A stretch of 64,000 bases of DNA, from NCBI GenBank assembly GCA_964527185.1, contig CAZGOI010000001.1:87166-151165 (forward strand). Reading direction: 5' to 3'. How positions within the stretch are numbered: position 1 is the first letter of the stretch; the number at the start of each line of letters is the position of its first letter. Of the stretch, positions 1 through 64,000 are shown one piece after another. Under the pieces are notes generated by a model. That model had not been told where the DNA came from. It searched no databases and worked only from the letters and a program-made list of their open reading frames with translations. Source of the stretch: an uncultured Candidatus Saccharibacteria bacterium (GTDB taxonomy: Bacteria; Patescibacteriota; Minisyncoccia; Phycocordibacterales; UBA9973). A program made the translations under genes and the position numbers.

Positions 1-345
1 CAAAAAGATTTTTGAAAAAAAATATCGGGTTTACTAAAATATCCCAGCTATTGAATCGCAGAAACCGGCCGAGATATATCCCAAATGAAGAAAATAAAAT
101 CACAGAAGCAACTGCGATTGATACTTGCTTGTTTGAATATTTTGATCGCAATATTTTTTCAATATATAAAATAGAATAGAAGCCAAAAAGCAACCCGACC
201 CAAGCGCAAGCGAAAAGCAAAAATGTGTCGTAGATCGGTAAGCCGCCGTGGGTGCGAGTGACATGCACAATGTCGGTCACGATGTATGGCGCGTTTGGCA
301 AAAGCAGGAGCCACAAAATCCCTAGTAATATTTTTTTTGTTGTAT
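1..345 (-). CDS. partial polytopic membrane protein (its C-terminal part lies beyond the window start)
   Basis: An open minus-strand frame runs off position 1. Translation: ..LLGILWLLLLPNAPYIVTDIVHVTRTHGGLPIYDTFLLFACAWVGLLFGFYS.., which is hydrophobic and helical. The start codon was not located. Confidence 0.3.
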
Positions 346-536
346 CTAGTTTATTGTGTTGGTAAAAATAATATATTAGTGAGCTTACAAGAAATGGAAG
401 CGTGGAGAGCGCAATATTAAACAGCAAATAGAGAAAATATGTCGATTGAAAAATTAGAACGCGAAGCAGGTTTAAAATAATTGCGAGCGCCGAAAGCCAA
501 AGTAATTCATTTGGAAAATAAAATTTCTTTTGCATG

Positions 537-1055
537 TTACTTTTTTAAATGTTTTGAATATGATTTTAGAAGATCTGACGAGCTTCTGACCTTGCCACCG
601 TGGCCAACATTGAAAACCATTTTTATTCCTAGTTTTTTACAAACCTTAAACTCTGGAATATTATCTGCAAATCTATCTCCGCCATTGGCAAAAATATCTG
701 GTTTGATTCTTGCTAGGTCTTTGGCGACGCTCATATCCTTTGGGTTTTTGGGGTGGCTCGAGATGGCTACTTTATCGACACAAGAAAGCGCTTCGATGAT
801 TTCTTTTCTTTCTTTTTCGTTCATAAATTCTTTACCTTTCTTTTTTCGCAGCCAATTGTCGTTGTTTAAAATAACTATCAGCCTATCACCCAGGGCTTTT
901 GCTTTTTGCATATATCTGATATGTCCGATGTGGATTGGGTCAAAACCACCACTGACGACTACTGTTTTTATATGTCTTTTTAGTTTATTATTATTTTTTT
1001 TAATTTTATTCACGTAAATTAAAATTACGAAAGAGTAGATGTACAAAAAGCGCAA
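537..1055 (-). CDS. cytidylyl/adenylyltransferase-family nucleotidyltransferase (TagD / RfaE-domain-II-like)
   Basis: VVVSGGFDPIHIGHIRYMQKAKALGDRLIVILNND matches the HxGH nucleotidyltransferase motif. The true start may be a GTG near 1013, which would avoid overlap with mscL. Confidence 0.6.
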   Translation of the reverse strand: MRFLYIYSFVILIYVNKIKKNNNKLKRHIKTVVVSGGFDPIHIGHIRYMQKAKALGDRLIVILNNDNWLRKKKGKEFMNEKERKEIIEALSCVDKVAISSHPKNPKDMSVAKDLARIKPDIFANGGDRFADNIPEFKVCKKLGIKMVFNVGHGGKVRSSSDLLKSYSKHLKK

Positions 1056-1426
1056 CGCTTAGCGTCTATTGGTATCTCACTTAGGCACTCCCCGCATTTC
1101 TTAGTTGTCGGGTCGATCGGGGCTTCTTTTCTTGTGCGAGAGATGAGAGCGTTGATCGGAACAATAACAAAGAAATATATGGCAAGTGAAACGAGTAGGA
1201 ATGAAATGAGGGCGTTTAAGAAATTGCCGTACATAAATTTGCTACCGTTTATGGTAAAAGATAAGTTAGAAAAATCTGGCGCTTTGACTATCGCCCCTAT
1301 CATTGGAGTCAGAATGTTTTCGACTAGGGCTTTGACGACTGCACCGAAGGCCGCGCCCATGACCACACCGACCGCCAGATCGATAACATTGCCGCGAAGA
1401 ATAAATTGCTTGAAACCTTTTATCAT
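1025..1426 (-). CDS. mscL: large-conductance mechanosensitive channel MscL with a C-terminal CxxC-x10-CxxC tail
   Basis: N-terminal FKQFILRGNVIDLAVGVVMGAAFGAVV is an MscL signature, followed by a second transmembrane segment. The C-terminus reads KKCGECLSEIPIDAKRCAFCTSTLS. Confidence 0.85.
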   Translation of the reverse strand: MIKGFKQFILRGNVIDLAVGVVMGAAFGAVVKALVENILTPMIGAIVKAPDFSNLSFTINGSKFMYGNFLNALISFLLVSLAIYFFVIVPINALISRTRKEAPIDPTTKKCGECLSEIPIDAKRCAFCTSTLS

Positions 1427-1560
1427 ATTTTTTATTTTAACTAATTCTAATTTTTAAAGTATAGCACTCAAGATAAAGATTTCCACTGATTTGACAATGA
1501 GTATAAAATGGATTATAATAAGAAAAAATAAAATTCAAAACAATTTAAAATTTAACGCTT

Positions 1561-2001
1561 ATGAAAATAGTTAGTAGTTTTGATCCTAAAGTCAGGATTT
1601 ATGAGACTCCCATGCCTAAATTCGGCATAGGAAAGTTGAGAACTTTTTGTAGATTGTTCCACATGGATCCAGAAAAAGATTTGTTGGTGGAAAAAACTGG
1701 AAGATATTTATTGCTTGGAAGAATCGTATTGTGTTTAATACCGGAAGTGGTAAAAAAAATAAAAAAAGAAAATCCAGACTTCCATCTCAACAACGTCCAC
1801 CGCATTGATCCATCTTATAGTAATGGGGGAGGTATCCAGGAAAACCTTAAAAACCCTATGTGCATTGATGATAACTTGCTTTTCAGAATCCAGAGAAAAT
1901 GCAGCCACAGAAACAATAGCGTTACCTCTGTGATAGAAATTTCACGAGATGGTTATATTGTTTTTGCGGGTACATTCATGTTGACTGAAAAAGCGGTGTG
2001 A
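1561..2001 (+). CDS. hypothetical protein
   Basis: 146-aa ORF with no recognisable motif. A hairpin terminator follows it. Confidence 0.4.
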   Translation: MKIVSSFDPKVRIYETPMPKFGIGKLRTFCRLFHMDPEKDLLVEKTGRYLLLGRIVLCLIPEVVKKIKKENPDFHLNNVHRIDPSYSNGGGIQENLKNPMCIDDNLLFRIQRKCSHRNNSVTSVIEISRDGYIVFAGTFMLTEKAV

Positions 2002-2020
2002 AATAATTAAATCCCTATGA

Positions 2021-2054
2021 TAAGCCCTGATTTATCTTTATCGGGGCTTTTTTT
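2021..2054. terminator. rho-independent terminator shared by convergent genes
   Basis: Hairpin agccctgat..atcggggct followed by a T-run (ttttttt). Confidence 0.5.
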
Positions 2055-2056
2055 AT

Positions 2057-2806
2057 TTATCTAAAACCAAAAATTAGTTTGAGGCCCAATACGGTCCCAA
2101 CGATAACAAACATGAGTTTGATAAATTTATTTCCTTTATATTTGGCGTAGCGCGAGCCGGCATAGCCACCGATGAGCGAGCCGAAAACAGCGGGTGCCAT
2201 GATAGCCGGGCTGTAGTAACCCTTGTATATATATAGTATGGTCGCAAATACTTCCCATGGGAAGGCGACTGAATAGTAGTAGCCTAGAGCATTTATAAAA
2301 TCAAAACCTCGGGTCTTGAGGCCGACAATTGCAAACATAATGCCGTTGCCAGAACCAAACAACGATTCATAGAACCCAAGTATCGGCGCAAAAATATAAG
2401 ATAGGGTTTTAGAAAATTTTGAATAAGTTTTCTCGACCTCCAGACCCATTTTTTTATCAAGCAGAGTGTATAAAACGAGTATCAATATGAGTATCCCAAT
2501 AAAAATTTCCATCGTCCGCTGGTTTAAGCGCAAAACAATAATAACCCCGAGATAAACACCGATCAGACCGATGGTGCTAAAGAGTGCCAAGAATTTCCAA
2601 TTGACAACCCGGTCTTTTAAATAATTTCTTGAAGCCGGCAGAACCCAAAAAATCGAAGAAAGTTTTTGGGTTGACATAGCCATCGGAAAAGAAATCCCGA
2701 GCCAGCGCATAACCGGAACCATAACAACCGAGGCTCCCCCGCCCGACATCGAGCTCAATAAGGTGGCAAAAATCGAAACCAAAAAAATTATCAGAGTGTG
2801 GAGCAT
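2057..2806 (-). CDS. TauE/SafE (DUF81) family sulfite/anion exporter membrane protein
   Basis: Polytopic membrane protein with repeated GGG/GxG segments: SMSGGGASVVMVPVM and FGSGNGIMF. Confidence 0.7.
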   Translation of the reverse strand: MLHTLIIFLVSIFATLLSSMSGGGASVVMVPVMRWLGISFPMAMSTQKLSSIFWVLPASRNYLKDRVVNWKFLALFSTIGLIGVYLGVIIVLRLNQRTMEIFIGILILILVLYTLLDKKMGLEVEKTYSKFSKTLSYIFAPILGFYESLFGSGNGIMFAIVGLKTRGFDFINALGYYYSVAFPWEVFATILYIYKGYYSPAIMAPAVFGSLIGGYAGSRYAKYKGNKFIKLMFVIVGTVLGLKLIFGFR

Positions 2807-2829
2807 TGTATTTTACTTTCTGTTTTTTT

Positions 2830-2893
2830 AATAATGAAAAATTGGCCGAACGTCTAACATTATAGCAATAAGAAATTTAAAATGATATTATAG
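2830..2893 (+). promoter_or_regulatory. copy A of a 64-bp near-identical intergenic element, putative promoter of the ECF sigma operon
   Basis: taataatgaaaaattggccgaacgtctaacattatagcaata..aaaatgatattata recurs at 4721..4784 with 2-3 mismatches. It is preceded by a T-run and ends 48 bp upstream of the sigma-factor ATG. Confidence 0.45.
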
Positions 2894-2941
2894 AACCACA
2901 ACAATTCTTGTAAGAATTTAAGCTATGAAACGTCTTAATAT

Positions 2942-3457
2942 ATGAGTGTAGAGATAGAAAAAGAATTTATAGAAGCCTGTGGAATTTATTCAGATGCCCT
3001 ATTCCGCTACGCCTTTTTCAAAACAAGGGACCGGGAGACTTCAAAGGACCTGGTCCAAGACACTTTCACAAAAACCTGGGACTATCTTAGGAAAGGTAAC
3101 AATATAGACAATCTAAAAGCTTTTTTCTACAAGACACTCTCGAATTTAATAATCGATTTTTATCGTAAAAATAAGCCTGAGCCACTCGAGTCAATCATCG
3201 AGGCTGGCATGGAACCAGGTTTTGATGGTGAAACTCAAATTACAGATAAAATAGATATAGGGCTGGCGCTCAAGTTGCTCGACCAAATTCCCAGAGAATA
3301 CAAAGATGTGCTAGTCCTTCGCTATGTTGAGGAATTATCAATTAAAGAAATTGCAAACATGCAGAACGAATCAGAGAATACTATAACGGTCAGAATCCAT
3401 CGGGGGGCAAAGAAGGTCAAGCAAATATTTAAAGATAAAACAAAAGGCTATGAATAA
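2942..3457 (+). CDS. ECF-type RNA polymerase sigma-70 family factor
   Basis: Region-2-like LVQDTFTKTWDYL..FFYKTLSNLIIDFYRK and region-4-like VLVLRYVEELSIKEIANMQNESENTITVRIHRGAKKV. Confidence 0.8.
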   Translation: MSVEIEKEFIEACGIYSDALFRYAFFKTRDRETSKDLVQDTFTKTWDYLRKGNNIDNLKAFFYKTLSNLIIDFYRKNKPEPLESIIEAGMEPGFDGETQITDKIDIGLALKLLDQIPREYKDVLVLRYVEELSIKEIANMQNESENTITVRIHRGAKKVKQIFKDKTKGYE

Positions 3458-4661
3458 AATTTTTAAAAAAATTACAGAGGAAATGAAAGGTGCATCTCTT
3501 AGACAAGACGAGAAGGATGTTCTTTTATCGAAAATATCATCATACATGAGAGAAAACCCTATAGAACAAGGGGTGGCTTCGCCATATATAGGCCCTGTAA
3601 TAAATACCGATCCTGTCCGTCATATAGAGTATAACAACGATTGGTCAAAGTTGTTTACATTATCAACATTAAAACAAAGAAAATTTATGCCGATTCTAAT
3701 AATACTTATGTTAGTGCTTGGGGGTGGCACATCGTTTGCTGCAAACTATGCCCTTCCGGGTGACGCTCTATATGGAGTTAAAACTCATGTCAATGAAAAT
3801 GTCAGATCGTTCCTAGCTTTTGGTGCCAATCAAAACGCAAAGGTCGAAGCTGATATTGCTCGTGAGAGACTCGAAGAAGCAGAGAAGCTTGCCATCAAGG
3901 GAACAATCAGTACGGATGTGAAGAATGAACTTGAAAATAATTTCAATCTTCATGCCGGTAATGTGAAAGCTCTTGTTGCAAAAATGGAGAGCAACGGGGA
4001 TCTCAATGGTGCTGCTCAAGTTAATTCTAATTTCGAAAACACGCTTGATGTCCACGACGCGATCTTGATCGCAATTGCAAAATCAGATCAAGAAGATAAA
4101 GATAAAATCGATGATCTCAAAGCCGACGTCGATGCACATCTCAAAACTACAGTTGAAGCTCGTGTAGAAAATGAACAGAAGGTAGTTGCTTCAGATAACG
4201 CAAATATTGAAGCAAAAGCCCAGGGTTCACTTAACGCTGCAAGCAATAAAATTGCTGAGGCTAAAAAGTATCTTGAAAACAATAGTTCTGATGTCAGTGC
4301 TGAAGCCAAAGCCGAAGCAACTGCTGAACTAAAATCAGCCGATGATTTGGTTGCCAGTGGTAAAGCCAAGCTTGAAGCAAAAGCATACGCTGACGCCTAT
4401 ATACTCTTTGACAAAGCTTTCAGGATGGCAGAGCATGCCAAGCTCATCTTAAACTCTGAGAATGACTTGAACATAAATACAGGCAACTTACTGAAAATAG
4501 ATTACCGCCAAGACATTAATGGTAATGATAATTCTGCTAGCGGAAATGGTGGTACAAAGGTCGAGACAAATATAAATTCACAAACTGGAGTACAAACCAA
4601 TTCTGGTACTAAGGTAGAAAACAAGACTAATGTCGGGGGCTCAATTAATTTAGGATTATAA
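3450..4661 (+). CDS. membrane-anchored coiled-coil protein, putative anti-sigma factor (DUF5667-like)
   Basis: Its start overlaps the sigma-factor stop by 8 nt. It has a short cytoplasmic N-terminus, one transmembrane segment (FMPILIILMLVLGGGTSFAA), and a long Ala/Lys/Glu-rich repetitive coiled-coil ectodomain. Confidence 0.45.
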   Translation: MNKIFKKITEEMKGASLRQDEKDVLLSKISSYMRENPIEQGVASPYIGPVINTDPVRHIEYNNDWSKLFTLSTLKQRKFMPILIILMLVLGGGTSFAANYALPGDALYGVKTHVNENVRSFLAFGANQNAKVEADIARERLEEAEKLAIKGTISTDVKNELENNFNLHAGNVKALVAKMESNGDLNGAAQVNSNFENTLDVHDAILIAIAKSDQEDKDKIDDLKADVDAHLKTTVEARVENEQKVVASDNANIEAKAQGSLNAASNKIAEAKKYLENNSSDVSAEAKAEATAELKSADDLVASGKAKLEAKAYADAYILFDKAFRMAEHAKLILNSENDLNINTGNLLKIDYRQDINGNDNSASGNGGTKVETNINSQTGVQTNSGTKVENKTNVGGSINLGL

Positions 4662-4690
4662 TAGAAATCCTAAAACTCTATCAATAAAAA

Positions 4691-4721
4691 GACTCGCCTA
4701 GGTGAGTCTTTTTATTTTTTT
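4691..4721 (+). terminator. rho-independent terminator after the sigma/anti-sigma operon
   Basis: gactcgcctaggtgagtc hairpin followed by ttttatttttttt. Confidence 0.55.
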
Positions 4722-4784
4722 AATAATGAAAAATTGGCCGAACGTCTAACATTATAGCAATAATAAATTCAAAATGATATTATA
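4721..4784 (+). promoter_or_regulatory. copy B of the 64-bp element, immediately upstream of the ankyrin gene
   Basis: Near-identical to 2830..2893. It ends 8 bp before the ATG at 4793. Confidence 0.45.
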
Positions 4785-4792
4785 AAAGCATA

Positions 4793-5341
4793 ATGACCGA
4801 GAAAAAATATTCACCAGATGGTAAAGGAGGAGGTGGTATTGCTCTGACAAAAGACATGCTTCAGGGTTTAGCTGATTTGGGCTATCCGAAAAGCATGAGA
4901 AATACTATTGATTATTGGAATGCTGAGGAAATAATAAAAAAACAATTATCATATAAAAAAATTGATATTGGGGTATCGGAAGAAGAAAAGACAGATGAAG
5001 TAAAAAAAGATATAGAAAAAGATTACAGGAGTATTGAGCACAGTGGTGCTGATAAATTTAAAGCGGTTTACAATTTGAAACCCGAGGATTTAGAAAAAGC
5101 TCTTGAGTTTGATGATAATGTAAATGAAAAAGATGACGGCGGCGATACGATGCTTCACATTGTTGTAAATATGGCTTTTGGAGATTTCAAAAATGCCAAA
5201 AGGATTATTGAGATGCTAAAGAAGAAAGGTGTAAATATTTTTCTTAAAAATATAGATGGATTGACAGCCATAGATATAGCCGAACGCAGATCAGAGAAAA
5301 CGCCTGAATATAAAGATATTGTTGATGAATTGAAAAATTAA
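4793..5341 (+). CDS. ankyrin-repeat protein
   Basis: DGGDTMLHIVVNMAFGDFKNAKRIIEMLKKKGVNIFLKNIDGLTAIDIAERR fits the ankyrin-repeat consensus (TxLH..A....G....LL..GA..N..D..G.TA.D.A). Confidence 0.55.
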   Translation: MTEKKYSPDGKGGGGIALTKDMLQGLADLGYPKSMRNTIDYWNAEEIIKKQLSYKKIDIGVSEEEKTDEVKKDIEKDYRSIEHSGADKFKAVYNLKPEDLEKALEFDDNVNEKDDGGDTMLHIVVNMAFGDFKNAKRIIEMLKKKGVNIFLKNIDGLTAIDIAERRSEKTPEYKDIVDELKN

Positions 5342-5393
5342 TTAAGTCACTTTAACTTACCTTTATGCGCTTCTATTGCAAATTCTGTCGCTT

Positions 5394-5969
5394 TTATAAA
5401 GCTCCTAGTTTCTTTAGCGCGTCTACCACAGGGCCAATAGGCAAACCTACTAAGGCAAAATAATCACCGTTAATTTTACTAACAAGCAATGCTCCTTTTT
5501 CTTGAATGGCATAAGCCCCGGCTCTATCTAGTGGTTCTCCCGTTGCAATATATTCATCTATTTCTTTTTCAGATAGCTTTTTAAAATAAACTTCTATGAC
5601 TTCTGCTTCAGATATAATTTCTCCATTTTTACAATTTATTAAACTATATCCAGTGATGACTTGGTGAATTTGTCCACTCAACATGTTTAGCATATCCTTG
5701 GCTTTTTCTTTTGTATGGGGTTTACCTAAAACTTTATCTTTGTACGATATAAATGTGTCGGAACCGATCACTACTACGTTCTCATCTTTATGTCTAGCGG
5801 CTACTGCCTCAGCTTTACCTAAGGATAAATATTTCGCAAGGTCAATAGGATGCATGTCTAGCGTCATATCTTCCTCATATGATGATGGTTCAGTATCAAA
5901 TTTAATTCCAATTTGCTCTAGCAATTGTTTTCTTCTTGGGGATGTGGATGCCAGAATAATCTTTTTCAT
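5394..5969 (-). CDS. maf: Maf-like nucleoside triphosphate pyrophosphatase
   Basis: MKKIILASTSPRRKQLLEQIGI..VIGSDT..GKP..GAYAIQ are Maf signatures. Confidence 0.85.
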   Translation of the reverse strand: MKKIILASTSPRRKQLLEQIGIKFDTEPSSYEEDMTLDMHPIDLAKYLSLGKAEAVAARHKDENVVVIGSDTFISYKDKVLGKPHTKEKAKDMLNMLSGQIHQVITGYSLINCKNGEIISEAEVIEVYFKKLSEKEIDEYIATGEPLDRAGAYAIQEKGALLVSKINGDYFALVGLPIGPVVDALKKLGAL

Positions 5970-6109
5970 AAATCTAGTATAGCAAAATTATGAAATAAAC
6001 TGATGTTAAATTATTTTCTTAAATTTAAAGGGGTGTTTTTAATTGCAAGGACCAAACTAATTCTCTCTTTCACTTGGTTTGGGTGGTATTAGGCGAGTCT
6101 TTTTATTTT

Positions 6110-6603
6110 TTATTGCGGATCAACACCTCGCCAGAGGTTGCTGGTATTTACAGAATGGTTACCAGATGCTTTTACATATAGAAATAGCTGCATTTTGTAT
6201 GCCACAAAATTTTTGAGAAGCGCAAGAAGGAAAAGGGCTTTAGATTGCGTCGTACCAAATCGAGTGATGACTTTGCTTAACTCTTCATCTGTAAATTTAT
6301 CAAAAAGTACTTTCATTTCTTTTTCTTCTTTTTCCATACGCTCGATGAAATTATCAAGAGTTGTAGCTTCCCTACTTTCTTTCAATTTTCTTTCAATTCA
6401 TCAAAAAGCTTTGGGTTGTCTTCGAGGGTCGCACGCATTGAAATCGTCCCCATCTCACTGAGATAGTGCAGGAGTTCCAGTGTTGTACGTTGTTTTTCTG
6501 TTGGCTTGTAATCTGATTTGCCGTGTGGAATCTTTTCGAACAAATGCTTTATAATCCGAATTTCATTTTCAAAAGACGCCCATATTTCTTCTCTTGTATA
6601 CAT
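6110..6603 (-). pseudogene. DinB/YfiT-like protein gene disrupted by an 11-bp tandem duplication
   Basis: Two adjacent ORFs (6382..6603 and 6110..6385) sit in different frames. The unit ttctttcaatt occurs twice in tandem at 6377..6398. Removing one copy fuses the frames into ..PKLFDELKESREATTLDNF.. (about 162 aa). Confidence 0.5.
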
Positions 6604-6637
6604 AATTTAATTTTGTTTATTAATAATTTTTTCTCTT

Positions 6638-6711
6638 GGGTGCCTACTGGGATTTGAACCCAGGCTGAGAGTTCCACAAACTCTAGTGCTAACCATTACA
6701 CTATAGGCACC
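6638..6711 (-). tRNA. tRNA-His (anticodon GTG) with G-1
   Basis: The reverse complement GGUGCCUAUAGUGUAAUGGUUAGCACUAGAGUUUGUGGAACUCU..GGUUCAAAUCC..AGGCACC folds as a cloverleaf with anticodon loop UUGUGGA. There is an extra 5' G opposite C73. CCA is not encoded. Confidence 0.8.
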
Positions 6712-6767
6712 ATGTGCGCCGCGAGGCGTGACAATGTTATACCAGAAAAACATTTATAAATCTAGTT

Positions 6768-7190
6768 CTAGCGGGCGACAAATAGGTGGATATATGAGAT
6801 AAGTCCGATCAGAAAAGATATAGCGGCCGAGAGCAGGCACCAGGTGCACCAGTGGCGCAAGACAAAGGCTTGCAGAGAAACCAAATAGATAGAAAAAAGT
6901 ATGGCGCACAAAGAGAGGCCAAATAAAAATATAGACAGCGGAGTCGACCAAAAACCAAACACATACGAGGCGCTATATACAAAACCGATGAAAAAATAAT
7001 AGAGCATGCCTAGTATTTCAACTCGAACCCCTAATATTTTTGAATAATCAGAGTGTATAACAGTATCACAGTCTGACTTCATCGGGCAGATCATTTTTTT
7101 CTTGCTCTTTTTCTTGGAAAAAATATAGAAAGACAAGATGAAACCAAATAGGCCAAGAAGACTAATTAGATTGATGAGTAGGTTATGCAT
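6768..7190 (-). CDS. vitamin K epoxide reductase (VKOR) family disulfide-bond-forming membrane protein
   Basis: A polytopic protein with the CxxC redox motif (HWCTWCLLSA) in a transmembrane helix, plus a loop Cys pair (CPMKSDC). It lies directly downstream of the large extracytoplasmic protein gene. Confidence 0.7.
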   Translation of the reverse strand: MHNLLINLISLLGLFGFILSFYIFSKKKSKKKMICPMKSDCDTVIHSDYSKILGVRVEILGMLYYFFIGFVYSASYVFGFWSTPLSIFLFGLSLCAILFSIYLVSLQAFVLRHWCTWCLLSAAISFLIGLISYIHLFVAR

Positions 7191-9317
7191 TTATTTACAA
7201 ACAGTCCCTGCAAGCGGAACTGTTATTTCCTTGGTTACTCCAGTGCTATCGGCGCAGAACGAAGTAGACAGCTTGCTCGAAAGCGGCGCCGACATCGCCC
7301 AGTTGATCGGCGTCGAGTAGCAAGACATAGCCCCGCCGGTAATATTTAGAATGTTGTTGATTGCGCTTGAGATATTGCCGACAGCATTAGATGCGCCCTT
7401 TGGGTGGCCGAGTGGCGAAAATAGCGAGCCGGGGTTTGGGTTGGTGCAACTGCCGTTTGGGTTGGTCCGGGCGCCAAATTTGCCGATCGCGTTGTGCAAG
7501 CCATCGGCCGATTGCTTGAAAGATGAAATTAGATTTTTTATCTGCATGTCGGTAACTGTTTTCATATAATCAGTCATCGCTATAGCAACCGGTGGCAGGT
7601 CGATATTATTCTTTACATTGAAATCATAGTAGGTGTTCTGCCAAGATAGGCTGACTGTATTACCGGCGATACCCTTGTCTTCAATACCTAAGATTTTAGA
7701 TAGCGGCACGCTTGCGCTAAAGCCGTATTGGGTGACATTGCCACTCGTCTCTCCTACCCAAATATCAAATTCGTCGAGTGTTGCAGAGCCAAGTACACTA
7801 TCGAGCGAAGATTGTTCATCGCTCGTAAGCCCAGAGACAAAAATATTAATAAAGTTTTTAAAAAGCATTTTAGTAGAGGCCGAGTCTGAGCTAAGCACGT
7901 AGTGGTATGAATCCTCGCCGTGAATATTCTCCGGCGCTTTTTCAACGACCGAAGAATTGCCGACAAACGCTCCGAGCGCGCTACTGGTCTGGCTCGTCGT
8001 ATAAGAAGGAAGGGTAATCGACAAGAGTTTATCGAGGTCGATTTTCGTTGCCCGCGAACTTACTATCTGGGGCAAGAGTGCAACGATCGAACCGAGCTCC
8101 TCTTTTTTAACCGTCACGATTGCGGGTGGTGGAGAATTTTCACCAAGTATACCAGAGAGATCCGGAGTGTGAACAAAAGTTTGGTTATAACCATAATCAA
8201 TTTCTGTATTTATATCTTGTTTGAAGAATGAACTTTTTATCGTTGCATCGTATTTAAAAAGTGGCAATTGGCCATCGCGGGCGACCTCGGCTTGCCCATC
8301 GAGCGATATAAAATCTTGGGATTCTGATGAATTTTTTTCGCCGCTGACTAGACCATTGGTGATATCGGCAAAAGTTGGTATTGAAATCTTTGCCCGAGTC
8401 AAAGATTTATATGAAGACATAGACATGAGTGTCTGTGAAGCGTTGTTTAGCAAAATTCTTGGATCTTTTTTGACAAAAGGTAAATTAAATTCGGGAAGTT
8501 TTATATAACCACGGGCAAAGGCAAAGACTCCACCGACCAGAGAACCTATTATCAAAATAACGACAAACCACTTCATTATTTTTTTAGATCTAATATTCGA
8601 CAGCTCTCCACTGCCACCTGAAGATGAGGAGAGTATTTTAGGATACGAGTGCAAAACAGCGTTCTGTGGAATTATTTGCGATGGGCTGATCTTGGGTAGA
8701 TTAGACGAGATGATGCTTGAAGCTGGGGAAGGTGGCTCGGTTAAATTTTTTGGTTTTAGCGTTGGGATAAGTTCCTGATTTTCTTGCTTTGGTATTAGAG
8801 GTTCACTTCTTATTATTGTTTTTACTGGCTCTGGCTTTTGTAAAATATTGGGGGTAATAATTGTTACCTTGGCGGGTTGGGGTTTGTATTGTGGTGGAGT
8901 TATCTCAACTATTTTTGGTCTCATGATGCCATAGTTTACCGATGTAGATTCCAGATTGTCATCTTCCTTTCTCGGAGTTTTTGTTATGTTATCTGGTATA
9001 TAGTAGGAGATGCTTGGGTCTTTGGTGTTGGCGGTGCTGAAGCTTGTCGCAAAAACAGGTTCTGTCGGCTTTTCTGTTTTTTCAATGGCAAGCGAGGTTG
9101 AGATATCTGGCAATTGGGCCCCAGTTAATTCTTTTTCTTGTGGAGTTATTTCTTGGGTCGTTATTTTTGGCGGCTCGGGCGGGGAAAGTTTTTTGAAAGC
9201 CTCGTCGATATCGGCTTCCCGCCAACCGGCCGACCTCAAGCGCGAGGCGATTGTATCTTTGCTCGTATTTTTTCGAAATTGATTTTGTATGTAGACTATC
9301 AAATCCTCGGTGATCAT
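7191..9317 (-). CDS. large membrane-anchored extracytoplasmic protein (hypothetical)
   Basis: A cytoplasmic N-terminal domain, a Pro/Thr-rich linker, one transmembrane segment (WFVVILIIGSLVGGVFAF), then a ~450-aa ectodomain. The C-terminal region contains several cysteines (SCTNPNPG..MSCYSTP..FCADSTG..GTVCK). Confidence 0.5.
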   Translation of the reverse strand: MITEDLIVYIQNQFRKNTSKDTIASRLRSAGWREADIDEAFKKLSPPEPPKITTQEITPQEKELTGAQLPDISTSLAIEKTEKPTEPVFATSFSTANTKDPSISYYIPDNITKTPRKEDDNLESTSVNYGIMRPKIVEITPPQYKPQPAKVTIITPNILQKPEPVKTIIRSEPLIPKQENQELIPTLKPKNLTEPPSPASSIISSNLPKISPSQIIPQNAVLHSYPKILSSSSGGSGELSNIRSKKIMKWFVVILIIGSLVGGVFAFARGYIKLPEFNLPFVKKDPRILLNNASQTLMSMSSYKSLTRAKISIPTFADITNGLVSGEKNSSESQDFISLDGQAEVARDGQLPLFKYDATIKSSFFKQDINTEIDYGYNQTFVHTPDLSGILGENSPPPAIVTVKKEELGSIVALLPQIVSSRATKIDLDKLLSITLPSYTTSQTSSALGAFVGNSSVVEKAPENIHGEDSYHYVLSSDSASTKMLFKNFINIFVSGLTSDEQSSLDSVLGSATLDEFDIWVGETSGNVTQYGFSASVPLSKILGIEDKGIAGNTVSLSWQNTYYDFNVKNNIDLPPVAIAMTDYMKTVTDMQIKNLISSFKQSADGLHNAIGKFGARTNPNGSCTNPNPGSLFSPLGHPKGASNAVGNISSAINNILNITGGAMSCYSTPINWAMSAPLSSKLSTSFCADSTGVTKEITVPLAGTVCK

Positions 9318-9338
9318 AAAAATATTATAACACCTAGA

Positions 9339-9902
9339 TTAGAATTCATAAATATAAATTTTTCGGGCGAGAGACATCGGGCTACGGGCGAGGTTTATTT
9401 CTTTTGTCGGCTGTTTTGCAGTGAATTTAAATGATGCCGAGACAAGCTTTGCCCCGGGCTTTAATTCCCTGTCGAGTTTTGGCAATAGATCGTCCATCGC
9501 GCTTGGGTAGAGATATGTGAAAATGTGCGTTGCATCACTTAGATTGTGGTTAAAAAAATCTGCTTTGATTATTTTAACCTCGCCTTTATAGAATTTTCTG
9601 TACCACCAAGCGCTAGCTCTTGCCATGAAAAATGGTAGTGGGTTATTTTCGATTCCTATATATTTTGCTTTTGGTTTTCTTTTGGCTGTATAGATGAGCA
9701 CTCGGCCCTCGCCACAGCCAAGGTCATATAGAGTGCTTTCATCATTTACCTCGAGAGCTTCATAGATATTTTTCAAAACAGCATTTGGCACTGGGACAAA
9801 TGGCACTTGGGAATTAAACCCGAGGATGGACCACAGAAAAAGAATTGTGAATGATATGATAAATAGAAAAATTAAAAAAATAACCAGTATGTATAAAATC
9901 AT
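9339..9902 (-). CDS. class I SAM-dependent methyltransferase with N-terminal membrane anchor
   Basis: Motif I LYDLGCGEGRVLIYTA, preceded by an N-terminal hydrophobic segment. Confidence 0.65.
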   Translation of the reverse strand: MILYILVIFLIFLFIISFTILFLWSILGFNSQVPFVPVPNAVLKNIYEALEVNDESTLYDLGCGEGRVLIYTAKRKPKAKYIGIENNPLPFFMARASAWWYRKFYKGEVKIIKADFFNHNLSDATHIFTYLYPSAMDDLLPKLDRELKPGAKLVSASFKFTAKQPTKEINLARSPMSLARKIYIYEF

Positions 9903-9910
9903 AGTTTATA

Positions 9911-10450
9911 CTAATCTTTCCAAGATATATGTTTATCTTCGCGGATAGCGCAGGTGCGATTGACGAAGCCTTCGCGACCGGAACCCTGGCGGTAGAGGCT
10001 GTAGTGAGTGGGGTTTTTCTCGGCATAATTTTGGTGGTATTCTTCAGCTTTGTAGAATGATTCTTTGGGCACGACCAAAACTGCGTGTGGCTTGTCGTAG
10101 ACGCCAGATTGGTCTAGTTCACTCAGAAGAGCGTTGGCGATTTCTTTTTCTTCCTCGTTTTCATAATATATAGCTGTCTTGTATGATTCGCCCCTGTCGC
10201 CAAATTGCCCGCCCGGGTCTGTTGGGTCGATGTGGTCGATGAAAAACTGCACGAGCTTTTTGAAATTTGTTTTTGTCTCGTCATACTCGACTTCGACAGC
10301 TTCTCTATAGCCACTATGGTTTTGATATGTCGGCGGGTTGTTGCTTGCCGGCCCAGCATAGCCAGAAATGGCGCTCTCGACCCCAGGCGCTTCTTTCAAA
10401 TCATGCTCGACGCACCAAAAACATCCTCCCGCAAAAATAATTTTTCTCAC
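9911..10450 (-). CDS. msrA: peptide methionine sulfoxide reductase MsrA
   Basis: FAGGCFWCVE..GYAGG motifs. The start is probably the GTG at 10450, because the long ORF in the track runs into the tRNA-Leu gene. Confidence 0.85.
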   Translation of the reverse strand: MRKIIFAGGCFWCVEHDLKEAPGVESAISGYAGPASNNPPTYQNHSGYREAVEVEYDETKTNFKKLVQFFIDHIDPTDPGGQFGDRGESYKTAIYYENEEEKEIANALLSELDQSGVYDKPHAVLVVPKESFYKAEEYHQNYAEKNPTHYSLYRQGSGREGFVNRTCAIREDKHISWKD

Positions 10451-10472
10451 GTCTATATTATATATTATTTTG

Positions 10473-10556
10473 TGCGCAGGGGGAGATTTGAACTCCCATA
10501 AGATTGCTCTCGCTACCACCTCAAGGTAGTGCGTCTACCAATTTCGCCACCTGCGC
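10473..10556 (-). tRNA. tRNA-Leu (anticodon GAG)
   Basis: The reverse complement GCGCAGGUGGCGAAAUUGGUAGACGCACUACCUUGAGGUGGUAG.. has a long variable arm and anticodon loop UUGAGGU. CCA is not encoded. Confidence 0.8.
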
Positions 10557-10597
10557 ATATTATCGAACGTGTCGAGTATACTATAATTATATCTTTT

Positions 10598-10628
10598 TTC
10601 AACAAAAAATCCCGTACAGGGATTTTTT
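10598..10628. terminator. bidirectional rho-independent terminator
   Basis: aaaaaatcccgtacagggatttttt, a palindromic hairpin with T-runs on both sides. It lies downstream of rplS. Confidence 0.5.
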
Positions 10629-10632
10629 GTTT

Positions 10633-11034
10633 CTATTCTTCTTTTTTTTCTGGTTTGTCGGCTTCTTCGTCTTCACTTAGAGTCACACTCTTTAACCTTC
10701 TTTTAACCTCTTTAACGGCTTTTGTTCTTATATAATAGAGTTTGTTTCGGCGGGTTTTAGACTGTCTCAAAACTTCGATCTTATCGATGTTTGGCGAATA
10801 GAGAGGGAAAATGCGTTCGACGCCAACCCCGAGTGTTACTTTTCGAACAGTAAATGTAGATCCGGCTTCAGTGCCATGCTTGCGGGCAAGGACCAGACCT
10901 TCGAATGCCTGAAGGCGAGTTTTGCCTTTTTCTTGAATCTTGCTCCAGACGCGAACTGTGTCGCCAGCTTTAAATTCTAGATTCTTTCGGGAAGCTTGGT
11001 CGACTGGAGTAAATTGTGATTTCGTTAATTCCAT
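10633..11034 (-). CDS. rplS: 50S ribosomal protein L19
   Basis: [43 protein letters not shown] is an L19 signature. There is a Lys/Glu-rich C-terminal tail. The start was set at the second Met (MELTKSQ); the ORF in the track extends to 11070. Confidence 0.85.
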
Positions 11035-11047
11035 AGGGCCTACTTTA

Positions 11048-11833
11048 TCATATAGAGTATGTTTTGACAACTTTTTTAAAATCAGCTGGCAGTGGCGCCT
11101 CGATCGTCTTTTCTGTGCCGTCTGGCATTTTAAATGTTATCGACAGTGCGTGTAGAGCCAGCCGCTTCATGCCGAGGGCTTTCTGGTGCGAGCCGCGATA
11201 GAGCGGGTCGCTGACAACCGGATGATTTATATACCGCAGATGAACTCGTATCTGGTGTGTCCGGCCAGTCTTTGGGTAGAGCTCGAGATAAGAGAATTGG
11301 TGGCTTGGGTCTTTGCTTTCTTTTTTGGTATCAAAAAATTTATTTAAAATTTTATATTCTGTTTTTGCTTCGCGCAATGGGTTTCGGGCGGCTCGTCCAG
11401 ATGTCCATGTTCTGATATCTCTCGGGCTGCGACCGATCGGCGCGTCGATCACCCCTTTTTTGCCGGTCGCGAGCGAAGCTTTTGGGTCTGAGACAAAGCC
11501 ATAAACAAGCGCGCGGTAAACTTTTTTTATCGTGTGATTTTTAAATTGCTCTTTCAAGAAATTAAAAGTCTTTTGATTCTTGGCGACCAGTAGCACGCCT
11601 GATGTTTCCCTGTCTAGGCGGTGGACGATTCCCGGTCGAGCTATTTCAAAAACTTTCCCCTCTTTGCGCGCCAGCATCGGTTCGCCAACTTTAGATATTT
11701 TTTTGTCGTGGGTTTTTATAAAATCGGCAAGGGTTTCATCGCCATCGTTTTTGCCGTCACCATGCACCGAAATACCGGCCGGCTTATCGACCGCAAGTAT
11801 ATTTTTATCTTCAAATAGAATATTTAGTTTCAT
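11048..11833 (-). CDS. RluA-family pseudouridine synthase
   Basis: [16 protein letters not shown] is the catalytic Asp motif, and the start region [14 protein letters not shown] matches the family. Confidence 0.8.
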
Positions 11834-11834
11834 G

Positions 11835-11906
11835 TGCCCCCGCGAGGAATCGAACCTCGAATTACGGCTTAGAAGTCCGCAGTTATATCCATTTAACTAC
11901 AGGGGC
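11835..11906 (-). tRNA. tRNA-Arg (anticodon TCT)
   Basis: The reverse complement GCCCCUGUAGUUAAAUGGAUAUAACUGCGGACUUCUAAGCCGUAAUUCGAGGUUCGAUUCCUCGCGGGGGCA has anticodon loop CUUCUAA, a 7-bp acceptor stem and a canonical T-arm. Confidence 0.75.
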
Positions 11907-12023
11907 ATTGGCCGACAAATCTACCATACCACTTTCCCGCCTATTTTAAAAGGGCTTATCGGCAAACCTATTGACTTTTATTGCAATTAATGTAGAATAC
12001 CAAAGAACCATAAAAATTAAGTA

Positions 12024-12632
12024 ATGAAAAAGATCTTCTATTACCTGGCTGTACTATTAGTGATAGTATTGGCCAGTTGCGGAACAGCAAAAAAATTACC
12101 TGTTACAAAGAAACCCGAGAAGGAAGTGGTGAATACCAGCCCCGAGAATCCGGTTATCCCATTCAACATTTCCTATATAGCAAGAATGAATGTCCCTGAT
12201 GTTCAAATCAAGACCACTCAATTCTACAACAGCCAGGAGATAACTCTGACTGCGAGCCTCAAAAGTTCAAGTGTAGAAGTCGTAGCTGGCCGGATGGTAT
12301 CATATGACAGCACAACTAATTTTGTAAAGAAAATTCCCAGGATGACACTCGGCAGATGTATTGGTATAAATAAAAGTGGCAATACCGTGACAGCATTACT
12401 CATATCATTTTCAACTACTGATCCGGTATATCAGCAATGGTATAAACTAAAACCCGGCGGCGGATTCCAACTCGACGGAGGTAGTGGTGAAAAATTGACC
12501 AGACTTGGTCAGGAGTACAGGGTCAACTCTGCTGGATACCCTGCACAACTAAATGAGTTGCTATTCGGTTATGATCAAACAAAATTCACTCAAAATTTAA
12601 CGGACAAAGCCGCCGGTGATCCGGTTCACTGA
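12024..12632 (+). CDS. lipoprotein (hypothetical)
   Basis: A signal peptide with lipobox LLVIVLASCG. A strong terminator follows. Confidence 0.5.
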   Translation: MKKIFYYLAVLLVIVLASCGTAKKLPVTKKPEKEVVNTSPENPVIPFNISYIARMNVPDVQIKTTQFYNSQEITLTASLKSSSVEVVAGRMVSYDSTTNFVKKIPRMTLGRCIGINKSGNTVTALLISFSTTDPVYQQWYKLKPGGGFQLDGGSGEKLTRLGQEYRVNSAGYPAQLNELLFGYDQTKFTQNLTDKAAGDPVH

Positions 12633-12650
12633 TCTTTCGTAAAAGAAAAA

Positions 12651-12692
12651 ATAAAATCCCCTCTCAACTACCAAGGCGAGGGGGATTTTTAT
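12651..12692 (+). terminator. rho-independent terminator
   Basis: aaaatcccctc..gagggggatttttat, a GC-rich hairpin followed by a T-run. Confidence 0.55.
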
Positions 12693-12732
12693 ACATTGAA
12701 ATACTTGGTAATTTAGTGTATAAATTAACCAC

Positions 12733-12805
12733 GCGCGATTAGCTCAGTTGGTAGAGCAACCCGTTTACACCGGGAAGGTCGGGGGTTCAAGTCCCTCATC
12801 GCGCA
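12733..12805 (+). tRNA. tRNA-Val (anticodon TAC)
   Basis: GCGCGAUUAGCUCAGUUGGUAGAGCAACCCGUUUACACCGGGAAGGUCGGGGGUUCAAGUCCCUCAUCGCGCA. The anticodon loop is UUUACAC. Confidence 0.8.
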
Positions 12806-12811
12806 CAAATT

Positions 12812-13138
12812 TTATAAACTCGGGTCTTTGTAGGTTGGTGGGTTTGTTTTGAGGTCGGATTCTTTTTTGGCTTTGGCGTCGAAAGTGGCAGTGACATTTT
12901 TAAGTGCATCGTCTCTAAGGGGTGTCGACGTTATATTGAGCGTCGGGCTTGCTTGGAATATTTCTTCGTTTTTTATTCTAAACAAAACATAGAAGCTAAG
13001 GAATATCAGGCAAACGATGACAGCAAGAAACACCCAAAGGGCGATAATCCAGTGCTTGTGCGGGTTGATCGAATCGTCGAGCGTCGTCTTGGCTTTTTTC
13101 TTAAAAATGTTTTTAAATTTTTGCAGGATTTTTTTCAT
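12812..13138 (-). CDS. small single-pass membrane protein (hypothetical, possibly a pilus-assembly accessory)
   Basis: One transmembrane segment (WIIALWVFLAVIVCLIFLSFYVLF). It lies directly downstream of the PilM/N/O-like genes. Confidence 0.4.
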   Translation of the reverse strand: MKKILQKFKNIFKKKAKTTLDDSINPHKHWIIALWVFLAVIVCLIFLSFYVLFRIKNEEIFQASPTLNITSTPLRDDALKNVTATFDAKAKKESDLKTNPPTYKDPSL

Positions 13139-13141
13139 ATT

Positions 13142-13702
13142 TTATGATGAAGTTAAGACATTGAAAGAAACCTCGAGTATCCACGAGAGTGTTGTGGGGG
13201 CTTTGGCTACTTTAACTTTTTGGTCGGTAGTAACTGGGGTGTCTACTTCACTTTTATCTAAATAGGCTCGGGTTATATTTAGCTTGTACGGCATATTCTC
13301 GACGAGCACGAGCAGGCGCATCATATTTACAAAAGAACCACTCGAAGATATTTTGACAGACAGAGTATTTTTAGAATTTTGCGGAATATCAAAACTCTCG
13401 ACTTTGACATCTGCCCCAAAACTAGAACCTAGACTCTCAATTGAGTTTATGAAGTTGATATCTTTTGGGTCGACAAAGTAACCATCGATAGTGTCTTTTA
13501 TACTACTGACTTCGTCAAATTTTTGCTTGAGTATCTGGGCGTTTTCTTTTTGAGCCATCCTGTCGGCCAGGGTGTTCATTAGAACTAGGGTGTGTTCATT
13601 TTTATTTTGAATCGCCCGGAAGAAAAAAATAAACACGAGCGCAGAAATTATGGTTGTGATGGCCGATCCTATGAGTACAAATTTTGTGTGGTTATCTTTC
13701 AT
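13142..13702 (-). CDS. PilO-like type IV pilus assembly protein (hypothetical)
   Basis: An N-terminal transmembrane segment, a coiled-coil stretch and a C-terminal domain, immediately downstream of the PilM-PilN gene. The start was set at the internal Met (MKDNHTKF) to avoid overlap; the track ORF extends to 13750. Confidence 0.4.
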   Translation of the reverse strand: MKDNHTKFVLIGSAITTIISALVFIFFFRAIQNKNEHTLVLMNTLADRMAQKENAQILKQKFDEVSSIKDTIDGYFVDPKDINFINSIESLGSSFGADVKVESFDIPQNSKNTLSVKISSSGSFVNMMRLLVLVENMPYKLNITRAYLDKSEVDTPVTTDQKVKVAKAPTTLSWILEVSFNVLTSS

Positions 13703-13703
13703 A

Positions 13704-15326
13704 TTATTTAAGTATGACCGATATGGCAAATTCGATGTTCGACTTTTCAATAAAATCAGATATCGGTAGATCTGTCGATGTGATGTTTGGGTTGTCGTCT
13801 AAACTTTTTTCAAAATCTCGAAGCGATGTTCGATCGGCGGCCTTGCCTTGCAGGTCGATAGTCTTGCCACCATTTGCAATTTGATTGTAGAGAATCTGCG
13901 AGATGGTTATTCCCTTTGGCAAATTGGTAAGGATGTTTTCATATATGACATCGCTCGGTAAAACTGGCTGGCTTTTAGAATATAGCAACCCGAGTTTAGT
14001 ATTTATTTGGCTAATAAATTTATCTATATTTGTTGTCGCGATGTCTGGGTTGGCAGCGTTAAAGGCTTCGAGCCTGGAAGTGGCAGCGTTTGATCTTGAT
14101 ACCGAGAAAAGATAGGAGGGCAAAAAGAGAAGAGTCGAAACAACTAGAGCGATTGAGGCAAAAGAAAGTATGACAGAGGAGAACCGCATCCAATATTCTC
14201 TTCGAAGTGAATTTTTTTCTTTGGGCGGTAGAACGTTTAGTATCGTTTGTGGTTTTTGTATATAGTCGGCGAGTGCGAGGCCGATGACTGTCACATAGCC
14301 GAACGATTGCTCATACGGAATCGATGGAACCGATGTTTTCATATCAGCAACGTTTGTCCAAGCGTTAGCGTCTTCGACTTTAACACCCATACTAGCCGAA
14401 AGATAGTTTGTCAGTCCCGTTAGATTGGCGTCGCCGCCACAGAGTATGATGCGGTCGAGGCTCTCGTGTTTAAAACCATCATCTTCGTGGGTCTTCCAGT
14501 ATATATAGTGTCGGTTTAATTCGTCACGCAAGACAGAGATGCCAGAGAGTATGGCTGGGAAAATATCGTCGGCGTTAGTAGCGCTCCCCACCCCATACGA
14601 GAGTTTCATCTTCTCGGCTTCTTCAAAAGAAATATTAAAATTTTTAGCGATCATGTTTGTGATCGACACGCCACCGATCTCGAGCGTTGTCGTGAAAAAT
14701 ACTTTTCCATTGTGGGCGATCGAGGCGCCGCTGCGAGACGAGCCGAAGTCGACAATCATGACTGGGCTCATATCGCCAAGTGGTATGACGGCGCGGGCGA
14801 TGGCTTGGGCTTCGAGTTCAAAAGATAGCGGCACGAGGCCAGCGCGCTTGAAAACCGACAGATAGCTTTCCATTGTGACGATGGCGATGGCGAGCACTTG
14901 GACGAAAATATTTTCGCTGTTTTCGGTTACAACTTCATAGTCAAATATCGTGTCGATAGCTTTGAGTGGGATATGTTCTTCGATTTGCAGGAGTATCGTC
15001 TCGTACAGATTATTGGCGGTCGACTTTGGTAGAGCCAGAGTAAAAAGGTACATCTGTTCTTCTGGTAAAGAAATGCGGACAAAGTGTAAATGCTCTCGGC
15101 GTGCTAAGCCACGGAGAATTTTTAACAATTCTTCTTCGTTTTCTATTTTTCCAGAGTTGATGATGCCGGCCGGAATTTTCTCGTGGCCAAACCGCCCGAG
15201 CCGCAGGCCGTGTGGCGTGGCAACTAGTTCGCCGTATTTTATCGATTGGTCAGAGATATCGAGCGCGCAAGAATTCATGGCCAGATATGATGGCGTAGGA
15301 AAATACCGGCTGTAAACTTGCTTCAT
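13704..15326 (-). CDS. pilM: type IV pilus assembly protein PilM (actin-like ATPase) fused to a PilN-like transmembrane C-terminal domain
   Basis: A ~360-aa actin/FtsA-like fold (ALDISDQSIKYGEL..MIVDFGSSRSGASIAHNGK..LCGGDANL). This is followed by a transmembrane segment (WMRFSSVILSFASIALVVSTLLFLPSYLF) and a ~130-aa periplasmic domain. Confidence 0.7.
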   Translation of the reverse strand: MKQVYSRYFPTPSYLAMNSCALDISDQSIKYGELVATPHGLRLGRFGHEKIPAGIINSGKIENEEELLKILRGLARREHLHFVRISLPEEQMYLFTLALPKSTANNLYETILLQIEEHIPLKAIDTIFDYEVVTENSENIFVQVLAIAIVTMESYLSVFKRAGLVPLSFELEAQAIARAVIPLGDMSPVMIVDFGSSRSGASIAHNGKVFFTTTLEIGGVSITNMIAKNFNISFEEAEKMKLSYGVGSATNADDIFPAILSGISVLRDELNRHYIYWKTHEDDGFKHESLDRIILCGGDANLTGLTNYLSASMGVKVEDANAWTNVADMKTSVPSIPYEQSFGYVTVIGLALADYIQKPQTILNVLPPKEKNSLRREYWMRFSSVILSFASIALVVSTLLFLPSYLFSVSRSNAATSRLEAFNAANPDIATTNIDKFISQINTKLGLLYSKSQPVLPSDVIYENILTNLPKGITISQILYNQIANGGKTIDLQGKAADRTSLRDFEKSLDDNPNITSTDLPISDFIEKSNIEFAISVILK

Positions 15327-15368
15327 GGTTTAATTATACGATACTTGCGAGTGTTATAAAAGGATATT

Positions 15369-15959
15369 TTATTTTTTAGCCATAAACCGAAGTGTTTTTA
15401 TGACAAACGGCGCAAAAGACAGGGCGACTGCCAGGGTGACGATCGGCAAGACGAATCGGTCTGGGTTTGGAATTATGCCGCCAAAATAGAACCCGAGGGT
15501 TGTGATGGCAAAAGTCCAAAGCGCGCCACCGATACTATTGTATACGACGAATCTTTTTTTATTCATCTTGGCGATGCTGGCAACGACCGGGGCAAACGTC
15601 CTTATGACGGGGATAAACCGAGCGATGACGATGGTCGCTTTGCCGTATTTTTCATAGAAATTTTGCGTCTTTAGCAATTGCTTTTTGCTGAAAAAAATTG
15701 AATCTTTTTTATCAAAAAATGCTTGGTCGAGCTTGAGACCAGACCAATAGCCGAGAAGCCCGCCTAGTATTGCCGCGACTGCGCATACTAATATAAGCAC
15801 GCCTAGGTTAAACAACCCTTGCGAAGCAAAAATGCCAGCCGAAAAAAGCAACGTGTCGCCCGGCAGAAAAAAACAGAAAAATAAACCCGACTCGGCAAAG
15901 ATGATCGACGCGATGCCGACGAGACCGGCTATTTTGATAATGTGGATTGGGTCTAGCAT
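15369..15959 (-). CDS. DedA/SNARE-associated family membrane protein
   Basis: FLPGDTLLFSAGIFASQG..ARFIPVIRTFAPVVASIAKM are DedA signatures. Confidence 0.75.
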   Translation of the reverse strand: MLDPIHIIKIAGLVGIASIIFAESGLFFCFFLPGDTLLFSAGIFASQGLFNLGVLILVCAVAAILGGLLGYWSGLKLDQAFFDKKDSIFFSKKQLLKTQNFYEKYGKATIVIARFIPVIRTFAPVVASIAKMNKKRFVVYNSIGGALWTFAITTLGFYFGGIIPNPDRFVLPIVTLAVALSFAPFVIKTLRFMAKK

Positions 15960-16294
15960 TAGCGAACTTTACTACCAGAGTTAACTTCAAATTCTGGCAT
16001 CAGAAATATTGGTTGCCCATCTTTGCCATCAACGGCCATGAGCATTCCTTGGCTTTCGACACCTTTGATCGTTCGCGGTTTTAGGTTTACTATATAGAGC
16101 ACCTGCTTGCCAATTAATTTTTGATACTCGGGGTAGTATTCATGGATACCAGAAACTATTTGCCGCAAACCCTCCTCGCCAAAATCGATCATGCATCTAA
16201 GGAGCTTGTCTGTCTCTGGCACCGGTTCGACTTCTCTGATAGTGCCCACTCGCATATCCATCTTCTTAAATTCTTCGTAGGTTATGTATTCCAT
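15959..16294 (-). CDS. tRNA-binding protein (CsaA/Trbp111, Myf domain)
   Basis: MDMRVGTIREVEPVPETDKLLRCMIDFGEE..IVSGI..LIGKQVLYIVNLKPRTIKGVESQGMLMA is the OB-fold tRNA-binding domain. Confidence 0.75.
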   Translation of the reverse strand: MEYITYEEFKKMDMRVGTIREVEPVPETDKLLRCMIDFGEEGLRQIVSGIHEYYPEYQKLIGKQVLYIVNLKPRTIKGVESQGMLMAVDGKDGQPIFLMPEFEVNSGSKVR

Positions 16295-16302
16295 AAAATT
16301 TA

Positions 16303-16689
16303 TTATACATTATTCTTTCTATCTAAATATCTTTGCAAAATGAGTGCGGCGGCAGAGGCGTCGACATTTTTTTCGTTATTTTTTCTGGCTTCGACTGTCG
16401 TCATAAATTCTTTTTCAAAATATATCGGCAGTTCGGTTTCAACTTCTAAGTTTTTTTTAAATTCTTCGATGCTGCCCATTATTTTGTTTGGCTCGCCAGA
16501 TAGATCGCGCGATTCGCCGAGGACAATTGCCGAAATATTTTCTGTGCCACAAATACTGTGCATGAGGTCAACAAGCTCCATATCGTTTTTCAAAACCCTG
16601 TATGGGAAAGCGAGCCTCCCCTCTTCGTCTGAAATCGAAAGCCCGACTCTTTTTGCTCCGTAATCAATTCCTAGATATCGCATGCACAC
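16303..16689 (-). CDS. ruvX: Holliday junction resolvase-like RuvX/YqgF
   Basis: MRYLGIDYGAKRVGLSISDEEGRLAFPYRVL. Confidence 0.85.
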   Translation of the reverse strand: MCMRYLGIDYGAKRVGLSISDEEGRLAFPYRVLKNDMELVDLMHSICGTENISAIVLGESRDLSGEPNKIMGSIEEFKKNLEVETELPIYFEKEFMTTVEARKNNEKNVDASAAALILQRYLDRKNNV

Positions 16690-16747
16690 AGTCTAACACA
16701 AAAGAAATCGCTTGAAAAAATATGAAAAATAAAGTAGTGTAGAGAGC

Positions 16748-16837
16748 GGAGGCGTGCCTGAGTGGTTGAAAGGAACAGTCTTGAAAACTGTCATCGGGGA
16801 AACTCGATCGTGAGTTCGAATCTCACCGCCTCCGCCA
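16748..16837 (+). tRNA. tRNA-Ser (anticodon TGA), CCA encoded
   Basis: GGAGGCGUGCCUGAGUGGUUGAAAGGAACAGUCUUGAAAACUGU..long variable arm..GUUCGAAUCUCACCGCCUCCGCCA. Confidence 0.85.
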
Positions 16838-16895
16838 GGACAATTTTTATCGGCATAAATCAAGTGGTTATGATAGCGGGGAGATCTATATACCT

Positions 16896-17375
16896 ATGGA
16901 AACAGTGCATTTTGTAAAAACAGAAGATATTGCAGACAGGGTTGAGGCTTTCTTTATATCTGAAAAACAGAAGTTGCTGGGTCTATTGCCAAAAGTAGAT
17001 ATTCAGCATGTCGGCGGCACATCCGTGCCTGGTTTAATCTCAAAAGGTGATCTGGATATCAATGTCCGTGTAGGGCAAAAAGATTTTCAAAGAGCCGTAG
17101 AAATCCTTAAAGAGCTTTACCAACTCAATCAGCCTGATAATTGGACTACTGAATTCGCCAGTTTTAAAGATGATGCTCGCGATCTTGGTATTCAATTAAC
17201 AGTGATTGGCTCGTCTGATGATTACTTCGTTGCTCAAAGAAGTTATTTGAAAAATCATCCTGAAAAAGTCATTGAACTAAATTCTTTGAAGGAAAAGTTT
17301 GAGGGCAAGGATATGGATGAGTATCGCAAAGAAAAAGGAAGATTCTTTGAAAGTCTTAACCCCTATATTTCTTAG
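16896..17375 (+). CDS. GrpB-family (UPF0157) nucleotidyltransferase-fold protein
   Basis: DIQHVGGTSVPGLISKGDLDINVRV is a GrpB signature. Confidence 0.7.
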   Translation: METVHFVKTEDIADRVEAFFISEKQKLLGLLPKVDIQHVGGTSVPGLISKGDLDINVRVGQKDFQRAVEILKELYQLNQPDNWTTEFASFKDDARDLGIQLTVIGSSDDYFVAQRSYLKNHPEKVIELNSLKEKFEGKDMDEYRKEKGRFFESLNPYIS

Positions 17376-17392
17376 CCCGAGTGTCCCGCATT

Positions 17393-17944
17393 TTATTTCT
17401 CATTATCCATAATCTGCCACAAGTGGAGCGCCAGGTGGGTGCGCAGGCCGGCGTGACGGCGCGCCAGGGCGAGCATTTTTTCTTCGCTTGGCAATTGCCG
17501 CAGGCCAAAGAATTTCATAAAGCCCTTGCGGATGGCTAGGTCGCCGGTCGGCAAGACGTCTGGCCGGCCAAGTGAGAATATCAAAAACATATGGGCCGTC
17601 CAAATGCCGACGCCTTTGACTTGGGTCAAGTGGTCGATGATTTCTTGGTCGGTCATATTGCTAAATTTTTTAGTTTCGATCGTGCCGTCGTCGAATTTCT
17701 TTGCCAAATCTTTTATATATAAAACTTTGCCACGCGATAGCCCGGCGGTACGAAGTTTGGCTGGCGAAATTTTGAGTACGTCTTTTGGCGTCGGAAATTT
17801 TTTCTCCGGCCAGAGGCCGACGAACCTACTATATATAGTGCCGGCGGCTCGGCCCGAGAGCTGCTGGTAGATGATAGACCGGGCTAGCGCTTGAAAATGG
17901 TTTTTTGTTTTTTTTAAGTTTCTTTTTTTGATATTTATTTTCAC
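17393..17944 (-). CDS. HhH-GPD superfamily DNA glycosylase (3-methyladenine glycosylase II / AlkA-like)
   Basis: QQLSGRAAGTIYSRF..GVGIWTAHMFLIFSLGRPDVLPTGDLAIRKG contains the helix-hairpin-helix and the catalytic Asp. The start was placed at an upstream GTG (about 17944); the track ORF extends to 18055, across the promoter of the divergent kinase gene. Confidence 0.7.
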   Translation of the reverse strand: MKINIKKRNLKKTKNHFQALARSIIYQQLSGRAAGTIYSRFVGLWPEKKFPTPKDVLKISPAKLRTAGLSRGKVLYIKDLAKKFDDGTIETKKFSNMTDQEIIDHLTQVKGVGIWTAHMFLIFSLGRPDVLPTGDLAIRKGFMKFFGLRQLPSEEKMLALARRHAGLRTHLALHLWQIMDNEK

Positions 17945-17987
17945 AAACAAAGTATAGCACCAAGTAAGTGCAAATTTGGTATAATCG

Positions 17988-18740
17988 GTGTGTATGGACG
18001 AACTCCAAAAACTCAAGACCGAAAATGAAAAATTAAAAAAATTAAACGCCGCCAAGACCGACTTGGTTTCTGTTTCGGCTCACCAGTTGCGCACCTCGCT
18101 GTCGGCCATCAAATGGATACTCAAAATGCTGATCGACAAAGACCTGGGCCCGCTGACCAACGAACAACAAGGTTTCATCGAGAAAGCTTTTGATAGCAAC
18201 GAGCGGATGATCGTCTCGGTCAACAATCTGTTGACCCTAAACCACACCGGTGAGTTTAATTTTGAAATGAAGATCGAAAAAGTTAATTTGCTAAAGATGG
18301 TCGAGCAAATTCTTTTTGAATTCTCGGGCGAGACATTCAATAAAGGCATCGAGCTGACGCTGCTGAAACCAAACAGTGCCCTGCCAGATGTAGTCTGCGA
18401 TAGCGAGATGATCCGGGTGGCTATTCAAAACCTGGTCGAGAACGCTATCAAATACAGCTATCCTCATGGCAAGATTATTGTTTCCGTTAGATACAAGAGC
18501 GAGGCAAAAGAAATCGAGGTGTCGGTGCATGACAACGGCATCGGCATCAGCCGCGAAAATCAAGAAAAAATATTTGAAAAGTTTTTCCGAGCTACGAGCG
18601 CCATCAAAAAAGAAACGACTGGTTCTGGTATTGGGCTATTTACGACTAAAAATATTGTCGATAAACATAAGGGTCGGGTTTGGTTTGAAAGCGCGCCAGA
18701 GAGCGGCACGACGTTTTTCATTGCATTGCCTATAGGCTAA
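17988..18740 (+). CDS. cytoplasmic sensor histidine kinase (HisKA + HATPase_c, no transmembrane or sensor domain)
   Basis: H-box SAHQLRTSLSAIKW, N-box VENAIKYS, and G-boxes HDNGIGIS and GSGIGL. The N-terminus is only a short coiled coil. Confidence 0.8.
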   Translation: MCMDELQKLKTENEKLKKLNAAKTDLVSVSAHQLRTSLSAIKWILKMLIDKDLGPLTNEQQGFIEKAFDSNERMIVSVNNLLTLNHTGEFNFEMKIEKVNLLKMVEQILFEFSGETFNKGIELTLLKPNSALPDVVCDSEMIRVAIQNLVENAIKYSYPHGKIIVSVRYKSEAKEIEVSVHDNGIGISRENQEKIFEKFFRATSAIKKETTGSGIGLFTTKNIVDKHKGRVWFESAPESGTTFFIALPIG

Positions 18741-18756
18741 TTGATATAATAGCTCT

Positions 18757-19125
18757 ATGAAAAAGATTTTAATAATCGAAGACGACAATTTTCTACAAGG
18801 ACTCGAGGCGGGCAAGCTAAAAAAGAGTGGTTACGATGTTACGACGGCAAAAGACGGTGAAGAGGGTATGCAGAAAATTTACGAGCCTAGCATCGACCTC
18901 ATACTGCTTGATATCATCTTGCCAAAATTCGACGGCTTCGAGATTTTGAAAAAAGTCAAAGAAACCGAGACGCTTAGAAAAATCCCGGTCATAGTTTTTT
19001 CTAACTTATCTGAAGAAAAAGACATAAAGAAGGCCAAGGAATTGGGCGCTGTTGATTTTATGGTCAAATCAAACTTCACGCTCGACGAGCTGGTGGCTCA
19101 CATAGAAGAGATTTTAAAAAAATAA
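18757..19125 (+). CDS. single-domain response regulator (CheY-like receiver only)
   Basis: ILIIEDD..DLILLDIILPKFDGFEIL..PVIVFSN..KAKELGAVDFMVK. There is no output domain. Confidence 0.8.
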   Translation: MKKILIIEDDNFLQGLEAGKLKKSGYDVTTAKDGEEGMQKIYEPSIDLILLDIILPKFDGFEILKKVKETETLRKIPVIVFSNLSEEKDIKKAKELGAVDFMVKSNFTLDELVAHIEEILKK

Positions 19126-19148
19126 TCCCCGAGTCGGGGTTTTATTTT
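19123..19148 (+). terminator. rho-independent terminator
   Basis: atccccgagtcggggttttattttg. Confidence 0.5.
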
Positions 19149-19299
19149 GCGTGCTATACTATTTTAATGAAAATGAGCGAAAATGCCCGGGCCATACTCC
19201 TCCTCATTATCTTGGTCGCTATCGGCGGGATAGTTTTGTATGGGCAAAACACCCCATGGGGCACGCATAAATACAAAGATTTCTGGCCAGAAAAATTCT

Positions 19300-21480
19300 A
19301 TGAATCTCGATGACAAGATTGCAAAACATTTTCGCCTGCAACAACCACAAGAGAGAGCCTTGGCCCGACTTGGGCTTCTTGATATCGGCGACCTGCTCTA
19401 CCACTTCCCCCACAGGTATACCGATATCTCGCAAATTAAATACATAAACACTCTCGAGCATGGCGAGACGGCAACGATCCTCGGAAAAATTTCTAAATTA
19501 AAAACAAAAAAAGGTTGGAAGAGTAAAATCCCGATGGGCCAAGCGATACTCGCGGATGCAACTGGCACGATAAATATCATCTGGTTCCACCAGCCATACT
19601 TGGCAAAGATGTTAAAAGATGGCGAGGTTGTGCGAATCACCGGCAAAGTCTCACAGAGTAAAACCTATGGCCTAACTTTAACCAACCCAGAATTCCAAAA
19701 GGGCGACACCTTGCCCGTTGACCTGCACGATTCGCTTTTTAAAAAGGATAGTGAGACTATTTATGGTGGTGGCTACCCCGTTTACGGCGAGACCAAGGGC
19801 ATAACTTCAAAGTGGTTCTACCACGCTATTTCAAAAATTTTGAAAGACGATTGCGTAAAAAATATTGTCGAATACATACCAAGAGAAATTCTTGATAAAT
19901 ACAAATTGCCGAGCCTGCACACGGCCCTCGTCTGGGTTCATATGCCAAAGAAAAAAGAGCACGCCGAGATTGCCCGCAAGCGATTTGCATTTGAAGAAAT
20001 TTTTTTCATCCAACTTTCGCGCCAGCGCGAGCGCAAAGAATATGAAGAAATGTTTTCATACAAGTTAAACATTTCGGCCAAAGATATTAGCGATTTTATT
20101 TCTCGCTTCCCTTTTGCTCCGACAAGGGCGCAGAGGAATGTGACCGACACAATACTCGAGGATTTAAAAAAGGGCAAACCGATGTCGCGCTTGGTCGAGG
20201 GTGATGTCGGCTCGGGCAAAACTTTTGTGGCAGCGACTGTTTCATATGCGGTCATCAAAAATCGCCCGGTGGGACAGGGCTTTGGCAACCTGCAAGTCGC
20301 CTACATGGCCCCAACCGAAGTCTTGGCGACCCAGCTTTATGAAAACTTTATCGAATATTTCGACCACACTGGCATTTCGATCGGCCTGGTCACTGGCAGC
20401 GGCTGCCGAAAGTTCCCTTCAAAGAGCGCCCATTGGGAAGGTGGCAAACAAGTTCGCACCTGGACACCGATCTCGCGCGCCCAGCTTTTGAAATGGGTAA
20501 AAAATGGCGAGATCCCGATAGTTGTCGGCACGCACGCCCTTATTCAAAAGTCTGTCGACTTCAAAGATTTAGGCCTTGTCGTTATCGACGAACAGCACCG
20601 CTTCGGGACCAACCAACGCATGAAACTTGCAAAGAAAGAAGGCCACGCCCCGCACTACCTTTCGATGACAGCCACCCCGATCCCAAGAACACTAGCGCTG
20701 ACTATATATGGCGACCTTGATCTTTCGATTCTTGATGAAATGCCGGTCGGTCGAAAAGAAATAATAACAAAAATTGTCGCGCCCGATAAAAGAGGCGAAG
20801 CCTATGAAGCCGTGCGGAGCGAATTAGAAAAAGGTAGGCAGGCGTATATAATTTGCCCAAGAATTTTTGACGCCGAAGTTAGCACTGCTTTTGAAACTAA
20901 ATCAGTAACCACTGAAGCCAAAAGACTTCAAAAAGAAGTTTTTCCAAAATATAGGATTGGTGTCATGCATTCAAAGATGTCTAAGCAGGCGAAAGAAGAA
21001 GTCATGCAGGATTTTAAAAATCATGATATAGATATTTTGGTTTCAACCTCGGTCGTCGAAGTCGGAGTCAACGTCGAAAATGCGACTTCGATCGTGATCG
21101 AGGGGGCCGAGCGGTTCGGCTTGGCCCAGCTGCACCAGCTTCGTGGCCGAGTTTTGCGCAGCAGCCACCAGGCATATTGCTATTTATTTGCCGAAGCCAA
21201 AACTGAAAAGACCATGGACAGGTTGAAGGCTCTGACAAAAACGAGCAATGGTTTTGAATTGGCCGAGCTCGACCTTTCGCTCCGCGGGGCTGGGTTACTC
21301 TCTGGTGACAAGCAGTGGGGTGTGACCGACCTTGGAATGGAAGCGATCAAAAATATAAAAATGGTCGAAGCGGCGCGAACCGAGGCGACCAGATTGGTAG
21401 AGCAAGACATCAATCTCAAAAAATATCCATTGCTTGCCAAAGAACTAGAAAAAAAGCATTTAGATTTACATTTTGAGTAG
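19300..21480 (+). CDS. recG: ATP-dependent DNA helicase RecG
   Basis: A wedge/OB N-terminal domain, the DEAH helicase motifs EGDVGSGKTFVA and VVIDEQHRFG, and the C-terminal helicase lobe. The start was set at MNLDDKIAKHF, a typical RecG N-terminus; the track ORF starts at 19240. Confidence 0.85.
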   Translation: MNLDDKIAKHFRLQQPQERALARLGLLDIGDLLYHFPHRYTDISQIKYINTLEHGETATILGKISKLKTKKGWKSKIPMGQAILADATGTINIIWFHQPYLAKMLKDGEVVRITGKVSQSKTYGLTLTNPEFQKGDTLPVDLHDSLFKKDSETIYGGGYPVYGETKGITSKWFYHAISKILKDDCVKNIVEYIPREILDKYKLPSLHTALVWVHMPKKKEHAEIARKRFAFEEIFFIQLSRQRERKEYEEMFSYKLNISAKDISDFISRFPFAPTRAQRNVTDTILEDLKKGKPMSRLVEGDVGSGKTFVAATVSYAVIKNRPVGQGFGNLQVAYMAPTEVLATQLYENFIEYFDHTGISIGLVTGSGCRKFPSKSAHWEGGKQVRTWTPISRAQLLKWVKNGEIPIVVGTHALIQKSVDFKDLGLVVIDEQHRFGTNQRMKLAKKEGHAPHYLSMTATPIPRTLALTIYGDLDLSILDEMPVGRKEIITKIVAPDKRGEAYEAVRSELEKGRQAYIICPRIFDAEVSTAFETKSVTTEAKRLQKEVFPKYRIGVMHSKMSKQAKEEVMQDFKNHDIDILVSTSVVEVGVNVENATSIVIEGAERFGLAQLHQLRGRVLRSSHQAYCYLFAEAKTEKTMDRLKALTKTSNGFELAELDLSLRGAGLLSGDKQWGVTDLGMEAIKNIKMVEAARTEATRLVEQDINLKKYPLLAKELEKKHLDLHFE

Positions 21481-21482
21481 GA

Positions 21483-23735
21483 TTATTTGAGTAATTCGTA
21501 TTTAAACAATTTTGGTGTTATATACTTTGCATAGTATATCTTTAATTTTTTCTTTAGATTTTCCAGTTCGCCATTTAATGTTGGATAATCATATTCTATT
21601 TTATTATTCTCGTCTTTTTTGTAAGTGTTTAATTCCATCTCAATTTGATATGGACCATAAGCTAATTTTTTGTCATATTTCTTTGTCTTTTTTGCCTCCT
21701 TTAAAACGCCCTCCCAAATTTTAATCAATTCTTTCTCTTCCGAATTTAATTTATATTTTTCAAGCTGTATACTTGCTAGTGTTTTTGCATCAAAACAAAG
21801 CTCGTTTTTATAAAATCGTTTGTCACTTCCTGTAAAAGAAAGACATTTATTATATCTGGAAAGACAAGTAAAGATAAAACATGATTTCAGGAAATCTTTA
21901 TCTTTTATATATTTGTCACCGCCATCTCCAGTAGTAAAATACACATCTTTTTCATACCAATTTTCTTGTGGGTAAAGTTTTGCAGCGAAAAGTGGCAGTT
22001 TCTCTAGAAAATTATCGGATCGTAAGTAAAAACCACGAGCGTTATAAAGTATTTGTCTTGTTAGGGAAAAATTTGATGGACCAATTAAGAATCCCTTTGC
22101 TGTCATGTAGCCCAGAATGTTTTTGTTGTATATAGATACTCCGTCACATTTTCTATGATTAGCTTCAGTACCGTCACTTTCGCACCAAACACTTGTTTTA
22201 ACATCATCCTTAAATTCTCTTTTTTCGAATAGTGGTAATAAAGTATTTTTAACTTTTTTTACTTCAACATTAATTTTAATATCCACGATTTTGTCGTCCT
22301 TTATGTCTGATGTTTTATTGTTATCAATATCAAAAGCTGGAAAAACAAAATTATCTTGTTCTTTATCTTTATTCTGCCACCAAATTACAGAAATAGAGCT
22401 TGGTGATGCGTGAAAATGTTGACGGTTGGCCAAAAAACCATTTTTAAAATACTTATTCACTAGACCTATACTTTTAAAATATTTAACAGGTGAAAATAGT
22501 ATGTAACTATCCGTTGGTTGTCTAAGGTAATATTTAAGACCAGACCAAATAAATAAATTTGTTATTTCGCGTGCTGAGGATATATTGCTATTATTTAGAC
22601 TTTCAAGTTCCTTTCGCATTTCTTGTGAGACATATTTATTTTTTCTATCAGTCTTTTTCTGCCCTTGCTCATCAGTAAACTCCACAGCAGAGGTATCACT
22701 ATATGGAGGATTTTCGAACAAAATTACCGTGCATTTTGGATTATCAATATATTGCTTAATAATTTCGTTTTCAACAAAATCTTTGCTTAAGGCATCTGCA
22801 TTTGTCACGAAACCTGCTGAAAATTCCACATTGTCTTCCGTTGGTGGAATGATGTGGCGGACACGTCCATTAAAACGCTCTAATAGGACTTTATACTCAT
22901 AATATTCCATTGTGCTCACAATGGTGTGAGATAGTTCTTCTTCTGAAAGTTCAGCCTGTAAGTTTCCAGTTCCAGCGCAACGGTCTAAAATTATATAATC
23001 ATTGCCTTTAGGTACGAGTTTTATTGCTTCGCGGACAAGTTCCACCGCTTTTCTAGCATATGCAGGTGGAGTAAAGAAAGCACCGAGCTCTTTTTTGATT
23101 AGATTATCATTCAATTTGTCCATCAAATACTTAAATTTGATGTTTGTTTTTTCTTTAAACGGTAAAATGTAAGCCTTAAATTTTATGGGTTTGCGAATTT
23201 CTCCGTCGTCTTTATCGTCAAGAAAATCACTTTTCTTTGCTGTTGGATTTTCTCGATAAAATTTTTCTGCCCAACCGACAATACAATCTTCATCTATTTT
23301 TATTTTTGTAAAATTATTCTCTTTGAGTAGTTTTAAAACTTTGTCCGCATCAGACATATTAGAATAATTGTATTCTTTCGGTTGTTTTTTTATCGCGAAC
23401 CCCTCATTATTCTTACTAGCTCCGCCATAATAGATCTGATGAATCTCATCGAAATAATCTCCACTGTCAAAGACATAAACCTTGCCTTGATTTAATGATA
23501 CGAGAAGAATGTTTTTTGGTACTGGGTGACCAGTTATTCTTAATCTTGAAAGATATTTAATAGCTTGAAAAAGTACTTGTTGTGTATTGTTGATACTTAA
23601 TTTAAATTCAAAAATGTTTCCATTATATACACCATCAGTGTTCGCAATAAGAACATTATTCTCATCAAGTTTAATCCCAAAATTTTTGAAAAAATGGAGT
23701 TGACCTTCTCGTTCGGTTGTAAAGTTATTATGCAT
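21483..23735 (-). CDS. Type IIG (MmeI-like) single-polypeptide restriction-modification enzyme: N-terminal PD-(D/E)xK nuclease, gamma-class N6-adenine methyltransferase, C-terminal target-recognition domain
   Basis: N-terminal D-x8-ExK (NTDGVYNGNIFEFKLS). Methyltransferase motifs in gamma order: X LGAFFTPPAYARKAVELV, I ILDRCAGTGNL, IV ILFENPPYSD. This is followed by a ~330-aa C-terminal region. The gene is visibly more AT-rich than its neighbours. Confidence 0.6.
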   Translation of the reverse strand: MHNNFTTEREGQLHFFKNFGIKLDENNVLIANTDGVYNGNIFEFKLSINNTQQVLFQAIKYLSRLRITGHPVPKNILLVSLNQGKVYVFDSGDYFDEIHQIYYGGASKNNEGFAIKKQPKEYNYSNMSDADKVLKLLKENNFTKIKIDEDCIVGWAEKFYRENPTAKKSDFLDDKDDGEIRKPIKFKAYILPFKEKTNIKFKYLMDKLNDNLIKKELGAFFTPPAYARKAVELVREAIKLVPKGNDYIILDRCAGTGNLQAELSEEELSHTIVSTMEYYEYKVLLERFNGRVRHIIPPTEDNVEFSAGFVTNADALSKDFVENEIIKQYIDNPKCTVILFENPPYSDTSAVEFTDEQGQKKTDRKNKYVSQEMRKELESLNNSNISSAREITNLFIWSGLKYYLRQPTDSYILFSPVKYFKSIGLVNKYFKNGFLANRQHFHASPSSISVIWWQNKDKEQDNFVFPAFDIDNNKTSDIKDDKIVDIKINVEVKKVKNTLLPLFEKREFKDDVKTSVWCESDGTEANHRKCDGVSIYNKNILGYMTAKGFLIGPSNFSLTRQILYNARGFYLRSDNFLEKLPLFAAKLYPQENWYEKDVYFTTGDGGDKYIKDKDFLKSCFIFTCLSRYNKCLSFTGSDKRFYKNELCFDAKTLASIQLEKYKLNSEEKELIKIWEGVLKEAKKTKKYDKKLAYGPYQIEMELNTYKKDENNKIEYDYPTLNGELENLKKKLKIYYAKYITPKLFKYELLK

Positions 23736-23779
23736 ATTTAAATACTGTCATATTATTATATTTTTTCCAAATTTAGAAC

Positions 23780-23853
23780 TGGTGGACCCACGGGGAATCG
23801 CACCCCGGACTCGTCCATGCCATGGACGCGTGTTACTACTATACTATGGGCCC
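23780..23853 (-). tRNA. atypical tRNA-Ala-like gene (anticodon GGC, G3:U70, encoded CCA) with a degenerate D-arm
   Basis: The reverse complement GGGCCCAUAGUAUAGUAGUAACACGCGUCCAUGGCAUGGACGAGUCCGGGGUGCGAUUCCCCGUGGGUCCACCA has a perfect 7-bp acceptor stem with G3:U70, an anticodon stem-loop (AUGGCAU), and a canonical T-arm plus CCA. The D-region lacks G18G19 and a proper D-stem. It could be a functional minimal tRNA, a pseudogene, or a remnant of an integration site. Confidence 0.5.
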
Positions 23854-24039
23854 AGAAGGCATATTATTTGTCTCGTATGAATCTCGATTACTGCCATGGG
23901 TACATGTCATCACGAATAATTTCTCGCCGTCGCTCGAAAATTTCGCGATCCCGGCTCGTGGTTTTGCGCACTCGCAAAACATCACTCCGCCCCGGGCAAG
24001 TGAACAAAAAAGATAAACTTTCATCTTTTTTGTTCCTTG

Positions 24040-24112
24040 TCCGCTCGGCAGGAATCGAACCTGCGACCATCTCCTTAAAAGGGAGCTGCTCTACCGACTG
24101 AGCTACGAGCGG
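24040..24112 (-). tRNA. tRNA-Lys (anticodon TTT)
   Basis: The reverse complement CCGCUCGUAGCUCAGUCGGUAGAGCAGCUCCCUUUUAAGGAGAUGGUCGCAGGUUCGAUUCCUGCCGAGCGGA has anticodon loop CUUUUAA and a D-arm typical of tRNA-Lys. Confidence 0.8.
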
Positions 24113-24340
24113 ATTACACAAAAGTACCATATTCTAAGGATAAAATCAATTTATCCACACGATGTTTTGAAAAAAAATTTCAGACGATATATAATGTACG
24201 TAAGTTTCGTTTTGTTAACTTCTATCTGCACCCAAAGATATTGGGAAATAAAAATTGAGGAAGTATTTTAACAATCATAGTTGTTTCAGTCGCATCTTTT
24301 TTATTATAGGGTGCGCGTGTTCTTTATCTAAAGGCTAGAA

Positions 24341-24397
24341 AGGCCTAGGAGTCAGTTCTCGAATCTCGAGGTTTGACTCCTAGGCCTTTTATTTTTG
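24341..24397. terminator. strong 14-bp-stem hairpin with T-run (terminator-like), with a nested palindrome in the loop
   Basis: aggcctaggagtca..(loop gttctcgaatctcgaggtt)..tgactcctaggcct followed by tttatttttg. The loop itself contains the palindrome ctcga-atc-tcgag. Confidence 0.5.
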
Positions 24398-24408
24398 TCT
24401 CAAGAATT

Positions 24409-25050
24409 TTATTTGTTTAAATTACTTAAAATAAACTGCTCGAGCCCAATCGTAAAATCAAGCTCGCCCAAGTGGGCATCGTGATAGAGCGAGACTATTT
24501 TTTTAGATTGGTTTTTAAGCTCGGCCTCGGTAAAGTTCTTGCTGCCTGCTATTAGCATATTTTTTATCTTCCAGAAAAGCATACCAGATATAGCCTCGGG
24601 CTCGGCTCCAGATTCTACGGCTTCTAGATAAAGCACCCAAGTGCCAATCTTGTCGCGGTTGCCAAAAGAATTTGCAATGGCAAAGGTGTTTGGTTTTGGC
24701 GCGGTGATGATTTTCTTTTCTTCAAATTTTTCAATGGTTGCGAGTTTGGTGTACTTTTTTTCTGTGGCGGCCAAGAGTTTGTCTTCGAGGAAGGTAAAAA
24801 TAGTTTCAGAGTTTTTAAGAGTTGCGAGCTCGTCTTTAGAGAAATCAATTTCTGCTTCCTTAAAAGCGCCGTCGATGATTGCGATTGATTTTTCACCAAA
24901 GAGATTTTCATCTTGGGCAAGCGACATGATCGCAGAACTTGAAACATCGCTTGCAAAAAGTCGCGTAACATTGCGCCCCTCTGCTAGTTTGTCGAGGTAA
25001 GCCTTTCTTTTTTTAAAATCGTTGCCAGAGAGAATGTATATCATATCCAA
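24409..25050 (-). CDS. holA: short DNA polymerase III delta subunit-like protein (HolA-like)
   Basis: N-terminal MIYILSGNDFKKRKAYLDKL and C-terminal GMLFWKIKNMLIA..SLYHDAHLGELDF resemble HolA N- and C-terminal regions. At 213 aa it is shorter than the canonical protein. Confidence 0.5.
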   Translation of the reverse strand: MDMIYILSGNDFKKRKAYLDKLAEGRNVTRLFASDVSSSAIMSLAQDENLFGEKSIAIIDGAFKEAEIDFSKDELATLKNSETIFTFLEDKLLAATEKKYTKLATIEKFEEKKIITAPKPNTFAIANSFGNRDKIGTWVLYLEAVESGAEPEAISGMLFWKIKNMLIAGSKNFTEAELKNQSKKIVSLYHDAHLGELDFTIGLEQFILSNLNK

Positions 25051-25550
25051 GTGCCAACTTCTTTTTTATATTCTTCATATGGGGCGCCATATTTTTTCAT
25101 TAAAAGTTTTTCTTCTTGGCGCAAGAAATATAATTTTGTCACGAGCGAGGCAACAACAACTAGTATAACCGAGAAGAGCGAGTTGAGGACAAACGCCAGG
25201 CCGAGTGTCATGATAGAGAGCCCAATGTGCGTTGGGTTGCGAGAATATTTGTACGGCCCGGAAGCAAAATTGCGAGTCCCACCAGATTTTTCAAGATCTT
25301 TTTTTGTTGCACCCGAAGTAGACTGCGCCCAGTAGATAAGGATCGAGCCCAAGATGACCATGGCGATGCCAACATATTGGTAAATGTAATTCGAAAAAAT
25401 ATCAATTGGGATAAAAATGTCAAGGACGAGACCAAATATAACCGCAAGAAAAAACACCATATAAGAGTGCGACAGTATGAAATGCACCATGCCGTCTTGG
25501 CTTATTGGTTTTCCTATTTGCGTTGTTGATTCTGGTTTGTTTTCGTTCAT
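25041..25550 (-). CDS. isoprenylcysteine carboxyl methyltransferase (ICMT/PEMT) family membrane methyltransferase
   Basis: A polytopic protein with the C-terminal motif RNFASGPYKYSRNPTHIG..EE..L...YG..Y..Y. Confidence 0.65.
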   Translation of the reverse strand: MNENKPESTTQIGKPISQDGMVHFILSHSYMVFFLAVIFGLVLDIFIPIDIFSNYIYQYVGIAMVILGSILIYWAQSTSGATKKDLEKSGGTRNFASGPYKYSRNPTHIGLSIMTLGLAFVLNSLFSVILVVVASLVTKLYFLRQEEKLLMKKYGAPYEEYKKEVGTWI

Positions 25551-25581
25551 ATAATAATCCTATCACTAGAAAGATAGATGT

Positions 25582-28014
25582 CTAGTCTTTCAAATCGCCC
25601 CACGTTTTACCTGAGCTCGAAGAAACTTCGAGTGGTACTTCTTCTAGGTTGGCTAAAAATTCTCTGGGGATCGCATGCTTCATAGCGCTCTCGATTACCC
25701 GCGTTGCTTGGTCGACTTTGTCTTCCTTTATTTCATAGATCAATTCGTCGTGGACCTGCAGTACCAGCCGGCAATCCTCTAAAATGCCTTCTTTTTTTAA
25801 ACGACTTTCGGCATTTTTCATTCCGATTTTAATAATGTCGGCAGTGGCCGTGCCCTGAATCGGGGCGTTGATGGCCATGCGCTCGGCCATAGCGCGGATA
25901 TATGGTATCGGCGATTTGATTGCGGGGAAGTGTCGGCGTCGGCCAAAGAGGGTCTCGGTGTAACCATGCTTTTTGGCAAAATTTTTTATACTGTCTAGAT
26001 AAGCAACGATATTTGGAAATTGCGAAAAATAATTATCATAAAAAGCCTGTGCTTCTTTTCTATCGGTGCCAATGTTTTGCCGTAGAGCATTGACCCCCAT
26101 GCCATAGAGCATACCAAAATTTATAACTTTGGCTTGGCGGCGCATGTTGTGGGTGACTTCATTTTCTTTAACACCAAAAACTTTCATGGCAACGGCGGCG
26201 TGAATGTCTCTACCTTCTCTAAAGACTTCGATAAAGTATGGGTCCTGCGACATCAGGGCGGCAATGCGGAGCTCGATCTGCGAGTAATCAAACGATGCGA
26301 GTTTGTAGCCGGGCTCGGCTACAAATGCATGGCGAATATTTTTCCCTTTTTCTGATTTGATTGGAATATTTTGCATGTTTGGGTTACTCGAAGAAAATCT
26401 GCCGGTGCTCGAACCTGTCTGGGTAAATTTTGCGTGTAGCCTTCCATCGCTTGCCACTTGAGTGGGTATGGTGTCGATATATGTCGAGAGTAATTTTTGC
26501 AGTTCGCGGTATTTTAAGATCTGTTCGATGATCGGGTGGTGGTCGCGAAGTTTTTCTAGTTCTGATTCTTTGGTCGAACGAGCGCCGCCAGCAGTTTTTT
26601 TCATTTTTCTTTTCGAACTTTCCTCGCCCAAATCTTGTATTTTAAGTTCATCGAAAATTATTTCGCCCAATTGTTTCGGGGAATTAATATTAAACTCGCG
26701 GCCAGCTAATTTCCAAATATTTTTTTCTATCGCATCGAGGTCTTTATGGTATTGAGATGATAATTTCTTTAAATAATCGGTGTCGACCTTGATACCAACT
26801 TCTTCCATGTTTTTGATGATTGGTATAATAGGTATCTCAATCTCCTTGTAAATATAGGTTAATTTGTCTTTTTCGATGTCAGCCTCGAGTTTTTCTAGGG
26901 CTTCATTTAAGTTGTGGCTGCCTTTATAGCCGGCGACTTCGCTCGGGTCTGGGTCGGTCTTGTCTGAATTTATGAGCCAGTAGGCAATCTTTGCTTTCTC
27001 GAGCTTCTCTGGATCGAGGGTTTGAAATTTTTGTTTTGTGTCGTCTCCTTTTTTATTTTCAGCTTCATTTTCATTTTTTGTTTCATTTTTTTCTCCGATC
27101 AAATTTAAAAACCTAGTTTGTAGACTTTTAAACTCGACTTCTTTGAAAAAACTTATGGCTTTTTCTTTGTCGATACTCTCCTGCCAGGTTTGTGCTGGTA
27201 GCTTGAAATCGATCGGCGCATCTTTGCGGATAGTTGCAAGTGTTTTTGAAAAAATAGCCTCTTCTTCTCCTTCTTCTAAAAGCTTTAAAATGCGCTCGCT
27301 GATGCCAAGTTTACCAAGAACCTTAGCGTCTTTTTTTATTTCTTTATACATGTTCTCGATCGTCCCAAATTTTTCGATCAGGATCGTCGCTGTTTTCTCG
27401 CCGATTCCTTTGATACCGATGATATTGTCTGATGGGTCGCCACGCAGACCTTTGTAGTCGGGTAAAAATTTTGGAACAAAACCAAAACGCTCTTTTACTT
27501 TTTCTTCGTCGTATAAAATTGTATCGTTCAATCCTTTTTTAAGTGTATAGACTCTGATTTTCTCATCGTCGACTAGTTGCAGGGTATCCATATCGCCCGA
27601 AGCGATGATCGTATCTATATTTTTTTGCTTTAGAGTTTTGTCTGCAATTGTTCCGAGTAAATCATCGGCTTCAAAACCTTCGCATTGGTAAATTGGAATT
27701 GAAAAAGATTTAAAGAAATCTCGTGATCGCTCGATCTGGGCTACGAGCGCGTCATCGGTCTTGGCTCGGCCGGCTTTGTAGGCATCGTATGATTCGTGAC
27801 GAAATGTTGGCTTGGGTAAATCGTAACAGGCTACTATATAGTCGGGTTTGAACTCGGTAATTATTTTAAAAATCATCGTCGAGAGGCCATAGAGCGCGCC
27901 AGTCGGCTCGCCTCGGGAATTAGAAAAATCTGGCAGGGCGTGATAGGCCCGGTGTATGATGGCGTGAGTATCAAGTAAAATAAGCCTTTTTTTCGAATTT
28001 TGAGCCTTCGGCAT
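25582..28014 (-). CDS. polA: DNA polymerase I (5'-3' exonuclease plus polymerase domains)
   Basis: N-terminal 5'-nuclease (LILLDTHAIIHRAYHAL..GIKGIGEKTA), polymerase motif A (DYSQIELRI), motif B (RRQAKVINFGMLYG) and motif C (VHDELIYE). No clear 3'-5' exonuclease motifs. Confidence 0.9.
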   Translation of the reverse strand: MPKAQNSKKRLILLDTHAIIHRAYHALPDFSNSRGEPTGALYGLSTMIFKIITEFKPDYIVACYDLPKPTFRHESYDAYKAGRAKTDDALVAQIERSRDFFKSFSIPIYQCEGFEADDLLGTIADKTLKQKNIDTIIASGDMDTLQLVDDEKIRVYTLKKGLNDTILYDEEKVKERFGFVPKFLPDYKGLRGDPSDNIIGIKGIGEKTATILIEKFGTIENMYKEIKKDAKVLGKLGISERILKLLEEGEEEAIFSKTLATIRKDAPIDFKLPAQTWQESIDKEKAISFFKEVEFKSLQTRFLNLIGEKNETKNENEAENKKGDDTKQKFQTLDPEKLEKAKIAYWLINSDKTDPDPSEVAGYKGSHNLNEALEKLEADIEKDKLTYIYKEIEIPIIPIIKNMEEVGIKVDTDYLKKLSSQYHKDLDAIEKNIWKLAGREFNINSPKQLGEIIFDELKIQDLGEESSKRKMKKTAGGARSTKESELEKLRDHHPIIEQILKYRELQKLLSTYIDTIPTQVASDGRLHAKFTQTGSSTGRFSSSNPNMQNIPIKSEKGKNIRHAFVAEPGYKLASFDYSQIELRIAALMSQDPYFIEVFREGRDIHAAVAMKVFGVKENEVTHNMRRQAKVINFGMLYGMGVNALRQNIGTDRKEAQAFYDNYFSQFPNIVAYLDSIKNFAKKHGYTETLFGRRRHFPAIKSPIPYIRAMAERMAINAPIQGTATADIIKIGMKNAESRLKKEGILEDCRLVLQVHDELIYEIKEDKVDQATRVIESAMKHAIPREFLANLEEVPLEVSSSSGKTWGDLKD

Positions 28015-28045
28015 GGGTCTATTATAGCAAAAAAGCGGGACGATT

Positions 28046-29224
28046 TTACGCCCTCGCTTTTTTTCTTATCTTTCTGTTTTTTCTTTTTTCTTTTTTAATC
28101 CTCTTTTTTTCAAACATGTGATACCTGTAAACTTTATCCATCAATAATTGGGTTTCGTCTAAGAGTTCACTTGGTGTTTTTCCTTTTGATGATATGGGTT
28201 TACAGTATATAACTTTTGCAAATGTTGGGTTAATTCCAGTCATATAATACTGTTTTGCAAAAGACAAGAATTTGTTTAGAAAATTACTTTTTTTGTCTTT
28301 GTTGTTGCTTTTATCCTGCTCACCAGGGCGCCTCCATTTATTCGTGTTTAGTAGGACAACTGGAACAATTTTTAAACCGAGGTCGCAAGCTATTTTAAAA
28401 GCACCAATTTTCATTCCTCTTATACCTTCTTCGGGTACTCTTTCCCTTGTACTTTGAGAAAACACTCCTATGATTCCTTTTTTATTTGATGATAAGAAAG
28501 TTTTTGAGATTGAAATAGCTTCAGCTCTTTTCTTCTCTGCTCCTTCTTCTCTATTTATAGGAACTCCTACTAAGTCAAAAAACCAGCTTAGAAAGGGATT
28601 TTTCCACAAATTAGTTCCTATCATAATTCTCCAGTTCCTGAAAAGTGCTAGCACTGCTGCAAGGAAATAGTCTCCTGAGCTTAGGTGGTTAATAACAAAT
28701 ACGGCTTGTCTTATATTCCTAGCTGTTCTTACATTTCCAGCTTCTACAACAAATAAAAAGTTAGCGAACATTACCATTGCTGATAACATGGATGTTATTG
28801 TGCAGGCAAACATAGAATTCTTAATCCTCGCTTTTGTTTTTTCGCCAGAAATATTGCCGAACCATTTTTGAATCCCAATTATAGCCAAGCCGATTAGAGC
28901 TAGTGGAAGAATTGGAAGAGAAAGTACCGTTGCCTGAATGGCAAAGAAAAATTTTACCCACCAAGTCCTTTCAAAACCAATCGCGGCAACTATGAAACCA
29001 CCAATAAATGATAGCGTGATGAGCCCAATGAAAACAGCATATGCAATGATTGCATTGTGGATGCTATTGTATGGCTTTATTAACCATGAAAAGAAGCGGA
29101 ATGACAAAAAATTAATAACTATAGGAATAACATAGAGGATAAACCCTACGAGTATTCCTTTTCTGCTGATACGCATAGAATTTATATTTATGTTATTGCA
29201 AAATCGCAAAGATCTTTCCGCCAA
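28046..29224 (-). CDS. membrane-anchored lysophospholipid acyltransferase (PlsC family)
   Basis: An N-terminal polytopic region, then the acyltransferase HxxxxD motif (NHLSSGDYF) and FPEGT-like region (VPEEGIRG). The C-terminal tail is Lys-rich. Confidence 0.55.
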   Translation of the reverse strand: MAERSLRFCNNININSMRISRKGILVGFILYVIPIVINFLSFRFFSWLIKPYNSIHNAIIAYAVFIGLITLSFIGGFIVAAIGFERTWWVKFFFAIQATVLSLPILPLALIGLAIIGIQKWFGNISGEKTKARIKNSMFACTITSMLSAMVMFANFLFVVEAGNVRTARNIRQAVFVINHLSSGDYFLAAVLALFRNWRIMIGTNLWKNPFLSWFFDLVGVPINREEGAEKKRAEAISISKTFLSSNKKGIIGVFSQSTRERVPEEGIRGMKIGAFKIACDLGLKIVPVVLLNTNKWRRPGEQDKSNNKDKKSNFLNKFLSFAKQYYMTGINPTFAKVIYCKPISSKGKTPSELLDETQLLMDKVYRYHMFEKKRIKKEKRKNRKIRKKARA

Positions 29225-29253
29225 ATACTACCACAGGGCCTAGAAAAATCAAG

Positions 29254-29688
29254 CTAGAATTTTATTTTGCGGGTTTCTTCGTCTTTGTGATCAAGTTTAA
29301 TATTGAGGGCGTGTTCTGGAATGGCCCCGGGTACTTGTTCTGGCCACTCTACGATGACGAGGTTGTTTTGGTCAGTAAGTAATTCCTGCCAGCCGAGAAT
29401 ACGTAGCTCGTTGCTGTTTTTTAGTCGATATAGGTCGATGTGTATCAATCTTAGCCATTTATATTTTTTATTATTTATTTTGTATTTTTTCATAATCACA
29501 AATGTCGGCGAAATAATACTCTCTGTCACGCCAAGTATCTTGCCTATCTCTTGGCTAAGTGTGGTCTTCCCTGCTCCGAGTGTGCCAGAGAGTGTAAGTA
29601 GAGTGGCGCTATTATTTTTTTTAATTTTTTCTGCTTTAGATAAAATTTCTCTGGCTATATTTTCTAATTCTTGAATTTTAACTTCCAT
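29254..29688 (-). CDS. tsaE: tRNA threonylcarbamoyladenosine biosynthesis protein TsaE
   Basis: LSGTLGAGKTTLSQEIGKILGV..SPTFVIMKKY..HIDLYRL. Confidence 0.8.
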   Translation of the reverse strand: MEVKIQELENIAREILSKAEKIKKNNSATLLTLSGTLGAGKTTLSQEIGKILGVTESIISPTFVIMKKYKINNKKYKWLRLIHIDLYRLKNSNELRILGWQELLTDQNNLVIVEWPEQVPGAIPEHALNIKLDHKDEETRKIKF

Positions 29689-29753
29689 GCATATATCCTA
29701 ACACAGAACACCCCGCATATGCGGGGTGTTTTGGTTATAATTAATCAATCTAA

Positions 29754-31988
29754 TTAATAGTGTGTCGTAGTCGTTGTTCCAGTTGGAGTCGTGACGTGAA
29801 CTGTTGATTTCTTATTGTATCTGCGAGCAAGAAGAATTATTAGCAGAATGAGGGTAACTAGTAGCAACCAACCTAGGAGTGTCGATGGGAAGAAACCGAG
29901 GAAGAATGCGGCTGCACCAAGATTGTTATCGGTCGTTGCGGGAGCAGTAAATCTTGGGGTGTTAAGTACATAGGCAATTGCGTTTTCTTGTGCGTTGTTT
30001 GGGTTTGTGTAAACAAGTATTGCTGTCGTTACTATTTGGGCAGTATTTGAGGTTATCGATACCGCTTGGCCTTCTAGATAGATGACACCTTCATCCCCAG
30101 GCCGTAAATCTTCGATTGGTACAGTTAGAGTGTTTGTGTCTGTAGAATATGTGCCAGCAGAAGAATTTGTAATGTTTATACCGCGAGGAACTATAACCTG
30201 AACAACTGGGTTTGTAAGCAGAGATTTGCCGATATTTTTGTATGTGACTGTATAGTCAACTGTGTCGCCGATACCGATAGACTGGTAGCGATCTTCTATT
30301 CTAAGCATGATTGGAGACGATGTCCCAATAACAGTTGTTCCTTGAATAATGATTGGGTGAATAACTTGGTTTGCAAGTGTATCGAGGAATTCGACTGTGC
30401 CCCTGTTTGTCGAACCATTACAATCAGCAACGGCTCGGAAGTAATATATAGTATCTGGGATGAGACCTGTGATGGTTGCGTAGTATGAACCACTGGTTGT
30501 CTGTGAAGGGGTTCTGAGGTTTAGATTGTCTGCTGACTGACCGTATTCGAAGTACGCATTATTTGAAGTACCAGAACTGATGATTCCGTTTAGTTGAGCA
30601 GATGTTCGTGTAACGCTTGTTGCCACACTAGTAACCGCACATGCGTTGTAAATCGGTCCACCGTTTACATTGATTGTAAGCGATTGGCTTGGGCTACCAC
30701 CATATGAACTGTAGGCATTGAGTGTGTAGACTGTAGTTGTTGTTGGATAAACAATTTGGTTATATGAAGCCGATAGGTTGTAGCCAACATTTGAAATACT
30801 AACCGATGTACAACCAGTAGTATTCCACGTTAGAGTTACCGGCTGGCCAGAAGTAATATTATTTTGACTTGCGTAGAATGAATTGATAACACAATTGTTA
30901 TATTGATTGTTATTAACATTCACATAGACACTTTGTGTTTGGTTACCACCACCGTTGCCGTAGGCATTGATGGTGTAGGTGCCAGAGTATTGAGGATATA
31001 GAGTTTGGTTACCACTGTAACTATTACTGTTGATGCTTGGACCAGAAACTGTGACTGAAGTACAGCCAGTCGTACTCCAAGCGAGGTTGACAGAATTGCC
31101 GGCTTGAATAGTGACGGTGTTTTGGCCATTTACTGTGAAATAGTTTATGTAGCAATTATTGTATTGGTAGTTGTTAACATATACAGAAGTATTTTGAGTT
31201 ATCTGTTGACCGGTTGAACTTGTTGCTGTGAGAGTATAGTTATTAGAACCAATATTTGTCGGGTAAACAGTAGCAGGACCATTTAAGTTGTTACTAACTG
31301 TTCCGTTTGGGCCAGTTATTACAGCCGATGCACAACCAGATGTATTCCAATTTAATGTTGATGAGCTACCTTGGTTTATATATGTTGGATTAGCACTGAG
31401 ACTTGATGTAATTGTACAATTTGAACCACCACCGTTATTGCTAATGTTGAAAGAGAAAACAATTGCCCCCCAATCATTATTTGGTATTGTACCTAAAGAT
31501 AAACTTCCATTAAATGCTTCTGCGCCTGTCTGGCCACTAGGAAATGATGTTGGGTTATATGAACCATTTTGATACCACCTTGCTTGGCTAAATGTAAGAG
31601 TTTCGTTTGTTGAAATATTTGCAGTAACTTGTGAGAGTGGCAAACTACCAGCGCTAGAATTTAGATTGCCAGAGAATGAAAAGTTTGTGCTTGAACCAGT
31701 TGAAGGAGATTTGGTTAAACTTATATTTGTATTATTTGCATCTACGCCATTGGTGTTGTCGTAGAAAACTTTGACATTAATAATTTGGCCTGATGTTGCT
31801 GAAACATTTGTTAGGTTCCAACAAGAACCAGGGTTGATGCCTGCTCCGGTAGTATAGTTACCAATATTTATAGCAGGACAATCACCAGGGTATTGATTCC
31901 AGCCTGATGCATTTGCGCTGTTAACACCACTAAGCAAAAAACCTAGTGATAGAATTCCGACTATTATTTTTTTCATAAAATTTTTCAT
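29754..31988 (-). CDS. repetitive cysteine-containing surface protein with a signal peptide, ~90-aa Ig-like repeats, a DUF11-like domain and a C-terminal transmembrane anchor
   Basis: Signal MKNFMKKIIVGILSLGFLLSGVNSANA. At least three repeats with the pattern C.IN.F......I..G..V.L.W.T.GCTSV.ISGP. A DUF11-like TVDYTVTYKNIGKS..VIYLEGQAVS segment. A C-terminal hydrophobic anchor LLGWLLLVTLILLIILLARRY. Confidence 0.55.
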   Translation of the reverse strand: MKNFMKKIIVGILSLGFLLSGVNSANASGWNQYPGDCPAINIGNYTTGAGINPGSCWNLTNVSATSGQIINVKVFYDNTNGVDANNTNISLTKSPSTGSSTNFSFSGNLNSSAGSLPLSQVTANISTNETLTFSQARWYQNGSYNPTSFPSGQTGAEAFNGSLSLGTIPNNDWGAIVFSFNISNNGGGSNCTITSSLSANPTYINQGSSSTLNWNTSGCASAVITGPNGTVSNNLNGPATVYPTNIGSNNYTLTATSSTGQQITQNTSVYVNNYQYNNCYINYFTVNGQNTVTIQAGNSVNLAWSTTGCTSVTVSGPSINSNSYSGNQTLYPQYSGTYTINAYGNGGGNQTQSVYVNVNNNQYNNCVINSFYASQNNITSGQPVTLTWNTTGCTSVSISNVGYNLSASYNQIVYPTTTTVYTLNAYSSYGGSPSQSLTINVNGGPIYNACAVTSVATSVTRTSAQLNGIISSGTSNNAYFEYGQSADNLNLRTPSQTTSGSYYATITGLIPDTIYYFRAVADCNGSTNRGTVEFLDTLANQVIHPIIIQGTTVIGTSSPIMLRIEDRYQSIGIGDTVDYTVTYKNIGKSLLTNPVVQVIVPRGINITNSSAGTYSTDTNTLTVPIEDLRPGDEGVIYLEGQAVSITSNTAQIVTTAILVYTNPNNAQENAIAYVLNTPRFTAPATTDNNLGAAAFFLGFFPSTLLGWLLLVTLILLIILLARRYNKKSTVHVTTPTGTTTTTHY

Positions 31989-32056
31989 AATAAATTATTA
32001 ATTAAACTTACAATTTTAAACCTTCAATATTTTATAAAACATTGAAGACTTAAAAA

Positions 32057-32100
32057 AGTAAGGGAGTAGAAGTTAAACTTTTTCCTCCCTACTTATGATT
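32057..32100 (-). terminator. putative rho-independent terminator after the 32116..32850 gene
   Basis: On the minus strand, aagtagggagg..ctcccttactt forms a hairpin followed by tttttt. Confidence 0.35.
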
Positions 32101-32115
32101 ATTAGCCCATAATCT

Positions 32116-32850
32116 TTATCCTCCGAGTCCACGCGGATCCCATCTGCCTTGATGAGGATTTATTGTCCCATTTCCTCCGGGATCGTAACGACGACCAGAA
32201 GGAGCAGGATACCAACCTCTTATTGGGGGTTGTGATCCGCCACCGCCACTAAAAATTATTCTGATTAGTGATGGCGATCTCCGAACTGTAGGTTCAACAA
32301 CAACTTCTCTTTGGATAATTGTTTTTACTACCGTAGGACCTTGAGCGTCTTTAGTTGGCTGATTTTCATCCCCCTCAGTCATTGAAGGTAGTGTCTCGTT
32401 GTTAACAACCTTGGTGTTATTTACGACGGAGTCTTTATATGTTATCCGTAAAACTAAACTGTCTTTGGTTTCTATTTTTACAATTTTGACAGCATTTACG
32501 GGTTTCATATAAACAACTTGGTTTCCGCAGATAGCAGCATAATAATTTCCTTTTTTTTCATATATTTTCTCTCCTTTTGGGAAGACGATATAATTACGAT
32601 CCAGATTATTATGCTCATTGTCGGCAAAACGAACGAAGTAGTCACTTGGCAAAGTATAAACAGTAACTCCGAGGGGTTCTGACCCCTCATATACCATTTT
32701 TGCTTCGGGCCTTTCAGACCAATAAGCGCCCTTGGTTATGTGTTCAAAACCATCGTAACGGACAGTTCCTGTTTGGATTTCATCTTTTTGGGCTTTGGAT
32801 TGCTGGCCAAATGAAAGGACGGCAATCACAATTACAATGAACTTTTTCAT
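32116..32850 (-). CDS. secreted hypothetical protein with a Gly/Pro/Arg-rich C-terminus
   Basis: Signal peptide MKKFIVIVIAVLSFGQQSKAQ. The C-terminus reads GGGGSQPPIRGWYPAPSGRRYDPGGNG. Confidence 0.4.
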   Translation of the reverse strand: MKKFIVIVIAVLSFGQQSKAQKDEIQTGTVRYDGFEHITKGAYWSERPEAKMVYEGSEPLGVTVYTLPSDYFVRFADNEHNNLDRNYIVFPKGEKIYEKKGNYYAAICGNQVVYMKPVNAVKIVKIETKDSLVLRITYKDSVVNNTKVVNNETLPSMTEGDENQPTKDAQGPTVVKTIIQREVVVEPTVRRSPSLIRIIFSGGGGSQPPIRGWYPAPSGRRYDPGGNGTINPHQGRWDPRGLGG

Positions 32851-32991
32851 TTGGATTGTTTTTATTTGTTATATCAAAACCCCAATAAACTCATAAGTTT
32901 TGAGGATCTAATATAACAAATAGAAACTAACCCATCTGGCCGAATCCTATCATATTTATGACAAGTTGTCAAGTATAGGATACTAGATTTT

Positions 32992-34713
32992 GTGCGATAT
33001 AATAAGGCTATTATGACTATTAAATTTGATGACGAGAAAGAAGAGAAAGAGCTGGGTGACTTGCGCCGACAAGAAGAAGAAGATTTGGTTCAAGCTCTAG
33101 CCGAATCTAGGTACGGCATCGCACCGATAAACCTAGCTACTATCCCCATAGACAACGACGCCTTACGTTCGATACCAGAAGAAGATGCTATAAAAGAAGA
33201 AGTTGCCCCATTTAAAGTCCTTGGCAAGGATATCCATGTTGCTGTTCGTTCACCGCAAAAAGAAAAGCTGGCTAGTCTCAAGGAATATTTTGAAAATCAT
33301 GGGTATGTTCCCCATTTTTATATGGCATCACTTGCAAGTTTAAATAAAGCATGGGAACGATATAAAGAAATTTCATACGCTTCGGAATCAAAAGCAGGCA
33401 GTATCGCGATTTCAGGTGAGACGCTAAAAAAATTGATGGTTGATTTGAAAAATATTGAAGATGTCAAAAAAGCTATAGTCGCCGCCGAAGAAGAAAAAAT
33501 TCACTCGACGTCGCACATACTCGAGATTGCGCTCGCTGGCGCGATCGCAATCGACGCTTCAGATTTACACTTTGAACCCGAAGAAGAAACTGTGCGTTTG
33601 CGCTTTCGTCTAGATGGTGTGTTGCATACGGTCATGGATATTCCGCCTGCGGTCCACCGGTTTATAAATTCGAGAATAAAATTGCTGGCAGGTCTTAAAA
33701 TAACCAATTCATCAGTTGCCCAAGATGGTCGCTTTAGTATTTTCCTTGACCAAGATGAGATTAGCCTGCGCGTCTCGCTTATACCCGGGGCATATGGCGA
33801 ATCGATTGTCATGAGAATATTAAACCCGAAGTCTATCAGAGTAAAACTCGAGGATATGGGTATCGAGCCGAACATGTATGAAATATTTATGCGCGAGATC
33901 AAAAAACCAAACGGTATGATACTTTTAACTGGCCCAACTGGCTCTGGTAAAACGACGACGCTCTATTCGTTCCTGCAGAAAATTTATTCAACAGAAATTA
34001 AAATAATCACAATCGAAGACCCGATCGAATACCACCTGCCCGGCATAACCCAAACACAAACAGACGACGAGAAGGGGTATACATTTCTCGAGGGGTTGCG
34101 TTCAGCCCTGCGCCAAGACCCAGATGTCATAATGGTCGGGGAAATTCGAGACGCTGAAACTGCAAAGATTGCTGTTGAGTCGGCCTTGACTGGCCACTTG
34201 GTTTTTTCGACACTCCACACCAATAACGCTGCGGGTGTGATACCGCGTTTGATCGATCTTGAAGTCAACCCAAAAATTCTTGTCTCGGCATTGTCACTCT
34301 CAATTGCTCAGCGCTTGGTCCGCAAGCTCTGCCAAAATTGCAAAAAAGAAAAACAAATAACTGATGAAGAGATGAGGGTTATGAAAAAAATTATTGACAA
34401 TGCCAAATCTAACGGTAAAGATTTTTCTAGCTATGGCGTCTATGTTGGCGCAAAATTTAAAATATACAGCCCTGTTGGTTGCCTAGAATGCAACAACACT
34501 GGCTACAGGGGCCGTATTGGAATATTTGAAGCTATTCACAACAATGCCGAGATCGAAGCGATTATTCCCAAAAATCCGAGCGAGCGAGAGATTAAAGAAA
34601 TTGCCGCTCATCAAGGCATGCTCGATATGGCCGAAGATGGAGTAGTAAAAATATTGAGGGGTATTACTTCATACGAAGAAGTTGCCTCGGTTGTTGATTT
34701 CTACGAGGAATAG
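32992..34713 (+). CDS. pilB: type IV pilus assembly ATPase PilB (GspE family)
   Basis: Walker A LLTGPTGSGKTTTLYS, Asp box, Walker B/His box (MVGEIRDAETA..ALTGHLVFSTLHTN), and the tetracysteine zinc motif CQNC..CLEC. Confidence 0.85.
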   Translation: MRYNKAIMTIKFDDEKEEKELGDLRRQEEEDLVQALAESRYGIAPINLATIPIDNDALRSIPEEDAIKEEVAPFKVLGKDIHVAVRSPQKEKLASLKEYFENHGYVPHFYMASLASLNKAWERYKEISYASESKAGSIAISGETLKKLMVDLKNIEDVKKAIVAAEEEKIHSTSHILEIALAGAIAIDASDLHFEPEEETVRLRFRLDGVLHTVMDIPPAVHRFINSRIKLLAGLKITNSSVAQDGRFSIFLDQDEISLRVSLIPGAYGESIVMRILNPKSIRVKLEDMGIEPNMYEIFMREIKKPNGMILLTGPTGSGKTTTLYSFLQKIYSTEIKIITIEDPIEYHLPGITQTQTDDEKGYTFLEGLRSALRQDPDVIMVGEIRDAETAKIAVESALTGHLVFSTLHTNNAAGVIPRLIDLEVNPKILVSALSLSIAQRLVRKLCQNCKKEKQITDEEMRVMKKIIDNAKSNGKDFSSYGVYVGAKFKIYSPVGCLECNNTGYRGRIGIFEAIHNNAEIEAIIPKNPSEREIKEIAAHQGMLDMAEDGVVKILRGITSYEEVASVVDFYEE

Positions 34714-34728
34714 AGGAATAAAAGAAAA

Positions 34729-34875
34729 GACATAAATCTCTAAACAATCCTTTGAAAGCGTGCGCGATCAAAGTAACGCGTGGTTGCAGGATAACCCCAG
34801 TAAATAATAAATTAAAACCAGAATGTCCTACGTACAAACGTAGAGCACGGGGCCGATTGCTTAGAGATTTATGTC
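34729..34875. repeat. 147-bp element bounded by 21-bp near-perfect inverted repeats (MITE-like, or a long-stem structured RNA)
   Basis: gacataaatctctaaacaatc (34729..34749) against gattgcttagagatttatgtc (34855..34875), with 20 of 21 bases complementary. The 105-nt interior has internal hairpins (cctacgtacaaacgtagag, ggataacccc..acggggcc). Confidence 0.5.
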
Positions 34876-34946
34876 GTCTCTATAGTAAATGATATAATTG
34901 CCATGTATCTAAAATTCTTTAGCTAATATATCATATTTACGTAGCA

Positions 34947-35936
34947 ATGTCAAGCACAAAACAAACAACTAAAGACGAGGGATTTTTGGACCAAACGCTG
35001 CGCCCGAGCGCTTGGGTCGAGTATATTGGCCAAGAAAATATTAAGGCGAATTTAAAAATACTGCTTCAAGCGGCCGAAGAGCGCTCGCATCCGGCCGAGC
35101 ATATATTATTTTATGGTCCGCCAGGTTTAGGGAAAACAACTCTGGCTCATTTGATAGCTAAAGAAACTGGTCGGCAGATAAAAATAACATCTGGGCCAGC
35201 CATAGAAAAAGTTGGTGACCTAGCATCAATCCTGACAAATCTTTCATCTGGAGATATAGTTTTCATAGACGAAATTCATCGATTAAATAAAATGGTCGAA
35301 GAAGTTCTCTACCCTGCCATGGAAAGTGGCGTGCTTGATATCATCATCGGCAAGGGTCCGTCGGCTAGAACAATACAGCTCGAACTGCCACCGTTTACGC
35401 TCATCGCTGCAACTACTCGTATCGCGCTTCTCTCGTCGCCATTGCGATCGAGGTTCTCTGGTGGAGTTTTTCGTTTGGAATTTTATACACAAGAGGAAAT
35501 AAAAAAAATATTAAAGAGGTCGGCAAAGATTTTGGGTGTGGTACTCGATGAAGCGGCGCTCGACGAAATCGCCAAACGAGCACGCTTTACACCAAGGACT
35601 GCAAATTATTTCCTAAAACGCTGTCGAGACTATGCCCAAGTTCATAAATTGCCACTGTCAAAAGAAGCGGTGAAAAAAGCTCTTGATTTGCTTGAGATTG
35701 ACGAGCTCGGTTTGTCTTCGTCTGACCGAAGAATAATAGAAGTTGTAATAGAAAAATTTGGTGGCGGGCCAGTCGGCCTCAAAACTATAGCTGCGGCAGT
35801 TAGCGAAGAAGAGGCAACGATCGAAGAAGTTATCGAGCCATATTTAATTCAACTTGGTTTACTCGAACGCACACCTCGCGGCCGAACAGTCACAGAAGCT
35901 GGATATAAACATTTGGGTTTTGATTATAAAAAATAA
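34947..35936 (+). CDS. ruvB: Holliday junction branch migration helicase RuvB
   Basis: Walker A GPPGLGKTTLAHLIA and Walker B VFIDEIHRL. A sigma-70 -10-like TATAAT lies at 34893..34898. Confidence 0.9.
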   Translation: MSSTKQTTKDEGFLDQTLRPSAWVEYIGQENIKANLKILLQAAEERSHPAEHILFYGPPGLGKTTLAHLIAKETGRQIKITSGPAIEKVGDLASILTNLSSGDIVFIDEIHRLNKMVEEVLYPAMESGVLDIIIGKGPSARTIQLELPPFTLIAATTRIALLSSPLRSRFSGGVFRLEFYTQEEIKKILKRSAKILGVVLDEAALDEIAKRARFTPRTANYFLKRCRDYAQVHKLPLSKEAVKKALDLLEIDELGLSSSDRRIIEVVIEKFGGGPVGLKTIAAAVSEEEATIEEVIEPYLIQLGLLERTPRGRTVTEAGYKHLGFDYKK

Positions 35937-35939
35937 ATT

Positions 35940-36419
35940 ATGAGAATACTTGCGATCGATCCAGGTTTTGAGCGAGTCGGCATAGCTGTTTTAGAAAAAA
36001 TAGATGGTGGCAAGGAAACACTAATTTATTCAGGTTGCTTTAAAACAAAAAAATTATTTCACTTTTCAAAAAGGCTTAACTTAATAGGTCAAGAGGTTGA
36101 GATGGTTGTAAAAAAATATAAACCAAAAGTTTTGGCCATAGAGAAACTTTACTTAAATACAAACCAAAAGACGGTCATGGGTGTGGCAGAGGCTCGTGGT
36201 GTGATTTTATATGTTGCTTCGATGAGCGGTTTAGATATTTTTGAATATTCTCCACCACAGATAAAGTTGGCAGTGACGGGCTATGGCCGGGCAACAAAAG
36301 ACATGGTTATAAGGATGATTCCTAGGCTTATAAAAGTAGGTGGTGGGGTAAGTTCAGATGATGAACTCGACGCTATAGCTGTCGGGCTTACTTGTTTTGC
36401 CTGTGAAAGGTTTAAATAG
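35940..36419 (+). CDS. ruvC: crossover junction endodeoxyribonuclease RuvC
   Basis: MRILAIDPGFERVGIAVL..AIEKLYL..DELDAIAVGL. Confidence 0.85.
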   Translation: MRILAIDPGFERVGIAVLEKIDGGKETLIYSGCFKTKKLFHFSKRLNLIGQEVEMVVKKYKPKVLAIEKLYLNTNQKTVMGVAEARGVILYVASMSGLDIFEYSPPQIKLAVTGYGRATKDMVIRMIPRLIKVGGGVSSDDELDAIAVGLTCFACERFK

Positions 36420-36521
36420 GGGGTTTTAGTTTTCATAGTTTTCCACAGGTTAAATATTGTTGCAAAGAAAATAATATTTTGATACAAATAATGCATTATT
36501 ATATTTTATATTTTTTAAAAT

Positions 36522-36692
36522 ATGAGTTATAACGACGAAGATGAATTTAAAATGAGTGACCCCGATGACGATGAGGAAGAAACTGATGATTTCGAGCATG
36601 AGAATGCTGAACCATTAGATGACGATCTTGCCGATGATGGTTTTGCCGACGATGAGGAGGGGGTGGCAAGCCTTGATGGAAGTGCTTATTAA
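36522..36692 (+). CDS. unannotated 56-aa highly acidic small protein (hypothetical)
   Basis: MSYNDEDEFKMSDPDDDEEETDDFEHENAEPLDDDLADDGFADDEEGVASLDGSAY, roughly half Asp/Glu. A bidirectional terminator follows directly. It falls below the 60-aa cutoff of the ORF track. Confidence 0.35.
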   Translation: MSYNDEDEFKMSDPDDDEEETDDFEHENAEPLDDDLADDGFADDEEGVASLDGSAY

Positions 36693-36726
36693 AACAAAAC
36701 CCCGATTTTATATCGGGGTTTTGTTA
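36693..36726. terminator. bidirectional rho-independent terminator (acidic ORF / tyrS)
   Basis: aaaacaaaaccccgattttatatcggggttttgtt. Confidence 0.6.
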
Positions 36727-37920
36727 TTTAACATCAATTTTACAAAATCTCATTTTACCTATTTTATAGACTCCGTTTTTTACCCGCTCGTTGTATGAGG
36801 TTATTTTTTCATCCAAATCAAGATTTGCTATAGCTCGCTCGTCGACTAGTCTTTTAAAATCGCTTTTTGATGTAACAATGTTTTCTTTAAGTAGAATATC
36901 GGAAAGTAGGGATCCGGAGTTGACTGAAATTTTTATAATATTTTCTGGTATTTCATTTTTTTGGAATGTTTGTATAAATTGTGCTTCGGCTTTTTTGGTA
37001 TCTTCGTTTTTATGAAATACAGAGATTATGTTGCGGGCTAGTTTCATTTTTAAATCTCGTGGATTTATTTCTAGAGAGGCTATGTCTCTGGCGATTTTTT
37101 CGATTTCAAGCATTGACACATCTGTACAGAGTTCAAAAGCTGGTATTATAAGTGAGTCATTCCAGCTCATTATTTTGCCGTACATGGTATATGCATCATC
37201 TGATAGTGAAATCATATTGCCTTCGGTCTTACCCATTTTTTTACCAGAATTATCTTCCAGTAATTTCATGGTTATGACAAATTTTTCTTTGTTTTTAAAA
37301 ATTTTCAATAGATTTCTACCGGTCAACATATTAAATGTCTGGTCGTTACCTCCTACTTCACCGTCGACATTCATTGCTACACTATCATATCCCTGCATAA
37401 GTGGGTAAAAAAATTCGTGGAGGTAGATACTTTTGCCTTCTTTAAACCTTTTGTCGAACATATCTCGTTCGAGCATTTGGCTGACTGTCATTTTTGAGGC
37501 AAGACCAAGAATATCTTCAAATTTCATCTTGCTCAACCATTTTGAGTTGAATTTAATTTCGGCTTTATTTTTTCCAGTAAATTTTAATAGTTTACCTGCT
37601 TGCTTTTTATAATTTTTTAAATTTTCAAGAACTTGTTTATGTGTCAGTGCTATTCGAGTTGCGTCTTTGTCTGACGGGTCGCCAATCATTGCGGTAAAAT
37701 CCCCCATAAGGAGTATTACTTTGTGTCCAGCTTTCTGGAATTCGGCGAGTTTGCGAATAGCAATTGTGTGACCTATGTGGAGAGTCGGGCCTGTTGGATC
37801 AATACCTAAATAAATTGTTAGTTTTTGGCCTTTTGCTAGTTTTTGAGAAATGAATTCTTTAGATGGGTATAGATTGGAAACTCCTCTCTCGAGCAATGAT
37901 TCATTTTTACTTTCTATCAT
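36724..37920 (-). CDS. tyrS: tyrosyl-tRNA synthetase
   Basis: HIGH motif (GPTLHIGHTIA), KMSKS motif (KMGKT), and a C-terminal S4-like domain. Confidence 0.9.
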   Translation of the reverse strand: MIESKNESLLERGVSNLYPSKEFISQKLAKGQKLTIYLGIDPTGPTLHIGHTIAIRKLAEFQKAGHKVILLMGDFTAMIGDPSDKDATRIALTHKQVLENLKNYKKQAGKLLKFTGKNKAEIKFNSKWLSKMKFEDILGLASKMTVSQMLERDMFDKRFKEGKSIYLHEFFYPLMQGYDSVAMNVDGEVGGNDQTFNMLTGRNLLKIFKNKEKFVITMKLLEDNSGKKMGKTEGNMISLSDDAYTMYGKIMSWNDSLIIPAFELCTDVSMLEIEKIARDIASLEINPRDLKMKLARNIISVFHKNEDTKKAEAQFIQTFQKNEIPENIIKISVNSGSLLSDILLKENIVTSKSDFKRLVDERAIANLDLDEKITSYNERVKNGVYKIGKMRFCKIDVK

Positions 37921-37986
37921 ATGAAGAATTGTAACACATAAAAATACCTTTGTCCGCAGGGTGTTTGGGTATGATATGATAGTATT

Positions 37987-40524
37987 GTGATGGAAAAAAT
38001 GTCAAAGCACTTGGCTTCTTTAAAAAAATCAATCTTAAAACATTCATTGAGAAATTGGATTTTGGGTTTCCTTGGTCTTTTTATAATAGCATTTGGGTGC
38101 CTCGTTATTTGGGTCAGCACCCTTAAATTGCCAGATTTCAAATCTTTTAATGAGCGCAAAATACAAAGCTCGACAAAAATATATGATCGAACTGGCAAAA
38201 TACTCCTCTATGATGTACACCAAGATATCAAGCGGACGATTATTCCCTATGAAGCGATGGGGGTCAATATAAAAAATGCGACGGTTGCAATAGAAGATTC
38301 TGAATTTTATCAACACAACGGTATAAGGATTACCTCTATTATTCGTGGAACAATTTGGGCGTTTTTGACTGGTAAAAAAATCCAGGGTGGTTCGACCATA
38401 ACCCAACAACTCATCAAAAATACACTCCTCAATCAAGACAGAACTATATCTAGAAAAATTAAAGAGTGGATCTTGGCGCTTAAACTTGAAAAGGTTATGA
38501 GCAAAGAAGATATTTTGGCACTTTATTTAAATGAGGCGCCGTATGGTGGAAATATCTATGGTGTTGAGGAAGCTTCTCGAGCATTTTTTGGTAAAGAACC
38601 AAAAGATATGACACTCGCCGAGTCGGCCTATATGGCAGCTATTCCAAATGCGCCGACATACTATTCCCCGTACGGTAAAAATAAAAAAGAACTCGATTCT
38701 CGAAAAAATTTGGTTTTAAAAAGAATGCTTGATCTAAAATTTATTAATCAAGATGATTACAACAAGGCGATAGCCGAGAGTGTGGTTTTCCTTCCGTCTC
38801 AACCGCTTCACATCGCCGCTCCGCATTTTGTTTTCTTTATACAAGATTATCTATTAAAAAAATATGGTCAAGAAGCACTTGATTCTGGTGGTTTGAATGT
38901 TATAACAACCCTTGATTATGACCTTGAAACCAAAGCCGAGGCTATTGCGCTTGCACGGGCAAAGGATAATGAGAAGAATTGGAGTGGTAAAAATGCCGCG
39001 GTTGTTGTGATCGACCCGCGCAATGGCCAGATACTTGCAATGGTTGGTTCAAGGAATTATTTTGATAAAACAATTGATGGTAATTTCAACGTTGCAACAG
39101 CACCTAGGCAACCTGGTTCTTCGTTTAAACCAATAGTCTATGCAGAGGCTTTTAAAGAAGGCTATACCGAGGATACAACGCTTTTTGACCTTAAAACAGA
39201 ATTCAATTCATCTTGCAGCCCAGCTGGAGCGCCGCTACCTGGACACAAAAATGCAAAGTGTTATATGCCGAGCAATTATGACAATGGTTTCCGTGGGCCG
39301 ATGACTTTGAAAAATGCATTGGCTCAATCGATAAACGTCGTAGCTGTAAAACTTCTTTATTTGGTTGGCGTACCCGATGCACTTAAAATGGCGCATGATC
39401 TTGGTATCACAACACTCAATGACCCAACACGTTATGGTTTGTCGCTTGTGATCGGTGGTGGAGAGACGACCTTGCTTGACATGACCTCAGCTTATAGTGT
39501 ATTTGCAGGTGATGGGGTCAGACATCCATACCAAGCAATACTTTCTGTTACAGACTCAAGTGGTAATATACTCGAAAGTTATGAAGATAAACCATATCAA
39601 GTAATAGATTCAAATATAGCTAGAACAATATCGGATGTTCTTTCAGACAACGTCGCGCGAACTCCAACATTTGGAGCCAATTCAAGTTTAGTAGTTCCTG
39701 GTCGCAATGTCGCCGTTAAAACTGGTACGACTAATGACAACAAAGATGCTTGGACCATAGGTTATACACCATCGGTTGTAGTTGGTGTTTGGGTTGGCAA
39801 TAATAATAATATGCCGATGAAAAAAGGTGGCGCCGCTTTGGCTGGACCAATATGGAATGATGTAATTAGAGAGGCCTTAAAAAATTTGCCAGTTGAATCT
39901 TTTGGCCGACCGAATCCAATAGACCAAGGCCTACCCCCAATAATGCGGGGGCTTTGGCAGGGTAATGAAACTTTTACAATAGACACAATTTCTGGTGGTT
40001 TAGCTACAGAATTCACTCCTATTGAAACAAGAAAGGAAGAGTCTGTAACTGATGTTCATGATATTTTATATTGGATAGACAAGAGCAACCCACTTGGACC
40101 AAAACCACAAAACCCAGATAATGACCCACTGTATAAAAATTGGGAGTATGGGGTAGACAAGTGGTGGAGTATAAATAAGGGAAATTATAAAACAATAACC
40201 GAGGCAGATAAACCAACATTTTATGATAATATTCACACAACACTAAATAAAATAAGTCTTTCTATTGTTGGATTAAGTGGTGATTATAAAAAAACAGATG
40301 TTGTTACATTTTCTGTTGCGCCCTCAGTTCAAAACGTAATTCAAAAAATTGATGTTTTTGTTAATGATACTTATATAAAATCTATACAAACAACACCATA
40401 TACTGTAAGCCTATCACCTAGCGATCTAGGAAATATTTCAACCAATAATACAATAAAAATAATTGGCTATGATAGTCTTGGTAATAGTACTCAATCCATA
40501 GCTTCTTTTAATATTTCTAATTAG
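37987..40524 (+). CDS. class A penicillin-binding protein (PBP1A: transglycosylase plus transpeptidase) with a ~250-aa C-terminal extension
   Basis: An N-terminal transmembrane segment. Transglycosylase motifs (EDSEFYQHNGI, GGSTITQQL). Transpeptidase motifs SxxK (SSFKP), SxN (SIN) and KTG (KTGTTND). A long Asn/Thr-rich C-terminal tail. Confidence 0.85.
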   Translation: MMEKMSKHLASLKKSILKHSLRNWILGFLGLFIIAFGCLVIWVSTLKLPDFKSFNERKIQSSTKIYDRTGKILLYDVHQDIKRTIIPYEAMGVNIKNATVAIEDSEFYQHNGIRITSIIRGTIWAFLTGKKIQGGSTITQQLIKNTLLNQDRTISRKIKEWILALKLEKVMSKEDILALYLNEAPYGGNIYGVEEASRAFFGKEPKDMTLAESAYMAAIPNAPTYYSPYGKNKKELDSRKNLVLKRMLDLKFINQDDYNKAIAESVVFLPSQPLHIAAPHFVFFIQDYLLKKYGQEALDSGGLNVITTLDYDLETKAEAIALARAKDNEKNWSGKNAAVVVIDPRNGQILAMVGSRNYFDKTIDGNFNVATAPRQPGSSFKPIVYAEAFKEGYTEDTTLFDLKTEFNSSCSPAGAPLPGHKNAKCYMPSNYDNGFRGPMTLKNALAQSINVVAVKLLYLVGVPDALKMAHDLGITTLNDPTRYGLSLVIGGGETTLLDMTSAYSVFAGDGVRHPYQAILSVTDSSGNILESYEDKPYQVIDSNIARTISDVLSDNVARTPTFGANSSLVVPGRNVAVKTGTTNDNKDAWTIGYTPSVVVGVWVGNNNNMPMKKGGAALAGPIWNDVIREALKNLPVESFGRPNPIDQGLPPIMRGLWQGNETFTIDTISGGLATEFTPIETRKEESVTDVHDILYWIDKSNPLGPKPQNPDNDPLYKNWEYGVDKWWSINKGNYKTITEADKPTFYDNIHTTLNKISLSIVGLSGDYKKTDVVTFSVAPSVQNVIQKIDVFVNDTYIKSIQTTPYTVSLSPSDLGNISTNNTIKIIGYDSLGNSTQSIASFNISN

Positions 40525-40784
40525 TGAATTTTATATATTTTTTTATTTTGTAAAATGTTATTTAGATCACTTAAAATTCCGTCTTTGTGTATTAGGATTT
40601 CGTTTCTAAGCGCTGGCGAACCTTGTATATAAATATCAAATCCTTTGACTTTTATTGACCCTTCGTCTATTTGTATAGTTGTGTGTTTGTTTATAATAAT
40701 AACTATTGTTTTTACTTCTTCTTCTTTTTGAAGAAAAATCTTTTTAAACTTATCTAAAAAATTATCGATTCGATTAAAATCCAT
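40521..40784 (-). CDS. small DUF721-like protein (DciA-like) downstream of dnaN
   Basis: An 87-aa protein in the position DUF721 usually occupies near dnaN, with matching pattern IQIDEGSIKVKGFDIYIQGSPALRNEIL. Confidence 0.35.
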   Translation of the reverse strand: MDFNRIDNFLDKFKKIFLQKEEEVKTIVIIINKHTTIQIDEGSIKVKGFDIYIQGSPALRNEILIHKDGILSDLNNILQNKKIYKIH

Positions 40785-41882
40785 CTATTTATTCATTGGC
40801 ATAACAAGATACATAAACGATTGGTCACCAACGGGTTTTATAATCATTGCTTTATTACCACCAGAGAACTCTAAACTAATACTGTCTTCAGAAATTGATT
40901 GGAAGCAATCTAATATATACTTGTAATTAAAATTAGCTATAACCACTTCGCCAGATAGAGCGCCAGAAACAAATGTGCTATTTTCTCCTATATCAGTATT
41001 TTTCGATTCTATTTCAAAAAATTTTTCTTGTGGTCTTACCGAGAGTGAGATTTGGTTGAATTTATCAGAAAAAATATTTGATATTTTTAGGGAGGATAGT
41101 AGGTCTTGTTTTAAAACAATAGCTTTTGTTGTTGGGTTTTTGGGAATTATCTGTTTATAGTCTGGGAAGGATCCATCTATAATTCTTGAGGTTAGATATA
41201 TACTATCTGTGGTTATAGATATTTGGCTTTTTTGAATAGTGAGTTTTATATCTTCATCTAGTGTTTCAAGTATTTTTATAATTTCTATACTGTTTTTAAA
41301 TGGTAGTAAAATATTTGAAAATGATAGTTTTTGTTTTATTTTTATTTTTTTCTCAGCCAACCTAAAAGAGTCTGTGGCCACAAAAACAAGCATGTCTTCG
41401 TCTGGATATATATTTATACTACCGATTTCTGGTTTTATTTCAGAAGTAGACGAGCTGTAGTAGACAGATTTTAACCCTTCAAGTAGTTTTTTACTTGGGA
41501 TTGATACTGTTTCCCCTTTAATTATTGGAATTGTTGGGAAATCTTCATATGGAACACTTTTAAGAAGTATTGTGTTGTGTTTGGTTTTTACCGATAAATT
41601 ATTGTTTATAGATTCAAAATAAACATTTCCATCATTTGAAATTTGGGAAAATAGCGACGATAGCACGTCTCCTCGAATAGCCATGACGCCACTTTTTTCT
41701 ATTTTAGCAGGCACAGTAACTTCTATACCGATACTTAGATTGGTTGATCGTAGTTTTAGGTTTTTATCATTAACCACCCAAAGTATAGATCCTAAAACTG
41801 GGAGAGTTAGGTTTCTACCAGTTAACCTCTCAACTAATATCAGTGCATTTTTTATTTTACTAACTTGGCATTCTAATTTCAT
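40785..41882 (-). CDS. dnaN: DNA polymerase III beta sliding clamp
   Basis: MKLECQVSKIKNALILVERLTGRNLTLPVLGSILW, with a three-domain length of 365 aa. Confidence 0.85.
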   Translation of the reverse strand: MKLECQVSKIKNALILVERLTGRNLTLPVLGSILWVVNDKNLKLRSTNLSIGIEVTVPAKIEKSGVMAIRGDVLSSLFSQISNDGNVYFESINNNLSVKTKHNTILLKSVPYEDFPTIPIIKGETVSIPSKKLLEGLKSVYYSSSTSEIKPEIGSINIYPDEDMLVFVATDSFRLAEKKIKIKQKLSFSNILLPFKNSIEIIKILETLDEDIKLTIQKSQISITTDSIYLTSRIIDGSFPDYKQIIPKNPTTKAIVLKQDLLSSLKISNIFSDKFNQISLSVRPQEKFFEIESKNTDIGENSTFVSGALSGEVVIANFNYKYILDCFQSISEDSISLEFSGGNKAMIIKPVGDQSFMYLVMPMNK

Positions 41883-42087
41883 ACTATTCTAATTAATTAC
41901 TTATATAAATCTATTATTAATATTATATCTGTTGATATGTTGATTGTCTTAATTAATCATATATATAAAGCTATTTTCAGATAATCCCATCTAACAACCC
42001 ACCCCTAATTGTTAATTATTTTATATAACTTAAAAATCTTGTAATTTTTCCACACTAATTAAAAAATTAAACACTCTTTATTCACAA
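41883..42087. promoter_or_regulatory. candidate oriC in the AT-rich dnaA-dnaN intergenic spacer
   Basis: A spacer more than 80% A+T. It contains DnaA-box-like 9-mers TTTTCCACA and TTATTCACA, each one mismatch from TTATCCACA, and long A/T tracts suited to unwinding. Confidence 0.4.
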
Positions 42088-43437
42088 CTATTTAAACATC
42101 ACCCTAATCTTTTCTATCTCTTGTAATAACGACGGATCTGTTTTTAAATCATCTTTGATTTTTAAATGAGAGTGAATTACTGTTGTATGGTCTCGTCCAC
42201 CAAGTTTTTGCCCTATAAGTGGGTAAGAAATACTAAAATCCTCTCTCAATATATACATGGCCACCTGTCGCGCACGAACAATTTCCTTCCTTCTTGTTTT
42301 TTCATAAATAACATCCTCTGAAATTCCATATTGGTCAGCAATTATTTTTACAATATCTTTTATGGCTACTGTTTTCTTTGGTTTAATATTGTTTTTAATC
42401 AAAGTTTTAACCTCGTTTAATGTTAAAACCCTATTCTTTAACTGAGATTGATATATAACAATATTTAAACTACCCTCGAGCTCCCTTATATTTCCTTCTA
42501 ATGATTCTGCTAAATAAGCGATAACCTCTGGTTCTATTATGCAATTTGTAGATTCAAATTTAGCTTTTATAATAGCAATTCTTGATTCATAATCTGGCTC
42601 AACAACCTGCACAATCATACCGGAAGAAAACCTCGATTGCAATCGTTCTTCTAACCCCTGAATAAAGTTTGGGTGTTTATCAGAAGAAAAAACTATTTGT
42701 TTATTACTCTCATATAGGGTATTGAAAAGATGAAACAATTCTTCTTGTGTTTTATCTTTTCCAGAAATAAATTGAATGTCGTCCATGATAATTACATCAT
42801 ATTTTCTATATTTTTCTTTAAATGAATTTGGGTTTTTATTTTGAATCGAGTTTATATAGTCGACTGCAAACTTTTCAAGACTAACATAGTAAACTTTTTT
42901 ACTAGAGTGTTTGGTTTTTATTGTGTTACCAATCGCTTGTATTATGTGTGTTTTACCAAGACCAGTGCCACCATATATAAAAAATGGATTATAATTTTGC
43001 CCGGGATTATTAACAACCGCTTGAGCAACAGCATATGCAAGCTCATTAAATGGTCCAACAACAAAAGAGTTAAAAGTGTATCTAGGGTTTAAATTATCAT
43101 CTTTATTTATATATAAATCAGAAAGCGGCAATTCTTTATTTACAGAAACAACTTGTTTTACCACTTCAACACGACCCTTATCTATATTTTCATGCTTTGA
43201 AATTATATATTCTATTCCACGAACACTATCTTCGTGGGAAATAATAGTTTTTAATATTAATTTATGGAATTTATTATACAGCCAATCCTTTACGAATTCA
43301 TTTGGCACTCCGACATAAAGTGTGCCAGAATCCTCCTTAACTATATAAGTATTTCTAAACCAAGTAGAGAAATTAGCCTTAGAAATACTGAGTTCTATCT
43401 CAGCAAGACAGTTATCCCACAACTCCTTAGTATTCAT
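42088..43437 (-). CDS. dnaA: chromosomal replication initiator DnaA
   Basis: AAA+ Walker A GGTGLGKTHIIQAIGN, Walker B VIIMDDIQF, and the C-terminal DNA-binding helix-turn-helix (VAMYILRE). Confidence 0.9.
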   Translation of the reverse strand: MNTKELWDNCLAEIELSISKANFSTWFRNTYIVKEDSGTLYVGVPNEFVKDWLYNKFHKLILKTIISHEDSVRGIEYIISKHENIDKGRVEVVKQVVSVNKELPLSDLYINKDDNLNPRYTFNSFVVGPFNELAYAVAQAVVNNPGQNYNPFFIYGGTGLGKTHIIQAIGNTIKTKHSSKKVYYVSLEKFAVDYINSIQNKNPNSFKEKYRKYDVIIMDDIQFISGKDKTQEELFHLFNTLYESNKQIVFSSDKHPNFIQGLEERLQSRFSSGMIVQVVEPDYESRIAIIKAKFESTNCIIEPEVIAYLAESLEGNIRELEGSLNIVIYQSQLKNRVLTLNEVKTLIKNNIKPKKTVAIKDIVKIIADQYGISEDVIYEKTRRKEIVRARQVAMYILREDFSISYPLIGQKLGGRDHTTVIHSHLKIKDDLKTDPSLLQEIEKIRVMFK

Positions 43438-43569
43438 AGTGCGTATTATACTCTCTTTTATAAAACGACCAACAATAAAAAACCTTGATTAACCTGTTAA
43501 TAATATGTGTATATCTAAACCACCACAAACTCTATTGCCTAAGCTATAAATTTAGTATATATTTTCTTT

Positions 43570-43710
43570 ATGTCTAGAACATATAAACCCAATAAAAGAA
43601 AGAGAGCAAAAACTCACGGGTTTCTTGCTCGTTCAAAAAAAGTTGGTGGACGCAATGTTACCCAAGCTCGCCGACGCAAGGGTCGCAAAAAAGTTTCTAT
43701 AAGAAAATAA
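43570..43710 (+). CDS. rpmH: 50S ribosomal protein L34
   Basis: [46 protein letters not shown]. It falls below the ORF-track cutoff and sits in the classic rpmH-rnpA position. Confidence 0.85.
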
Positions 43711-43711
43711 C

Positions 43712-44026
43712 ATGCTTCCAAAAGGAAAGCGTATAGAAAAAGATCTATTTCAAAAAACAACAAACTCCAACAAGGTTATATCGACCCCGCTTTTTGTTTT
43801 TAAATTTATAAAAAACAACAAACCAAAATATTCTTTTGTGGCGCCAAAAGCGATTTTTAAACTTGCGACAAAAAGAAATAAATTTAAAAGAATCGGCTAT
43901 AACACCCTAAGAAATGAAAGGTTACCAAGCTATACCGGTATTTTTATTTTTAAAAAATCAACCCTAACATCAAACAAAAAAGATATCGAATTAAGTATTG
44001 TAGAAATAATAAAGAAATTGAGATGA
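43712..44026 (+). CDS. rnpA: RNase P protein component
   Basis: A small basic protein directly after rpmH with the conserved RnpA pattern (LPKGKRIEKD..FKR). Confidence 0.8.
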   Translation: MLPKGKRIEKDLFQKTTNSNKVISTPLFVFKFIKNNKPKYSFVAPKAIFKLATKRNKFKRIGYNTLRNERLPSYTGIFIFKKSTLTSNKKDIELSIVEIIKKLR

Positions 44027-44235
44027 GTATGAAAAAAGCAGTGTTATGGCTCATAAACATATACCAGAAAATCCCAACTCGATCACACTCATCCTGTGTT
44101 TTCATCCCAACCTGCTCTGAATACACTAAAGAGGCGATAAAAAAACACGGCTTAATTAATGGTATAGCAGAAGGATTTTTGCGGATTTGTAGGTGTCACC
44201 CATGGCAAAAAAACCACTACGACCCAATATTATAA
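44023..44235 (+). CDS. yidD: membrane protein insertion efficiency factor YidD
   Basis: YQK.P......C.F.PTCSEY...AI...G...G......RICRCHPW. It overlaps rnpA by 4 nt. Confidence 0.75.
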   Translation: MSMKKAVLWLINIYQKIPTRSHSSCVFIPTCSEYTKEAIKKHGLINGIAEGFLRICRCHPWQKNHYDPIL

Positions 44236-44276
44236 GGGTATTTTGGATTTAGGGTATTTTAAGTTACAATGGGTGG

Positions 44277-45005
44277 ATGCACGCGCTCTGGAACACACTT
44301 CTATATCAGCCGATATACAACTGTCTAATTTTTATCATAAAATACATAACCTTTGGTGATGTTGGTTTTGGAATTATAATCCTTACAATTTTTATAAAAT
44401 TTATCTTATTTCCACTTACTAAGAGATCGATCAAAAGTCAGATACTCATGAAGCGTCTTGAACCAGAACTCAAGCAAATTAAAAAAGATTTTCCAAACAA
44501 AGAAGAACAAGCTAAAAAAACATTTGAACTATATAAAAAATATGGGACCAGCCCGTTTTCTGGCTGTTTGGTGGTTTTATTACAACTTCCAGTTATTTTT
44601 GCACTCTACTATGTTTTTTACAGGGGTATAACACTTAGCACTGGCCCACTCTACCCGTTCTTACAAGCCCCAAGTAATTTACATACCATGTTTCTTGGGG
44701 CTATAGATGTCCATACCAAAAGCATCACCCTTGCATTTCTAGCGGGGTTGTCACAATTTATACAGGGTTACTTAGCCTCCCCTATTAAAAATAAAAAAGA
44801 AAAAAATAGCACCGAGCAAAAAACATTTCAAGAACAGATGGCTGATAGTATGCAAATGAATGTAAAATATTTTTTGCCGATATTTGTGGCCTTGATTGCA
44901 TATAGAATATCGGCCGCGGTTGCATTATATTGGATTACCAGTAATATATTTACTATCGCTCAAGAGTGGTATATAAGAAAAAAATTAGCTCAAAACCCTA
45001 TATAA
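44277..45005 (+). CDS. yidC: YidC/Oxa1-family membrane insertase (short form)
   Basis: Five transmembrane segments, with a conserved transmembrane-1 region (ILTIFIKFILFPLTKRS) and C-terminal region (ALYWITSNIF). Confidence 0.8.
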   Translation: MHALWNTLLYQPIYNCLIFIIKYITFGDVGFGIIILTIFIKFILFPLTKRSIKSQILMKRLEPELKQIKKDFPNKEEQAKKTFELYKKYGTSPFSGCLVVLLQLPVIFALYYVFYRGITLSTGPLYPFLQAPSNLHTMFLGAIDVHTKSITLAFLAGLSQFIQGYLASPIKNKKEKNSTEQKTFQEQMADSMQMNVKYFLPIFVALIAYRISAAVALYWITSNIFTIAQEWYIRKKLAQNPI

Positions 45006-45009
45006 ATAT

Positions 45010-45483
45010 ATGCAAGACAAGGTAAAAAAAACAATTGAAGAGATGTTTTCACGCACAGCATCTGAAATAACCAAGATTGAATTTTCTAATGAAGGAGGAA
45101 TGCTCTGGTGTCTAATTGAAACCCCAGATTCAAGATTTATGATTGGCAAAGATGGTGAAACACTGAGATCTATAAACCACCTTGTCCAAAAGATAATTGA
45201 AAAAGATCTCCCAACAGAGGATAGCACAGTAAAAATTCTTGTTGATATTAATGGCTATCAAAAGAAAAGATTTGATAATCTAAAAAATATTGCCCATATG
45301 ATGGCTGAGCGAGCAAGATATTTCAAAAGCAATATCGAAGTCGACCCAATGCCGGCATATGAAAGACGCATCGTTCACATGTTTCTAGAAGGCGCCCCAG
45401 ATATAAAAACAGAATCGGAAGGCGAAGGGCAAAATCGCCGAGTGGTTATAAAATACATTAACCCAAGCGAAAAAATTATTTGA
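45010..45483 (+). CDS. Jag/KhpB-like RNA-binding protein (KH plus R3H domains)
   Basis: It lies downstream of yidC and has the R3H motif (RRIVHMFLEGAPDIKTESEGEG). Confidence 0.75.
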   Translation: MQDKVKKTIEEMFSRTASEITKIEFSNEGGMLWCLIETPDSRFMIGKDGETLRSINHLVQKIIEKDLPTEDSTVKILVDINGYQKKRFDNLKNIAHMMAERARYFKSNIEVDPMPAYERRIVHMFLEGAPDIKTESEGEGQNRRVVIKYINPSEKII

Positions 45484-46795
45484 GATCTAGGCTCCATAGA
45501 GTGGAGTCTTTTTTATTTATGAAAAATAAAGAACTCTCGTCTTTATTTAAGAAAAGATTTGTCGCGTCAACCGCTGTTTCATCTAAAGAATCAGCTACCT
45601 GGTTTATGACACCATCTTTTGTGTTTATTTTTATAAAATGATCATCGAAAGACACCAAACCTTGATACCAAATATCCGGATAGCCACCATTTGTCATTGA
45701 ATTTGGAACCGCGCAATAGATATTTATATTATCACTACTCCAAATACACTTTTCTGGCAAGCTGTAAATATTTAAACTCTGGTTTGTATGACTTGAGATA
45801 TTGAATAATTCCAAGGTCGAACTTATGCCATCTGAAGAATTATATAAAACAAGAGACCCATCGCCATTTGCAAGCGTTGTCAGACCATCTACCCCACCAA
45901 AAACCTTTGTCACTACGTCATTTGCACTATTTAAAACAAATAAACTTCCTTGTGTTTGGGCAGATGGTTTGGTTGTAAGAAATATTTTTCCTGTGGAAGC
46001 CCACTGTGACAGCCACTCAGAATACGACGAGTTAAATAATTGCGAAACTTTTGCATCACTAAACGATCTTGTGCTACCAACTATTCCATTTACTGTTTTT
46101 ATTAAATAGAAAAATTTTGTTTTGTCAGGCGATATGCTCAAATCCTCAATATTATTTGGCAAAAATTCACCCTTTTGTTTACCCAAGCTTGCCATATAGC
46201 TCGTTATAGTTTTGTTGTCATCTGCCAAATATCTATATATCACAGTCTGAGCTTTTCCATCCCAAGTTGCATCGTGAACGCCTGGAATAGTTGAATTTGA
46301 TATCTCACCCTCTGTTTTATTGTCTAGATACATTTCATATATATGTCCAGTCGCCCGCTCGACATACCGCAACGCTGGCACGACTTCAACTTTTGGAACT
46401 AGAGCTTTTTTAGTCGCGGCCTTTTTACCATTCACTATAGCCGTGTTGTCGACGACAGGCCCAGATTGCGCTATCGGTCGAGTTTCGTCAAAATATACTG
46501 CTCCAGCAACTGCAAAATTAGTTATCGGGTGGAATTTTGTTACAGTGGTAGAAGATGTATCTCCTGTTTGTGTTTGACCCCCAGTACTATTATTTGCATT
46601 GTTCACACTATTGCCATTAGTTTGATTTGTATTTTGAGAATTATTATTACCAAAAGGGTTGAAAGAATTGTAACCACTAGTAGAAGAATTATTATTGCTC
46701 ACACCGCCTGATTTATTAGAATAGTAATAATAAAATATTACACCCACAACGATTATAAATACTACTATAAAAATGATTAATCTTTTTTTAAACAT
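45476..46795 (-). CDS. membrane-anchored hypothetical protein with an N/S/T/Q-rich linker and a beta-rich C-terminal domain
   Basis: An N-terminal transmembrane segment (LIIFIVVFIIVVGVIFYYYY) and a low-complexity linker. It is the last gene of the T4SS-like block. Confidence 0.4.
   Translation of the reverse strand: MFKKRLIIFIVVFIIVVGVIFYYYYSNKSGGVSNNNSSTSGYNSFNPFGNNNSQNTNQTNGNSVNNANNSTGGQTQTGDTSSTTVTKFHPITNFAVAGAVYFDETRPIAQSGPVVDNTAIVNGKKAATKKALVPKVEVVPALRYVERATGHIYEMYLDNKTEGEISNSTIPGVHDATWDGKAQTVIYRYLADDNKTITSYMASLGKQKGEFLPNNIEDLSISPDKTKFFYLIKTVNGIVGSTRSFSDAKVSQLFNSSYSEWLSQWASTGKIFLTTKPSAQTQGSLFVLNSANDVVTKVFGGVDGLTTLANGDGSLVLYNSSDGISSTLELFNISSHTNQSLNIYSLPEKCIWSSDNINIYCAVPNSMTNGGYPDIWYQGLVSFDDHFIKINTKDGVINQVADSLDETAVDATNLFLNKDESSLFFINKKDSTLWSLDLK
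45489..45519 (+). terminator. rho-independent terminator after jag
   Basis: ggctccatagagtggagtc hairpin followed by ttttttattt. Confidence 0.5.
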
Positions 46796-46808
46796 AAATA
46801 ATACTTAA

Positions 46809-47963
46809 TTAAAGCGCTGAACGCAAATAATTTACAGCTTCGACACCCTCCCCAGGTCTATCATCTAATTGCCTATGACAATATATATCAGATTTTGTTA
46901 TGTTTGGAAAAATCGATTGAAGCCTTTTTATTAATTTAACCAATGAATCTTTCTGGGGTTGTGTTAATGTTTGCCAATTATTATTTTTATCAGCCCGCAA
47001 TACCATCTCTATGCCAAGTGTATTACTATTAGAAAAACCAGCTGGAGCTTTGACTGGTGTAATATCAACAGGCGTTAGGCTAACTTGATTTAAATGAGTA
47101 TAGCTAAAATGATTAGCCCTCATATTTATTCTAACGACTTGCCAAACACTCCCATCTCTATCAATAATAAAATGAGCACCATTATCATTACAAGTAGCAC
47201 TACCATTATCTGTATGATTTTTACCACACAGTGCTTTACTAGGTGTGTCTGTGTTGTGGTCTATCCATGTGTACAAAGAATCTTGGGCTCTATAACCCTC
47301 GGTTCCGTGTATAACTATGGCTTTTACATCCTGTAAACCTGGCTTTTCAACGACATTAGTTATTTTATTTACTATCCAATTATCGGTAAGCACCCCTGAA
47401 CCAGATGTTTTTCCAACCTCAACATTAAATTTATTATCTGAAGCTGTGCTCATAATTTGATTAATTTGATTGCTAGTTAATGGTACTGGACTACTTTCAG
47501 CTACATCTTGATCTATATCTACACTCACCTGATCAATCGTCAGCCCATTTTGGCCTGTTAAGTCTGGATTTATTGTATATAGCAATGCATATGCGCCGAG
47601 GGCTATGAAAAGCCCAAGTATAGCAGCAAATATTCTTCCCTTAGCTTCCGTTTTTCCAAAAACAGACTCGGTTCCCATGTACTGCACCCCGCCGATGACG
47701 ATCATTATGACAGCCAGAACCCCACAGAGGCCTATCGCTACCAAAAATATTTTATTAAAATAATCCCCTATGCTATTAGTTTGAACAGTTGTCCCGAGCC
47801 CAGGGATTGGCGCAAGTAGTGTATAGCTATTTAAATCTGTACTCGGGCTCGCTCCAGGGCTTAATGGCACAGTTTTATCTCCATCTCCAGCTAAAACAAC
47901 CAATGGCAATAATAAGATTAGAAGTATCAAGCTCGGAATTAAATTTTCTATGAATTTCTTCAT
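46809..47963 (-). CDS. T4SS-pilin-like (VirB2/TrbC-like) N-terminal module fused to an N-acetylmuramoyl-L-alanine amidase (amidase_2/PGRP) domain
   Basis: A signal peptide, then YTLLAPIPGLGTT..NSIGDYFNKIFLVAIGLCGVLAVIMIVIGGVQYM..RIFAAILGLFIALGAYALLYTINPDL (two transmembrane segments, pilin-like). The C-terminal region HGTEGYRAQDSLYTWIDH..NGAHFIIDRDG..CHRQLDD carries zinc-amidase His, His and Cys ligands. Confidence 0.5.
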   Translation of the reverse strand: MKKFIENLIPSLILLILLLPLVVLAGDGDKTVPLSPGASPSTDLNSYTLLAPIPGLGTTVQTNSIGDYFNKIFLVAIGLCGVLAVIMIVIGGVQYMGTESVFGKTEAKGRIFAAILGLFIALGAYALLYTINPDLTGQNGLTIDQVSVDIDQDVAESSPVPLTSNQINQIMSTASDNKFNVEVGKTSGSGVLTDNWIVNKITNVVEKPGLQDVKAIVIHGTEGYRAQDSLYTWIDHNTDTPSKALCGKNHTDNGSATCNDNGAHFIIDRDGSVWQVVRINMRANHFSYTHLNQVSLTPVDITPVKAPAGFSNSNTLGIEMVLRADKNNNWQTLTQPQKDSLVKLIKRLQSIFPNITKSDIYCHRQLDDRPGEGVEAVNYLRSAL

Positions 47964-47968
47964 TTTAT

Positions 47969-48964
47969 TTATAAAGACAATTTAATTTGTGCGCTGGCTG
48001 TTTGGAAAAAAGCATTTAAATTTTCTAATACTAAACTAATGGTTGCATAACCACCGCGAGAAGTCGGCTGAACAGTCAATTCGGTTTTTTTAGTCGGGGT
48101 GTCTATATCCTCGCCATTTATTTGCCATTTGTAACTAAAATCCTTTTCATTTCCAGAGATAGCTAGGAAGTAGGGTTCGGCCACAATTGTAATTTCATTT
48201 TCACTCAGAAATGTATTGTCGGTTAAAGCGTTGTTGTATAACACACCCTCGGTCGGCGATTTTTTATAGAAAAGAATTTTTGGGCTGGTTATAGGTATGC
48301 TGATTTCTTTTGTTGTGTCATAGCCGCCATTTACTGTTGAGGCATTAACCGAAATATTTTCACTTTTATTAAGCTCACTATTTGCAAATATATAAGAATC
48401 TTTATTATATCCTGAAGCATCTTGCACAGAGTTGTCGGAATTTTTCCAATTATAAACTGCGTTTACCCTCCCGCCCTTGGTTGTTGTCGGCATTGCTACA
48501 GCTTTTATGACGCCACCACTTGAGATAAACGATTTGCCTTTATAAAAAGGCGGAGTATATGAATCAACTCCTTCCCAAAATATTTCTATTTCCGATGGGT
48601 TAATTCTTATCTCCTTGGTTATTTTATCGAGCGATCCCTCTGGTGTGATTGTCGCTGTAATGTCAGAAACGACATTTGGCCCAAGGGTTTTAAACGAATA
48701 ACTGATTTTACCAATACCCGAGAGCACCACCTTGTTACCACTTTGCCAGACTATCATTGCTTTGTTTAAATCCGTAGCATAGCTTGACAGGGTTGCTGTT
48801 ACGTCCTGATACGGCTCTGGGCTATCAGGGACAGTTGCTATATCGACGTCGCTATCTTGTAGGACAACGTCAGACAACGCCATAGATATTTTAGGCAGAC
48901 AAACTATGGCCAAAATAAAAATTAGAGAAAATAAGATTTTTTTGTGAGAAGCTACCACAACCAT
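47969..48964 (-). CDS. secreted hypothetical protein
   Basis: Signal peptide (ILFSLIFILAIVCLPKISMALS) and a beta-rich sequence, located inside the T4SS-like block. Confidence 0.4.
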   Translation of the reverse strand: MVVVASHKKILFSLIFILAIVCLPKISMALSDVVLQDSDVDIATVPDSPEPYQDVTATLSSYATDLNKAMIVWQSGNKVVLSGIGKISYSFKTLGPNVVSDITATITPEGSLDKITKEIRINPSEIEIFWEGVDSYTPPFYKGKSFISSGGVIKAVAMPTTTKGGRVNAVYNWKNSDNSVQDASGYNKDSYIFANSELNKSENISVNASTVNGGYDTTKEISIPITSPKILFYKKSPTEGVLYNNALTDNTFLSENEITIVAEPYFLAISGNEKDFSYKWQINGEDIDTPTKKTELTVQPTSRGGYATISLVLENLNAFFQTASAQIKLSL

Positions 48965-48999
48965 ATTATATGATATAGAGAATATATTGCCAATTAAAA

Positions 49000-50856
49000 T
49001 TATTTCTGGGCTTGGGTTACTTGGCTACTTTCTTGTGCCACCAGGTCGTCTTTTGCTTTCTTGATTGCCAATATTTGAGATGGATCAGAGGTTATTATCT
49101 GGTCTTCGGTATATGAGGCGATAGTTTTAACTGCTACATGCTTTAACCCAGCAAAGAATATTCCCTCGCCGACATTTGCCTCGAGCAACAAATATTTTTC
49201 CTCATCGGTTAAGTTAAAAGTTTTCTGCAGGACATCGACAGTCGAAGGCGACTGCTTTAATAGTAGCTGGATAGAAGAGTTTGTAACAATCGGCACACCA
49301 TAGGGGCTGCGCATAAAGTCACCCACGTCTTGGGTGATGGTTGCAAGACCGAGGTAGTATTTGCGCCCGCGCTTGGCTATCGAATAGAGAAATGATGCCG
49401 TATCTTCTGATTTCATCATCCACCAAGCCTCGTCTACCACGAGCAATCTCTTTTTAATATTTTTTCGAATTGCGTTCCAGATATAATGCGTGACGATATA
49501 CATAGCAACTGGTTTGAGTTCGTCTTCCATGTCTCGCACTGAGAAAACAACAAATTTTCTATTGATATCGACATTCGAAGGCTGGTCGAGGAACGATGCC
49601 CACGAACCATGAGTGAATTTTGCCAAACGTTGAATCAGCGATGCGCTGCCTTCCATGCCAGCCAAGACCATTTCGAAATCAGTCAGAAGCGGTGGCTCTA
49701 TATTTCTAAAATCAGATTCAGCCGTGATGTCTTTGAGCGCATATGTTTCGGTGATCGCTCGATCGATAATAGAGTCTTCTTCTGGTGTTAGGCCGCCAAG
49801 CATAATTCTGAAAAGACCCACGAGGTTTATAGTATTTGCGCGCAAAACATCGGCTGGTGTTTCATCTGAAGCAGGGATTGGCAAGTCGAACGGGTTGATA
49901 TGGTGATCTGAAGAAAGAGAAATATTAAAATATCTGCCACCGACAGCCTCTGAAAGGTATTCGTATTCTCGCTCTGGGTCTATGACGATGACCTCGGTGT
50001 CAAACATGAGCGTGCGAATGATTTCGAGTTTTGTCGCGTAAGATTTACCGGCGCCAGAAGTTGCGAACGTTATCGAGTTGTAATTTGGAAGTGAGAATCT
50101 GTCAAATATTATAAGGCTAGAATTGTGGCGGTTGACCCCATAGAGAATCCCTTTATCTGAGGTCAGATCAAATGAAACAAATGGAAAAAGACTCGAAAGA
50201 GGCTCGGTATTTAATTTTTGATGTATTCCGAGCAAGTCTGTGTCAAGCGGAATGATGCTCTTAAACGCCTCTACTTGCTGAAAAAGCGCTGGCTTTAAGT
50301 AAATTAATTTTGACTCAAGGAGCGATTTAATCTCATTTTCAATTTTAAACAAATCTCCCTCGCTGTCTGCGTAGATAGTGATGTATAGACCAACATCAAA
50401 CATTTTTTCTTGAGCCTGCATTAGATTGTCGCGCAAATCTTCTAGATCTTTATATGCTGTATCGAGCATTGGGTCACGGACAAGACCTTTTGACTCGCGG
50501 ATAGATATCTGGCTCTGAACCTCGGCGACTTTTTTCTGAAATGATCGCAATATATCTGCGGTATCGATCGGGTGAATAAAAATAGACACATCGAAAACCT
50601 TGTCGAGGTTTATTATTGGCGAAAACCAATTGTCGGTTAGATATCTTGGGTATGATATGACAAAAAAAGTTCTAGCGATTTTGTCGCCGAGATTTAGCCC
50701 TTTTGGTGTAATCTGTAGGGCCGATGGTGCGATGATGTCTTGCAGCTCGAGCGTCGCCGCCTTGTATATCTCAGACGGAATAACTGGCATCACAAGTTTA
50801 CTTTTTGATTTATCTACCGTGCTACCACCACCAAAAATTTTTGAAAATACGCTCAT
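49000..50856 (-). CDS. VirB4/TraC/PrgJ-family type IV secretion ATPase (ATPase domain)
   Basis: Walker A TSGAGKSYAT and Walker B LLVVDEAWWMM, with the conserved C-terminal region (GLATITQDVGDF). The VirB4 N-terminal domain is missing from this ORF. Confidence 0.75.
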   Translation of the reverse strand: MSVFSKIFGGGSTVDKSKSKLVMPVIPSEIYKAATLELQDIIAPSALQITPKGLNLGDKIARTFFVISYPRYLTDNWFSPIINLDKVFDVSIFIHPIDTADILRSFQKKVAEVQSQISIRESKGLVRDPMLDTAYKDLEDLRDNLMQAQEKMFDVGLYITIYADSEGDLFKIENEIKSLLESKLIYLKPALFQQVEAFKSIIPLDTDLLGIHQKLNTEPLSSLFPFVSFDLTSDKGILYGVNRHNSSLIIFDRFSLPNYNSITFATSGAGKSYATKLEIIRTLMFDTEVIVIDPEREYEYLSEAVGGRYFNISLSSDHHINPFDLPIPASDETPADVLRANTINLVGLFRIMLGGLTPEEDSIIDRAITETYALKDITAESDFRNIEPPLLTDFEMVLAGMEGSASLIQRLAKFTHGSWASFLDQPSNVDINRKFVVFSVRDMEDELKPVAMYIVTHYIWNAIRKNIKKRLLVVDEAWWMMKSEDTASFLYSIAKRGRKYYLGLATITQDVGDFMRSPYGVPIVTNSSIQLLLKQSPSTVDVLQKTFNLTDEEKYLLLEANVGEGIFFAGLKHVAVKTIASYTEDQIITSDPSQILAIKKAKDDLVAQESSQVTQAQK

Positions 50857-50859
50857 ATA

Positions 50860-51513
50860 TTATTCTAATTTTATGCCTTGGCTAATGTCGCCCGGGTTAA
50901 ATGTCTTGTAGAAAAGTTCGACAATTTCTTCAGTATTTAATTGGGTGCTGCGAATACCTAGACCTCCTAGCCCAGAAGTAATAACCCCGACACGTTGATC
51001 TAGCTGACTGCGCTTTTCTTCAAAGTCCGCCATATCCATGGATTTTTTTGTATTTGCGATCATTTGCTTTTCGGCTTTGCCGCCTAAAATCTTGTCGACC
51101 ACACCCTCAGTTGCCTTGATCGCGGTTGGGCTATACGGGACGACAACAAAAAAAGTTTTTGTCATGATATTCACTTGGTCGGTAAAAGATTTTATGAAAT
51201 CTATATACTCTCTCGTTTGGATTTTTAGCAATTTTTCATTCTGCTCTTTTTCTCGAGCTTCTAGAGTCAAGAGGTATGGCCTGATATCGAGACGGCGGGA
51301 TTGCACAACAATCTGAGTTGAAAAATCTAGCCCATTTAGAAAAGATTGAAACTGGCTGATAACAGCCTCTTGTTCCTCGCTTGATTTAAGCGACAAGTTA
51401 ATAGATGAAGCGATTAAAACAGCCCGAAGCCCGCCATCTTTGAGTACTATGACGCCATTGCGGATCTCTTTTATTGGCACAAATTCTTGCGCAGCCCGAG
51501 CGTTTAAAGCCAT
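50860..51513 (-). CDS. VirB4 N-terminal domain encoded as a separate ORF (split VirB4)
   Basis: EFVPIKEIRNGVIVLKDGGLRAVL matches the start of Gram-positive VirB4 homologues such as PrgJ and TcpF. It ends 3 nt before the ATPase ORF, in a different frame. Confidence 0.5.
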   Translation of the reverse strand: MALNARAAQEFVPIKEIRNGVIVLKDGGLRAVLIASSINLSLKSSEEQEAVISQFQSFLNGLDFSTQIVVQSRRLDIRPYLLTLEAREKEQNEKLLKIQTREYIDFIKSFTDQVNIMTKTFFVVVPYSPTAIKATEGVVDKILGGKAEKQMIANTKKSMDMADFEEKRSQLDQRVGVITSGLGGLGIRSTQLNTEEIVELFYKTFNPGDISQGIKLE

Positions 51514-51530
51514 TTAAATATTATATCACA

Positions 51531-51944
51531 CTAAATATTCTCTTTCTCTTGTATGTCTAAGCTCCAAGCCAGATCTTTGAGCGAACTTTTTGGCGCAGTA
51601 ACCGGCAAAACAGAAATTTGCCCTGCTTCGGCCTCCTCGCCTGATTTTTTATCAGATGGTTTTACTAGGCGTTGTTTCCAGACATAGAGTTTACTTGAAA
51701 TCAAGTAATTTATTCCAGCTTGCAAGTAGTAGATGAAAGGTTTGTTGTTTATCTTGTAAAAAACTAAAAGGGCGGTGAGTATGCCGACGGGGATTATGAT
51801 TAGAATTGCGATCCAAAACGGCAATAAACTATAGATAACATAGATCATACCCGCCCCACCAACCATATAGACAAATTGTCGGAAAGTGAAAGGCCCAAAG
51901 AGCTTGTCTTCGACATCGATAAACTGTGGGACTCTAAATTGCAT
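51531..51944 (-). CDS. PrgI/VirB3-like small T4SS membrane protein
   Basis: VPQFIDVEDKLFGPFTFRQFVYMVGGAGMIYVIYSLLPFWIAILIIIPVGI has the typical PrgI N-terminal motif and two transmembrane segments. It lies immediately upstream of VirB4. Confidence 0.5.
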   Translation of the reverse strand: MQFRVPQFIDVEDKLFGPFTFRQFVYMVGGAGMIYVIYSLLPFWIAILIIIPVGILTALLVFYKINNKPFIYYLQAGINYLISSKLYVWKQRLVKPSDKKSGEEAEAGQISVLPVTAPKSSLKDLAWSLDIQEKENI

Positions 51945-51962
51945 AATATTATTCTAACACAA

Positions 51963-53024
51963 CTATTCTATAGATTCCCTGTATGGGTCGCTTGATTTTG
52001 GGGTCTGTGTTGCAGCGGGCGGAGGAGTTGCCGGCGCGGTAGGAGAACTGACTTTTGGAGTTGAATGGTCGCTCGCAACTTGCTTGCTTGCCGTCGGCGC
52101 AGTCAACTTGCTCTTTATTATGTCGTGCATTAGATCGCCTGAATCTTCTTTACCATCATCAACCATTTCAATTCCTGTCTGTTTATAAATATTTTGTTCT
52201 AGTGTTGTTGGCGCCGGTGCAGATCTTACCCCAACTTCTTCTTTTTGAGGCATAGGGGTAACTACAGTAGCAGGCTTAATTTCGCCACCACTCATGTTCT
52301 GCAGATACGGAGGAATCGGGACTTCATCTTCATGTGCACTGCTCTTGGTTCCATCTCTATTACCCCAGTGAGTTTTTAAAATCTCCCTAATATTTTTCAA
52401 AATATTCTCATTTACTGAATCAACCAACTCGTTTACAGTTTCATCGGGCAAAGAAATTTTTGCCTTAAGTTCCGTCACGTATTTATCTGGGTGAATTATT
52501 CCAAGCAAGACTTTATTTGTCACCTCCTCAAAGACACCCATCTGCTCTATGGAAATTTTTTTACTCTCGGCGATATTGTACAGTTTCGACTGGTAGTTAG
52601 ATTCTACTATTGCATCTTGGACTTCTTTCGGTAATTTTGAAAATCTTTCATCTAGTTTATTTACATCTCCGTATTTTTCTTCTATCAAGTTCTGAACATT
52701 TGAAACAAATGTTTTCTCTAGATCTGGCCTAATATTTTTTAATATATTTTCATTTATCTCAACTACTATTTTATCAACAACATCTTTTGGCATATTCAAC
52801 TCACTAATCAAATTAGATTCATAATCTTCTGGGTGAACGATACCAAGAAGAACCAAGGTTGTTTCTGTGCCAAGATTTTCTATTTGTGTATCTTTCAAGC
52901 CATATCGCACACCTATACTTCGTAAAGTTTCCAGCCAAGACATACTTGAAAATGCCTGTTGAACGCTGCTCGGAAGTTTTGAATAATATAAAGCTATTTG
53001 TTGTTGTAATTGTGTTTTATCCAT
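51963..53024 (-). CDS. hypothetical protein with an internal tandem duplication of a ~55-aa domain and a Pro/Thr/Ala-rich C-terminus
   Basis: Repeat 1 is GTETTLVLLGIVHPEDYESNLISELNMPKDVVDKIVVEINENILKNIRPDL. Repeat 2 is GVFEEVTNKVLLGIIHPDKYVTELKAKISLPDETVNELVDSVNENILKNIREIL. Confidence 0.4.
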   Translation of the reverse strand: MDKTQLQQQIALYYSKLPSSVQQAFSSMSWLETLRSIGVRYGLKDTQIENLGTETTLVLLGIVHPEDYESNLISELNMPKDVVDKIVVEINENILKNIRPDLEKTFVSNVQNLIEEKYGDVNKLDERFSKLPKEVQDAIVESNYQSKLYNIAESKKISIEQMGVFEEVTNKVLLGIIHPDKYVTELKAKISLPDETVNELVDSVNENILKNIREILKTHWGNRDGTKSSAHEDEVPIPPYLQNMSGGEIKPATVVTPMPQKEEVGVRSAPAPTTLEQNIYKQTGIEMVDDGKEDSGDLMHDIIKSKLTAPTASKQVASDHSTPKVSSPTAPATPPPAATQTPKSSDPYRESIE

Positions 53025-53036
53025 AATAATTATTTT

Positions 53037-55814
53037 TTAATGATGCCCTCCTCCACTTGCCTTACCGCTCCCACTACTATTATGATCTACTTTGACATCA
53101 ACATTTATTGATTTTAAGGAGTCACTAAGTATGCCACTCAAATCTTTAAAGAAATCTTTTTGTGCTGTTCCATGGTCGATGCCACTTAAACCACTCTTAA
53201 GCCCTTTTTTAATTGCACTTGATGCACTAGCGGCCATCGCAAGACCAAATACTGGTAGGATTCCTCCCATCCCCGCCATCGCAAGACCACCAGCCGTTAA
53301 CCAGCCACTTGGTTTGGTTTTAGCAAGTTCGCGTATGTCGTAACTACCTTTTCTTAATGATCTCACGAATTCACCAACAGCAGTACCTGCTTCTAAGGCC
53401 GCCTTCATATCTCCTGCAGTATGAATATACTCACCTCTCGTAGCTGCGTTACCTCGAGCAATTTCAGCTGCATGAGCAAAATTACCACTTGGATCAGCTG
53501 TAAATATTCCAGTTGCTGCATCATAATAACCCTTCATTCCATCAACAATTCCTCTTTGTGCAACATCGAGTTTTTCATAAACTTTGTTAAAGGTGTCCTT
53601 TGAATATATATCTCGATCAATTCTATCTTGTGCTAATTGTTTTTGGTCATCAGTAAGATCCTTATAGGTTGAATCATCCTTGCCAGTAATTTTTTGCGCA
53701 GACTGGTTTAATTCGTGTTCTGCATGAGCTTTATCATCAACACCCATTTCCCTTCTTTGGAACCAATTTGTTGTTTTACCAGTAATAGGGTCTGTTTTTT
53801 GTCCTACTTTATTAAATCCTGCCGCTATTCCTGCCATACTAGCTTTGCCTGTACTGGTAACAGCCTTTCTGGCGAGATTTAAGTATGCAAATGGATTAAT
53901 GATATTCGCACCCCTTATTTTACTTGCAGCATCTCTGACATCTTGAAATCGTAAAGCATTTTTTCTTGCTCCATCATTTTGCGTATACTTCGCAACTGCC
54001 CCAACTGTTTGTCTTCCAGTAAATGCAGTAGTCAATGCAGCCCCACCAATAGCCAAGCCTCCGCCAACAACCGCCGCTTTTGTAACTGCGCTACCAACAT
54101 AACCAGCAAATTCCACTGCTAACCTTTTAGCCATATTCAGAAGTATGATGATGAATGCAAATGGCACAATAATTGAGATTATTAGGTCTAAACCACTTCG
54201 ACCGCTTATATCTAGGAATGAAGACGAACATTCGGTTACACTAGGATCGCAAGCATTTGTTCCCAAAAATGCTATTATTAGGTACATAAAGAAGATGAAA
54301 ATTGGAGCCAAGAATGCAAATTTAAAAAGATTTGGCCACCACTTCTTCCACCCAATCATGTTGACATTTTGTATTACTGGCACTGCGTAAGAAAAGAATG
54401 CAAATGGCGCAAATATCATAGTAAGCCAGAGCCCAATAACCCGCGAGACAAATATCAAACCAACAGTAAAAAAGACAAATAGCCCCACAATATTAGTAAC
54501 ACTTGCAAGAATTGTTACTAATATAAATGTCCAAGTATCTATACCCTTAGTATTAGTAGTCGAAGCACCAGCTTGCCCTCCCGTATCTCTGGCAACATTA
54601 CCAACTTTGGCAGCATCTAGGATTAACCTCTGGGGATTTACCTTTTTGACGATAGCAACTGAAAGCGGAATTACGCCATTGTTGTCATTTGAATTATTAT
54701 TTGTTTGATTTGTTTGCTGCCCCGTCGCCGATTTATTTGGTAATGTATTTACTATAATAGAACTTGAATTATAAAAAACCCTGGCCAAAATATTTGAAGT
54801 ATCTATGATAACCTGCGTCGCGAAAAGACTGAAGTTTATTAAAAGACCAATGATAACAACATTGATGATCATTTCTTTGGTTTTAAATCCATGAATCCGC
54901 AGGATCGTCGAAAAAGCAATGTATAAAAGGACGAATATGAAAAACATATTCACAAAATCCTTGACTATTTTCCAACCTTGCAAAACAAAAGCGCTACGAT
55001 ATGATGTATCTGTTATAGAATACTTGAAAGTAAAATCAAAAAACTTACCGGCAATCCCAAACAATGCAGATGTTGGAACAAAGAAGAGCGAGTATATCAC
55101 TTGAGCTATACACCCCGGAACACTGATAAAACCATTTGTGAACCCAAGCCAACACGACGGCATATAGCCGTCTTGGCCTATCGATCTAGAAATTGGTTGT
55201 GTATTTTTCGAGTTATCAATAGTTTTTCCAGTATCAGCTGTTGTGACTGGAATATTTGTCTGTAGAACTGTCCCATCGGCTGTAGTACCACTAAATCCAA
55301 AATAACTGACATAATAAGTTTTGTTTGCAATTAAATTATTTTGTATAGTAACTGGTTTTTGAACAGGTGTACCATCATCTTTTAATGCCAAGCCACTAGT
55401 AAAATAATTTTGATCCAAAAAATGAGTATTTGCTGGTACGGAAAATAATTTTGTATAATCAAGTTTAGGATAACCCCCACTACCCTCAAGAAGTTTTGTA
55501 AGACGTTGTGCCCCTATTTCAGTATATAGTTCATTTAAACCTGCATTACTCATAGAAACTTGGTTGTCTGTAACGATGTAAAACAACCCATGATTCTCTG
55601 TAGTCGTGTACCTGGTTACATCAAATCTTATATCAATAGAATGGTCTGTAGAACTCAACCAATAAAGACTCAAATCAAAATCCCCAGCCTCTGCTACAGA
55701 TTTTTGAACGACCGGTGTGCTGTCTTTGATATCTAAGCTAAACGGTACAAACAAGTTTGCAAAGATGAGGGCTATTAGAACTGGTGGTAGAATTTTTTTA
55801 ATCATTTTTACCAA
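53037..55814 (-). CDS. 925-aa polytopic membrane protein, VirB6/TrbL-like candidate
   Basis: A signal peptide and large N-terminal ectodomain. At least six transmembrane segments mid-protein (..FAPFAFFSYAVPVIQN.. resembles the VirB6 conserved region). A ~400-aa Ala/Gly/Lys-rich C-terminal domain. Confidence 0.4.
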   Translation of the reverse strand: MVKMIKKILPPVLIALIFANLFVPFSLDIKDSTPVVQKSVAEAGDFDLSLYWLSSTDHSIDIRFDVTRYTTTENHGLFYIVTDNQVSMSNAGLNELYTEIGAQRLTKLLEGSGGYPKLDYTKLFSVPANTHFLDQNYFTSGLALKDDGTPVQKPVTIQNNLIANKTYYVSYFGFSGTTADGTVLQTNIPVTTADTGKTIDNSKNTQPISRSIGQDGYMPSCWLGFTNGFISVPGCIAQVIYSLFFVPTSALFGIAGKFFDFTFKYSITDTSYRSAFVLQGWKIVKDFVNMFFIFVLLYIAFSTILRIHGFKTKEMIINVVIIGLLINFSLFATQVIIDTSNILARVFYNSSSIIVNTLPNKSATGQQTNQTNNNSNDNNGVIPLSVAIVKKVNPQRLILDAAKVGNVARDTGGQAGASTTNTKGIDTWTFILVTILASVTNIVGLFVFFTVGLIFVSRVIGLWLTMIFAPFAFFSYAVPVIQNVNMIGWKKWWPNLFKFAFLAPIFIFFMYLIIAFLGTNACDPSVTECSSSFLDISGRSGLDLIISIIVPFAFIIILLNMAKRLAVEFAGYVGSAVTKAAVVGGGLAIGGAALTTAFTGRQTVGAVAKYTQNDGARKNALRFQDVRDAASKIRGANIINPFAYLNLARKAVTSTGKASMAGIAAGFNKVGQKTDPITGKTTNWFQRREMGVDDKAHAEHELNQSAQKITGKDDSTYKDLTDDQKQLAQDRIDRDIYSKDTFNKVYEKLDVAQRGIVDGMKGYYDAATGIFTADPSGNFAHAAEIARGNAATRGEYIHTAGDMKAALEAGTAVGEFVRSLRKGSYDIRELAKTKPSGWLTAGGLAMAGMGGILPVFGLAMAASASSAIKKGLKSGLSGIDHGTAQKDFFKDLSGILSDSLKSINVDVKVDHNSSGSGKASGGGHH

Positions 55815-56656
55815 ATATTAATTGCTTGCTCTAGGTCGCTAAAGTTTGGCAGATAAAACGCTCCTGGTGTTGTGTTTGGGTCGCTGTAATATGGATTGTC
55901 TTTAACTGTCTGTGGGCCAGTGTATCCTGGGTCGGCTTTTTGGGCTAGGCACTGTGTCGTCAGTTCTGTTGCTTGGTCGATGAGAGATTGGTTTGAAATA
56001 ATATCATTGTCAACCAAAGTTACATCGTCTTCAGTTTTAAGACTTGGCGCGATTAGATAATATTGTTGCAATAAATCATCCAACTGTTTTTTCTCACTCT
56101 CGGTAAAGACGAGAGGGTCATCGATCTGGCAGATTTTTGTTGGTGCAGGTGCGGGTACTGGTGGCCCACTAGGTCCACCACCAACCGTACCACCTGTTCC
56201 AGTTGTACCCGTGTTTGTCAGACCCCAACTTCCTGGAGGTGGAATAGGGTTAAACTGTGGAGTTATAGCGTTGAAATTATTATTGTTTGCAAAACTTCCA
56301 GTAGAACCAAAAGTACCACTTTGGCCAAAACTTCCACTTGAATTTAAATTCCCAGAATTAAGACTACCGCTAGCACTAGAATTGTTACCCGCGGCTATCG
56401 AGTTACTATTTTGCCCACCTATCGTTGATGTCGAACTAGTATTGTTTGTGGTTTGACTATTATTTAACGCGTTCAAGTCTTTTGCTTTAGATGAACCAAG
56501 GAGTGGCGAAAAAGTTTTTGTTATGTTTTCGGAATTTTTTGTGCCAAACAACTGGTTACCATTTTTGAAAATAAAATAGGCTGCCACAACAAGCACAACA
56601 ACAGCCACGATTGTGATGATTAATGCTCTGCTTTTTTTAGGGTTATGATCGTCCAT
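55808..56656 (-). CDS. membrane-anchored low-complexity (N/S/T/G-rich) hypothetical protein
   Basis: An N-terminal transmembrane segment (ALIITIVAVVVLVVAAYFIF), a low-complexity linker, and a Pro-rich segment (PSGPPVPAPAP). Confidence 0.35.
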   Translation of the reverse strand: MDDHNPKKSRALIITIVAVVVLVVAAYFIFKNGNQLFGTKNSENITKTFSPLLGSSKAKDLNALNNSQTTNNTSSTSTIGGQNSNSIAAGNNSSASGSLNSGNLNSSGSFGQSGTFGSTGSFANNNNFNAITPQFNPIPPPGSWGLTNTGTTGTGGTVGGGPSGPPVPAPAPTKICQIDDPLVFTESEKKQLDDLLQQYYLIAPSLKTEDDVTLVDNDIISNQSLIDQATELTTQCLAQKADPGYTGPQTVKDNPYYSDPNTTPGAFYLPNFSDLEQAINIW

Positions 56657-56659
56657 AGA

Positions 56660-58576
56660 TTATTTTATAGTGTCACCATCTTTATATGTGACCCTCTCCA
56701 TTAGTAAGCAAGACGCTTTATATGCTGGCAGGCCAGCGGCAACTCTTTTTGCATTTCTTCTGTCTTGAGCGGCGATCATGATGGTGTTGACTTTGTCTTT
56801 AATGATTTTTAATTTCGCCATATTAGAATTGGTTTGGGCAAGCGCATCTGTGTAATCACTCTTTGCTTGGTTAATATTTTCCTCATCTGTTGTTATATCT
56901 TTTGTTAAAGCTAAACCATCAGGCGACATCGCTAGGTACCCACCACCACTTGATGGGTCTTGCATTGACCCGTAGGTAGTGTCGATAGCACTTTGGTAAT
57001 CATTTAATTTCTGATCTAAAGTTGCAGGGTCGATCGGCCCTGGATTGCCAGTTGAAAGCGAATTTATATATGCGGTTATAGAATCGGCAGAATTGTTTCT
57101 CCAATTTGAATTTGGTCCTGGTATGCAGTAATCGAGTTTGCCAAGAGTTGGCAAAATTTTATCTACAACATCCATAGATTTCTTCAGATCATTTATATAA
57201 TTGACTTGGATTTGTATAACACCATTTTTAATAATCTTGCCATCGTCATAGGTATTGCCGAGATCTTTTGTTAAATCAAAAGATCCACCGCTTGCGCTAA
57301 AACCACCAGAACCACCAGCGCCACCGATACCACTAACCCCACCCGTATTTCCTGCCCCACCATTGTTATTATCAGACAACCAAATAGGTACTCCATTTGG
57401 GAATAAATTAGAACTACTGCTAGGGTTTAAACCTTCAAGGCCTTGTTTTTGAAATTTTGAAAGCAAAGCCGAAAACAAAGCATTCAAAGCATCGTTGACC
57501 GTCTTAACCATTTCAAGTTGTCGCTCAGGAGAGTTTATATAAGTTGCAATTTTATCTTTAATGGTACTACCAGGAGTTATCGTTTGTTGTTTTATACATA
57601 TATCTGTTGGTGTACCAGTTGTTGAAGTTTTCTCGGTCCCATCTTCATTATATTCAGGCTGATTGTTTGCATCGACAGTTTGCCACTCGACACATTTTTG
57701 CTGATCAATATAACCACCATTTCTATTTATCTGATCAGTTGTTTGTTGGACAGCAGTAGCTTGTTCATCTGATATATGTTGCGACCAGCGATATGTAGAA
57801 CCCAGAGGATTATTTTTATCATCTTGTGTTAAACCAAACCAACCTTCCCAACCACCAGCTGCAAAATCCTGAGAAAAATCTTGAATAGTTTGTCCTGGTT
57901 GGAGATAATTGGTAGTTAAATCCTGGGTCATCGATTGAGAAAAATTTCTGACAGATTGCTGAGCATTTATTGCACCCTGAGCAAAAGTTCTACCATATGG
58001 ATAATCAATTGAAGCATTTGTTCCTTTGAACAAACCAGTCTCTTTTTGAAGGATTTTATTTGTAATACTGTCCATGAATGAATTTACATTCTGAACATAA
58101 AGCGGGTCGCCGTTGAATCCAGTATTGATCCAATTCATTGTGTACTTTGTCATGGCTGTTAACTGGTTTTTTGCAAGTTGTATCGCTATGCCACTCAAAC
58201 AATCAGTGCTAAATTTTGCAGAATCTAATTTTGCTTGCGTTGTAGCATCACTAACCTGGACTTTTTCTTTTATATTTAATAAATTGTTTATCCCTTTTAT
58301 TATTGCAGTTTGTAATTTTGTTGCCGCCTTCTCTATTACACCAGTTAAGCCAGTACAACCAACCACACTTGTCAAAAGCCCTGCACTTAAAACACCCCTG
58401 AGTGATATTTTGTATGGGTTATTACCGTTTTGATTTGGGTTGTCATAGTTTAGAGGGCTAGAGGTCGTACCAGCCAAAGCTATCGGTATTGATTGTGTTG
58501 AAACCAAAGATAAAACAATCATCACCGAGATTATTGCTTTTGAAGTAGGTTTCTTTTTCATATAATACGCAAACAT
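56660..58576 (-). CDS. secreted hypothetical protein with a Gly-rich internal region
   Basis: Signal peptide (AIISVMIVLSLVSTQSIPIALAGT) and a GGAGNTGGVSGIGGAGGSGGFSASGG segment. Confidence 0.4.
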   Translation of the reverse strand: MFAYYMKKKPTSKAIISVMIVLSLVSTQSIPIALAGTTSSPLNYDNPNQNGNNPYKISLRGVLSAGLLTSVVGCTGLTGVIEKAATKLQTAIIKGINNLLNIKEKVQVSDATTQAKLDSAKFSTDCLSGIAIQLAKNQLTAMTKYTMNWINTGFNGDPLYVQNVNSFMDSITNKILQKETGLFKGTNASIDYPYGRTFAQGAINAQQSVRNFSQSMTQDLTTNYLQPGQTIQDFSQDFAAGGWEGWFGLTQDDKNNPLGSTYRWSQHISDEQATAVQQTTDQINRNGGYIDQQKCVEWQTVDANNQPEYNEDGTEKTSTTGTPTDICIKQQTITPGSTIKDKIATYINSPERQLEMVKTVNDALNALFSALLSKFQKQGLEGLNPSSSSNLFPNGVPIWLSDNNNGGAGNTGGVSGIGGAGGSGGFSASGGSFDLTKDLGNTYDDGKIIKNGVIQIQVNYINDLKKSMDVVDKILPTLGKLDYCIPGPNSNWRNNSADSITAYINSLSTGNPGPIDPATLDQKLNDYQSAIDTTYGSMQDPSSGGGYLAMSPDGLALTKDITTDEENINQAKSDYTDALAQTNSNMAKLKIIKDKVNTIMIAAQDRRNAKRVAAGLPAYKASCLLMERVTYKDGDTIK

Positions 58577-58588
58577 ATTATATCATTT

Positions 58589-59479
58589 CTACTTTATTTT
58601 GTCTGATAATTGGCCCATATCTACCACGAGCGCATCGCTATAATTCTTGTAATTGACGATTGCCTTCATTGCTATAATCGGGTCATCGAAAACTTTTCCT
58701 AGATCATCTATGGTTTTTGCCATCTTATCGTAATCATTGGCCAAATGCAGGTTGCTCGACACAAAATCTATTGGTACTTCGACTTTCATCAAATCACTGC
58801 CGAGCGATCTGTATACCCCGGCTACTAGACTCATCTGTTTTAAGGCTCCAGTGTCGTTGTCTCTTAAAGCAGTCGCTAAAAAGTTTAACTCATTGCCCAT
58901 GTTTTTGTTTTGGTATTTATCATAGATAGCCTTTAGGGATTTATAATATTTTACCGAAGAAGCCGAATCGCTACCCCTTGCAATTGTGACCATGTCTTTT
59001 GTGTATGAATCAGGAAGTGGTGTGGCGGTAATTTGCTCGCCGATAGAATCGGAAATAGCCCCGAGCGATGCGTCGTCCAAGTTTCCACTTTGTTCAAGCG
59101 ACATGAGGACGGCGAAAAATTCTCGAGAAAGAGTTTCGTTGTTGTTGACCGGTGCGCCACTTGCCAAGACCTCTGCATCGGTTGCGCTTGGATCAGCGTT
59201 TGACAGTGCCCTCCTTCTGGCCAAAATGTATTCTTTGTTCTCGGGGCCATTTTTTGTTGGGTCTAGCCCCCAAAGATTTTCTTCCCAGTCTGGTATACCG
59301 TTTGCATTGCTATCTTTTTGAACCAATTCTTTAACTTCAATTTTTTTTGCCGTTTCAATATCTTTACCTGTTTGATAATTTTTTATCAAAATAGAAACCA
59401 AAACTACAACTACAACACCTATTATGATAGCCGCGACTTTAAACAAAAATTTTTTACTCGGTAAATAATTTACTGCCAT
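58589..59479 (-). CDS. membrane-anchored hypothetical protein
   Basis: An N-terminal transmembrane segment (FKVAAIIIGVVVVVLVSILI). Confidence 0.35.
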   Translation of the reverse strand: MAVNYLPSKKFLFKVAAIIIGVVVVVLVSILIKNYQTGKDIETAKKIEVKELVQKDSNANGIPDWEENLWGLDPTKNGPENKEYILARRRALSNADPSATDAEVLASGAPVNNNETLSREFFAVLMSLEQSGNLDDASLGAISDSIGEQITATPLPDSYTKDMVTIARGSDSASSVKYYKSLKAIYDKYQNKNMGNELNFLATALRDNDTGALKQMSLVAGVYRSLGSDLMKVEVPIDFVSSNLHLANDYDKMAKTIDDLGKVFDDPIIAMKAIVNYKNYSDALVVDMGQLSDKIK

Positions 59480-59480
59480 A

Positions 59481-59987
59481 CTATTGTCCTATTTGTAAAC
59501 TTTGATTTGTGCTAACGCCATAATTATCTGTTGTTTTAAAAACTGGTATTGGTATTTGGGCGGGGCCAGCTGTGATGTAACAAGTTTTTAGATCTGGTAT
59601 TAATTTTTCATTGCCAAGAATTTGTTTACCTGGAATTGGCACCTTGCGCGGATTTGTTGTGTACGTAGGTATCATTTTATATATACCAGCAGCTATCCTA
59701 ATAGCCTTTGATTTTGATGGAGCACTAGCTGCGGACTTGGCTATGTCAATTAAACCAGATATGTTGCTAGTCAATAACGTACTTTTACCAATACCTGTGC
59801 ATTTTATAAAAGGAATGGGAGCTAAAATTATTGTTCCACCAAAAGATTTTAAAAGTGGAGAGCTAGCCCTGACCGTACCAGATAGTGTTACAGCCCAAGT
59901 TTCTCTGGTGAAAAGCAAAAAAAAGACTAAAATCAAAAGAGAAAATGATATTTTTGAATAATTACTAGTCACACCATGATTATACAA
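59481..59987 (-). CDS. small secreted hypothetical protein carrying a LAPIP motif (possible pilin-like subunit)
   Basis: An N-terminal hydrophobic segment. TIILAPIPFIKCTG echoes the LLAPIPGLGTT motif of the pilin-like protein at 46809..47963. Confidence 0.35.
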   Translation of the reverse strand: MYNHGVTSNYSKISFSLLILVFFLLFTRETWAVTLSGTVRASSPLLKSFGGTIILAPIPFIKCTGIGKSTLLTSNISGLIDIAKSAASAPSKSKAIRIAAGIYKMIPTYTTNPRKVPIPGKQILGNEKLIPDLKTCYITAGPAQIPIPVFKTTDNYGVSTNQSLQIGQ

Positions 59988-59996
59988 CTTGGTAGG

Positions 59997-60803
59997 CTAA
60001 TTTCCTATATATTTAGATAGATATTTATTCATTTCAAGCCATGTATCTAAGCTTAAATCTTCGGCTCGAGTATTCTCTTTAATTTTTAAGTATTCAAACA
60101 TCGATTTGATTGATTCTTTACTTATTAAACCTTCTAAATTTTTCCTTAACACTTTTCTTTTGTGGGCGAACCCAAGTTTTAAAATATCAAAAAACAATTT
60201 TTCTGATTTTTTATCGGTAAAGTTTTCATCAGAAATATTTTTGATTGCAATAATAGCTGAATCGACTTTTGGTATCGGCGAAAAATATTTTTTACTAACC
60301 TTCATTATGTATTTTGGTTGCCCATAGGCCTTGACCGAAAGCGACAAAATACTCTCTTTGCCATCCCGCGCGACGATCCGTTCAGCTACTTCTTTTTGTA
60401 CAAGCATTACCATGAATATGGGTTTAATATCGCTTGATAAAAATTTTTTAAATATTGCGCCGGTTATGTTGTATGGAATATTTGCGACAATCTTCCAATT
60501 ATCTTTTCTTGAAAAATATTTTTCAACTTCAAATTCGAGTGCATCGCCTTCTATCAATCGCAATTTTTTATTCTTTATTTCAACTTCAAATTTTTTAGAA
60601 AGTATTTTTACAAGTTCTCGATCTTTTTCAATGGCAATTACTTCCACGTTATTTTCAAGAAGTTTCTCTGTTAGCGCTCCTTTGCCGGGGCCAATTTCCA
60701 AAACAATGTCTTTGCCCGTCAACTCGGCTGCGGTGCACATTGCATTTAATGCAAGTTTCGACTTTAAAAAATTTTGACCCAATGATTTTTTTGCCTTATG
60801 CAT
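59997..60803 (-). CDS. rsmA: 16S rRNA (adenine1518/1519-N6)-dimethyltransferase RsmA/KsgA
   Basis: KKSLGQNFL..VLEIGPGKGALT..ANIPYNIT. Confidence 0.85.
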   Translation of the reverse strand: MHKAKKSLGQNFLKSKLALNAMCTAAELTGKDIVLEIGPGKGALTEKLLENNVEVIAIEKDRELVKILSKKFEVEIKNKKLRLIEGDALEFEVEKYFSRKDNWKIVANIPYNITGAIFKKFLSSDIKPIFMVMLVQKEVAERIVARDGKESILSLSVKAYGQPKYIMKVSKKYFSPIPKVDSAIIAIKNISDENFTDKKSEKLFFDILKLGFAHKRKVLRKNLEGLISKESIKSMFEYLKIKENTRAEDLSLDTWLEMNKYLSKYIGN

Positions 60804-60805
60804 AT

Positions 60806-62743
60806 TTATATATAGACTATTTTTTCACCGCTTCGCGAATGCCCTTGGTCGAAGCTCGTCAAATGCTCTGGAATGTCATATATGAATTCACTCGGCGTAT
60901 TGACTTGCCGTGAACCAAAAATTGTTCGCAGTGTTGCGTAGGTTAAAAATAATTTTTCTCGCGCTCGGGTGATCGCCACATAAAAAAGTCGGCGTTCTTC
61001 CTCGGCGTCTTCTTTTGTTTTTCTTCCATTTGAATAATCATCTCTCTCGTGCGGGAAAAGGTCTTGTTCCATGCCAGTCACAAAAACATATTTAAATTCA
61101 AGACCCTTTGAAGCATGGACGGTCATCAACCTAACACCTTGGCCTTTGTGCATCAGGCTGTCTTGATCGCTTGCTAAACTTGCGTCTTCCAACAATTTCT
61201 CTAAGCCCTCGCCTTGGGCTAAAAGGTCGTATTTTTTTGCCAGGGTTACCAATTCTTTCATATTTTCCAATCTTTCTAAGTCGTCGCTCGTTCCCCTACT
61301 CAACTCTTCCTCGAGCCCGCTTTCCCTTATGACATATTTTATAAGTTCGGCTGGCGTGTGGTCTTCGCTATATTTTTTTATTTTATCTAAAAGATCGTAA
61401 AATCTTGCAATTTTTTGTTGCATTGTTTGTGGCAAGCTGAGTGTATCTCTGGCAAAAAGTTTTGCAATCGTCACCTTGCCGATGCCGCGGGCTGGAGTAT
61501 TTATAATTCTTTTTATATCGCTCAGGCTCTGTCTGTTTAAGCTCGCCCGAATATACGACAGCATATCCTTGACTTCTTTACGCTCAAAGAATTTTGTCCC
61601 GAGCACTTGATATGGAATTCTTCGGCCAAGCAAGGCCTCTTCTAAAACGCGTGATTGAAAATTTGCCCGATACAGCACTGCGATATCTTCTGGCTTTTCT
61701 TTTTTTAATAATTCTTCTATGGTGCCCGCAACAAATTCTGCTTCGACGGCTTCATCATAGGCTTCATAGACTAAGATCGTTTCGCCCTGACCCTTGTTTG
61801 TAAATAATGTTTTGTCTATCCTGAATTGGTTTTTCTTTATAATATGATTTGCTGCCTCGATTATGTTTTTTGTTGAGCGGTAATTTTCTTCTAGGGTTAC
61901 AATTTTTGCCCGAGGGTAATCTTTCTCAAAATTGAGCATGTTTTTAATATTTGCCCCGCGCCAACTGTAAATATTTTGGTCGGTATCGCCAACGACGCAA
62001 ATATTTTCATTTTTATCAACCAAAAGTTTGACTAGCTCATACTGCACTTCGTTTGTATCTTGGTATTCGTCGATATGAATATACTTCCAGCGCTCTTGGT
62101 ACCCTATCCTAACTTCTGGGTAATTTTTCAAAATAAAAACTGTTTTTATCAACAGGTCATCAAAATCAAGCGCGCCTTCATCGCGCAGATTTTTCTCATA
62201 ATCTCTCCAAATTAGGCTCGTGATGCTTTGAATATTGCTCGTGACATTTTCTGTAAATGCATCGACGGTTACAAAATCATTTTTTGCTTTTGATATTATG
62301 CTTTTAATTTTCCTCGGCTCGTACTGCTTTTGGTCGATGTCTCTTGCTTTCATGATATCTTTAATCACGGCAAGCGAATCATGTTCATCGGCAATTGTAA
62401 AATGCCTAGTTAATCCTAGCAGATGAGCATTTTCTTTTATGATATAAACTCCGAGCGAATGAAATGTCAAAACAAAAGGCATGGATTCTTGCTTGCCGTG
62501 CAAGGGTTCGCGCAAGATATCAATCACTCTATCCCTCATTTCTTTAGCAGCTTTATTAGTGAAAGTCAGGGCAAGGATAGACTCTGGAGCTATGCCCATA
62601 TGTATCAGGTGAGCGATGCGATAAGTTATAGTCTTTGTCTTTCCAGCACCAGCACCAGCCACAATTAAAAGAGGTCCTTCGGTCGAAAGGACAGCCTCTT
62701 TTTGTTTGTCATTTAAGGACTCCAAGTAATTCATGAGCCCCAT
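60806..62743 (-). CDS. pcrA: UvrD/PcrA-family ATP-dependent DNA helicase
   Basis: Motif I LLIVAGAGAGKTKTITYRIAHL, motif II (HIDEYQDTN), and motif VI (YVAITRARE). Confidence 0.85.
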   Translation of the reverse strand: MGLMNYLESLNDKQKEAVLSTEGPLLIVAGAGAGKTKTITYRIAHLIHMGIAPESILALTFTNKAAKEMRDRVIDILREPLHGKQESMPFVLTFHSLGVYIIKENAHLLGLTRHFTIADEHDSLAVIKDIMKARDIDQKQYEPRKIKSIISKAKNDFVTVDAFTENVTSNIQSITSLIWRDYEKNLRDEGALDFDDLLIKTVFILKNYPEVRIGYQERWKYIHIDEYQDTNEVQYELVKLLVDKNENICVVGDTDQNIYSWRGANIKNMLNFEKDYPRAKIVTLEENYRSTKNIIEAANHIIKKNQFRIDKTLFTNKGQGETILVYEAYDEAVEAEFVAGTIEELLKKEKPEDIAVLYRANFQSRVLEEALLGRRIPYQVLGTKFFERKEVKDMLSYIRASLNRQSLSDIKRIINTPARGIGKVTIAKLFARDTLSLPQTMQQKIARFYDLLDKIKKYSEDHTPAELIKYVIRESGLEEELSRGTSDDLERLENMKELVTLAKKYDLLAQGEGLEKLLEDASLASDQDSLMHKGQGVRLMTVHASKGLEFKYVFVTGMEQDLFPHERDDYSNGRKTKEDAEEERRLFYVAITRAREKLFLTYATLRTIFGSRQVNTPSEFIYDIPEHLTSFDQGHSRSGEKIVYI

Positions 62744-62756
62744 TGTAGCATTTTAA

Positions 62757-63062
62757 TTAACCTATATCTGCCATTATTTCAGTTGCTTCATTTCGAATTT
62801 TTTCTGCTTCCTCGCCGACTATCTGGTCGATGTTTGGTATTTTTTCTACTAAAAATCCGAACATTGCCTCGGGGTCGGGATTTTCGTCTATGAGTTTCTC
62901 GAAAGCATCTTTATCTTCTTCACTCAAAATATCAAGCACTCGCAACATGACTTCTTGGTAGACTATCGCCCCGAGTCGTTCTATAGCCTCCCTCTGTTTT
63001 TCGGGTGGCAGAGAATCTATGCCTAGAGTTTTTATTACATTTTCATTTATTTTATTAAACAT
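62757..63062 (-). CDS. small acidic hypothetical protein (DUF5663-like)
   Basis: A 101-aa helical, Glu/Asp-rich protein. Confidence 0.4.
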   Translation of the reverse strand: MFNKINENVIKTLGIDSLPPEKQREAIERLGAIVYQEVMLRVLDILSEEDKDAFEKLIDENPDPEAMFGFLVEKIPNIDQIVGEEAEKIRNEATEIMADIG

Positions 63063-63094
63063 ATTTTATTTTTATATTATAGCACTAATTTTAA

Positions 63095-63994
63095 TTAATG
63101 TGTCCACCTATTGTTTCTAAATATTTGATCCATAATATTATTCACTGCTCGACGAGCAATTTCCCCAGATGAGTAATAATCACCAGTGTTCCAGACACCG
63201 TACCTTGGGTAGATATTTCCACTCGATGAAATATTTCCAGTGTTATGGATCAATCTAGTATAATTGCCATCAAAAGTTCCCCCATTTTTAAAACCATAGA
63301 GCGTTCCATCGTCTGTTTGAAAAACCTTTTTGGTAATTCTAGCCACATAGTCTTCGATCGTTTCATTGCCGATTGGTCTATCGTTAGCCAAGGCCTGTTC
63401 AACTTTTGGTACAAGTTTTTTGTAAACTCCAGACAATTTTTCTAGATCGTCATGGTGGGTGTATGTGTAGTGGTGTACTACCGAGCTGCCAGTGTTGCTA
63501 GCTTGGTCGTGTAGAACTCCGCCAGAAACCAAAGTGTTTATATTGTCCTGCGATAAATCGTTGCCATCGACAAGATGCACTTGGTCAAAATTATTGTCGA
63601 TGAAATACTTGGCTGGGATCTTACTGGCGACTTGCCACTCTGGCGCGTCGCGAAAATATGTCGTGCTAATTACATTTTCATTCTGCCCGAGGTCTTTGAC
63701 GTACTCGATACTTTTTTCGCTATGGCCAAAAAGTTCTTGCAACTCTCTTTCTTTATTGAAATCTTCGTATGAAGCAAATTTAACACCCTTGGCATCAAAC
63801 ATATTGTTTGTGGCAGTATTCCAATCTTTTGTTTTAATACCATCTATATTATCGTGGTCTGGCTTTTCAACCACTACGTCCCTTTTGCCAAAAAATTCGT
63901 GGACTTGGCGTGTGTCTACCAAGTGTCTTGGGTCTTTTTCTATATCATCGATGTTGCTTGCGTGGTGGACGTGCTCTAGCGAACCAACCTTCAA
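63095..63994 (-). CDS. hypothetical protein (its N-terminus lies at the window edge)
   Basis: A 299-aa ORF with no recognisable motif. The start is within 6 nt of the window end and may be truncated. Confidence 0.4.
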   Translation of the reverse strand: MKVGSLEHVHHASNIDDIEKDPRHLVDTRQVHEFFGKRDVVVEKPDHDNIDGIKTKDWNTATNNMFDAKGVKFASYEDFNKERELQELFGHSEKSIEYVKDLGQNENVISTTYFRDAPEWQVASKIPAKYFIDNNFDQVHLVDGNDLSQDNINTLVSGGVLHDQASNTGSSVVHHYTYTHHDDLEKLSGVYKKLVPKVEQALANDRPIGNETIEDYVARITKKVFQTDDGTLYGFKNGGTFDGNYTRLIHNTGNISSSGNIYPRYGVWNTGDYYSSGEIARRAVNNIMDQIFRNNRWTH

Positions 63995-64000
63995 AGAGTG

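What the first reader, a model, noticed from the sequence alone, without database searches (positions are those of the whole stretch)
21483..23735. An AT-rich MmeI-like Type IIG restriction-modification gene wedged between recG and a tRNA pair, with the hallmarks of a mobile defence islet
A single 750-aa polypeptide carries an N-terminal PD-(D/E)xK-like D-x8-ExK nuclease motif. It then has gamma-class N6-adenine methyltransferase motifs in X-I-IV order (GAFFTP / LDRCAGTGN / NPPY) and a long C-terminal target-recognition domain. The gene is noticeably more AT-rich than recG, suggesting acquisition. It converges on recG with a 2-nt gap. Directly beyond it lie two tRNA genes, one structurally aberrant, which fits tRNA-targeted integration. 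Restriction-modification systems of this class are rare in reduced CPR genomes.
Basis: partly seen in the sequence, partly recalled or inferred. Interest (0 to 1): 0.6.

Follow-up and report, generated by a model that had tools for sequence, protein, structure and literature searches.

The report
Unannotated single-chain restriction-modification enzyme gene
The 750-residue gene very probably encodes a one-protein restriction-modification enzyme (DNA cutter, adenine methylase and DNA reader in one chain) from a large, widespread family that no protein database names, but the idea that it arrived through a tRNA-targeted island is not supported.

Summary
The ORF (21483-23735, minus strand, 750 aa), its motifs, the 2-nt gap to recG and the two tRNAs are all real. 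No sequence library recognises the protein: Pfam, NCBIfam, PADLOC and PDB sequences give nothing significant. The N-terminal domain is a PD-(D/E)xK nuclease whose best matches are the nuclease domains of BpuSI (Type IIG) and DrdV (Type IIL). The centre is a gamma-class N6-adenine DNA methyltransferase.

Two hypervariable segments co-vary and are swapped as cassettes on otherwise 85-93% identical backbones, as expected of specificity determinants. The family is large (more than 3,600 clusters at 90% identity), is labelled 'hypothetical' wherever a source names it, and occurs in Patescibacteria, Clostridium, Limosilactobacillus plasmids and viral contigs. It is always solitary.

Copies at least 85% identical sit in five different neighbourhoods, and none of 80 recG relatives has the gene there, so it is mobile. 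Other claims fail:
- It is not an MmeI-family member.
- Its codon usage is not deviant, and dnaA and dnaN are equally AT-rich.
- There is no integrase and no att repeat.
- Restriction-modification is not considered rare in CPR bacteria.

Verdict: a new sequence family of a known kind; moderate interest.

The parts
21483..23735 (-). 750-aa ORF: putative single-chain restriction-modification enzyme (Type IIG-like) of an unannotated family
23436..23735 (-). N-terminal PD-(D/E)xK nuclease domain (aa 1-100)
23601..23636 (-). Catalytic motif D34-x8-E43-x-K45
   Evidence: Read directly from the sequence; invariant in alignments A1 and A3.
23091..23435 (-). Connector domain between nuclease and methyltransferase (aa 101-215)
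   Evidence: Secondary structure in the AF2 models. Conserved, 65% mean column identity. Function is inferred by analogy with the spacer domains of Type IIG/IIL enzymes.
22371..23090 (-). Gamma-class N6-adenine DNA methyltransferase domain (aa 216-455): motif X GAFFTP at 23067-23084, motif I DRCAGTG at 22962-22991, motif IV NPPY at 22701-22712
22566..22700 (-). Hypervariable segment 1 (aa 346-390), directly after NPPY
   Evidence: Mean column identity 0.26-0.29, against 0.64-0.87 for the backbone segments. Co-varies with segment 2, r 0.78.
22041..22370 (-). Hypervariable segment 2 (aa 456-565), putative core of the target-recognition domain
   Evidence: Mean column identity 0.32-0.39. Replaced as a cassette on 85-93% identical backbones. 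Not alignable at DNA level in L002, L088 and L091, although the flanks are.
21486..22040 (-). Conserved C-terminal region (aa 566-750), mostly helical
   Evidence: pLDDT 83-97; 64-80% mean column identity. Role (TRD scaffold or dimerisation) is inferred.
19240..21480 (+). recG, converging on the ORF with a 2-nt gap; last gene of a conserved histidine kinase / response regulator / recG block
   Evidence: RecG_wedge, DEAD, Helicase_C. Upstream synteny is conserved in most of the 80 relatives; downstream synteny is not.
23780..23853 (-). tRNA-Ala(GGC), atypical D- and T-loops; its 3' end lies 44 nt upstream of the ORF start, on the same strand
   Evidence: ARAGORN. Rfam 51.1 bits with two non-standard D-stem pairs. 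Not found next to other copies of the gene.
23905..23990 (-). Conserved structured non-coding element between the two tRNAs. In relative L006 it lies 12 nt after the recG stop, so it marks the far edge of what is extra in this window
   Evidence: blastn 84% identity over 86 nt to L006 5888-5973. Alignment A2. Consensus fold in which 8 of 17 predicted pairs show compensatory changes.
24039..24112 (-). tRNA-Lys(UUU), first gene of the conserved tRNA-Lys / holA-like / PEMT-ICMT-family methyltransferase / polA block
   Evidence: Synteny with L092, where the tRNA is inverted.

Best explanation
The gene encodes a self-contained, single-chain restriction-modification enzyme of the Type IIG/IIL kind.

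Inferred mechanism:
- The C-terminal half, together with a loop just after the NPPY motif (the two co-varying hypervariable segments, aa 346-390 and 456-565), reads a short DNA sequence.
- The central gamma-class methyltransferase (GAFFTP, DRCAGTG, NPPY) uses S-adenosyl-methionine to methylate an adenine (N6) in that sequence on the cell's own DNA.
- The N-terminal PD-(D/E)xK nuclease (E8, D34, E43, K45) cuts unmethylated incoming DNA at some distance from the site. Because each chain has one active site, it probably needs two enzyme molecules for a double-strand break, as in BpuSI, MmeI and DrdV.

Shown here: the domain folds, the invariant catalytic residues, the absence of any conserved partner gene, the cassette-like exchange of the two variable segments, and the patchy and mobile distribution of the gene.

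Inferred only: enzymatic activity, adenine as the target, cleavage geometry and a defence role.

Genomic setting: the gene sits as a single-gene insertion at a synteny breakpoint. On one side is the histidine kinase / response regulator / recG block. On the other is the tRNA-Lys / holA-like / polA block. The gene was most likely acquired from another patescibacterium of similar base composition.
For: - The full model matches BpuSI (Foldseek E 3e-7), M.BseCI, MmeI, LlaBIII, DrdV, PglX and Type I HsdM.
- E8, D34, E43, K45 and Q57 are invariant over 51 sequences down to 29% identity. DRCAGTG and ENPPY are invariant or nearly so, and are retained in a distant 14-sequence set.
- The variable segments co-vary (r 0.78; partial r 0.77 given the backbone). 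They differ at 13-38% identity between proteins whose backbones are 85-93% identical.
- No neighbour recurs across about 10 neighbourhoods.
- One copy sits in a defence island with DpnII, GmrSD, Mrr, an N6_N4 methyltransferase and a reverse transcriptase.
- Copies at least 85% identical lie in five different neighbourhoods.
- None of 80 recG relatives has the gene directly after recG; one has a 38%-identical relative about 6 kb downstream.
- The family occurs on 4 Limosilactobacillus plasmids and 13 viral contigs.
Against: - There is no significant sequence match to any curated restriction-modification or defence model in Pfam, NCBIfam or PADLOC, or to PDB sequences. The assignment therefore rests on predicted structure and short motifs.
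- TM-scores for the whole chain are low (0.2-0.26), because only individual domains superpose.
- The recognition domain has no specific structural match.
- No activity data exist for any member. I found no paper naming the family, although my literature searches were narrow.
- In some viral contigs the homologue lies next to other DNA methyltransferases. That setting would also fit a methylation-centred, anti-restriction role.
Confidence: 0.72

Rival explanations
1. The protein is a solitary (orphan) DNA adenine methyltransferase. Its N-terminal nuclease-like domain no longer cuts DNA and serves only in DNA binding or regulation. The gene would then be epigenetic or anti-restriction equipment rather than a restriction enzyme.
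For: About 540-aa relatives match only profile positions 210-753, that is, they lack the nuclease domain. Viral homologues sit in clusters of other DNA methyltransferases. The only weak sequence hits are to methyltransferase models.
Against: The nuclease triad and the helix-1 glutamate are invariant across 51 sequences down to 29% identity. That implies selection on catalysis. The domain model is confident and matches active restriction nuclease domains best. Some short forms may be fragments from contig ends.
Confidence: 0.12
2. The protein has the biochemistry of a restriction-modification enzyme, but its main role in this reduced episymbiont is to degrade foreign or host DNA to obtain nucleotides, not to defend against phages.
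For: The idea is raised for Patescibacteria in PMC12455944. The family is frequent in patescibacterial contigs.
Against: The same family occurs at 39-55% identity in Clostridium, on Limosilactobacillus plasmids and on viral contigs. A CPR-specific role therefore cannot explain the family. Nothing in the sequence speaks to it.
Confidence: 0.08
3. The protein is one component of a multi-gene defence system with a gamma-class methyltransferase (BREX PglX-like, DISARM, or a helicase-dependent Type ISP system).
Against: PADLOC found none of its models in the window protein; among six relatives tested, one viral homologue gave a weak Type II MTase hit (E 1.2e-5) and the others gave nothing. No partner gene recurs in any neighbourhood examined. 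The protein has no helicase or ATPase domain. In this window the flanking genes are recG, tRNAs, a holA-like gene and polA.
Confidence: 0.03
4. The protein is an RNA or protein methyltransferase (NPPY also occurs in PrmC/HemK glutamine methyltransferases and in rRNA m6A enzymes) fused to an unrelated nuclease-fold domain.
Against: The DNA adenine methyltransferases of restriction-modification systems score higher and align over more residues (264-385 against 150-180). The motif X GAFFTP, the restriction-type nuclease domain, the hypervariable recognition cassettes and the mobile, defence-island contexts all point to DNA.
Confidence: 0.03

Closest known systems
BpuSI (PDB 3S1S) and the Eco57I-type Type IIG enzymes
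   Different: There is no sequence-level relationship: no Eco57I or N6_Mtase Pfam hit, and no PDB sequence hit even with a family profile at E up to 10. The protein is shorter (750 against 870-1000 aa). The nuclease motif spacing is D-x8-ExK, against PD-x15-ExK reported for BpuSI (abstract of PMC3185434).
MmeI (PDB 5HR4) and DrdV (PDB 7LO5), Type IIL enzymes
   Different: No MmeI Pfam model hits this protein, although such a model does detect a 47-aa MmeI_C fragment in the neighbouring gene of locus L001. The protein is about 170-270 aa shorter. One-strand methylation and cutting 18-20 bp from the site are untested.
M.BseCI, TaqI and Type I HsdM gamma-class DNA adenine methyltransferases
   Different: Those enzymes have no fused nuclease. 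Motif I here is the unusual DRCAGTG, with R where most have P (my recollection of typical motifs, not tested here).
Single-gene mobile restriction-modification units (Furuta et al. 2010, PMC2853133)
   Same: The restriction-modification gene is found as an isolated insertion among housekeeping genes, with different neighbours in related genomes.
   Different: No target duplication, flanking repeats or mobility gene were detected here. DNA similarity between copies ends exactly at the ORF ends. I cite only the abstract of that paper.

Membership tests
Type IIG restriction-modification enzymes (functional class) | Endonuclease and methyltransferase domains in one polypeptide | tested here: met
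   Predicted PD-(D/E)xK domain in aa 1-100 and a gamma-class methyltransferase in aa 216-455, both in one 750-aa ORF. This is in silico only.
Type IIG restriction-modification enzymes (functional class) | Demonstrated site-specific cleavage and methylation, with SAM dependence or stimulation | not testable with these tools
   Needs biochemistry or a methylome.
MmeI family (Type IIL) | Sequence homology to MmeI, that is, a match to the Pfam MmeI domain models (for example PF20467 MmeI_C) | tested here: not met
   The only Pfam hit at E up to 1 is an irrelevant one (WIV_dom, E 0.037). A family profile against PDB sequences finds no MmeI at E up to 10. Ten distant family members have no Pfam hits.
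MmeI family (Type IIL) | Order: N-terminal nuclease, helical spacer, gamma methyltransferase, C-terminal TRD | tested here: met
   Domain order from the models and motifs.
MmeI family (Type IIL) | Methylation of one strand only and cutting about 18-20 bp from the site | not testable with these tools
   Needs experiment.
Eco57I / BpuSI family | Match to the Pfam Eco57I (PF07669) or N6_Mtase (PF02384) models | tested here: not met
   No hit. BpuSI is nevertheless the best structural neighbour.
Gamma-class N6-adenine DNA methyltransferases | Motif order X, I, IV with (N/D)PP(Y/F), and a Rossmann-type methyltransferase fold followed by the TRD | tested here: met
PD-(D/E)xK nuclease superfamily | Alpha-beta-beta-beta-alpha-beta core carrying D...(D/E)xK on the second and third strands, with conserved acidic residues | tested here: met
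tRNA-targeted integrative genomic island | Integrase (tyrosine or serine recombinase) gene in the island | tested here: not met
   The insertion holds one ORF of at least 60 aa that is plausibly coding. Its neighbours are recG, two tRNAs, a holA-like gene, a PEMT/ICMT-family methyltransferase and polA.
tRNA-targeted integrative genomic island | Direct repeat of the tRNA 3' end (attL/attR) bounding the island | tested here: not met
   No flanking direct repeat longer than chance 11-16-mers, and none involves the tRNA ends.
tRNA-targeted integrative genomic island | The same element is found next to the same tRNA in other genomes | tested here: not met
   No tRNA lies next to the gene in L001, L002, L004, L088 or L091. 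The tRNA-Ala sequence is absent from the loci around recG in relatives and from viral contigs.
Horizontally acquired gene (compositional criterion) | GC content or codon usage deviating from the genome background | tested here: not met
   GC z = -1.84, but dnaN, dnaA and rnpA are equally low. Distance in synonymous codon usage ranks 50th of 54 genes, below recG. Only 64 kb of background was available.
Horizontally acquired gene (comparative criterion) | Patchy distribution, with different neighbourhoods for closely related copies | tested here: met
   Copies of 85-90% identity lie in five neighbourhoods. The gene is absent after recG in 80 relatives. The family occurs on plasmids and viral contigs.
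BREX / DISARM / Type ISP multi-component systems | Conserved partner genes (PglZ, BrxC, DrmA/B) or a fused helicase | tested here: not met
   No PADLOC hit, no recurrent neighbour and no ATPase domain in the model.

The most novel reading that the evidence does not exclude
This gene belongs to a large family that the curated libraries I searched (Pfam, NCBIfam, PADLOC, PHROGs) do not recognise, so annotation built on those models would miss it. The family consists of compact (about 750 aa) single-chain restriction-modification enzymes. Specificity would be set by two co-varying cassettes that are exchanged between otherwise near-identical backbones. The family has spread across Patescibacteria, Firmicutes plasmids and phages. 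If its members are active, the family would be a new, naturally modular source of DNA specificities, and a defence component currently missed in CPR and gut metagenomes.
Probability: 0.4. Interest if true: 0.55.

Novelty: new variant of a known kind. Interest (0 to 1): 0.42.

Why it matters
- Annotation built on the curated libraries tested here would miss this family. PADLOC, Pfam and NCBIfam do not recognise the window protein, so restriction-modification content may be under-counted in Patescibacteria, gut Firmicutes and phage genomes.
- The family offers many natural swaps of a putative specificity cassette on a constant scaffold. That is useful for learning how such enzymes read DNA and for engineering new cutters and methylases.
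- Homologues on small Limosilactobacillus plasmids make the prediction directly testable in a cultivable host.
- For this locus, the result is a caution. A local GC drop and nearby tRNAs looked like an integration island. In fact the codon usage is ordinary and there is no integration machinery. The evidence for mobility comes only from comparison with other genomes.

Tried and rejected
- Sequence libraries gave no usable hit. I searched Pfam, NCBIfam, PADLOC and PHROGs with the protein, and also PDB sequences with the single protein and with a 25-sequence profile at E up to 10.
- Pfam scans of 10 distant family members found nothing. A second database search with a distant-member profile returned only one source label, again 'hypothetical protein', and no Pfam domain.
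- A search for att-like repeats around the gene found only chance-sized matches.
- I looked for an empty site. 80 loci around recG in species-representative genomes have recG at most 77% identical, and synteny downstream of recG is not conserved. The variable recG-to-tRNA-Ile gap in relatives holds ordinary genes (sigma factor, Fur, ZIP, YibE/F, ribonucleotide reductase), not defence genes. I therefore dropped the idea of a 'defence hotspot'.
- The metagenome scan with the holA-like protein gave only two distant loci, neither with recG or the gene.
- A suspected second copy in L002 is unrelated.
- DNA comparison of copies, meant to define a mobile unit, showed that similarity stops at the ORF ends.
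- Literature searches for the RefSeq accession of the L. reuteri homologue, and for Type IIG together with Patescibacteria or reuteri methylomes, found nothing specific. One query was rejected for syntax.
- A viral-contig scan for the atypical tRNA-Ala found no match.
- I did not try to infer the recognition site from motif avoidance, because 64 kb is too little sequence.
Full report
**1. What is there**

The window holds a 2,253-nt ORF on the minus strand (21483-23735, ATG start, 750 aa). recG (19240-21480, plus strand) ends 2 nt before its stop codon, so the two genes converge head-on.

Upstream of the ORF, on the same strand, lie three features:
- tRNA-Ala(GGC) at 23780-23853; its 3' end is 44 nt from the ATG
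- a 185-nt spacer
- tRNA-Lys(UUU) at 24039-24112

The tRNA-Ala scores 51 bits in Rfam against 72 for tRNA-Lys. It has a mismatched D-stem pair, a D-loop without the usual GG, and a T-loop UGCGAUU. It keeps G3:U70 and an encoded CCA.

**2. Sequence searches do not recognise the protein**

- Pfam, NCBIfam and PADLOC gave nothing significant. Neither did PDB sequences, searched with the single protein and with a 25-sequence profile at E up to 10.
- The only weak signals are to methyltransferase models: phrog_3820 'DNA methyltransferase' (E 5e-4, residues 213-273) and, for a viral homologue only, PADLOC MTase_II (E 1.2e-5).
- The protein nevertheless has more than 3,644 homologous 90%-identity clusters and 779 50%-identity representatives at E up to 1e-3.
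- Every source that names a member calls it 'hypothetical protein', and none has a precomputed Pfam domain.
- Ten distant members scanned directly also have no Pfam hit.

**3. Predicted structure supports the functional reading**

An AlphaFold2 model of the whole protein (pLDDT 79) was searched against the PDB.
- Foldseek ranks the Type IIG enzyme BpuSI first (E 3.2e-7). It is followed by M.BseCI, MmeI, Type I HsdM subunits, TaqI and CamA.

- then a list dominated by PD-(D/E)xK nucleases (Hjc, Cas4, lambda-type exonucleases, McrC, FokI)

In an alignment of 51 family members down to 29% identity, E8, D34, E43, K45 and Q57 are invariant. That is hard to reconcile with a dead nuclease domain. The DRCAGTG and ENPPY motifs are invariant or nearly so.

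**4. Putative specificity determinants**

Conservation along the protein is bimodal. The backbone has 64-87% mean column identity. Two segments, aa 346-390 (immediately after NPPY) and aa 456-565, have only 26-39%.

Pairwise identities in the two segments correlate with each other (r 0.78). The correlation remains at 0.77 after regressing out backbone identity. Several pairs with 85-93% identical backbones have only 13-38% identity in both segments. For example, P0078 and P0089 are 93% identical in the backbone, 24% in segment 1 and 35% in segment 2. At DNA level the second segment is the only part that fails to align between some copies.

This is the pattern expected if both segments contact the recognition sequence and are exchanged together by recombination, as with target-recognition domains of other restriction-modification enzymes. 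That last comparison is inference.

**5. Solitary and mobile**

No neighbour recurs. The copies examined lie in these settings:

| Locus | Identity to window protein | Neighbourhood |
|---|---|---|
| window / L087 | 100% | between recG and tRNA-Ala |
| L095 | 90% | next to an HTH protein and a Cas4-like PD-(D/E)xK protein |
| L094 | 87% | between a NYN-domain gene and small ORFs, an Mrr-like gene and alaS |
| L096 | 86% | a different set of genes again |
| L001 | 85% | between RNase Y and a 47-aa MmeI_C fragment, a PemK toxin and ClpP |
| L088 | 74% | after a penicillin-binding protein |
| L091 | 74% | after EF-G |
| L002 | 69% | defence island: HD, reverse transcriptase, N6_N4 methyltransferase, GmrSD, DpnII, Mrr |

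More distant copies (39-55% identity) occur in four further settings:
- a Clostridium MAG
- four Limosilactobacillus plasmids, including the 9-kb mobilisable pAN417D
- 13 IMG/VR viral contigs, in some of which the gene follows two DNA methyltransferases and an HNH endonuclease
- a long run of small co-oriented ORFs typical of a phage or plasmid

Among 80 loci around recG from species-representative genomes (recG 60-77% identical), none has the gene directly after recG. One has a 38%-identical relative about 6 kb downstream.

**6. The 'islet' and its borders**

- *recG side.* The histidine kinase / response regulator / recG block is conserved in most relatives, but nothing downstream of recG matches the window.
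- *Far side.* The tRNA-Lys / holA-like / PEMT-ICMT-family methyltransferase / polA block is conserved in a distant metagenomic relative (L092). There the tRNA-Lys is inverted and no recG follows.
- *Position of the gene.* The gene therefore sits at a synteny breakpoint.
- *A landmark.* An ~86-nt conserved, apparently structured element lies at 23905-23990 in the window. In relative L006 it lies 12 nt after the recG stop and before a tRNA.
- *Extra DNA.* Relative to L006, the extra DNA in the window is about 21481-23904, that is, the gene plus tRNA-Ala(GGC).
- *Did the tRNA travel with the gene?* This cannot be decided. Other copies of the gene have no adjacent tRNA.
- *Integration machinery.* There is no integrase, and there are no repeats that could be att sites.
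- *Limit of DNA similarity.* Similarity between copies stops within 1-2 nt of the ORF ends in the closest copies, and within about 30 nt in all.
- *The 2-nt gap.* It is not unusual. In relatives a tRNA lies 5-13 nt after recG on the opposite strand.

**7. Composition**

The gene has GC 0.316 against 0.466 for recG. The 57 ORFs of the window average 0.393 (sd 0.042), so z = -1.84. However, dnaN, dnaA and rnpA (40785-44026) have GC 0.28-0.31 and GC3 0.23-0.26, the same as this gene.

In a distance measure of synonymous codon usage the gene ranks 50th of 54 genes, and 18th of the 20 long genes. It is therefore closer to the window background than recG is. The visible GC step owes as much to a GC-rich recG block as to an AT-rich insert.

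The closest homologues, in other patescibacterial-type contigs, have the same GC (0.31). The simplest reading is transfer among organisms of similar composition. The case for acquisition therefore rests on comparative evidence alone.

**8. Claim of rarity**

The best 60 or so homologues are 66-90% identical. The four that carry a source name are from Patescibacteria, Paceibacterota or Nomurabacteria, and the neighbourhoods I examined look patescibacterial. A recent study summarises CPR bacteria as mostly lacking CRISPR-Cas and relying on restriction-modification systems, some of them acquired on genomic islands (PMC12455944). 'Rare in CPR' is not supported.

**9. Most likely mechanism**

The protein is most likely a self-contained Type IIG/IIL-like enzyme.
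- The recognition module (aa 346-390 plus about 400-750) binds a short sequence.
- The methyltransferase marks an adenine there on host DNA.
- The N-terminal nuclease cuts unmarked DNA at a distance. It probably needs two molecules for a double-strand break.

The folds, invariant residues, solitary context and cassette exchange are shown here. Activity, target base, cleavage geometry and a defence role are inferred. Rival explanations are an orphan methyltransferase with a non-cutting nuclease-fold domain, a nucleotide-scavenging role, a component of a larger system, and an RNA or protein methyltransferase. All are less likely, for the reasons given in their entries.

**10. Comparison with known families, and novelty**

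The protein works like BpuSI/Eco57I-type and MmeI/DrdV-type enzymes, but it fails every sequence-based membership test for those families. I therefore classify it as a new sequence family of a known kind.

The main caveat is that REBASE could not be queried. A member may already be listed or characterised there.

Interest is moderate. New Type IIG families are not surprising to specialists. However, the size of the family, the fact that none of the libraries searched here names it, and its modular specificity cassettes make it worth a methylome and cleavage test. Homologues on Limosilactobacillus plasmids make that test easy.

Noticed in passing
window 23905-23990 (minus strand); also L006 5888-5973, L044 7775-7884, L033 8478-8554, L042 13735-13785, L084 14095-14145: An ~86-nt conserved non-coding element lies just downstream of a tRNA or tmRNA gene and in the same orientation. 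RNAalifold predicts a hairpin in which 8 of 17 pairs show compensatory changes. It has no Rfam match at E up to 1 and occurs once in the window. It may be an undescribed small RNA or 3' processing/terminator element of Paceibacteria.
   Followed up: partly
window 23780-23853 (minus strand): tRNA-Ala(GGC) departs from near-universal features. Its D-loop is AGUAGUA without G18G19, its T-loop is UGCGAUU (G instead of U55), and one D-stem pair is mismatched. It keeps G3:U70 and an encoded CCA. An exact-match scan found nothing in viral contigs, and the tRNA is not found near recG in relatives.
   Followed up: partly
window 40785-44026: The most AT-rich block of the window (GC 0.28-0.31) holds dnaN, dnaA and rnpA, with yidC next to it. 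It is therefore the replication-origin region and not foreign DNA. Cumulative GC skew peaks at about 41-42 kb.
   Followed up: partly
L001 10328-10471: Directly downstream of an 85%-identical homologue lies a 47-aa ORF that hits Pfam MmeI_C. It looks like a remnant of a genuine MmeI-family gene, followed by a PemK toxin. This suggests turnover of different restriction-modification genes at one spot.
   Followed up: no
L005-L084, just downstream of recG; also upstream of the histidine kinase gene: Many relatives carry tRNA-Ile(UAU) on the opposite strand 5-150 nt after recG, where the window has the gene, tRNA-Ala and tRNA-Lys. Many also carry a divergent pair that ARAGORN calls tRNA-Ser(GCU) and tRNA-Ser(ACU); the latter is an unusual anticodon.
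   Followed up: no
L097-L099 (IMG/VR contigs), about 2400-8300 in each locus: In viral contigs the homologue (50-53% identity) follows two tandem phrog_116 DNA methyltransferases and an HNH endonuclease gene (scanned in L097; L098 and L099 show the same ORF layout). Together they form a methyltransferase-rich module on a 43-114 kb element.
   Followed up: partly
window 24339-24389; L092 about 7645-7715: A 24-nt-arm inverted repeat (88% complementary, AAAGGCCTAGGAGTCA...) lies just downstream of the holA-like gene and is conserved in the distant relative L092. It is likely a transcription terminator. Relative to the window, tRNA-Lys is inverted in L092.
   Followed up: no
representatives P0147, P0151, P0161, P0170: About 540-aa family members match only profile positions 210-753 (methyltransferase plus recognition region, no nuclease domain). 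They may be natural methyltransferase-only forms or truncated gene calls.
   Followed up: no

Follow-up and report, generated by a model that had tools for sequence, protein, structure and literature searches.

This locus raises two questions: what is the 74-nt, tRNA-Ala-like element that lies on the minus strand of the 64-kb stretch of DNA analyzed here (the window), and what occupies the long spacer between it and the tRNA-Lys gene upstream? We favor, with a probability of roughly three in four, a reading in which positions 23780-23853 encode a functional elongator tRNA-Ala(GGC) of Patescibacteria (CPR, Paceibacteria-like) with an alternative elbow and the spacer contains a tRNA-linked RNA module. 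ARAGORN called tRNA-Ala(ggc) at 23780-23853, and Rfam model RF00005 aligned to the gene over its full length (model positions 1-71) with a score of 51.1 bits (E = 5e-8 for the 64-kb window); the gathering score is 29. The gene consists of a 71-nt body and an encoded CCA (23780-23782). The alanine identity set, G3:U70 together with A73, can be read directly in the sequence. These results agree with a preliminary description of the locus, which had also stated correctly that most other tRNAs in the window do not encode CCA; the triplet is absent from five of the other six and present only in that for serine.

All four arms of the cloverleaf, D-arm and T-arm included, are present in the cmscan alignment. 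The D-stem (GUAU/ACAC) contains the pairs G10-C25, U11-A24, and U13-A22 and an A12:C23 mismatch, and it carries a 7-nt D-loop (AGUAGUA) that includes A18 and G19. The anticodon loop (AUGGCAU) is 7 nt in length with U33, a purine at position 37, A32, and U38. The variable loop is the 4-nt AGUC, and the T-loop is UGCGAUU with U54, G55, C56, and A58. An arm with three of four stem pairs and a 7-nt loop is not the vestigial D-arm first described, nor is the gene a minimal or armless tRNA, which had been offered as one explanation. The invariant GG reported as missing is indeed altered at position 18, which is A, but G19 is present. The T-arm had been taken as canonical, and the G that replaces U55 in its loop was overlooked. 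This G55, together with A18, is the most unusual feature of the gene: the elbow set G18/G19/U55/C56, which is near-universal in tRNA but not strictly defining, is A18, G19, G55, and C56 here. A normal tRNA-Ala call by a tRNA finder, which the preliminary description had named as its own refutation, was obtained as far as the identity of the gene is concerned, but the elbow is still nonstandard.

Few features of tRNA are as conserved as G18, U55 (as Ψ55), and the contact between positions 18 and 55, and the formation of Ψ55 by TruB/Pus10-type enzymes is regarded as nearly universal. No Ψ55 is possible in tRNA-Ala(GGC) because position 55 is G; the G18-Ψ55 contact of the elbow would be exchanged for A18 with G55, in a geometry that we infer. 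The L-shape should be preserved because G19:C56, U54-A58, U8-A14, and G15-C48 are all retained. The gene resembles E. coli alaW/alaX tRNA-Ala(GGC) in G3:U70, A73, the GGC anticodon, and the AUGGCAU loop with A32/U38 (PMC7293025), and canonical bacterial tRNA-Ala(GGC) in its cloverleaf of 7/4/5/5 stems that scores above the RF00005 threshold. It differs from the canonical form in having A18/G55 instead of G18/U55(Ψ), as well as in its body length (71 nt rather than 73), 7-nt D-loop, 4-nt variable loop, and conserved non-Watson-Crick 12:23; the last four features would place it in a compact lineage of tRNA-Ala.

Conservation of this structure was assessed in 18 distinct orthologues from Patescibacteria. 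Pairing is complete (100%) in their acceptor, anticodon, and T stems, compared with 29-52% in slid controls, and compensatory changes occur at nine pairs. The D-stem of the aligned genes consists of three pairs and the conserved non-Watson-Crick 12:23. U70, which was left free in the search pattern, is invariant, as are A32 and U38 (alignment A6) and G51:C63; pair 50:64 is G-C or C-G in 17 of the 18. Invariance of the T-loop and several other positions is uninformative because the search pattern had fixed them. The body of the window gene is identical to that of another species (L074). Judged from this alignment, the structure of tRNA-Ala(GGC) appears to be under purifying selection.

tRNA-Lys(UUU), on the minus strand at 24039-24112 (24040-24112 in Rfam), is canonical; it was called by ARAGORN, scores 71.6 bits with RF00005, and has a D-loop (AGUCGGUA) with G18G19, a T-loop of UUCGAUU, and no encoded CCA. 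Its position had been given correctly, along with a spacer of about 186 nt that we measured at 185-186 nt. Upstream of tRNA-Lys lies a holA-like gene (DNA polymerase III delta; 24409-25050, minus strand), which matches NCBIfam TIGR01128 weakly, below the cut-off, and is assigned through homologues and synteny. The holA-like gene anchors a conserved block (TsaE-(acyltransferase)-PolA-PEMT-holA-like-tRNA-Lys), and tRNA-Lys also follows it in relatives L151-L153. Synteny with three relatives breaks in the region that follows tRNA-Lys: in L151-L153, SpoU, Fpg, and RuvA are found there and tRNA-Ala is absent. Directly downstream of tRNA-Ala, the window has an AT-rich ORF of 750 amino acids (21483-23735, minus strand) that relatives lack at the syntenic position and that had no match in Pfam, PADLOC, NCBIfam, or PDB sequences. 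The GC content across 21-24 kb is 0.33-0.38.

This breakpoint and the AT-rich ORF region speak for the tRNA-Ala-like element being a decaying pseudogene or an attachment-site remnant, left behind when the adjacent AT-rich gene or genes integrated beside tRNA-Lys. The element also has the lowest Rfam score of the seven tRNAs in the window, and tRNA-Lys is where a Logan assembly of the same organism is broken. Such an origin, which had been put forward together with an adjacent restriction-modification islet, is already contradicted by the conservation data, namely the fully paired stems and compensatory changes of the orthologues and the identical body in a second species. Moreover, the four arms and G3:U70 are intact; the window contains no direct repeat of the 3' end of tRNA-Ala, even with as many as three mismatches allowed; and searches of Pfam, PADLOC, NCBIfam, and PDB sequences found no integrase family in the flanking ORFs, including the 750-amino acid ORF, which likewise has no match to a restriction-modification or defence family. 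We consider a pseudogene or attachment-site remnant extremely improbable.

If tRNA-Ala(GGC) is an elongator tRNA, it would be charged by AlaRS through G3:U70 and A73 and would read the codons GCC and GCU on the ribosome. We infer ribosomal use from A32/U38, GCC usage, and the presence of one gene per anticodon. A32/U38 is needed for accurate decoding by tRNA-Ala(GGC) of E. coli (PMC7293025). GCC accounts for 299 of the 1182 alanine codons (25%) in 48 ORFs of the window. Loci with several tRNA-Ala genes have one for each anticodon and never two alike, which applies to 8-kb loci rather than whole genomes; the sequence covered was 64 kb of the window genome and 8-kb loci of the others, and a second, canonical tRNA-Ala(GGC) could lie elsewhere.

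The absence of G18 and U55 invites a comparison with tRNAs that serve outside of translation. The best-studied bacterial tRNAs without these nucleotides, the staphylococcal tRNA-Gly, are kept out of translation (PMC4574755, PMC13443448). On this model, A18/G55 tRNA-Ala would be charged by AlaRS but, instead of passing to EF-Tu and the ribosome, would serve a tRNA-dependent transferase and donate alanine to, for example, peptidoglycan cross-bridges or alanyl-phosphatidylglycerol. The non-proteogenic staphylococcal tRNA-Gly (NP1-NP3), which are donors for pentaglycine bridges, lack G18, G19, and U55; the D-stem of one is 3 bp in length (PMC4574755; PMC13443448). The window gene likewise lacks G18 and U55, and its D-stem has three pairs. 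Some reduced genomes can have all four GCN codons read by tRNA-Ala(UGC) alone; in principle, the canonical tRNA-Ala(UGC) that accompanies the G55 gene in many relatives could do the same. However, the staphylococcal tRNA-Gly have also lost G19 and C56 (PMC4574755), whereas the window gene keeps G19:C56. It further differs from them in having an anticodon slot of its own and the A32/U38 of translation-active E. coli tRNA-Ala(GGC), a ribosomal tuning pair (PMC7293025) that is invariant within the AUGGCAU loops of the 18 orthologues. In the tRNA-Ala clusters that we saw, the G55 form occupies the sole GGC or CGC slot and duplicates no anticodon, and in DPANN archaea it is seen with all three alanine anticodons. 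The share of GCC among alanine codons also argues against a donor role, as does the invariance of G51:C63 in the T-stem, where tRNAs of the staphylococcal type have weak determinants for EF-Tu, and a Pfam scan of 20 of the ~48 window ORFs revealed no Fem/MurM or aminoacyl-lipid synthase. On this analysis, a non-ribosomal alanine donor seems very unlikely, and an elongator tRNA-Ala(GGC) with an alternative elbow remains our preferred reading.

The breadth of the G55 variant was assessed in a pattern scan of 185,579 species genomes. The pattern specified GGG1-3, U8 A9 G10, A14, U33, GC at the final two anticodon positions with A37, and G53-UGCGAUU-C61, and it left the D-loop beyond A14 free. The scan, which measures how broadly the variant occurs and not the fraction of lineages that have it, yielded at least 119 loci. 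Among the matches listed, 117 adopt a tRNA-Ala fold with 18 to 21 of the 21 stem pairs formed, and tRNA-Ala genes with G55, at least 117 in number, occur in Patescibacteria, DPANN archaea, and Myxococcota. When the matches listed are taken together with the window gene, 105 of 118 tRNA-Ala genes have a 7-nt D-loop in which A is fourth and G fifth, and the canonical GG is found in L076 only.

In the Patescibacteria loci, all 23 of the non-Ala tRNAs have the standard GG and U55, and tRNA-Ala(UGC) is mostly canonical. By this comparison, the G55 variant appears to be specific to tRNA-Ala in these lineages. Compact tRNA-Ala genes with GGC and CGC anticodons have A:G, G:C, or G:U at positions 18 and 55. 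Outside tRNA-Ala, among tRNAs that had not been selected by the pattern, a crude classification of D-loops counted 95 with AG and G55, 236 with GG and U55, 10 with GG and G55, and one with AG and U55; most of the non-Ala tRNAs with G55 come from a few related tRNA arrays. Positions 18 and 55 appear to change together in these sequences. The A18/G55 elbow also extends across whole tRNA arrays in Myxococcota and Planctomycetota; the ORFs that flank two G55 arrays (L023, L037) had no Pfam match. A phage origin of the region was considered and rejected, a blastn search of phage records having matched only the generic tRNA-Lys part, and just seven viral contigs match the G55 tRNA-Ala pattern. The variant is not primarily viral. 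A search of the literature for A18/G55, 18-55 covariation, and oddities of CPR tRNAs found no description of the variant, which is not proof that it is unpublished.

A18 with G55 is a natural, conserved, and coordinated replacement of the 18-55 contact. In two groups of ultra-small symbiotic microbes it is confined to tRNA-Ala; in two other phyla it extends to whole tRNA arrays. Such tRNAs offer an existing test case for the contributions of the 18-55 contact and of Ψ55. They also raise the question of whether proteins that read the elbow have co-evolved with A18/G55 or whether A18/G55 tRNAs escape them. For annotation, the variant carries a warning: tRNA genes with A18/G55 should not be flagged as pseudogenes.

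The spacer between tRNA-Lys and tRNA-Ala is richer in GC than the window (44.6% compared with 39.0%), as had been noted, and its structured core reaches 54%. The minimum free energy of the spacer is -59.4 kcal/mol, with z = -4.1 relative to shuffles. Because of this z-score and the 51.1 bits (E = 5e-8) of tRNA-Ala, a chance origin is excluded for both the spacer fold and the tRNA gene. Directly 3' of tRNA-Lys, RNAfold predicts an AU-rich hairpin of ~17 bp (23998-24038, minus strand; GAACAAAAAAGAU-GAAAGU-UUAUCUUUUUUGUUC) at the site where L151, L140, L078, and L026 have a tRNA terminator-like hairpin. A consensus terminator scan did not call the window hairpin because its stem contains too few G-C pairs.

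Beyond this hairpin lies a conserved structured RNA motif of 95 nt (23899-23993, minus strand) that is delineated by cmsearch and covariation and consists of a short closing helix and two hairpins, A and B. In the window, cmsearch scored the motif at 92.1 bits (model R1) and 85.9 bits (R2). Hairpin A (23958-23985, minus strand; GUG-AUG-UUUUGCG-AGUG-CGCAAAA-C-CAC), defined by the RNAalifold consensus and pair counts, incorporates the UUUUGCG-AGUG-CGCAAAA hairpin of the preliminary description and shows two-sided changes at 9 of 11 pairs (helix 2). Hairpin B (23909-23951, minus strand), defined by pair counts, is a long bulged helix (AUCGCGAA..UUCGUGAU) with a conserved cap (GCGACGGC) and shows two-sided changes at 12 of 15 pairs (helix 3). 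It contains a G:U pair in seven of nine copies of the motif, which fits folding on the tRNA-sense strand. The nine strong copies occur in seven sequences (the window and six loci) and all lie beside tRNA genes; a copy and a directly adjoining tRNA are always on the same strand. Across these copies, in an alignment fitted to the model, pairing extends to 95.2% of cells, compared with 38-51% in slid controls, and compensatory changes are seen at 25 of 31 pairs.

An Rfam 15 scan of the window at gathering scores returned tRNAs and no family in the spacer, and E-value scans of 23600-24300 and of positions 1-1300 of L077 found nothing suggestive over the spacer or motif. The sole Rfam entry inside them, placed over a hairpin, was Plastid-psbA-2 at chance level (15.3 bits compared with 55.8; E = 8.1). 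Judged from its sequence and covariation, the spacer appears to hold a conserved structured RNA for which Rfam offers no matching family, and the earlier suggestion of an unrecognised small RNA is borne out in that a covarying motif recurs beside tRNA genes. Among specific candidates suggested by similarities in sequence, ykkC, ZTP, c-di-GMP-I, hammerhead, box C/D K-turn, SRP, 6S, and tmRNA were rejected as lacking Rfam support, and the registers of the hammerhead and K-turn misfit. Coding was rejected as well, in agreement with the initial view that the spacer has no convincing ORF: its 61-amino acid ORF (23839-24024, minus strand) is not conserved, and the L078 homologue reads ATG TTT TGC TAG in frame.

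In relatives, the motif sits inside units of ~100-250 nt that are bracketed by an inverted repeat copying the 3' end of the neighboring tRNA. These units can occur in tandem and vary between genomes. In L077, L078, L111, L074, L151, and L152, the tRNA-adjacent unit ends with a second copy of the 3' end of that tRNA, from T-loop to discriminator, and the 5' arm of a unit is the reverse complement of the tRNA T-loop and T-stem. A 5' arm that matches the T-arm of the neighboring tRNA at 10 or more of 11 positions was found downstream of 8 of 100 tRNAs, compared with 5 of 932 mismatched controls. The window contains GCAGUAAUCGA (23884-23894, minus strand), 10 of whose 11 bases are the reverse complement of the T-loop and 3' strand of the T-stem of tRNA-Lys; we tentatively suggest that it may represent what is left, in degenerate form, of the inverted-repeat arm that relatives have. 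The presumed 3' arm that follows it has no significant similarity to the 3' end of tRNA-Lys, and a duplicate of that 3' end within the window spacer was rejected, its local alignment being no better than that of shuffles.

What kind of RNA is the motif? It is probably a repeated tRNA-linked element. In the window it follows the terminator-like hairpin of tRNA-Lys and would belong to a family of repeated elements associated with tRNA genes in this lineage, most likely transcribed with the tRNAs and most likely spreading or persisting beside tRNA genes as a semi-selfish repeat rather than serving as a housekeeping RNA. Several copies are present in some loci, and related genomes differ in whether they have the motif. 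A stand-alone gene for a trans-acting small RNA, regulatory or protein-binding, that merely lies among tRNA genes is a reasonable possibility, albeit at less than even odds. Such a gene would account for the placement of the motif between two terminator-like hairpins in L078 and L026, for its strong structural conservation with a sense-strand-specific G:U pair, and for a GC-rich core in an AT-rich genome. It accords less well with the two or more copies present in each of L077, L078, L108, and L140, or with the patchy occurrence of the motif: a search of ~45 Patescibacteria loci showed that most lack it, as does the syntenic site of three relatives. That it is combined in modular fashion with the H0 hairpin and with inverted repeats derived from tRNAs also speaks against a separate gene, and no promoter-like site was found on the minus strand inside the window spacer.

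The constant association of the motif with tRNA genes, on the strand of any tRNA that directly adjoins it, would also be expected of a cis-acting element for processing, stability, or insulation of polycistronic tRNA transcripts, such as a minihelix that resembles a tRNA and attracts RNase P, RNase Z, or the CCA-adding enzyme. The common form of hairpin B ends in ..CUGACC-AC, which resembles a tRNA 3' end; the units of L077, L078, and L111 end in a true copy of the 3' end of the neighboring tRNA; and the predicted fold of unit L077b is a three-way junction that is tRNA-Ala-like and includes G3:U70. Against this, most tRNA spacers in the same loci lack the motif, and the window copy has GUGAUGAC in place of the CUGACCAC 3' end. 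We regard a cis-acting role as unlikely, and a repeated tRNA-linked element is still the reading that we prefer for the motif.

Partial duplications of tRNA genes are known from integration sites, as attL/attR of integrative elements, and from non-autonomous CIMEs and MITE-like repeats. The units of relatives resemble these in ending with a duplicate of a tRNA 3' end, in their tandem occurrence, and in their variation between genomes. They differ in being only ~100-250 nt in length with no recombinase nearby, and in carrying both a covarying RNA fold and a 5' arm complementary to the tRNA T-arm. The window copy, in turn, differs from the units of relatives in lacking the duplicate of a tRNA 3' end. 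No integrase, reverse transcriptase, or transposase was found among the genes beside motif copies; these either have ordinary metabolic functions (G6PD, PGI, and an oxidoreductase) or belong to no assigned family. To our knowledge, non-coding RNA in Patescibacteria is almost unexplored, and the spacer RNA would represent both an unnamed structured RNA family and a peculiar class of tRNA-linked elements in this phylum.

It is tempting to go further and to propose that A18/G55 constitutes a second general elbow design that marks a functionally separate class of tRNA, and that the spacer RNA belongs to an undescribed tRNA-linked family whose flanking helix is matched to the T-arm of the neighboring tRNA, which would suggest sequence-guided targeting of tRNA genes; we hold this broader proposal to be rather unlikely. 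If it were true, A18/G55 tRNAs would be without Ψ55 and perhaps misread by factors that dock on the elbow, including TruB, T-boxes, the RNase P specificity domain, the AlaRS C-terminal domain, and tRNA-targeting nucleases. CPR and DPANN would then use A18/G55 for tRNA-Ala, and the arrays of Myxococcota and Planctomycetota would be alternative tRNA sets.

L077b, in joining an acceptor stem (G3:U70, A73) to non-tRNA helices, recalls the tRNA-like domain of tmRNA. Unlike tmRNA, it lacks both a T-arm hairpin and a tag reading frame, and most units are without the 5' strand of the acceptor. ARAGORN called no tmRNA, and the match to Rfam tmRNA_permuted, at 18-22 bits, falls short of the threshold of 47. 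When metagenome contigs were scanned with a degenerate pattern to broaden the motif family, L140 was the only real copy among 23 matches.

ARAGORN identified seven tRNA genes in the window, and the Rfam tRNA model recovered the same seven at its gathering score; beyond these, no Rfam family reached the gathering score in the whole window. On the minus strand, tRNA-Lys(UUU) occupies 24039–24112 (71.6 bits) and tRNA-Ala(GGC) occupies 23780–23853, the latter scoring 51.1 bits, which is the lowest value among the seven yet far over the threshold of 29. In the cmscan alignment, the acceptor stem of tRNA-Ala (GGGCCCA/UGGGUCC) contains G3:U70 and is followed by A73 and an encoded CCA. Only tRNA-Ser among the six other tRNAs also encodes CCA, in agreement with the preliminary description. 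The anticodon arm is CGUCC-AUGGCAU-GGACG, the variable loop is AGUC, and U8, A14, G15, C48, U54, C56, and A58 are standard. The D-arm had been called vestigial and devoid of G18G19, and the T-arm canonical. The D-stem (GUAU/ACAC) forms three pairs with an A12:C23 mismatch, so the D-arm is short but present. Position 18 of the D-loop (AGUAGUA) is indeed A, but G19 is kept, and the T-arm (CGGGG-UGCGAUU-CCCCG) carries a previously overlooked G at position 55. The ARAGORN call thus confirms the gene's identity as tRNA-Ala, but its A18/G55 elbow is non-standard.

The gene had also been considered a possible pseudogene or attachment-site remnant. In an alignment of 18 distinct Patescibacteria orthologues, pairing is complete (100% of cells) in the acceptor, anticodon, and T stems, compared with 29–52% in slid controls; both sides have changed in nine pairs, and U70 is invariant. 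The 12:23 pair is non-standard in 17 of the 18 orthologues, which marks the mismatch as a conserved feature rather than decay. One of the 8-kb loci from other genomes that we compared with the window (designated by L-numbers), L074, contains a tRNA-Ala whose body is identical. The window contains neither a second copy of the tRNA-Ala 3′ end nor a recognizable recombinase. Together with the stem conservation, these absences rule out a pseudogene or attachment-site scar.

We scanned one genome per species across 185,579 species with a pattern that fixed only GGG1–3, U8 A9 G10, A14, U33, the last two anticodon bases (GC) with A37, and G53-UGCGAUU-C61, leaving the D-loop past A14 free. At least 119 loci matched; among the matches listed, 117 fold as tRNA-Ala and three arose by chance. 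Those listed fall within Patescibacteria, DPANN archaea (Micr-, Woese-, Nano-, Pace-, and Iainarchaeota), and Myxococcota, among them Labilithrix, with a small number from Planctomycetota and other groups; counting the window gene, their anticodons are CGC (59), GGC (42), and UGC (17). Although the D-loop was unconstrained beyond A14, it is 7 nt long with A fourth and G fifth in 105 of these 118 genes, which indicates that G55 goes together with A18. The D-loop variants listed include AGUAGUA (64), AGCAGCA (13), AACAGGA (9), and others. Non-Ala tRNAs, a set not selected by the pattern, comprise 95 with AG and G55, 236 with GG and U55, 10 with GG and G55, and one with AG and U55 over all loci; the G55 cases are not independent events, since most are concentrated in a small number of tRNA arrays. 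Within the Patescibacteria loci, every one of the 23 neighboring non-Ala tRNAs is standard, tRNA-Ala(UGC) is mostly standard, and positions 18:55 of the compact GGC/CGC genes are A:G, G:C, or G:U. We found no description of an A18/G55 tRNA-Ala in the literature searched.

The G:C combination represents a third elbow state in compact Patescibacteria tRNA-Ala genes, with T-loop UCCGAUU and a normal G18G19 (L029, 298–369; L050, 4255–4327; L074, 3390–3463; L077, 107–178; L092, 5346–5417; L026, 478–549). The anticodon, GGC or CGC, that bears each state varies by lineage. A canonical GG D-loop accompanies G55 in just one of the 118 genes (L076, 5720–5793; Paceibacteria JBBQRF010000003.1). With a 5′ half like that of a standard tRNA-Ala, a 3′ half like that of the G55 type, and two disrupted acceptor pairs, this gene could be either a recombinant or a copy in decay. 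Some DPANN G55 tRNA-Ala genes (L007, L024, L032, L085, and further Micrarchaeota loci) match the Patescibacteria genes in their entire compact design: the D-arm GUAU-AGUAGUA-AAAC/AAAU with its mismatched 12:23 pair, and a variable loop of 4 nt (AGUC). Such similarity suggests interdomain transfer or striking convergence. In these archaea the variant is not strictly limited to tRNA-Ala, as a tRNA-Cys(GCA) with T-loop UGCGAAU and a D-loop without GG occurs in Nanoarchaeia (L009, 2828–2901; JBAZFG010000006.1).

A large array of about 30 tRNAs for most amino acids is found in Planctomycetota (L037, 1–4610; JBFWYD010000012.1), where nearly all T-loops are UGCGA or UGCAA (G55) and D-loops contain A18 G19 (CAGCA, UAGUA). 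Large arrays of Labilithrix/Myxococcota (L023, L028, L005, L047, L053, L062, and L118) intermix G55 genes with canonical ones (U55, G18G19). These arrays look like whole alternative tRNA sets with a modified elbow; no Pfam family matched the flanking ORFs in L023 and L037. In L037 (~400–1020, minus strand), the 3′ part of tRNA-Arg(ACG), AGUGCGAGUCUUGCCGGGGGUAUC, recurs in four further copies spaced ~110–140 nt apart with identical GC-rich filler, a tandem array of tRNA 3′ fragments. In L047 (4691–4890; Polyangiaceae JAWKRH010000020.1), 27 nt from the 3′ end of tRNA-Ala(CGC) (UGCGAUUCCCCGUCGCUCCACCCAUGG) form a direct repeat on either side of a GC-rich insert of ~100 nt, immediately ahead of the next tRNA.

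Among bacterial tRNAs that lack G18 and U55, the staphylococcal non-proteogenic tRNA-Gly species are the best known. They are missing G19 and C56 as well, their anticodon loop is shortened, strong EF-Tu determinants are absent, and their anticodon is shared with a proteogenic species (PMC4574755; PMC13443448). Their common loss of G18 and U55 makes a non-ribosomal donor the main rival role for the window tRNA-Ala, albeit an improbable one. In contrast to tRNA-Gly, the window tRNA-Ala retains G19:C56, and its loop AUGGCAU contains A32/U38, which is invariant in the orthologues and is the pair that E. coli tRNA-Ala(GGC) needs in order to decode accurately (PMC7293025). Clustered tRNA-Ala loci contain one gene per anticodon with none duplicated, the G55 form accounting for GGC, CGC, or both. 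Of the 1182 alanine codons counted across 48 window ORFs, 25% are GCC and 30% are GCU. On these sequence features we favor an ordinary decoding role, to which we assign a probability of roughly 0.75.

The spacer between tRNA-Lys and tRNA-Ala is GC-rich (44.6% compared with 39.0% for the window) and without a convincing ORF, as initially described; the overlapping ORF is broken in L078. The spacer folds at −59.4 kcal/mol (z = −4.1). Its first 41 nt (23998–24038) form an AU-rich hairpin at the site of the tRNA terminator in relatives. Further on, 23899–23993 matches short stretches adjoining tRNA-Ala genes in L078, L026, and L029, and four sequences were enough to yield a consensus of two hairpins in which 14 pairs are compensatory. 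For this 95-nt motif, the covariance models R1 and R2, searched over ~1 Mb of loci, detected nine strong copies (the window, L026, L029, L108, L140, and two each in L077 and L078) and weak ones in L108, L111, and others. In the alignment of the nine, which was fitted to the model, 95.2% of cells are paired and 25 of 31 pairs changed on both sides, compared with 38–51% pairing in slid controls. A G:U pair in seven of the nine is consistent with folding of the tRNA-sense strand. All copies neighbor tRNA genes, on the strand of any directly adjoining tRNA, often right after a terminator-like hairpin and, in L078 and L026, between two such hairpins. The early suggestion of an unrecognized small RNA thus gains support, while a known family offers no explanation, since none in Rfam matches; nor did the literature searched describe the motif. 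We favor the reading that the motif is a repeated, tRNA-linked RNA element, predicted to be co-transcribed with the tRNAs. Action in trans as an sRNA is possible but doubtful, and a cis processing element appears less probable still.

In L077, L078, L111, L074, L151, and L152, a multi-part unit lies downstream of a complete tRNA. Most units contain a conserved hairpin, H0 (GAGCAAGCAAA-CUGC-UUUGCUUGCGU); the 5′ arm reads as the T-loop and T-stem 3′ strand of that tRNA in reverse complement, the core is the 95-nt motif or a different sequence, and the 3′ arm duplicates the tRNA 3′ end from T-loop to discriminator. The 5′ arm follows the identity of the adjacent tRNA (Ala-GGC, Ala-CGC, Ala-UGC, Pro, or Lys), with matches of at least 10/11 at 8 of 100 tRNAs versus 5 of 932 mismatched controls. 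The unit L077b folds into a three-way junction resembling tRNA-Ala, G3:U70 included (−68 kcal/mol, z = −6.4). L151 and L152 have an orthologous Lys-linked unit, indicating maintenance over time. No integrase, reverse transcriptase, or transposase was found near units or motif copies. The window copy is a bare form without H0 or a significant tRNA-Lys 3′-end duplicate; GCAGUAAUCGA at 23884–23894 nevertheless agrees with the tRNA-Lys arm in 10 of 11 bases. In L077 (509–605), a second complete copy of the T-arm and acceptor 3′ strand of tRNA-Pro(CGG) lies ~55 nt past that gene, followed by a terminator and an H0/motif unit made of tRNA-Pro sequences.

The window is part of a bacterial chromosome, and its genes include RecG, PolA, TsaE, a two-component system, and PilM; the relatives nearest to it by tRNA and protein sequence are MAGs of Patescibacteria (Paceibacterota). 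The order TsaE-(acyltransferase)-PolA-PEMT-holA-like-tRNA-Lys is kept in three relatives and continues there with SpoU, Fpg, and RuvA; neither the motif nor tRNA-Ala follows tRNA-Lys in these three. Elsewhere in Patescibacteria, the G55 tRNA-Ala(GGC) lies within a tRNA-Ala/Val cluster. The motif, tRNA-Ala(GGC), and an AT-rich 750-aa ORF therefore mark a rearrangement point after tRNA-Lys, the sole surviving part of the proposed integrated island. A Logan metagenome contig matching the window ends at tRNA-Lys. The 750-aa ORF (21483–23735, minus strand) lies in a stretch of 33–38% GC, is absent from the syntenic site in the three relatives, and drew no hits from Pfam, PADLOC, NCBIfam, or PDB sequences; it may be laterally acquired. 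The variable segment adjoining tRNA-Lys is occupied in one relative by a gene for a DpnI-family restriction endonuclease (L153, 6082–6513), so this neighborhood does gather foreign genes in the lineage. Upstream of tRNA-Lys, the window (24113–24160) and L151 (6650–6700) share an almost identical block of ~40 nt (UUGAUUUUAUC.UUAGAAUAUGGUACUUUUGUGUAA), despite only ~57% protein identity between the two genomes; this block is probably a tRNA-Lys promoter or leader.

Follow-up and report, generated by a model that had tools for sequence, protein, structure and literature searches.

The inverted-repeat unit between pilB and ruvB in the 64-kb window (the whole stretch of DNA that was analysed) is almost certainly the core of a gene for a structured small RNA that is read from the minus strand. 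Judged by its sequence, the element is a new RNA family with a 6S-like architecture, with no match in Rfam and with a core that is nearly invariant across approximately 196 loci. The gene body (34716-34880, minus strand) extends from the first base of the closing stem at 34880 to the end of a U-rich tract at 34716, and the covariance-model match covers 34722-34880. The transcript would run from about 34918 to 34716 and would be transcribed independently, its 5' end being predicted from motifs only.

The Patescibacteria (CPR) make up a large share of bacterial diversity; hardly any of them have been cultured, their genomes are tiny, and very few of their regulators are known. Should the RNA be the 6S equivalent of these bacteria, it would close a gap among the catalogued near-universal RNAs and illustrate the extent to which 6S may diverge, with a closing duplex that is perfect and a centre built as a four-way junction. 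Otherwise it would represent a novel ribonucleoprotein component, or else a regulator connected to the recombination genes, in organisms whose way of life relies on the uptake of foreign DNA. The covariance model can be used for annotating Paceibacteria genomes, and the RNA offers a concrete, testable target.

The inverted repeat and its place beside ruvB

The arm GACATAAATCTCTAAACAATC occupies positions 34729-34749, and its reverse complement, with one mismatch, lies at 34855-34875, 20 of the 21 positions being paired. The arm had no match in dinucleotide shuffles of the window (0/100) and no third copy within the 64 kb. A repeat finder extends the arms to 27 nt (34723-34749 and 34855-34881), which are 89% complementary and separated by 105 nt. 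The description given in the earlier note, of 21-bp inverted repeats complementary at 20/21 positions and enclosing 105 nt, is therefore borne out, and domain matches agree with the names it had given to the flanking genes. The element follows directly past the stop codon of the gene for a PilB-type T2SSE ATPase (pilB, 32992-34713). On its other side lies ruvB (34947-35936, plus strand; the Pfam domains RuvB_N, AAA_lid_4 and RuvB_C all match), which is divergent from the RNA and is followed by ruvC (35940-36419). The earlier statement that the unit holds no ORF extends to the family, since no conserved reading frame was found in 186 homologues; the median stop-free stretch was 36-41 codons, and the length differences were not multiples of three.

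Both strands of the unit fold into structures that are far more stable than expected from their composition. The fold of the plus strand has an energy of -49.4 kcal/mol (z = -5.2) and that of the minus strand -59.6 kcal/mol (z = -7.6), and in each case none of 200 dinucleotide shuffles was as low. The comparison with shuffled sequences, which the earlier note had proposed as a check, thus came out clearly positive.

Of 80 species-representative genomes, 76 have the unit beside ruvB according to searches with nhmmer and the covariance model. The four exceptions comprise a 3'-truncated partial match (L015), two loci in which the sequence upstream of ruvB is short or missing (L012 and L061), and one genome (L069) in which the RNA is located about 2 kb downstream of ruvB, immediately upstream of a 16S rRNA gene. 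This last placement suggests that the RNA body functions away from the ruvB promoter. The covariance model finds the RNA in every locus that has upstream sequence. A pattern of both arm cores retrieved at least 120 metagenome contigs; among the matches listed, every locus with sufficient flank has ruvB diverging from the element, with side and relative orientation unchanged. Homologues are known from at least approximately 196 related genomes and metagenome contigs, and with the exception of L069 they are present at ruvB wherever there is enough flank; no empty site, that is, a ruvB lacking the element, was seen among these at least approximately 196 loci with enough flank. The far-side neighbour varies, being often pilB and sometimes another gene. 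The core measures 159 nt in the window and 147-176 nt in the family.

The RuvB relatives detected in one-genome-per-species collections all belong to the Patescibacteria, of the Paceibacteria/'Nomurabacteria' type. As far as seen within the loci examined, the family appears to be restricted to Paceibacteria whose RuvB is at least approximately 70% identical. A replacement of ruvA by the RNA was also considered and ruled out, a ruvA homologue being located approximately 7 kb away in one locus (L198).

The distribution bears directly on the reading that the earlier note had preferred, a miniature inverted-repeat transposable element (MITE) inserted between pilB and ruvB. In outline the unit fits such an element, with a length of 147-160 bp, terminal inverted repeats and no ORF, and a different, dispersed element of about 100 nt, bounded by inverted repeats, shows that elements of this kind exist in the clade of related genomes. 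The unit shares with MITEs and REP-like repeats that it is short, non-coding, intergenic and bounded by inverted repeats; it differs from them in being single-copy, in its fixed site and in the selection on pairing in one strand. The check for multiple copies proposed by the earlier note gave a single copy for the window and likewise one at each locus in approximately 1.4 Mb of related DNA (locus sequences searched with the covariance model, R1). The presence of a single copy at one orthologous site in approximately 196 genomes, with no presence/absence polymorphism, points to a gene or a regulatory element and not to a MITE. No target-site duplication is visible either, the flanks AAAAGAAA and ATAGTAAA having no common direct repeat. 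Moreover, the helices inside and outside the supposed terminal repeats change in a compensatory manner, and their strand-asymmetric G.U pattern indicates selection at the RNA level, so that the MITE reading is hardly credible. The earlier note had described the failure of its readings as a single copy with neither conservation nor a stable fold; the copy is single, and conservation and fold are both very strong.

The sequence of the dispersed element of about 100 nt found in the relatives is different from that of the RNA.

Fold and strand of the RNA

Covariation supports a rod-shaped RNA composed of a closing stem, a 5' bulge, an opposing hairpin, an apical arm and an AU-rich loop, as predicted from the aligned sequences. 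All of the following coordinates refer to the minus strand. In the closing stem (H1, 26 bp), GAGACGACAUAAAUCUCUAAGCAAUC at 34855-34880 pairs with GAUUGUUUAGAGAUUUAUGUCUUUUC at 34724-34749. The inner 15 nt of the 5' strand are nearly invariant in the family, and the 3' strand carries U34744 of the pair G34860.U34744. In the alignments 98-99% of the H1 cells are paired, with 10-13 pairs changed on both sides; of 100 rows, 93 have G.U at the position of G34860.U34744 and 4 have A-U. A divergent subgroup (L084, L096 and L104), which reaches only 57-61 bits with R1, has neither this G.U pair nor a U-tract.

Adjoining the closing stem is a 5' central bulge of 13 nt, GGCCCCGUGCUCU (34842-34854), which has this same length in 63 of 97 sequences. 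It contains a weak 3-bp hairpin, H2 (GGC/GCU), whose pairs covary (GU/AU, GC/GU, CG/GC) and which ranges from 3 to 8 bp in the family. Next comes H3, a long-range helix of 7 bp between ACGUUUG (34835-34841) and CACGCGU (34776-34782), for which both covariation and mutual information speak: all seven pairs (7/7) are changed on both sides, and they score among the highest in mutual information. Two local hairpins (CUACGU/ACGUAG and GUAAU/AUUAC) were dropped in favour of this long-range helix on the basis of covariation.

Beyond an internal loop of approximately 4x4 nt (34831-34834 and 34783-34786), the apical arm continues with H4, formed by U-AGGA (34826-34830) and UCCU-G (34787-34791); the AGGA/UCCU segment is identical in 100 of 100 rows. 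A bulged C (34825) next to the 5' strand and a 2-nt bulge, UA (34792-34793), preceding the 3' strand together make a 1x2 bulge. The 7-bp helix H4b then pairs AUUCUGG (34818-34824) with CUGGGGU (34794-34800) and includes a near-invariant tandem U.G/G.U. Among 185 sequences, position 1 of H4b is GC in 152 and AU in 14, the UG at position 5 and the GU at position 6 each occur in 169, and the GC at position 7 occurs in 173. The arm is capped by an AU-rich terminal loop (34801-34817), which varies from 0 to 36 nt in other members and is a GC-rich hairpin in a few.

On the 3' side, the segment 34750-34775 faces the 5' bulge. It consists of a junction UA (34775-34774) and the hairpin H6, CUUUGAUCGC-GCAC-GCUUUCAAAG, with 10 bp between 34773-34764 and 34759-34750 and a loop at 34763-34760. 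Each of the H6 pairs (10/10) is changed on both sides, and UUACUUU...AAAG is nearly invariant. Because the hairpin in the 5' bulge covaries and H6 lies opposite to it, the predicted fold would make the centre a compact four-way junction and not an open bubble. An RNA with such a centre lies beside the genes for Holliday-junction processing, which is possibly a coincidence.

The model was evaluated on two alignments. In a MAFFT alignment of 72 sequences, 93.2% of the cells are paired, compared with 36-53% when the partners are slid, and 28 pairs are changed on both sides; these statistics were reached in none of 500 shuffles. The covariance-model alignment of 100 rows (A5), which was fitted to the model and hence leans towards it, has 92.6% of its cells paired and 38 pairs changed on both sides. 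Almost all of the top mutual-information pairs fall within the model, and a mutual-information search for a pseudoknot revealed nothing convincing outside it. A three-way correlation between alignment columns 167, 171 and 206 was also observed outside the model.

The strand can be read from the same helices. The sole mismatch between the arms, which is kept in relatives, reads as A.C on the plus but as G.U on the minus strand, and its invariance was the first sign that the earlier note had been on the wrong strand. For a structure of five helices, the minus strand gives G.U, and the plus strand A.C, in 425 alignment cells, versus 40 the other way. In the family, H4b (5'-GUUCUGG-3' / 5'-CUGGGNC-3') can be formed with its tandem U.G/G.U only on the minus strand, where two CUGG motifs pair with each other through the tandem G.U. 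On this strand a U-rich tract comes after the closing stem; its family consensus is GUUUUUUUCUUU, and in most loci 9-12 of its 16 bases are T. In the window the tract is GUCUUUUCUUUUAUUC (34716-34731, minus strand), at and past the 3' end of the closing stem, and it is presumed to be the end of the transcript; no U-tract was found past the stem on the plus strand. With R1 the window scores 152.7 bits when read on the minus strand and 47.1 bits when read on the plus strand, which is the weakest of the strand evidence, since the model, built from minus-strand sequences and yielding rough E-values, favours its own strand by construction.

An RNA of the plus strand, whether it belonged to pilB as a 3' tail or terminator or to ruvB as a leader or riboswitch, would agree with the stable plus-strand fold (z = -5.2) and with the location of the element directly after the pilB stop codon. 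It would, however, turn the 425 cells into A.C mismatches, including the invariant one in H1 and those of the tandem-GU helix, and would leave the stem with no U-tract behind it. In many relatives the upstream gene either is not pilB or has an intrinsic terminator of its own, a hairpin located 10-15 nt ahead of the element in the plus direction; between that terminator and the element, no promoter was seen on the plus strand of these relatives. The -10 box of ruvB is located downstream of the element, which places the element outside the ruvB transcript. Together with the difference in R1 scores (about 150 against about 47 bits), which is the weakest point, these observations make a plus-strand RNA very improbable, and a minus-strand RNA is neither a 5' leader of ruvB nor a 3' tail of pilB. 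The alternative mentioned in the earlier note, a structured 5' leader or small RNA, therefore survives as a small RNA, while the ruvB leader and the plus strand are abandoned in view of the G.U to A.C ratio of 425:40, the U-tract and the promoter.

The near-invariance of the inner 15 bp of both arms is unusual in an RNA helix and would be more readily expected from an element acting as DNA, such as a cruciform or paired operators for a regulator of ruvB, with no RNA product; a regulatory site would also be at home in this intergenic region. For such an element the arms are far apart (105 bp), and the invariant A/G difference between them, like the 10:1 excess of G.U over A.C, would be meaningless in duplex DNA. 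The strong covariation of the interior helices, and the promoter and U-tract that bracket the unit, likewise argue for an RNA, and the DNA-level reading is considered very unlikely.

Promoters and the link to ruvB

A promoter for the RNA is predicted at 34925-34953 on the minus strand, with TTGACA at 34953-34948, a 17-nt spacer and a TG-extended TATATT at 34930-34925 (11/12 matches plus the TG). Its -35 hexamer overlaps the ruvB start codon in the window. From the predicted start at about 34918 to the closing stem, the putative 5' leader would span 34881-34918 (minus strand), and both its sequence and its length vary among relatives. Of 190 loci, 143 have the pattern TTGACA-N17-(TGn)TAnAnT at a distance of up to 150 nt upstream of the stem. 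In 128 of the 190, the -35 TTGACA of the RNA strand is built from ruvB codons 1-3 (ATGTCAA on the opposite strand), regardless of its distance to the RNA body, and the distance from the -10 to H1 is 35-121 nt among loci. Extended -10 boxes occur 20 times in the source DNA, versus 5.8 expected, mostly just upstream of genes and correctly oriented, which indicates that the extended -10 is the normal promoter type here.

The TATAAT box that the earlier note had assigned to ruvB, past the unit, is likewise confirmed and forms part of an extended -10, TGATATAAT (34890-34898, plus strand), located between the promoter and the body of the RNA. The corresponding motif TGnTATAMT lies 7-11 nt from H1 in 62 loci and at most 40 nt from it in 87. 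In the window the two -10 elements are approximately 27 bp apart, and the separation of the two promoters in the window and in close relatives is approximately 27-30 bp. As the ruvB -10 is situated between the RNA promoter and the RNA body, the two promoters face each other, and the RNA and ruvB transcripts would overlap at their 5' ends, by approximately 14 nt in the window. In more distant members (e.g., L059, L063 and L080) the promoters appear back-to-back, as judged by eye. From this layout, promoter occlusion or interference with ruvBC expression is probably to be expected.

The arrangement resembles convergent promoter pairs and excludon-type cis-antisense overlaps in its facing promoters, its overlapping 5' ends and the mutual occlusion expected from them. 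It differs from excludon-type arrangements in that one partner is a highly structured, deeply conserved RNA instead of a plain antisense transcript, and in that the promoters of the more distant members are back-to-back.

The association with ruvB could also mean that the structured small RNA is unrelated to 6S and is a protein-binding scaffold or a regulator tied to ruvBC, a prediction that deserves serious attention even if the balance is tilted against it. RNA synthesis would then repress ruvBC through promoter occlusion and the short 5' antisense overlap, and the body would bind a dsRNA-binding protein or RNase III, or a recombination or competence factor. Several features of the locus would be explained in this manner: practically every locus has the RNA and ruvB in divergent orientation, with a variable gene on the far side of the RNA, the -35 of the RNA lies on ruvB codons 1-3 in the 128 of 190 loci at any distance to the body, and the ruvB extended -10 is lodged between the RNA promoter and the body. 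Interference alone, however, needs no RNA of 160 nt with 58 conserved pairs, and it does not account for the back-to-back promoters judged by eye in distant members (L059, L063, L080) or for L069, with its RNA 2 kb downstream of ruvB. The invariant perfect duplex, the invariant G.U and the tandem G.U suggest sequence-specific recognition by a protein, yet a candidate partner is not encoded adjacent to the RNA, and the body has no complementarity seen to the ruvB start region. That homology to 6S is undetectable is also in agreement with an unrelated RNA. In its most specific form, in which an undescribed class of Paceibacteria RNA, and not a diverged 6S, would bind a dedicated protein through its duplex and tandem-GU arm while the consensus promoter on the ruvB start, directed towards the promoter of ruvB, would serve as a switch between RNA and RuvBC recombination in bacteria reliant on DNA uptake, this proposal is rather unlikely.

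Comparison with 6S RNA and other known RNAs

In an Rfam 15 search at the gathering score and at E <= 10, another check proposed in the earlier note, nothing was detected at the element in the window, in 17 related loci or in six diverse members; elsewhere in the searched loci the only matches were tRNAs and one 16S fragment. The Rfam 6S models had no match at E <= 10 in the window region or in the six diverse members. In the reverse direction, R1 with filters off produced no global match to E. coli ssrS (a sequence confirmed at 100% identity), the best score being 4.9 bits, and the only overlap with the 3'-bubble hairpin was a local match of 0.9 bits. As there is no covariance-model match either way, the link to 6S is architectural and not one of demonstrated homology, and membership is not claimed. 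The literature searched contained no description of a 6S RNA in CPR bacteria, nor of a motif associated with ruvB.

Other RNA classes were considered and rejected, in each case with no Rfam match. The plus-strand motif ACCAG..GUCC had suggested SRP RNA; both a GNRA loop and an AGCA motif are missing, and neither the topology nor the strand agrees. No reverse transcriptase is encoded nearby for a retron ncRNA, and no IscB or TnpB for an omega or guide RNA. An integron attC was dismissed on the absence of an Rfam match, a riboswitch also because no gene lies downstream on the RNA strand, and a tRNA-like or Y RNA also because no rsr is found nearby.

As the favoured reading, and on the analogy with 6S, the RNA is tentatively predicted to be an open-promoter decoy for the housekeeping RNA polymerase, with a probability that falls somewhat short of even. 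The closing stem would correspond to the downstream duplex of the open-promoter mimic, the 13-nt 5' bulge to the template strand, and the invariant UA-CUUUG junction with its hairpin to a -10-like 3' bubble. The invariant AGGA and tandem-GU segment would lie roughly at a -35-like contact, by our own count approximately 25-36 positions 'upstream' of the junction. A product RNA templated by the 5' bulge and H1 would read 5'-GGGGCCGAUUGCUUAG.... The variable leader and the perfect duplex of 26-30 bp suggest that the ends are trimmed; leader and tail might be removed by RNase III, for which the perfect duplex would be the substrate. Activity of the RNA promoter would at the same time probably interfere with ruvBC expression.

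Among bacterial RNAs other than 6S, Y RNA/YrlA offers a partial parallel, as its ends also form a long conserved stem, presumably recognised by a protein, that carries a four-helix junction module. In contrast to it, the RNA described here has no T-loop-like or tRNA-like motifs, no match to the Rfam YrlA model and no rsr (Ro60) in its neighbourhood.

Canonical 6S RNA is a rod of 160-200 nt with a -10-like element in its 3' bubble and a -35-like element in its apical arm (PMC8414754, PMC8876501), and its arms are interrupted by bulges and poorly conserved in sequence (PMC8876501). The 6S gene of lactic acid bacteria has as its neighbour rarA, which encodes another AAA+ recombination ATPase (PMC8414754), a neighbourhood noted here as a curiosity. 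The Paceibacteria RNA departs from this plan in several respects. Its closing arm is shorter (26-30 bp), uninterrupted and near-invariant in sequence, with G.U as its only irregular pairs, and interruptions are confined to the apical arm, which has an internal loop and the 1x2 bulge. Where 6S has a large, relatively unstructured central bubble, this RNA has a 13-nt 5' side that includes a covarying hairpin of 3-8 bp and a 3' side made up of 2 nt and a 10-bp hairpin. A collapse helix of the central bubble, as known from 6S, was looked for, and the duplex energies were no better than those of shuffles (z = -0.2).

The likeness to 6S RNA (ssrS, RF00013, E. coli 6S, B. subtilis 6S-1) lies in size and in the order of parts. 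At 147-176 nt the core falls at the lower edge of the 160-200 nt range, a longer primary transcript being predicted. Each part of 6S has a counterpart of similar dimensions, and the RNA follows the same rod order, with a closing stem formed by the ends, a 5' bulge of approximately 13 nt, an opposing hairpin on the 3' side, an interrupted apical arm and a cap loop. Both have in common a strong promoter of the housekeeping type, a single copy and strong local synteny. The 13-nt 5' bulge is about the size of a transcription bubble, and the segment UA-CUUUG...CAAAG-G resembles A131-CCUUG-AAC-CAAGG-G of E. coli 6S. The 3'-bubble hairpin of the Firmicutes-type 6S has its counterpart in the covarying H6, which might act as the mimic of the -10 element.

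Variants of the predicted RNA in related genomes

The predicted small RNA, encoded on the minus strand between pilB and ruvB (window 34716-34880) and head to head with ruvB, has divergent relatives in three ruvB-region loci of related Patescibacteria genomes and metagenome contigs: L084 (1192-1365), L096 (8983-9156), and L104 (542-715). These RNAs score 57-61 bits with the covariance model R1, and the RuvB identity is 70-74%. In this subgroup, the invariant G.U of the closing stem H1 is replaced by A-U, H2, the mini-hairpin in the 5' bulge, is an 8-bp hairpin, the region of the long-range helix H3 is apparently mostly unpaired, and no U-tract is present. A deletion variant was found in L024 (2789-2920), where model positions 13-144 alone match; it lacks the outer part of the closing stem as well as the promoter region of ruvB, and the AGTATAGCAT box directly abuts its right arm. 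In L069, the RNA (5906-6074) shares a strand with ruvB and is found some 2 kb further downstream, away from the ruvB promoter and upstream of a 16S rRNA gene (6517-6758), about 440 nt from it. Among the loci examined, this is the sole genome with such an arrangement.

Columns 167, 171, and 206 of A5, the model-fitted alignment of the family (window positions ~34777, 34773, and 34750), covary from U,U,A to A,A,U and to C,C,G. These joint changes suggest that where H3 meets the 10-bp hairpin H6 there is either a base triple or a different register.

A dispersed inverted-repeat element

A second element of about 100 nt, distinct from the RNA and with a 22-nt inverted repeat at its ends (AAAAATAGTTCTATTAGAGGG...CCCTCTAATAGAACTATTTTT), is scattered among the related genomes, lying in the pilB/RNA gap in some and in the ruvB/ruvC gap in others. 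It was detected in L010 (2648-2759), L022 (4011-4111), L004 (4011-4109), L142, L180, L158, and L190, and as two copies in L025 (2515-2619 and 3907-4004) and L094. No copy occurs in the window, and no match for the element was obtained in Rfam. Its appearance is that of a true MITE/REP-like repeat or of a mobile terminator.

Promoter boxes, repeats, and composition of the window

The extended -10 box TGnTATAMT is enriched in the window, with 20 occurrences against 5.8 expected, e.g., at 5976-5984(-), 9324-9332(-), 18742-18750(+), 28021-28029(-), and 51520-51528(-). For many of these boxes, the end lies exactly 7 nt upstream of the start codon of the next ORF, and this spacing suggests that leaderless mRNAs are widespread. 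An exception is ruvB, whose leader measures about 40 nt.

Two intergenic copies of an 86-nt direct repeat (2816-2901 and 4708-4793) are 92% identical, and each has a minus-strand TGCTATAAT box; the repeat may represent a duplicated promoter or leader. An imperfect 33-nt inverted repeat (79%) occupies 32853-32932 in the divergent intergenic region upstream of pilB, flanked on its other side by a 244-aa ORF (32116-32850, minus strand) that has no Pfam match. The cumulative GC skew reaches its maximum at ~40-42 kb and declines thereafter, and the lowest G+C content of the window (0.295-0.305) falls in the same region, ~40000-44000, which may represent the terminus or origin of replication, or else foreign DNA.

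Location of ruvA

Only one ruvA homologue was found among the related loci examined (L198, 11273-11827). It is situated about 7 kb away from the cluster formed by the RNA, ruvB, and ruvC, and therefore ruvA is unlinked to ruvB in this lineage, in contrast to the usual arrangement as a ruvAB operon.
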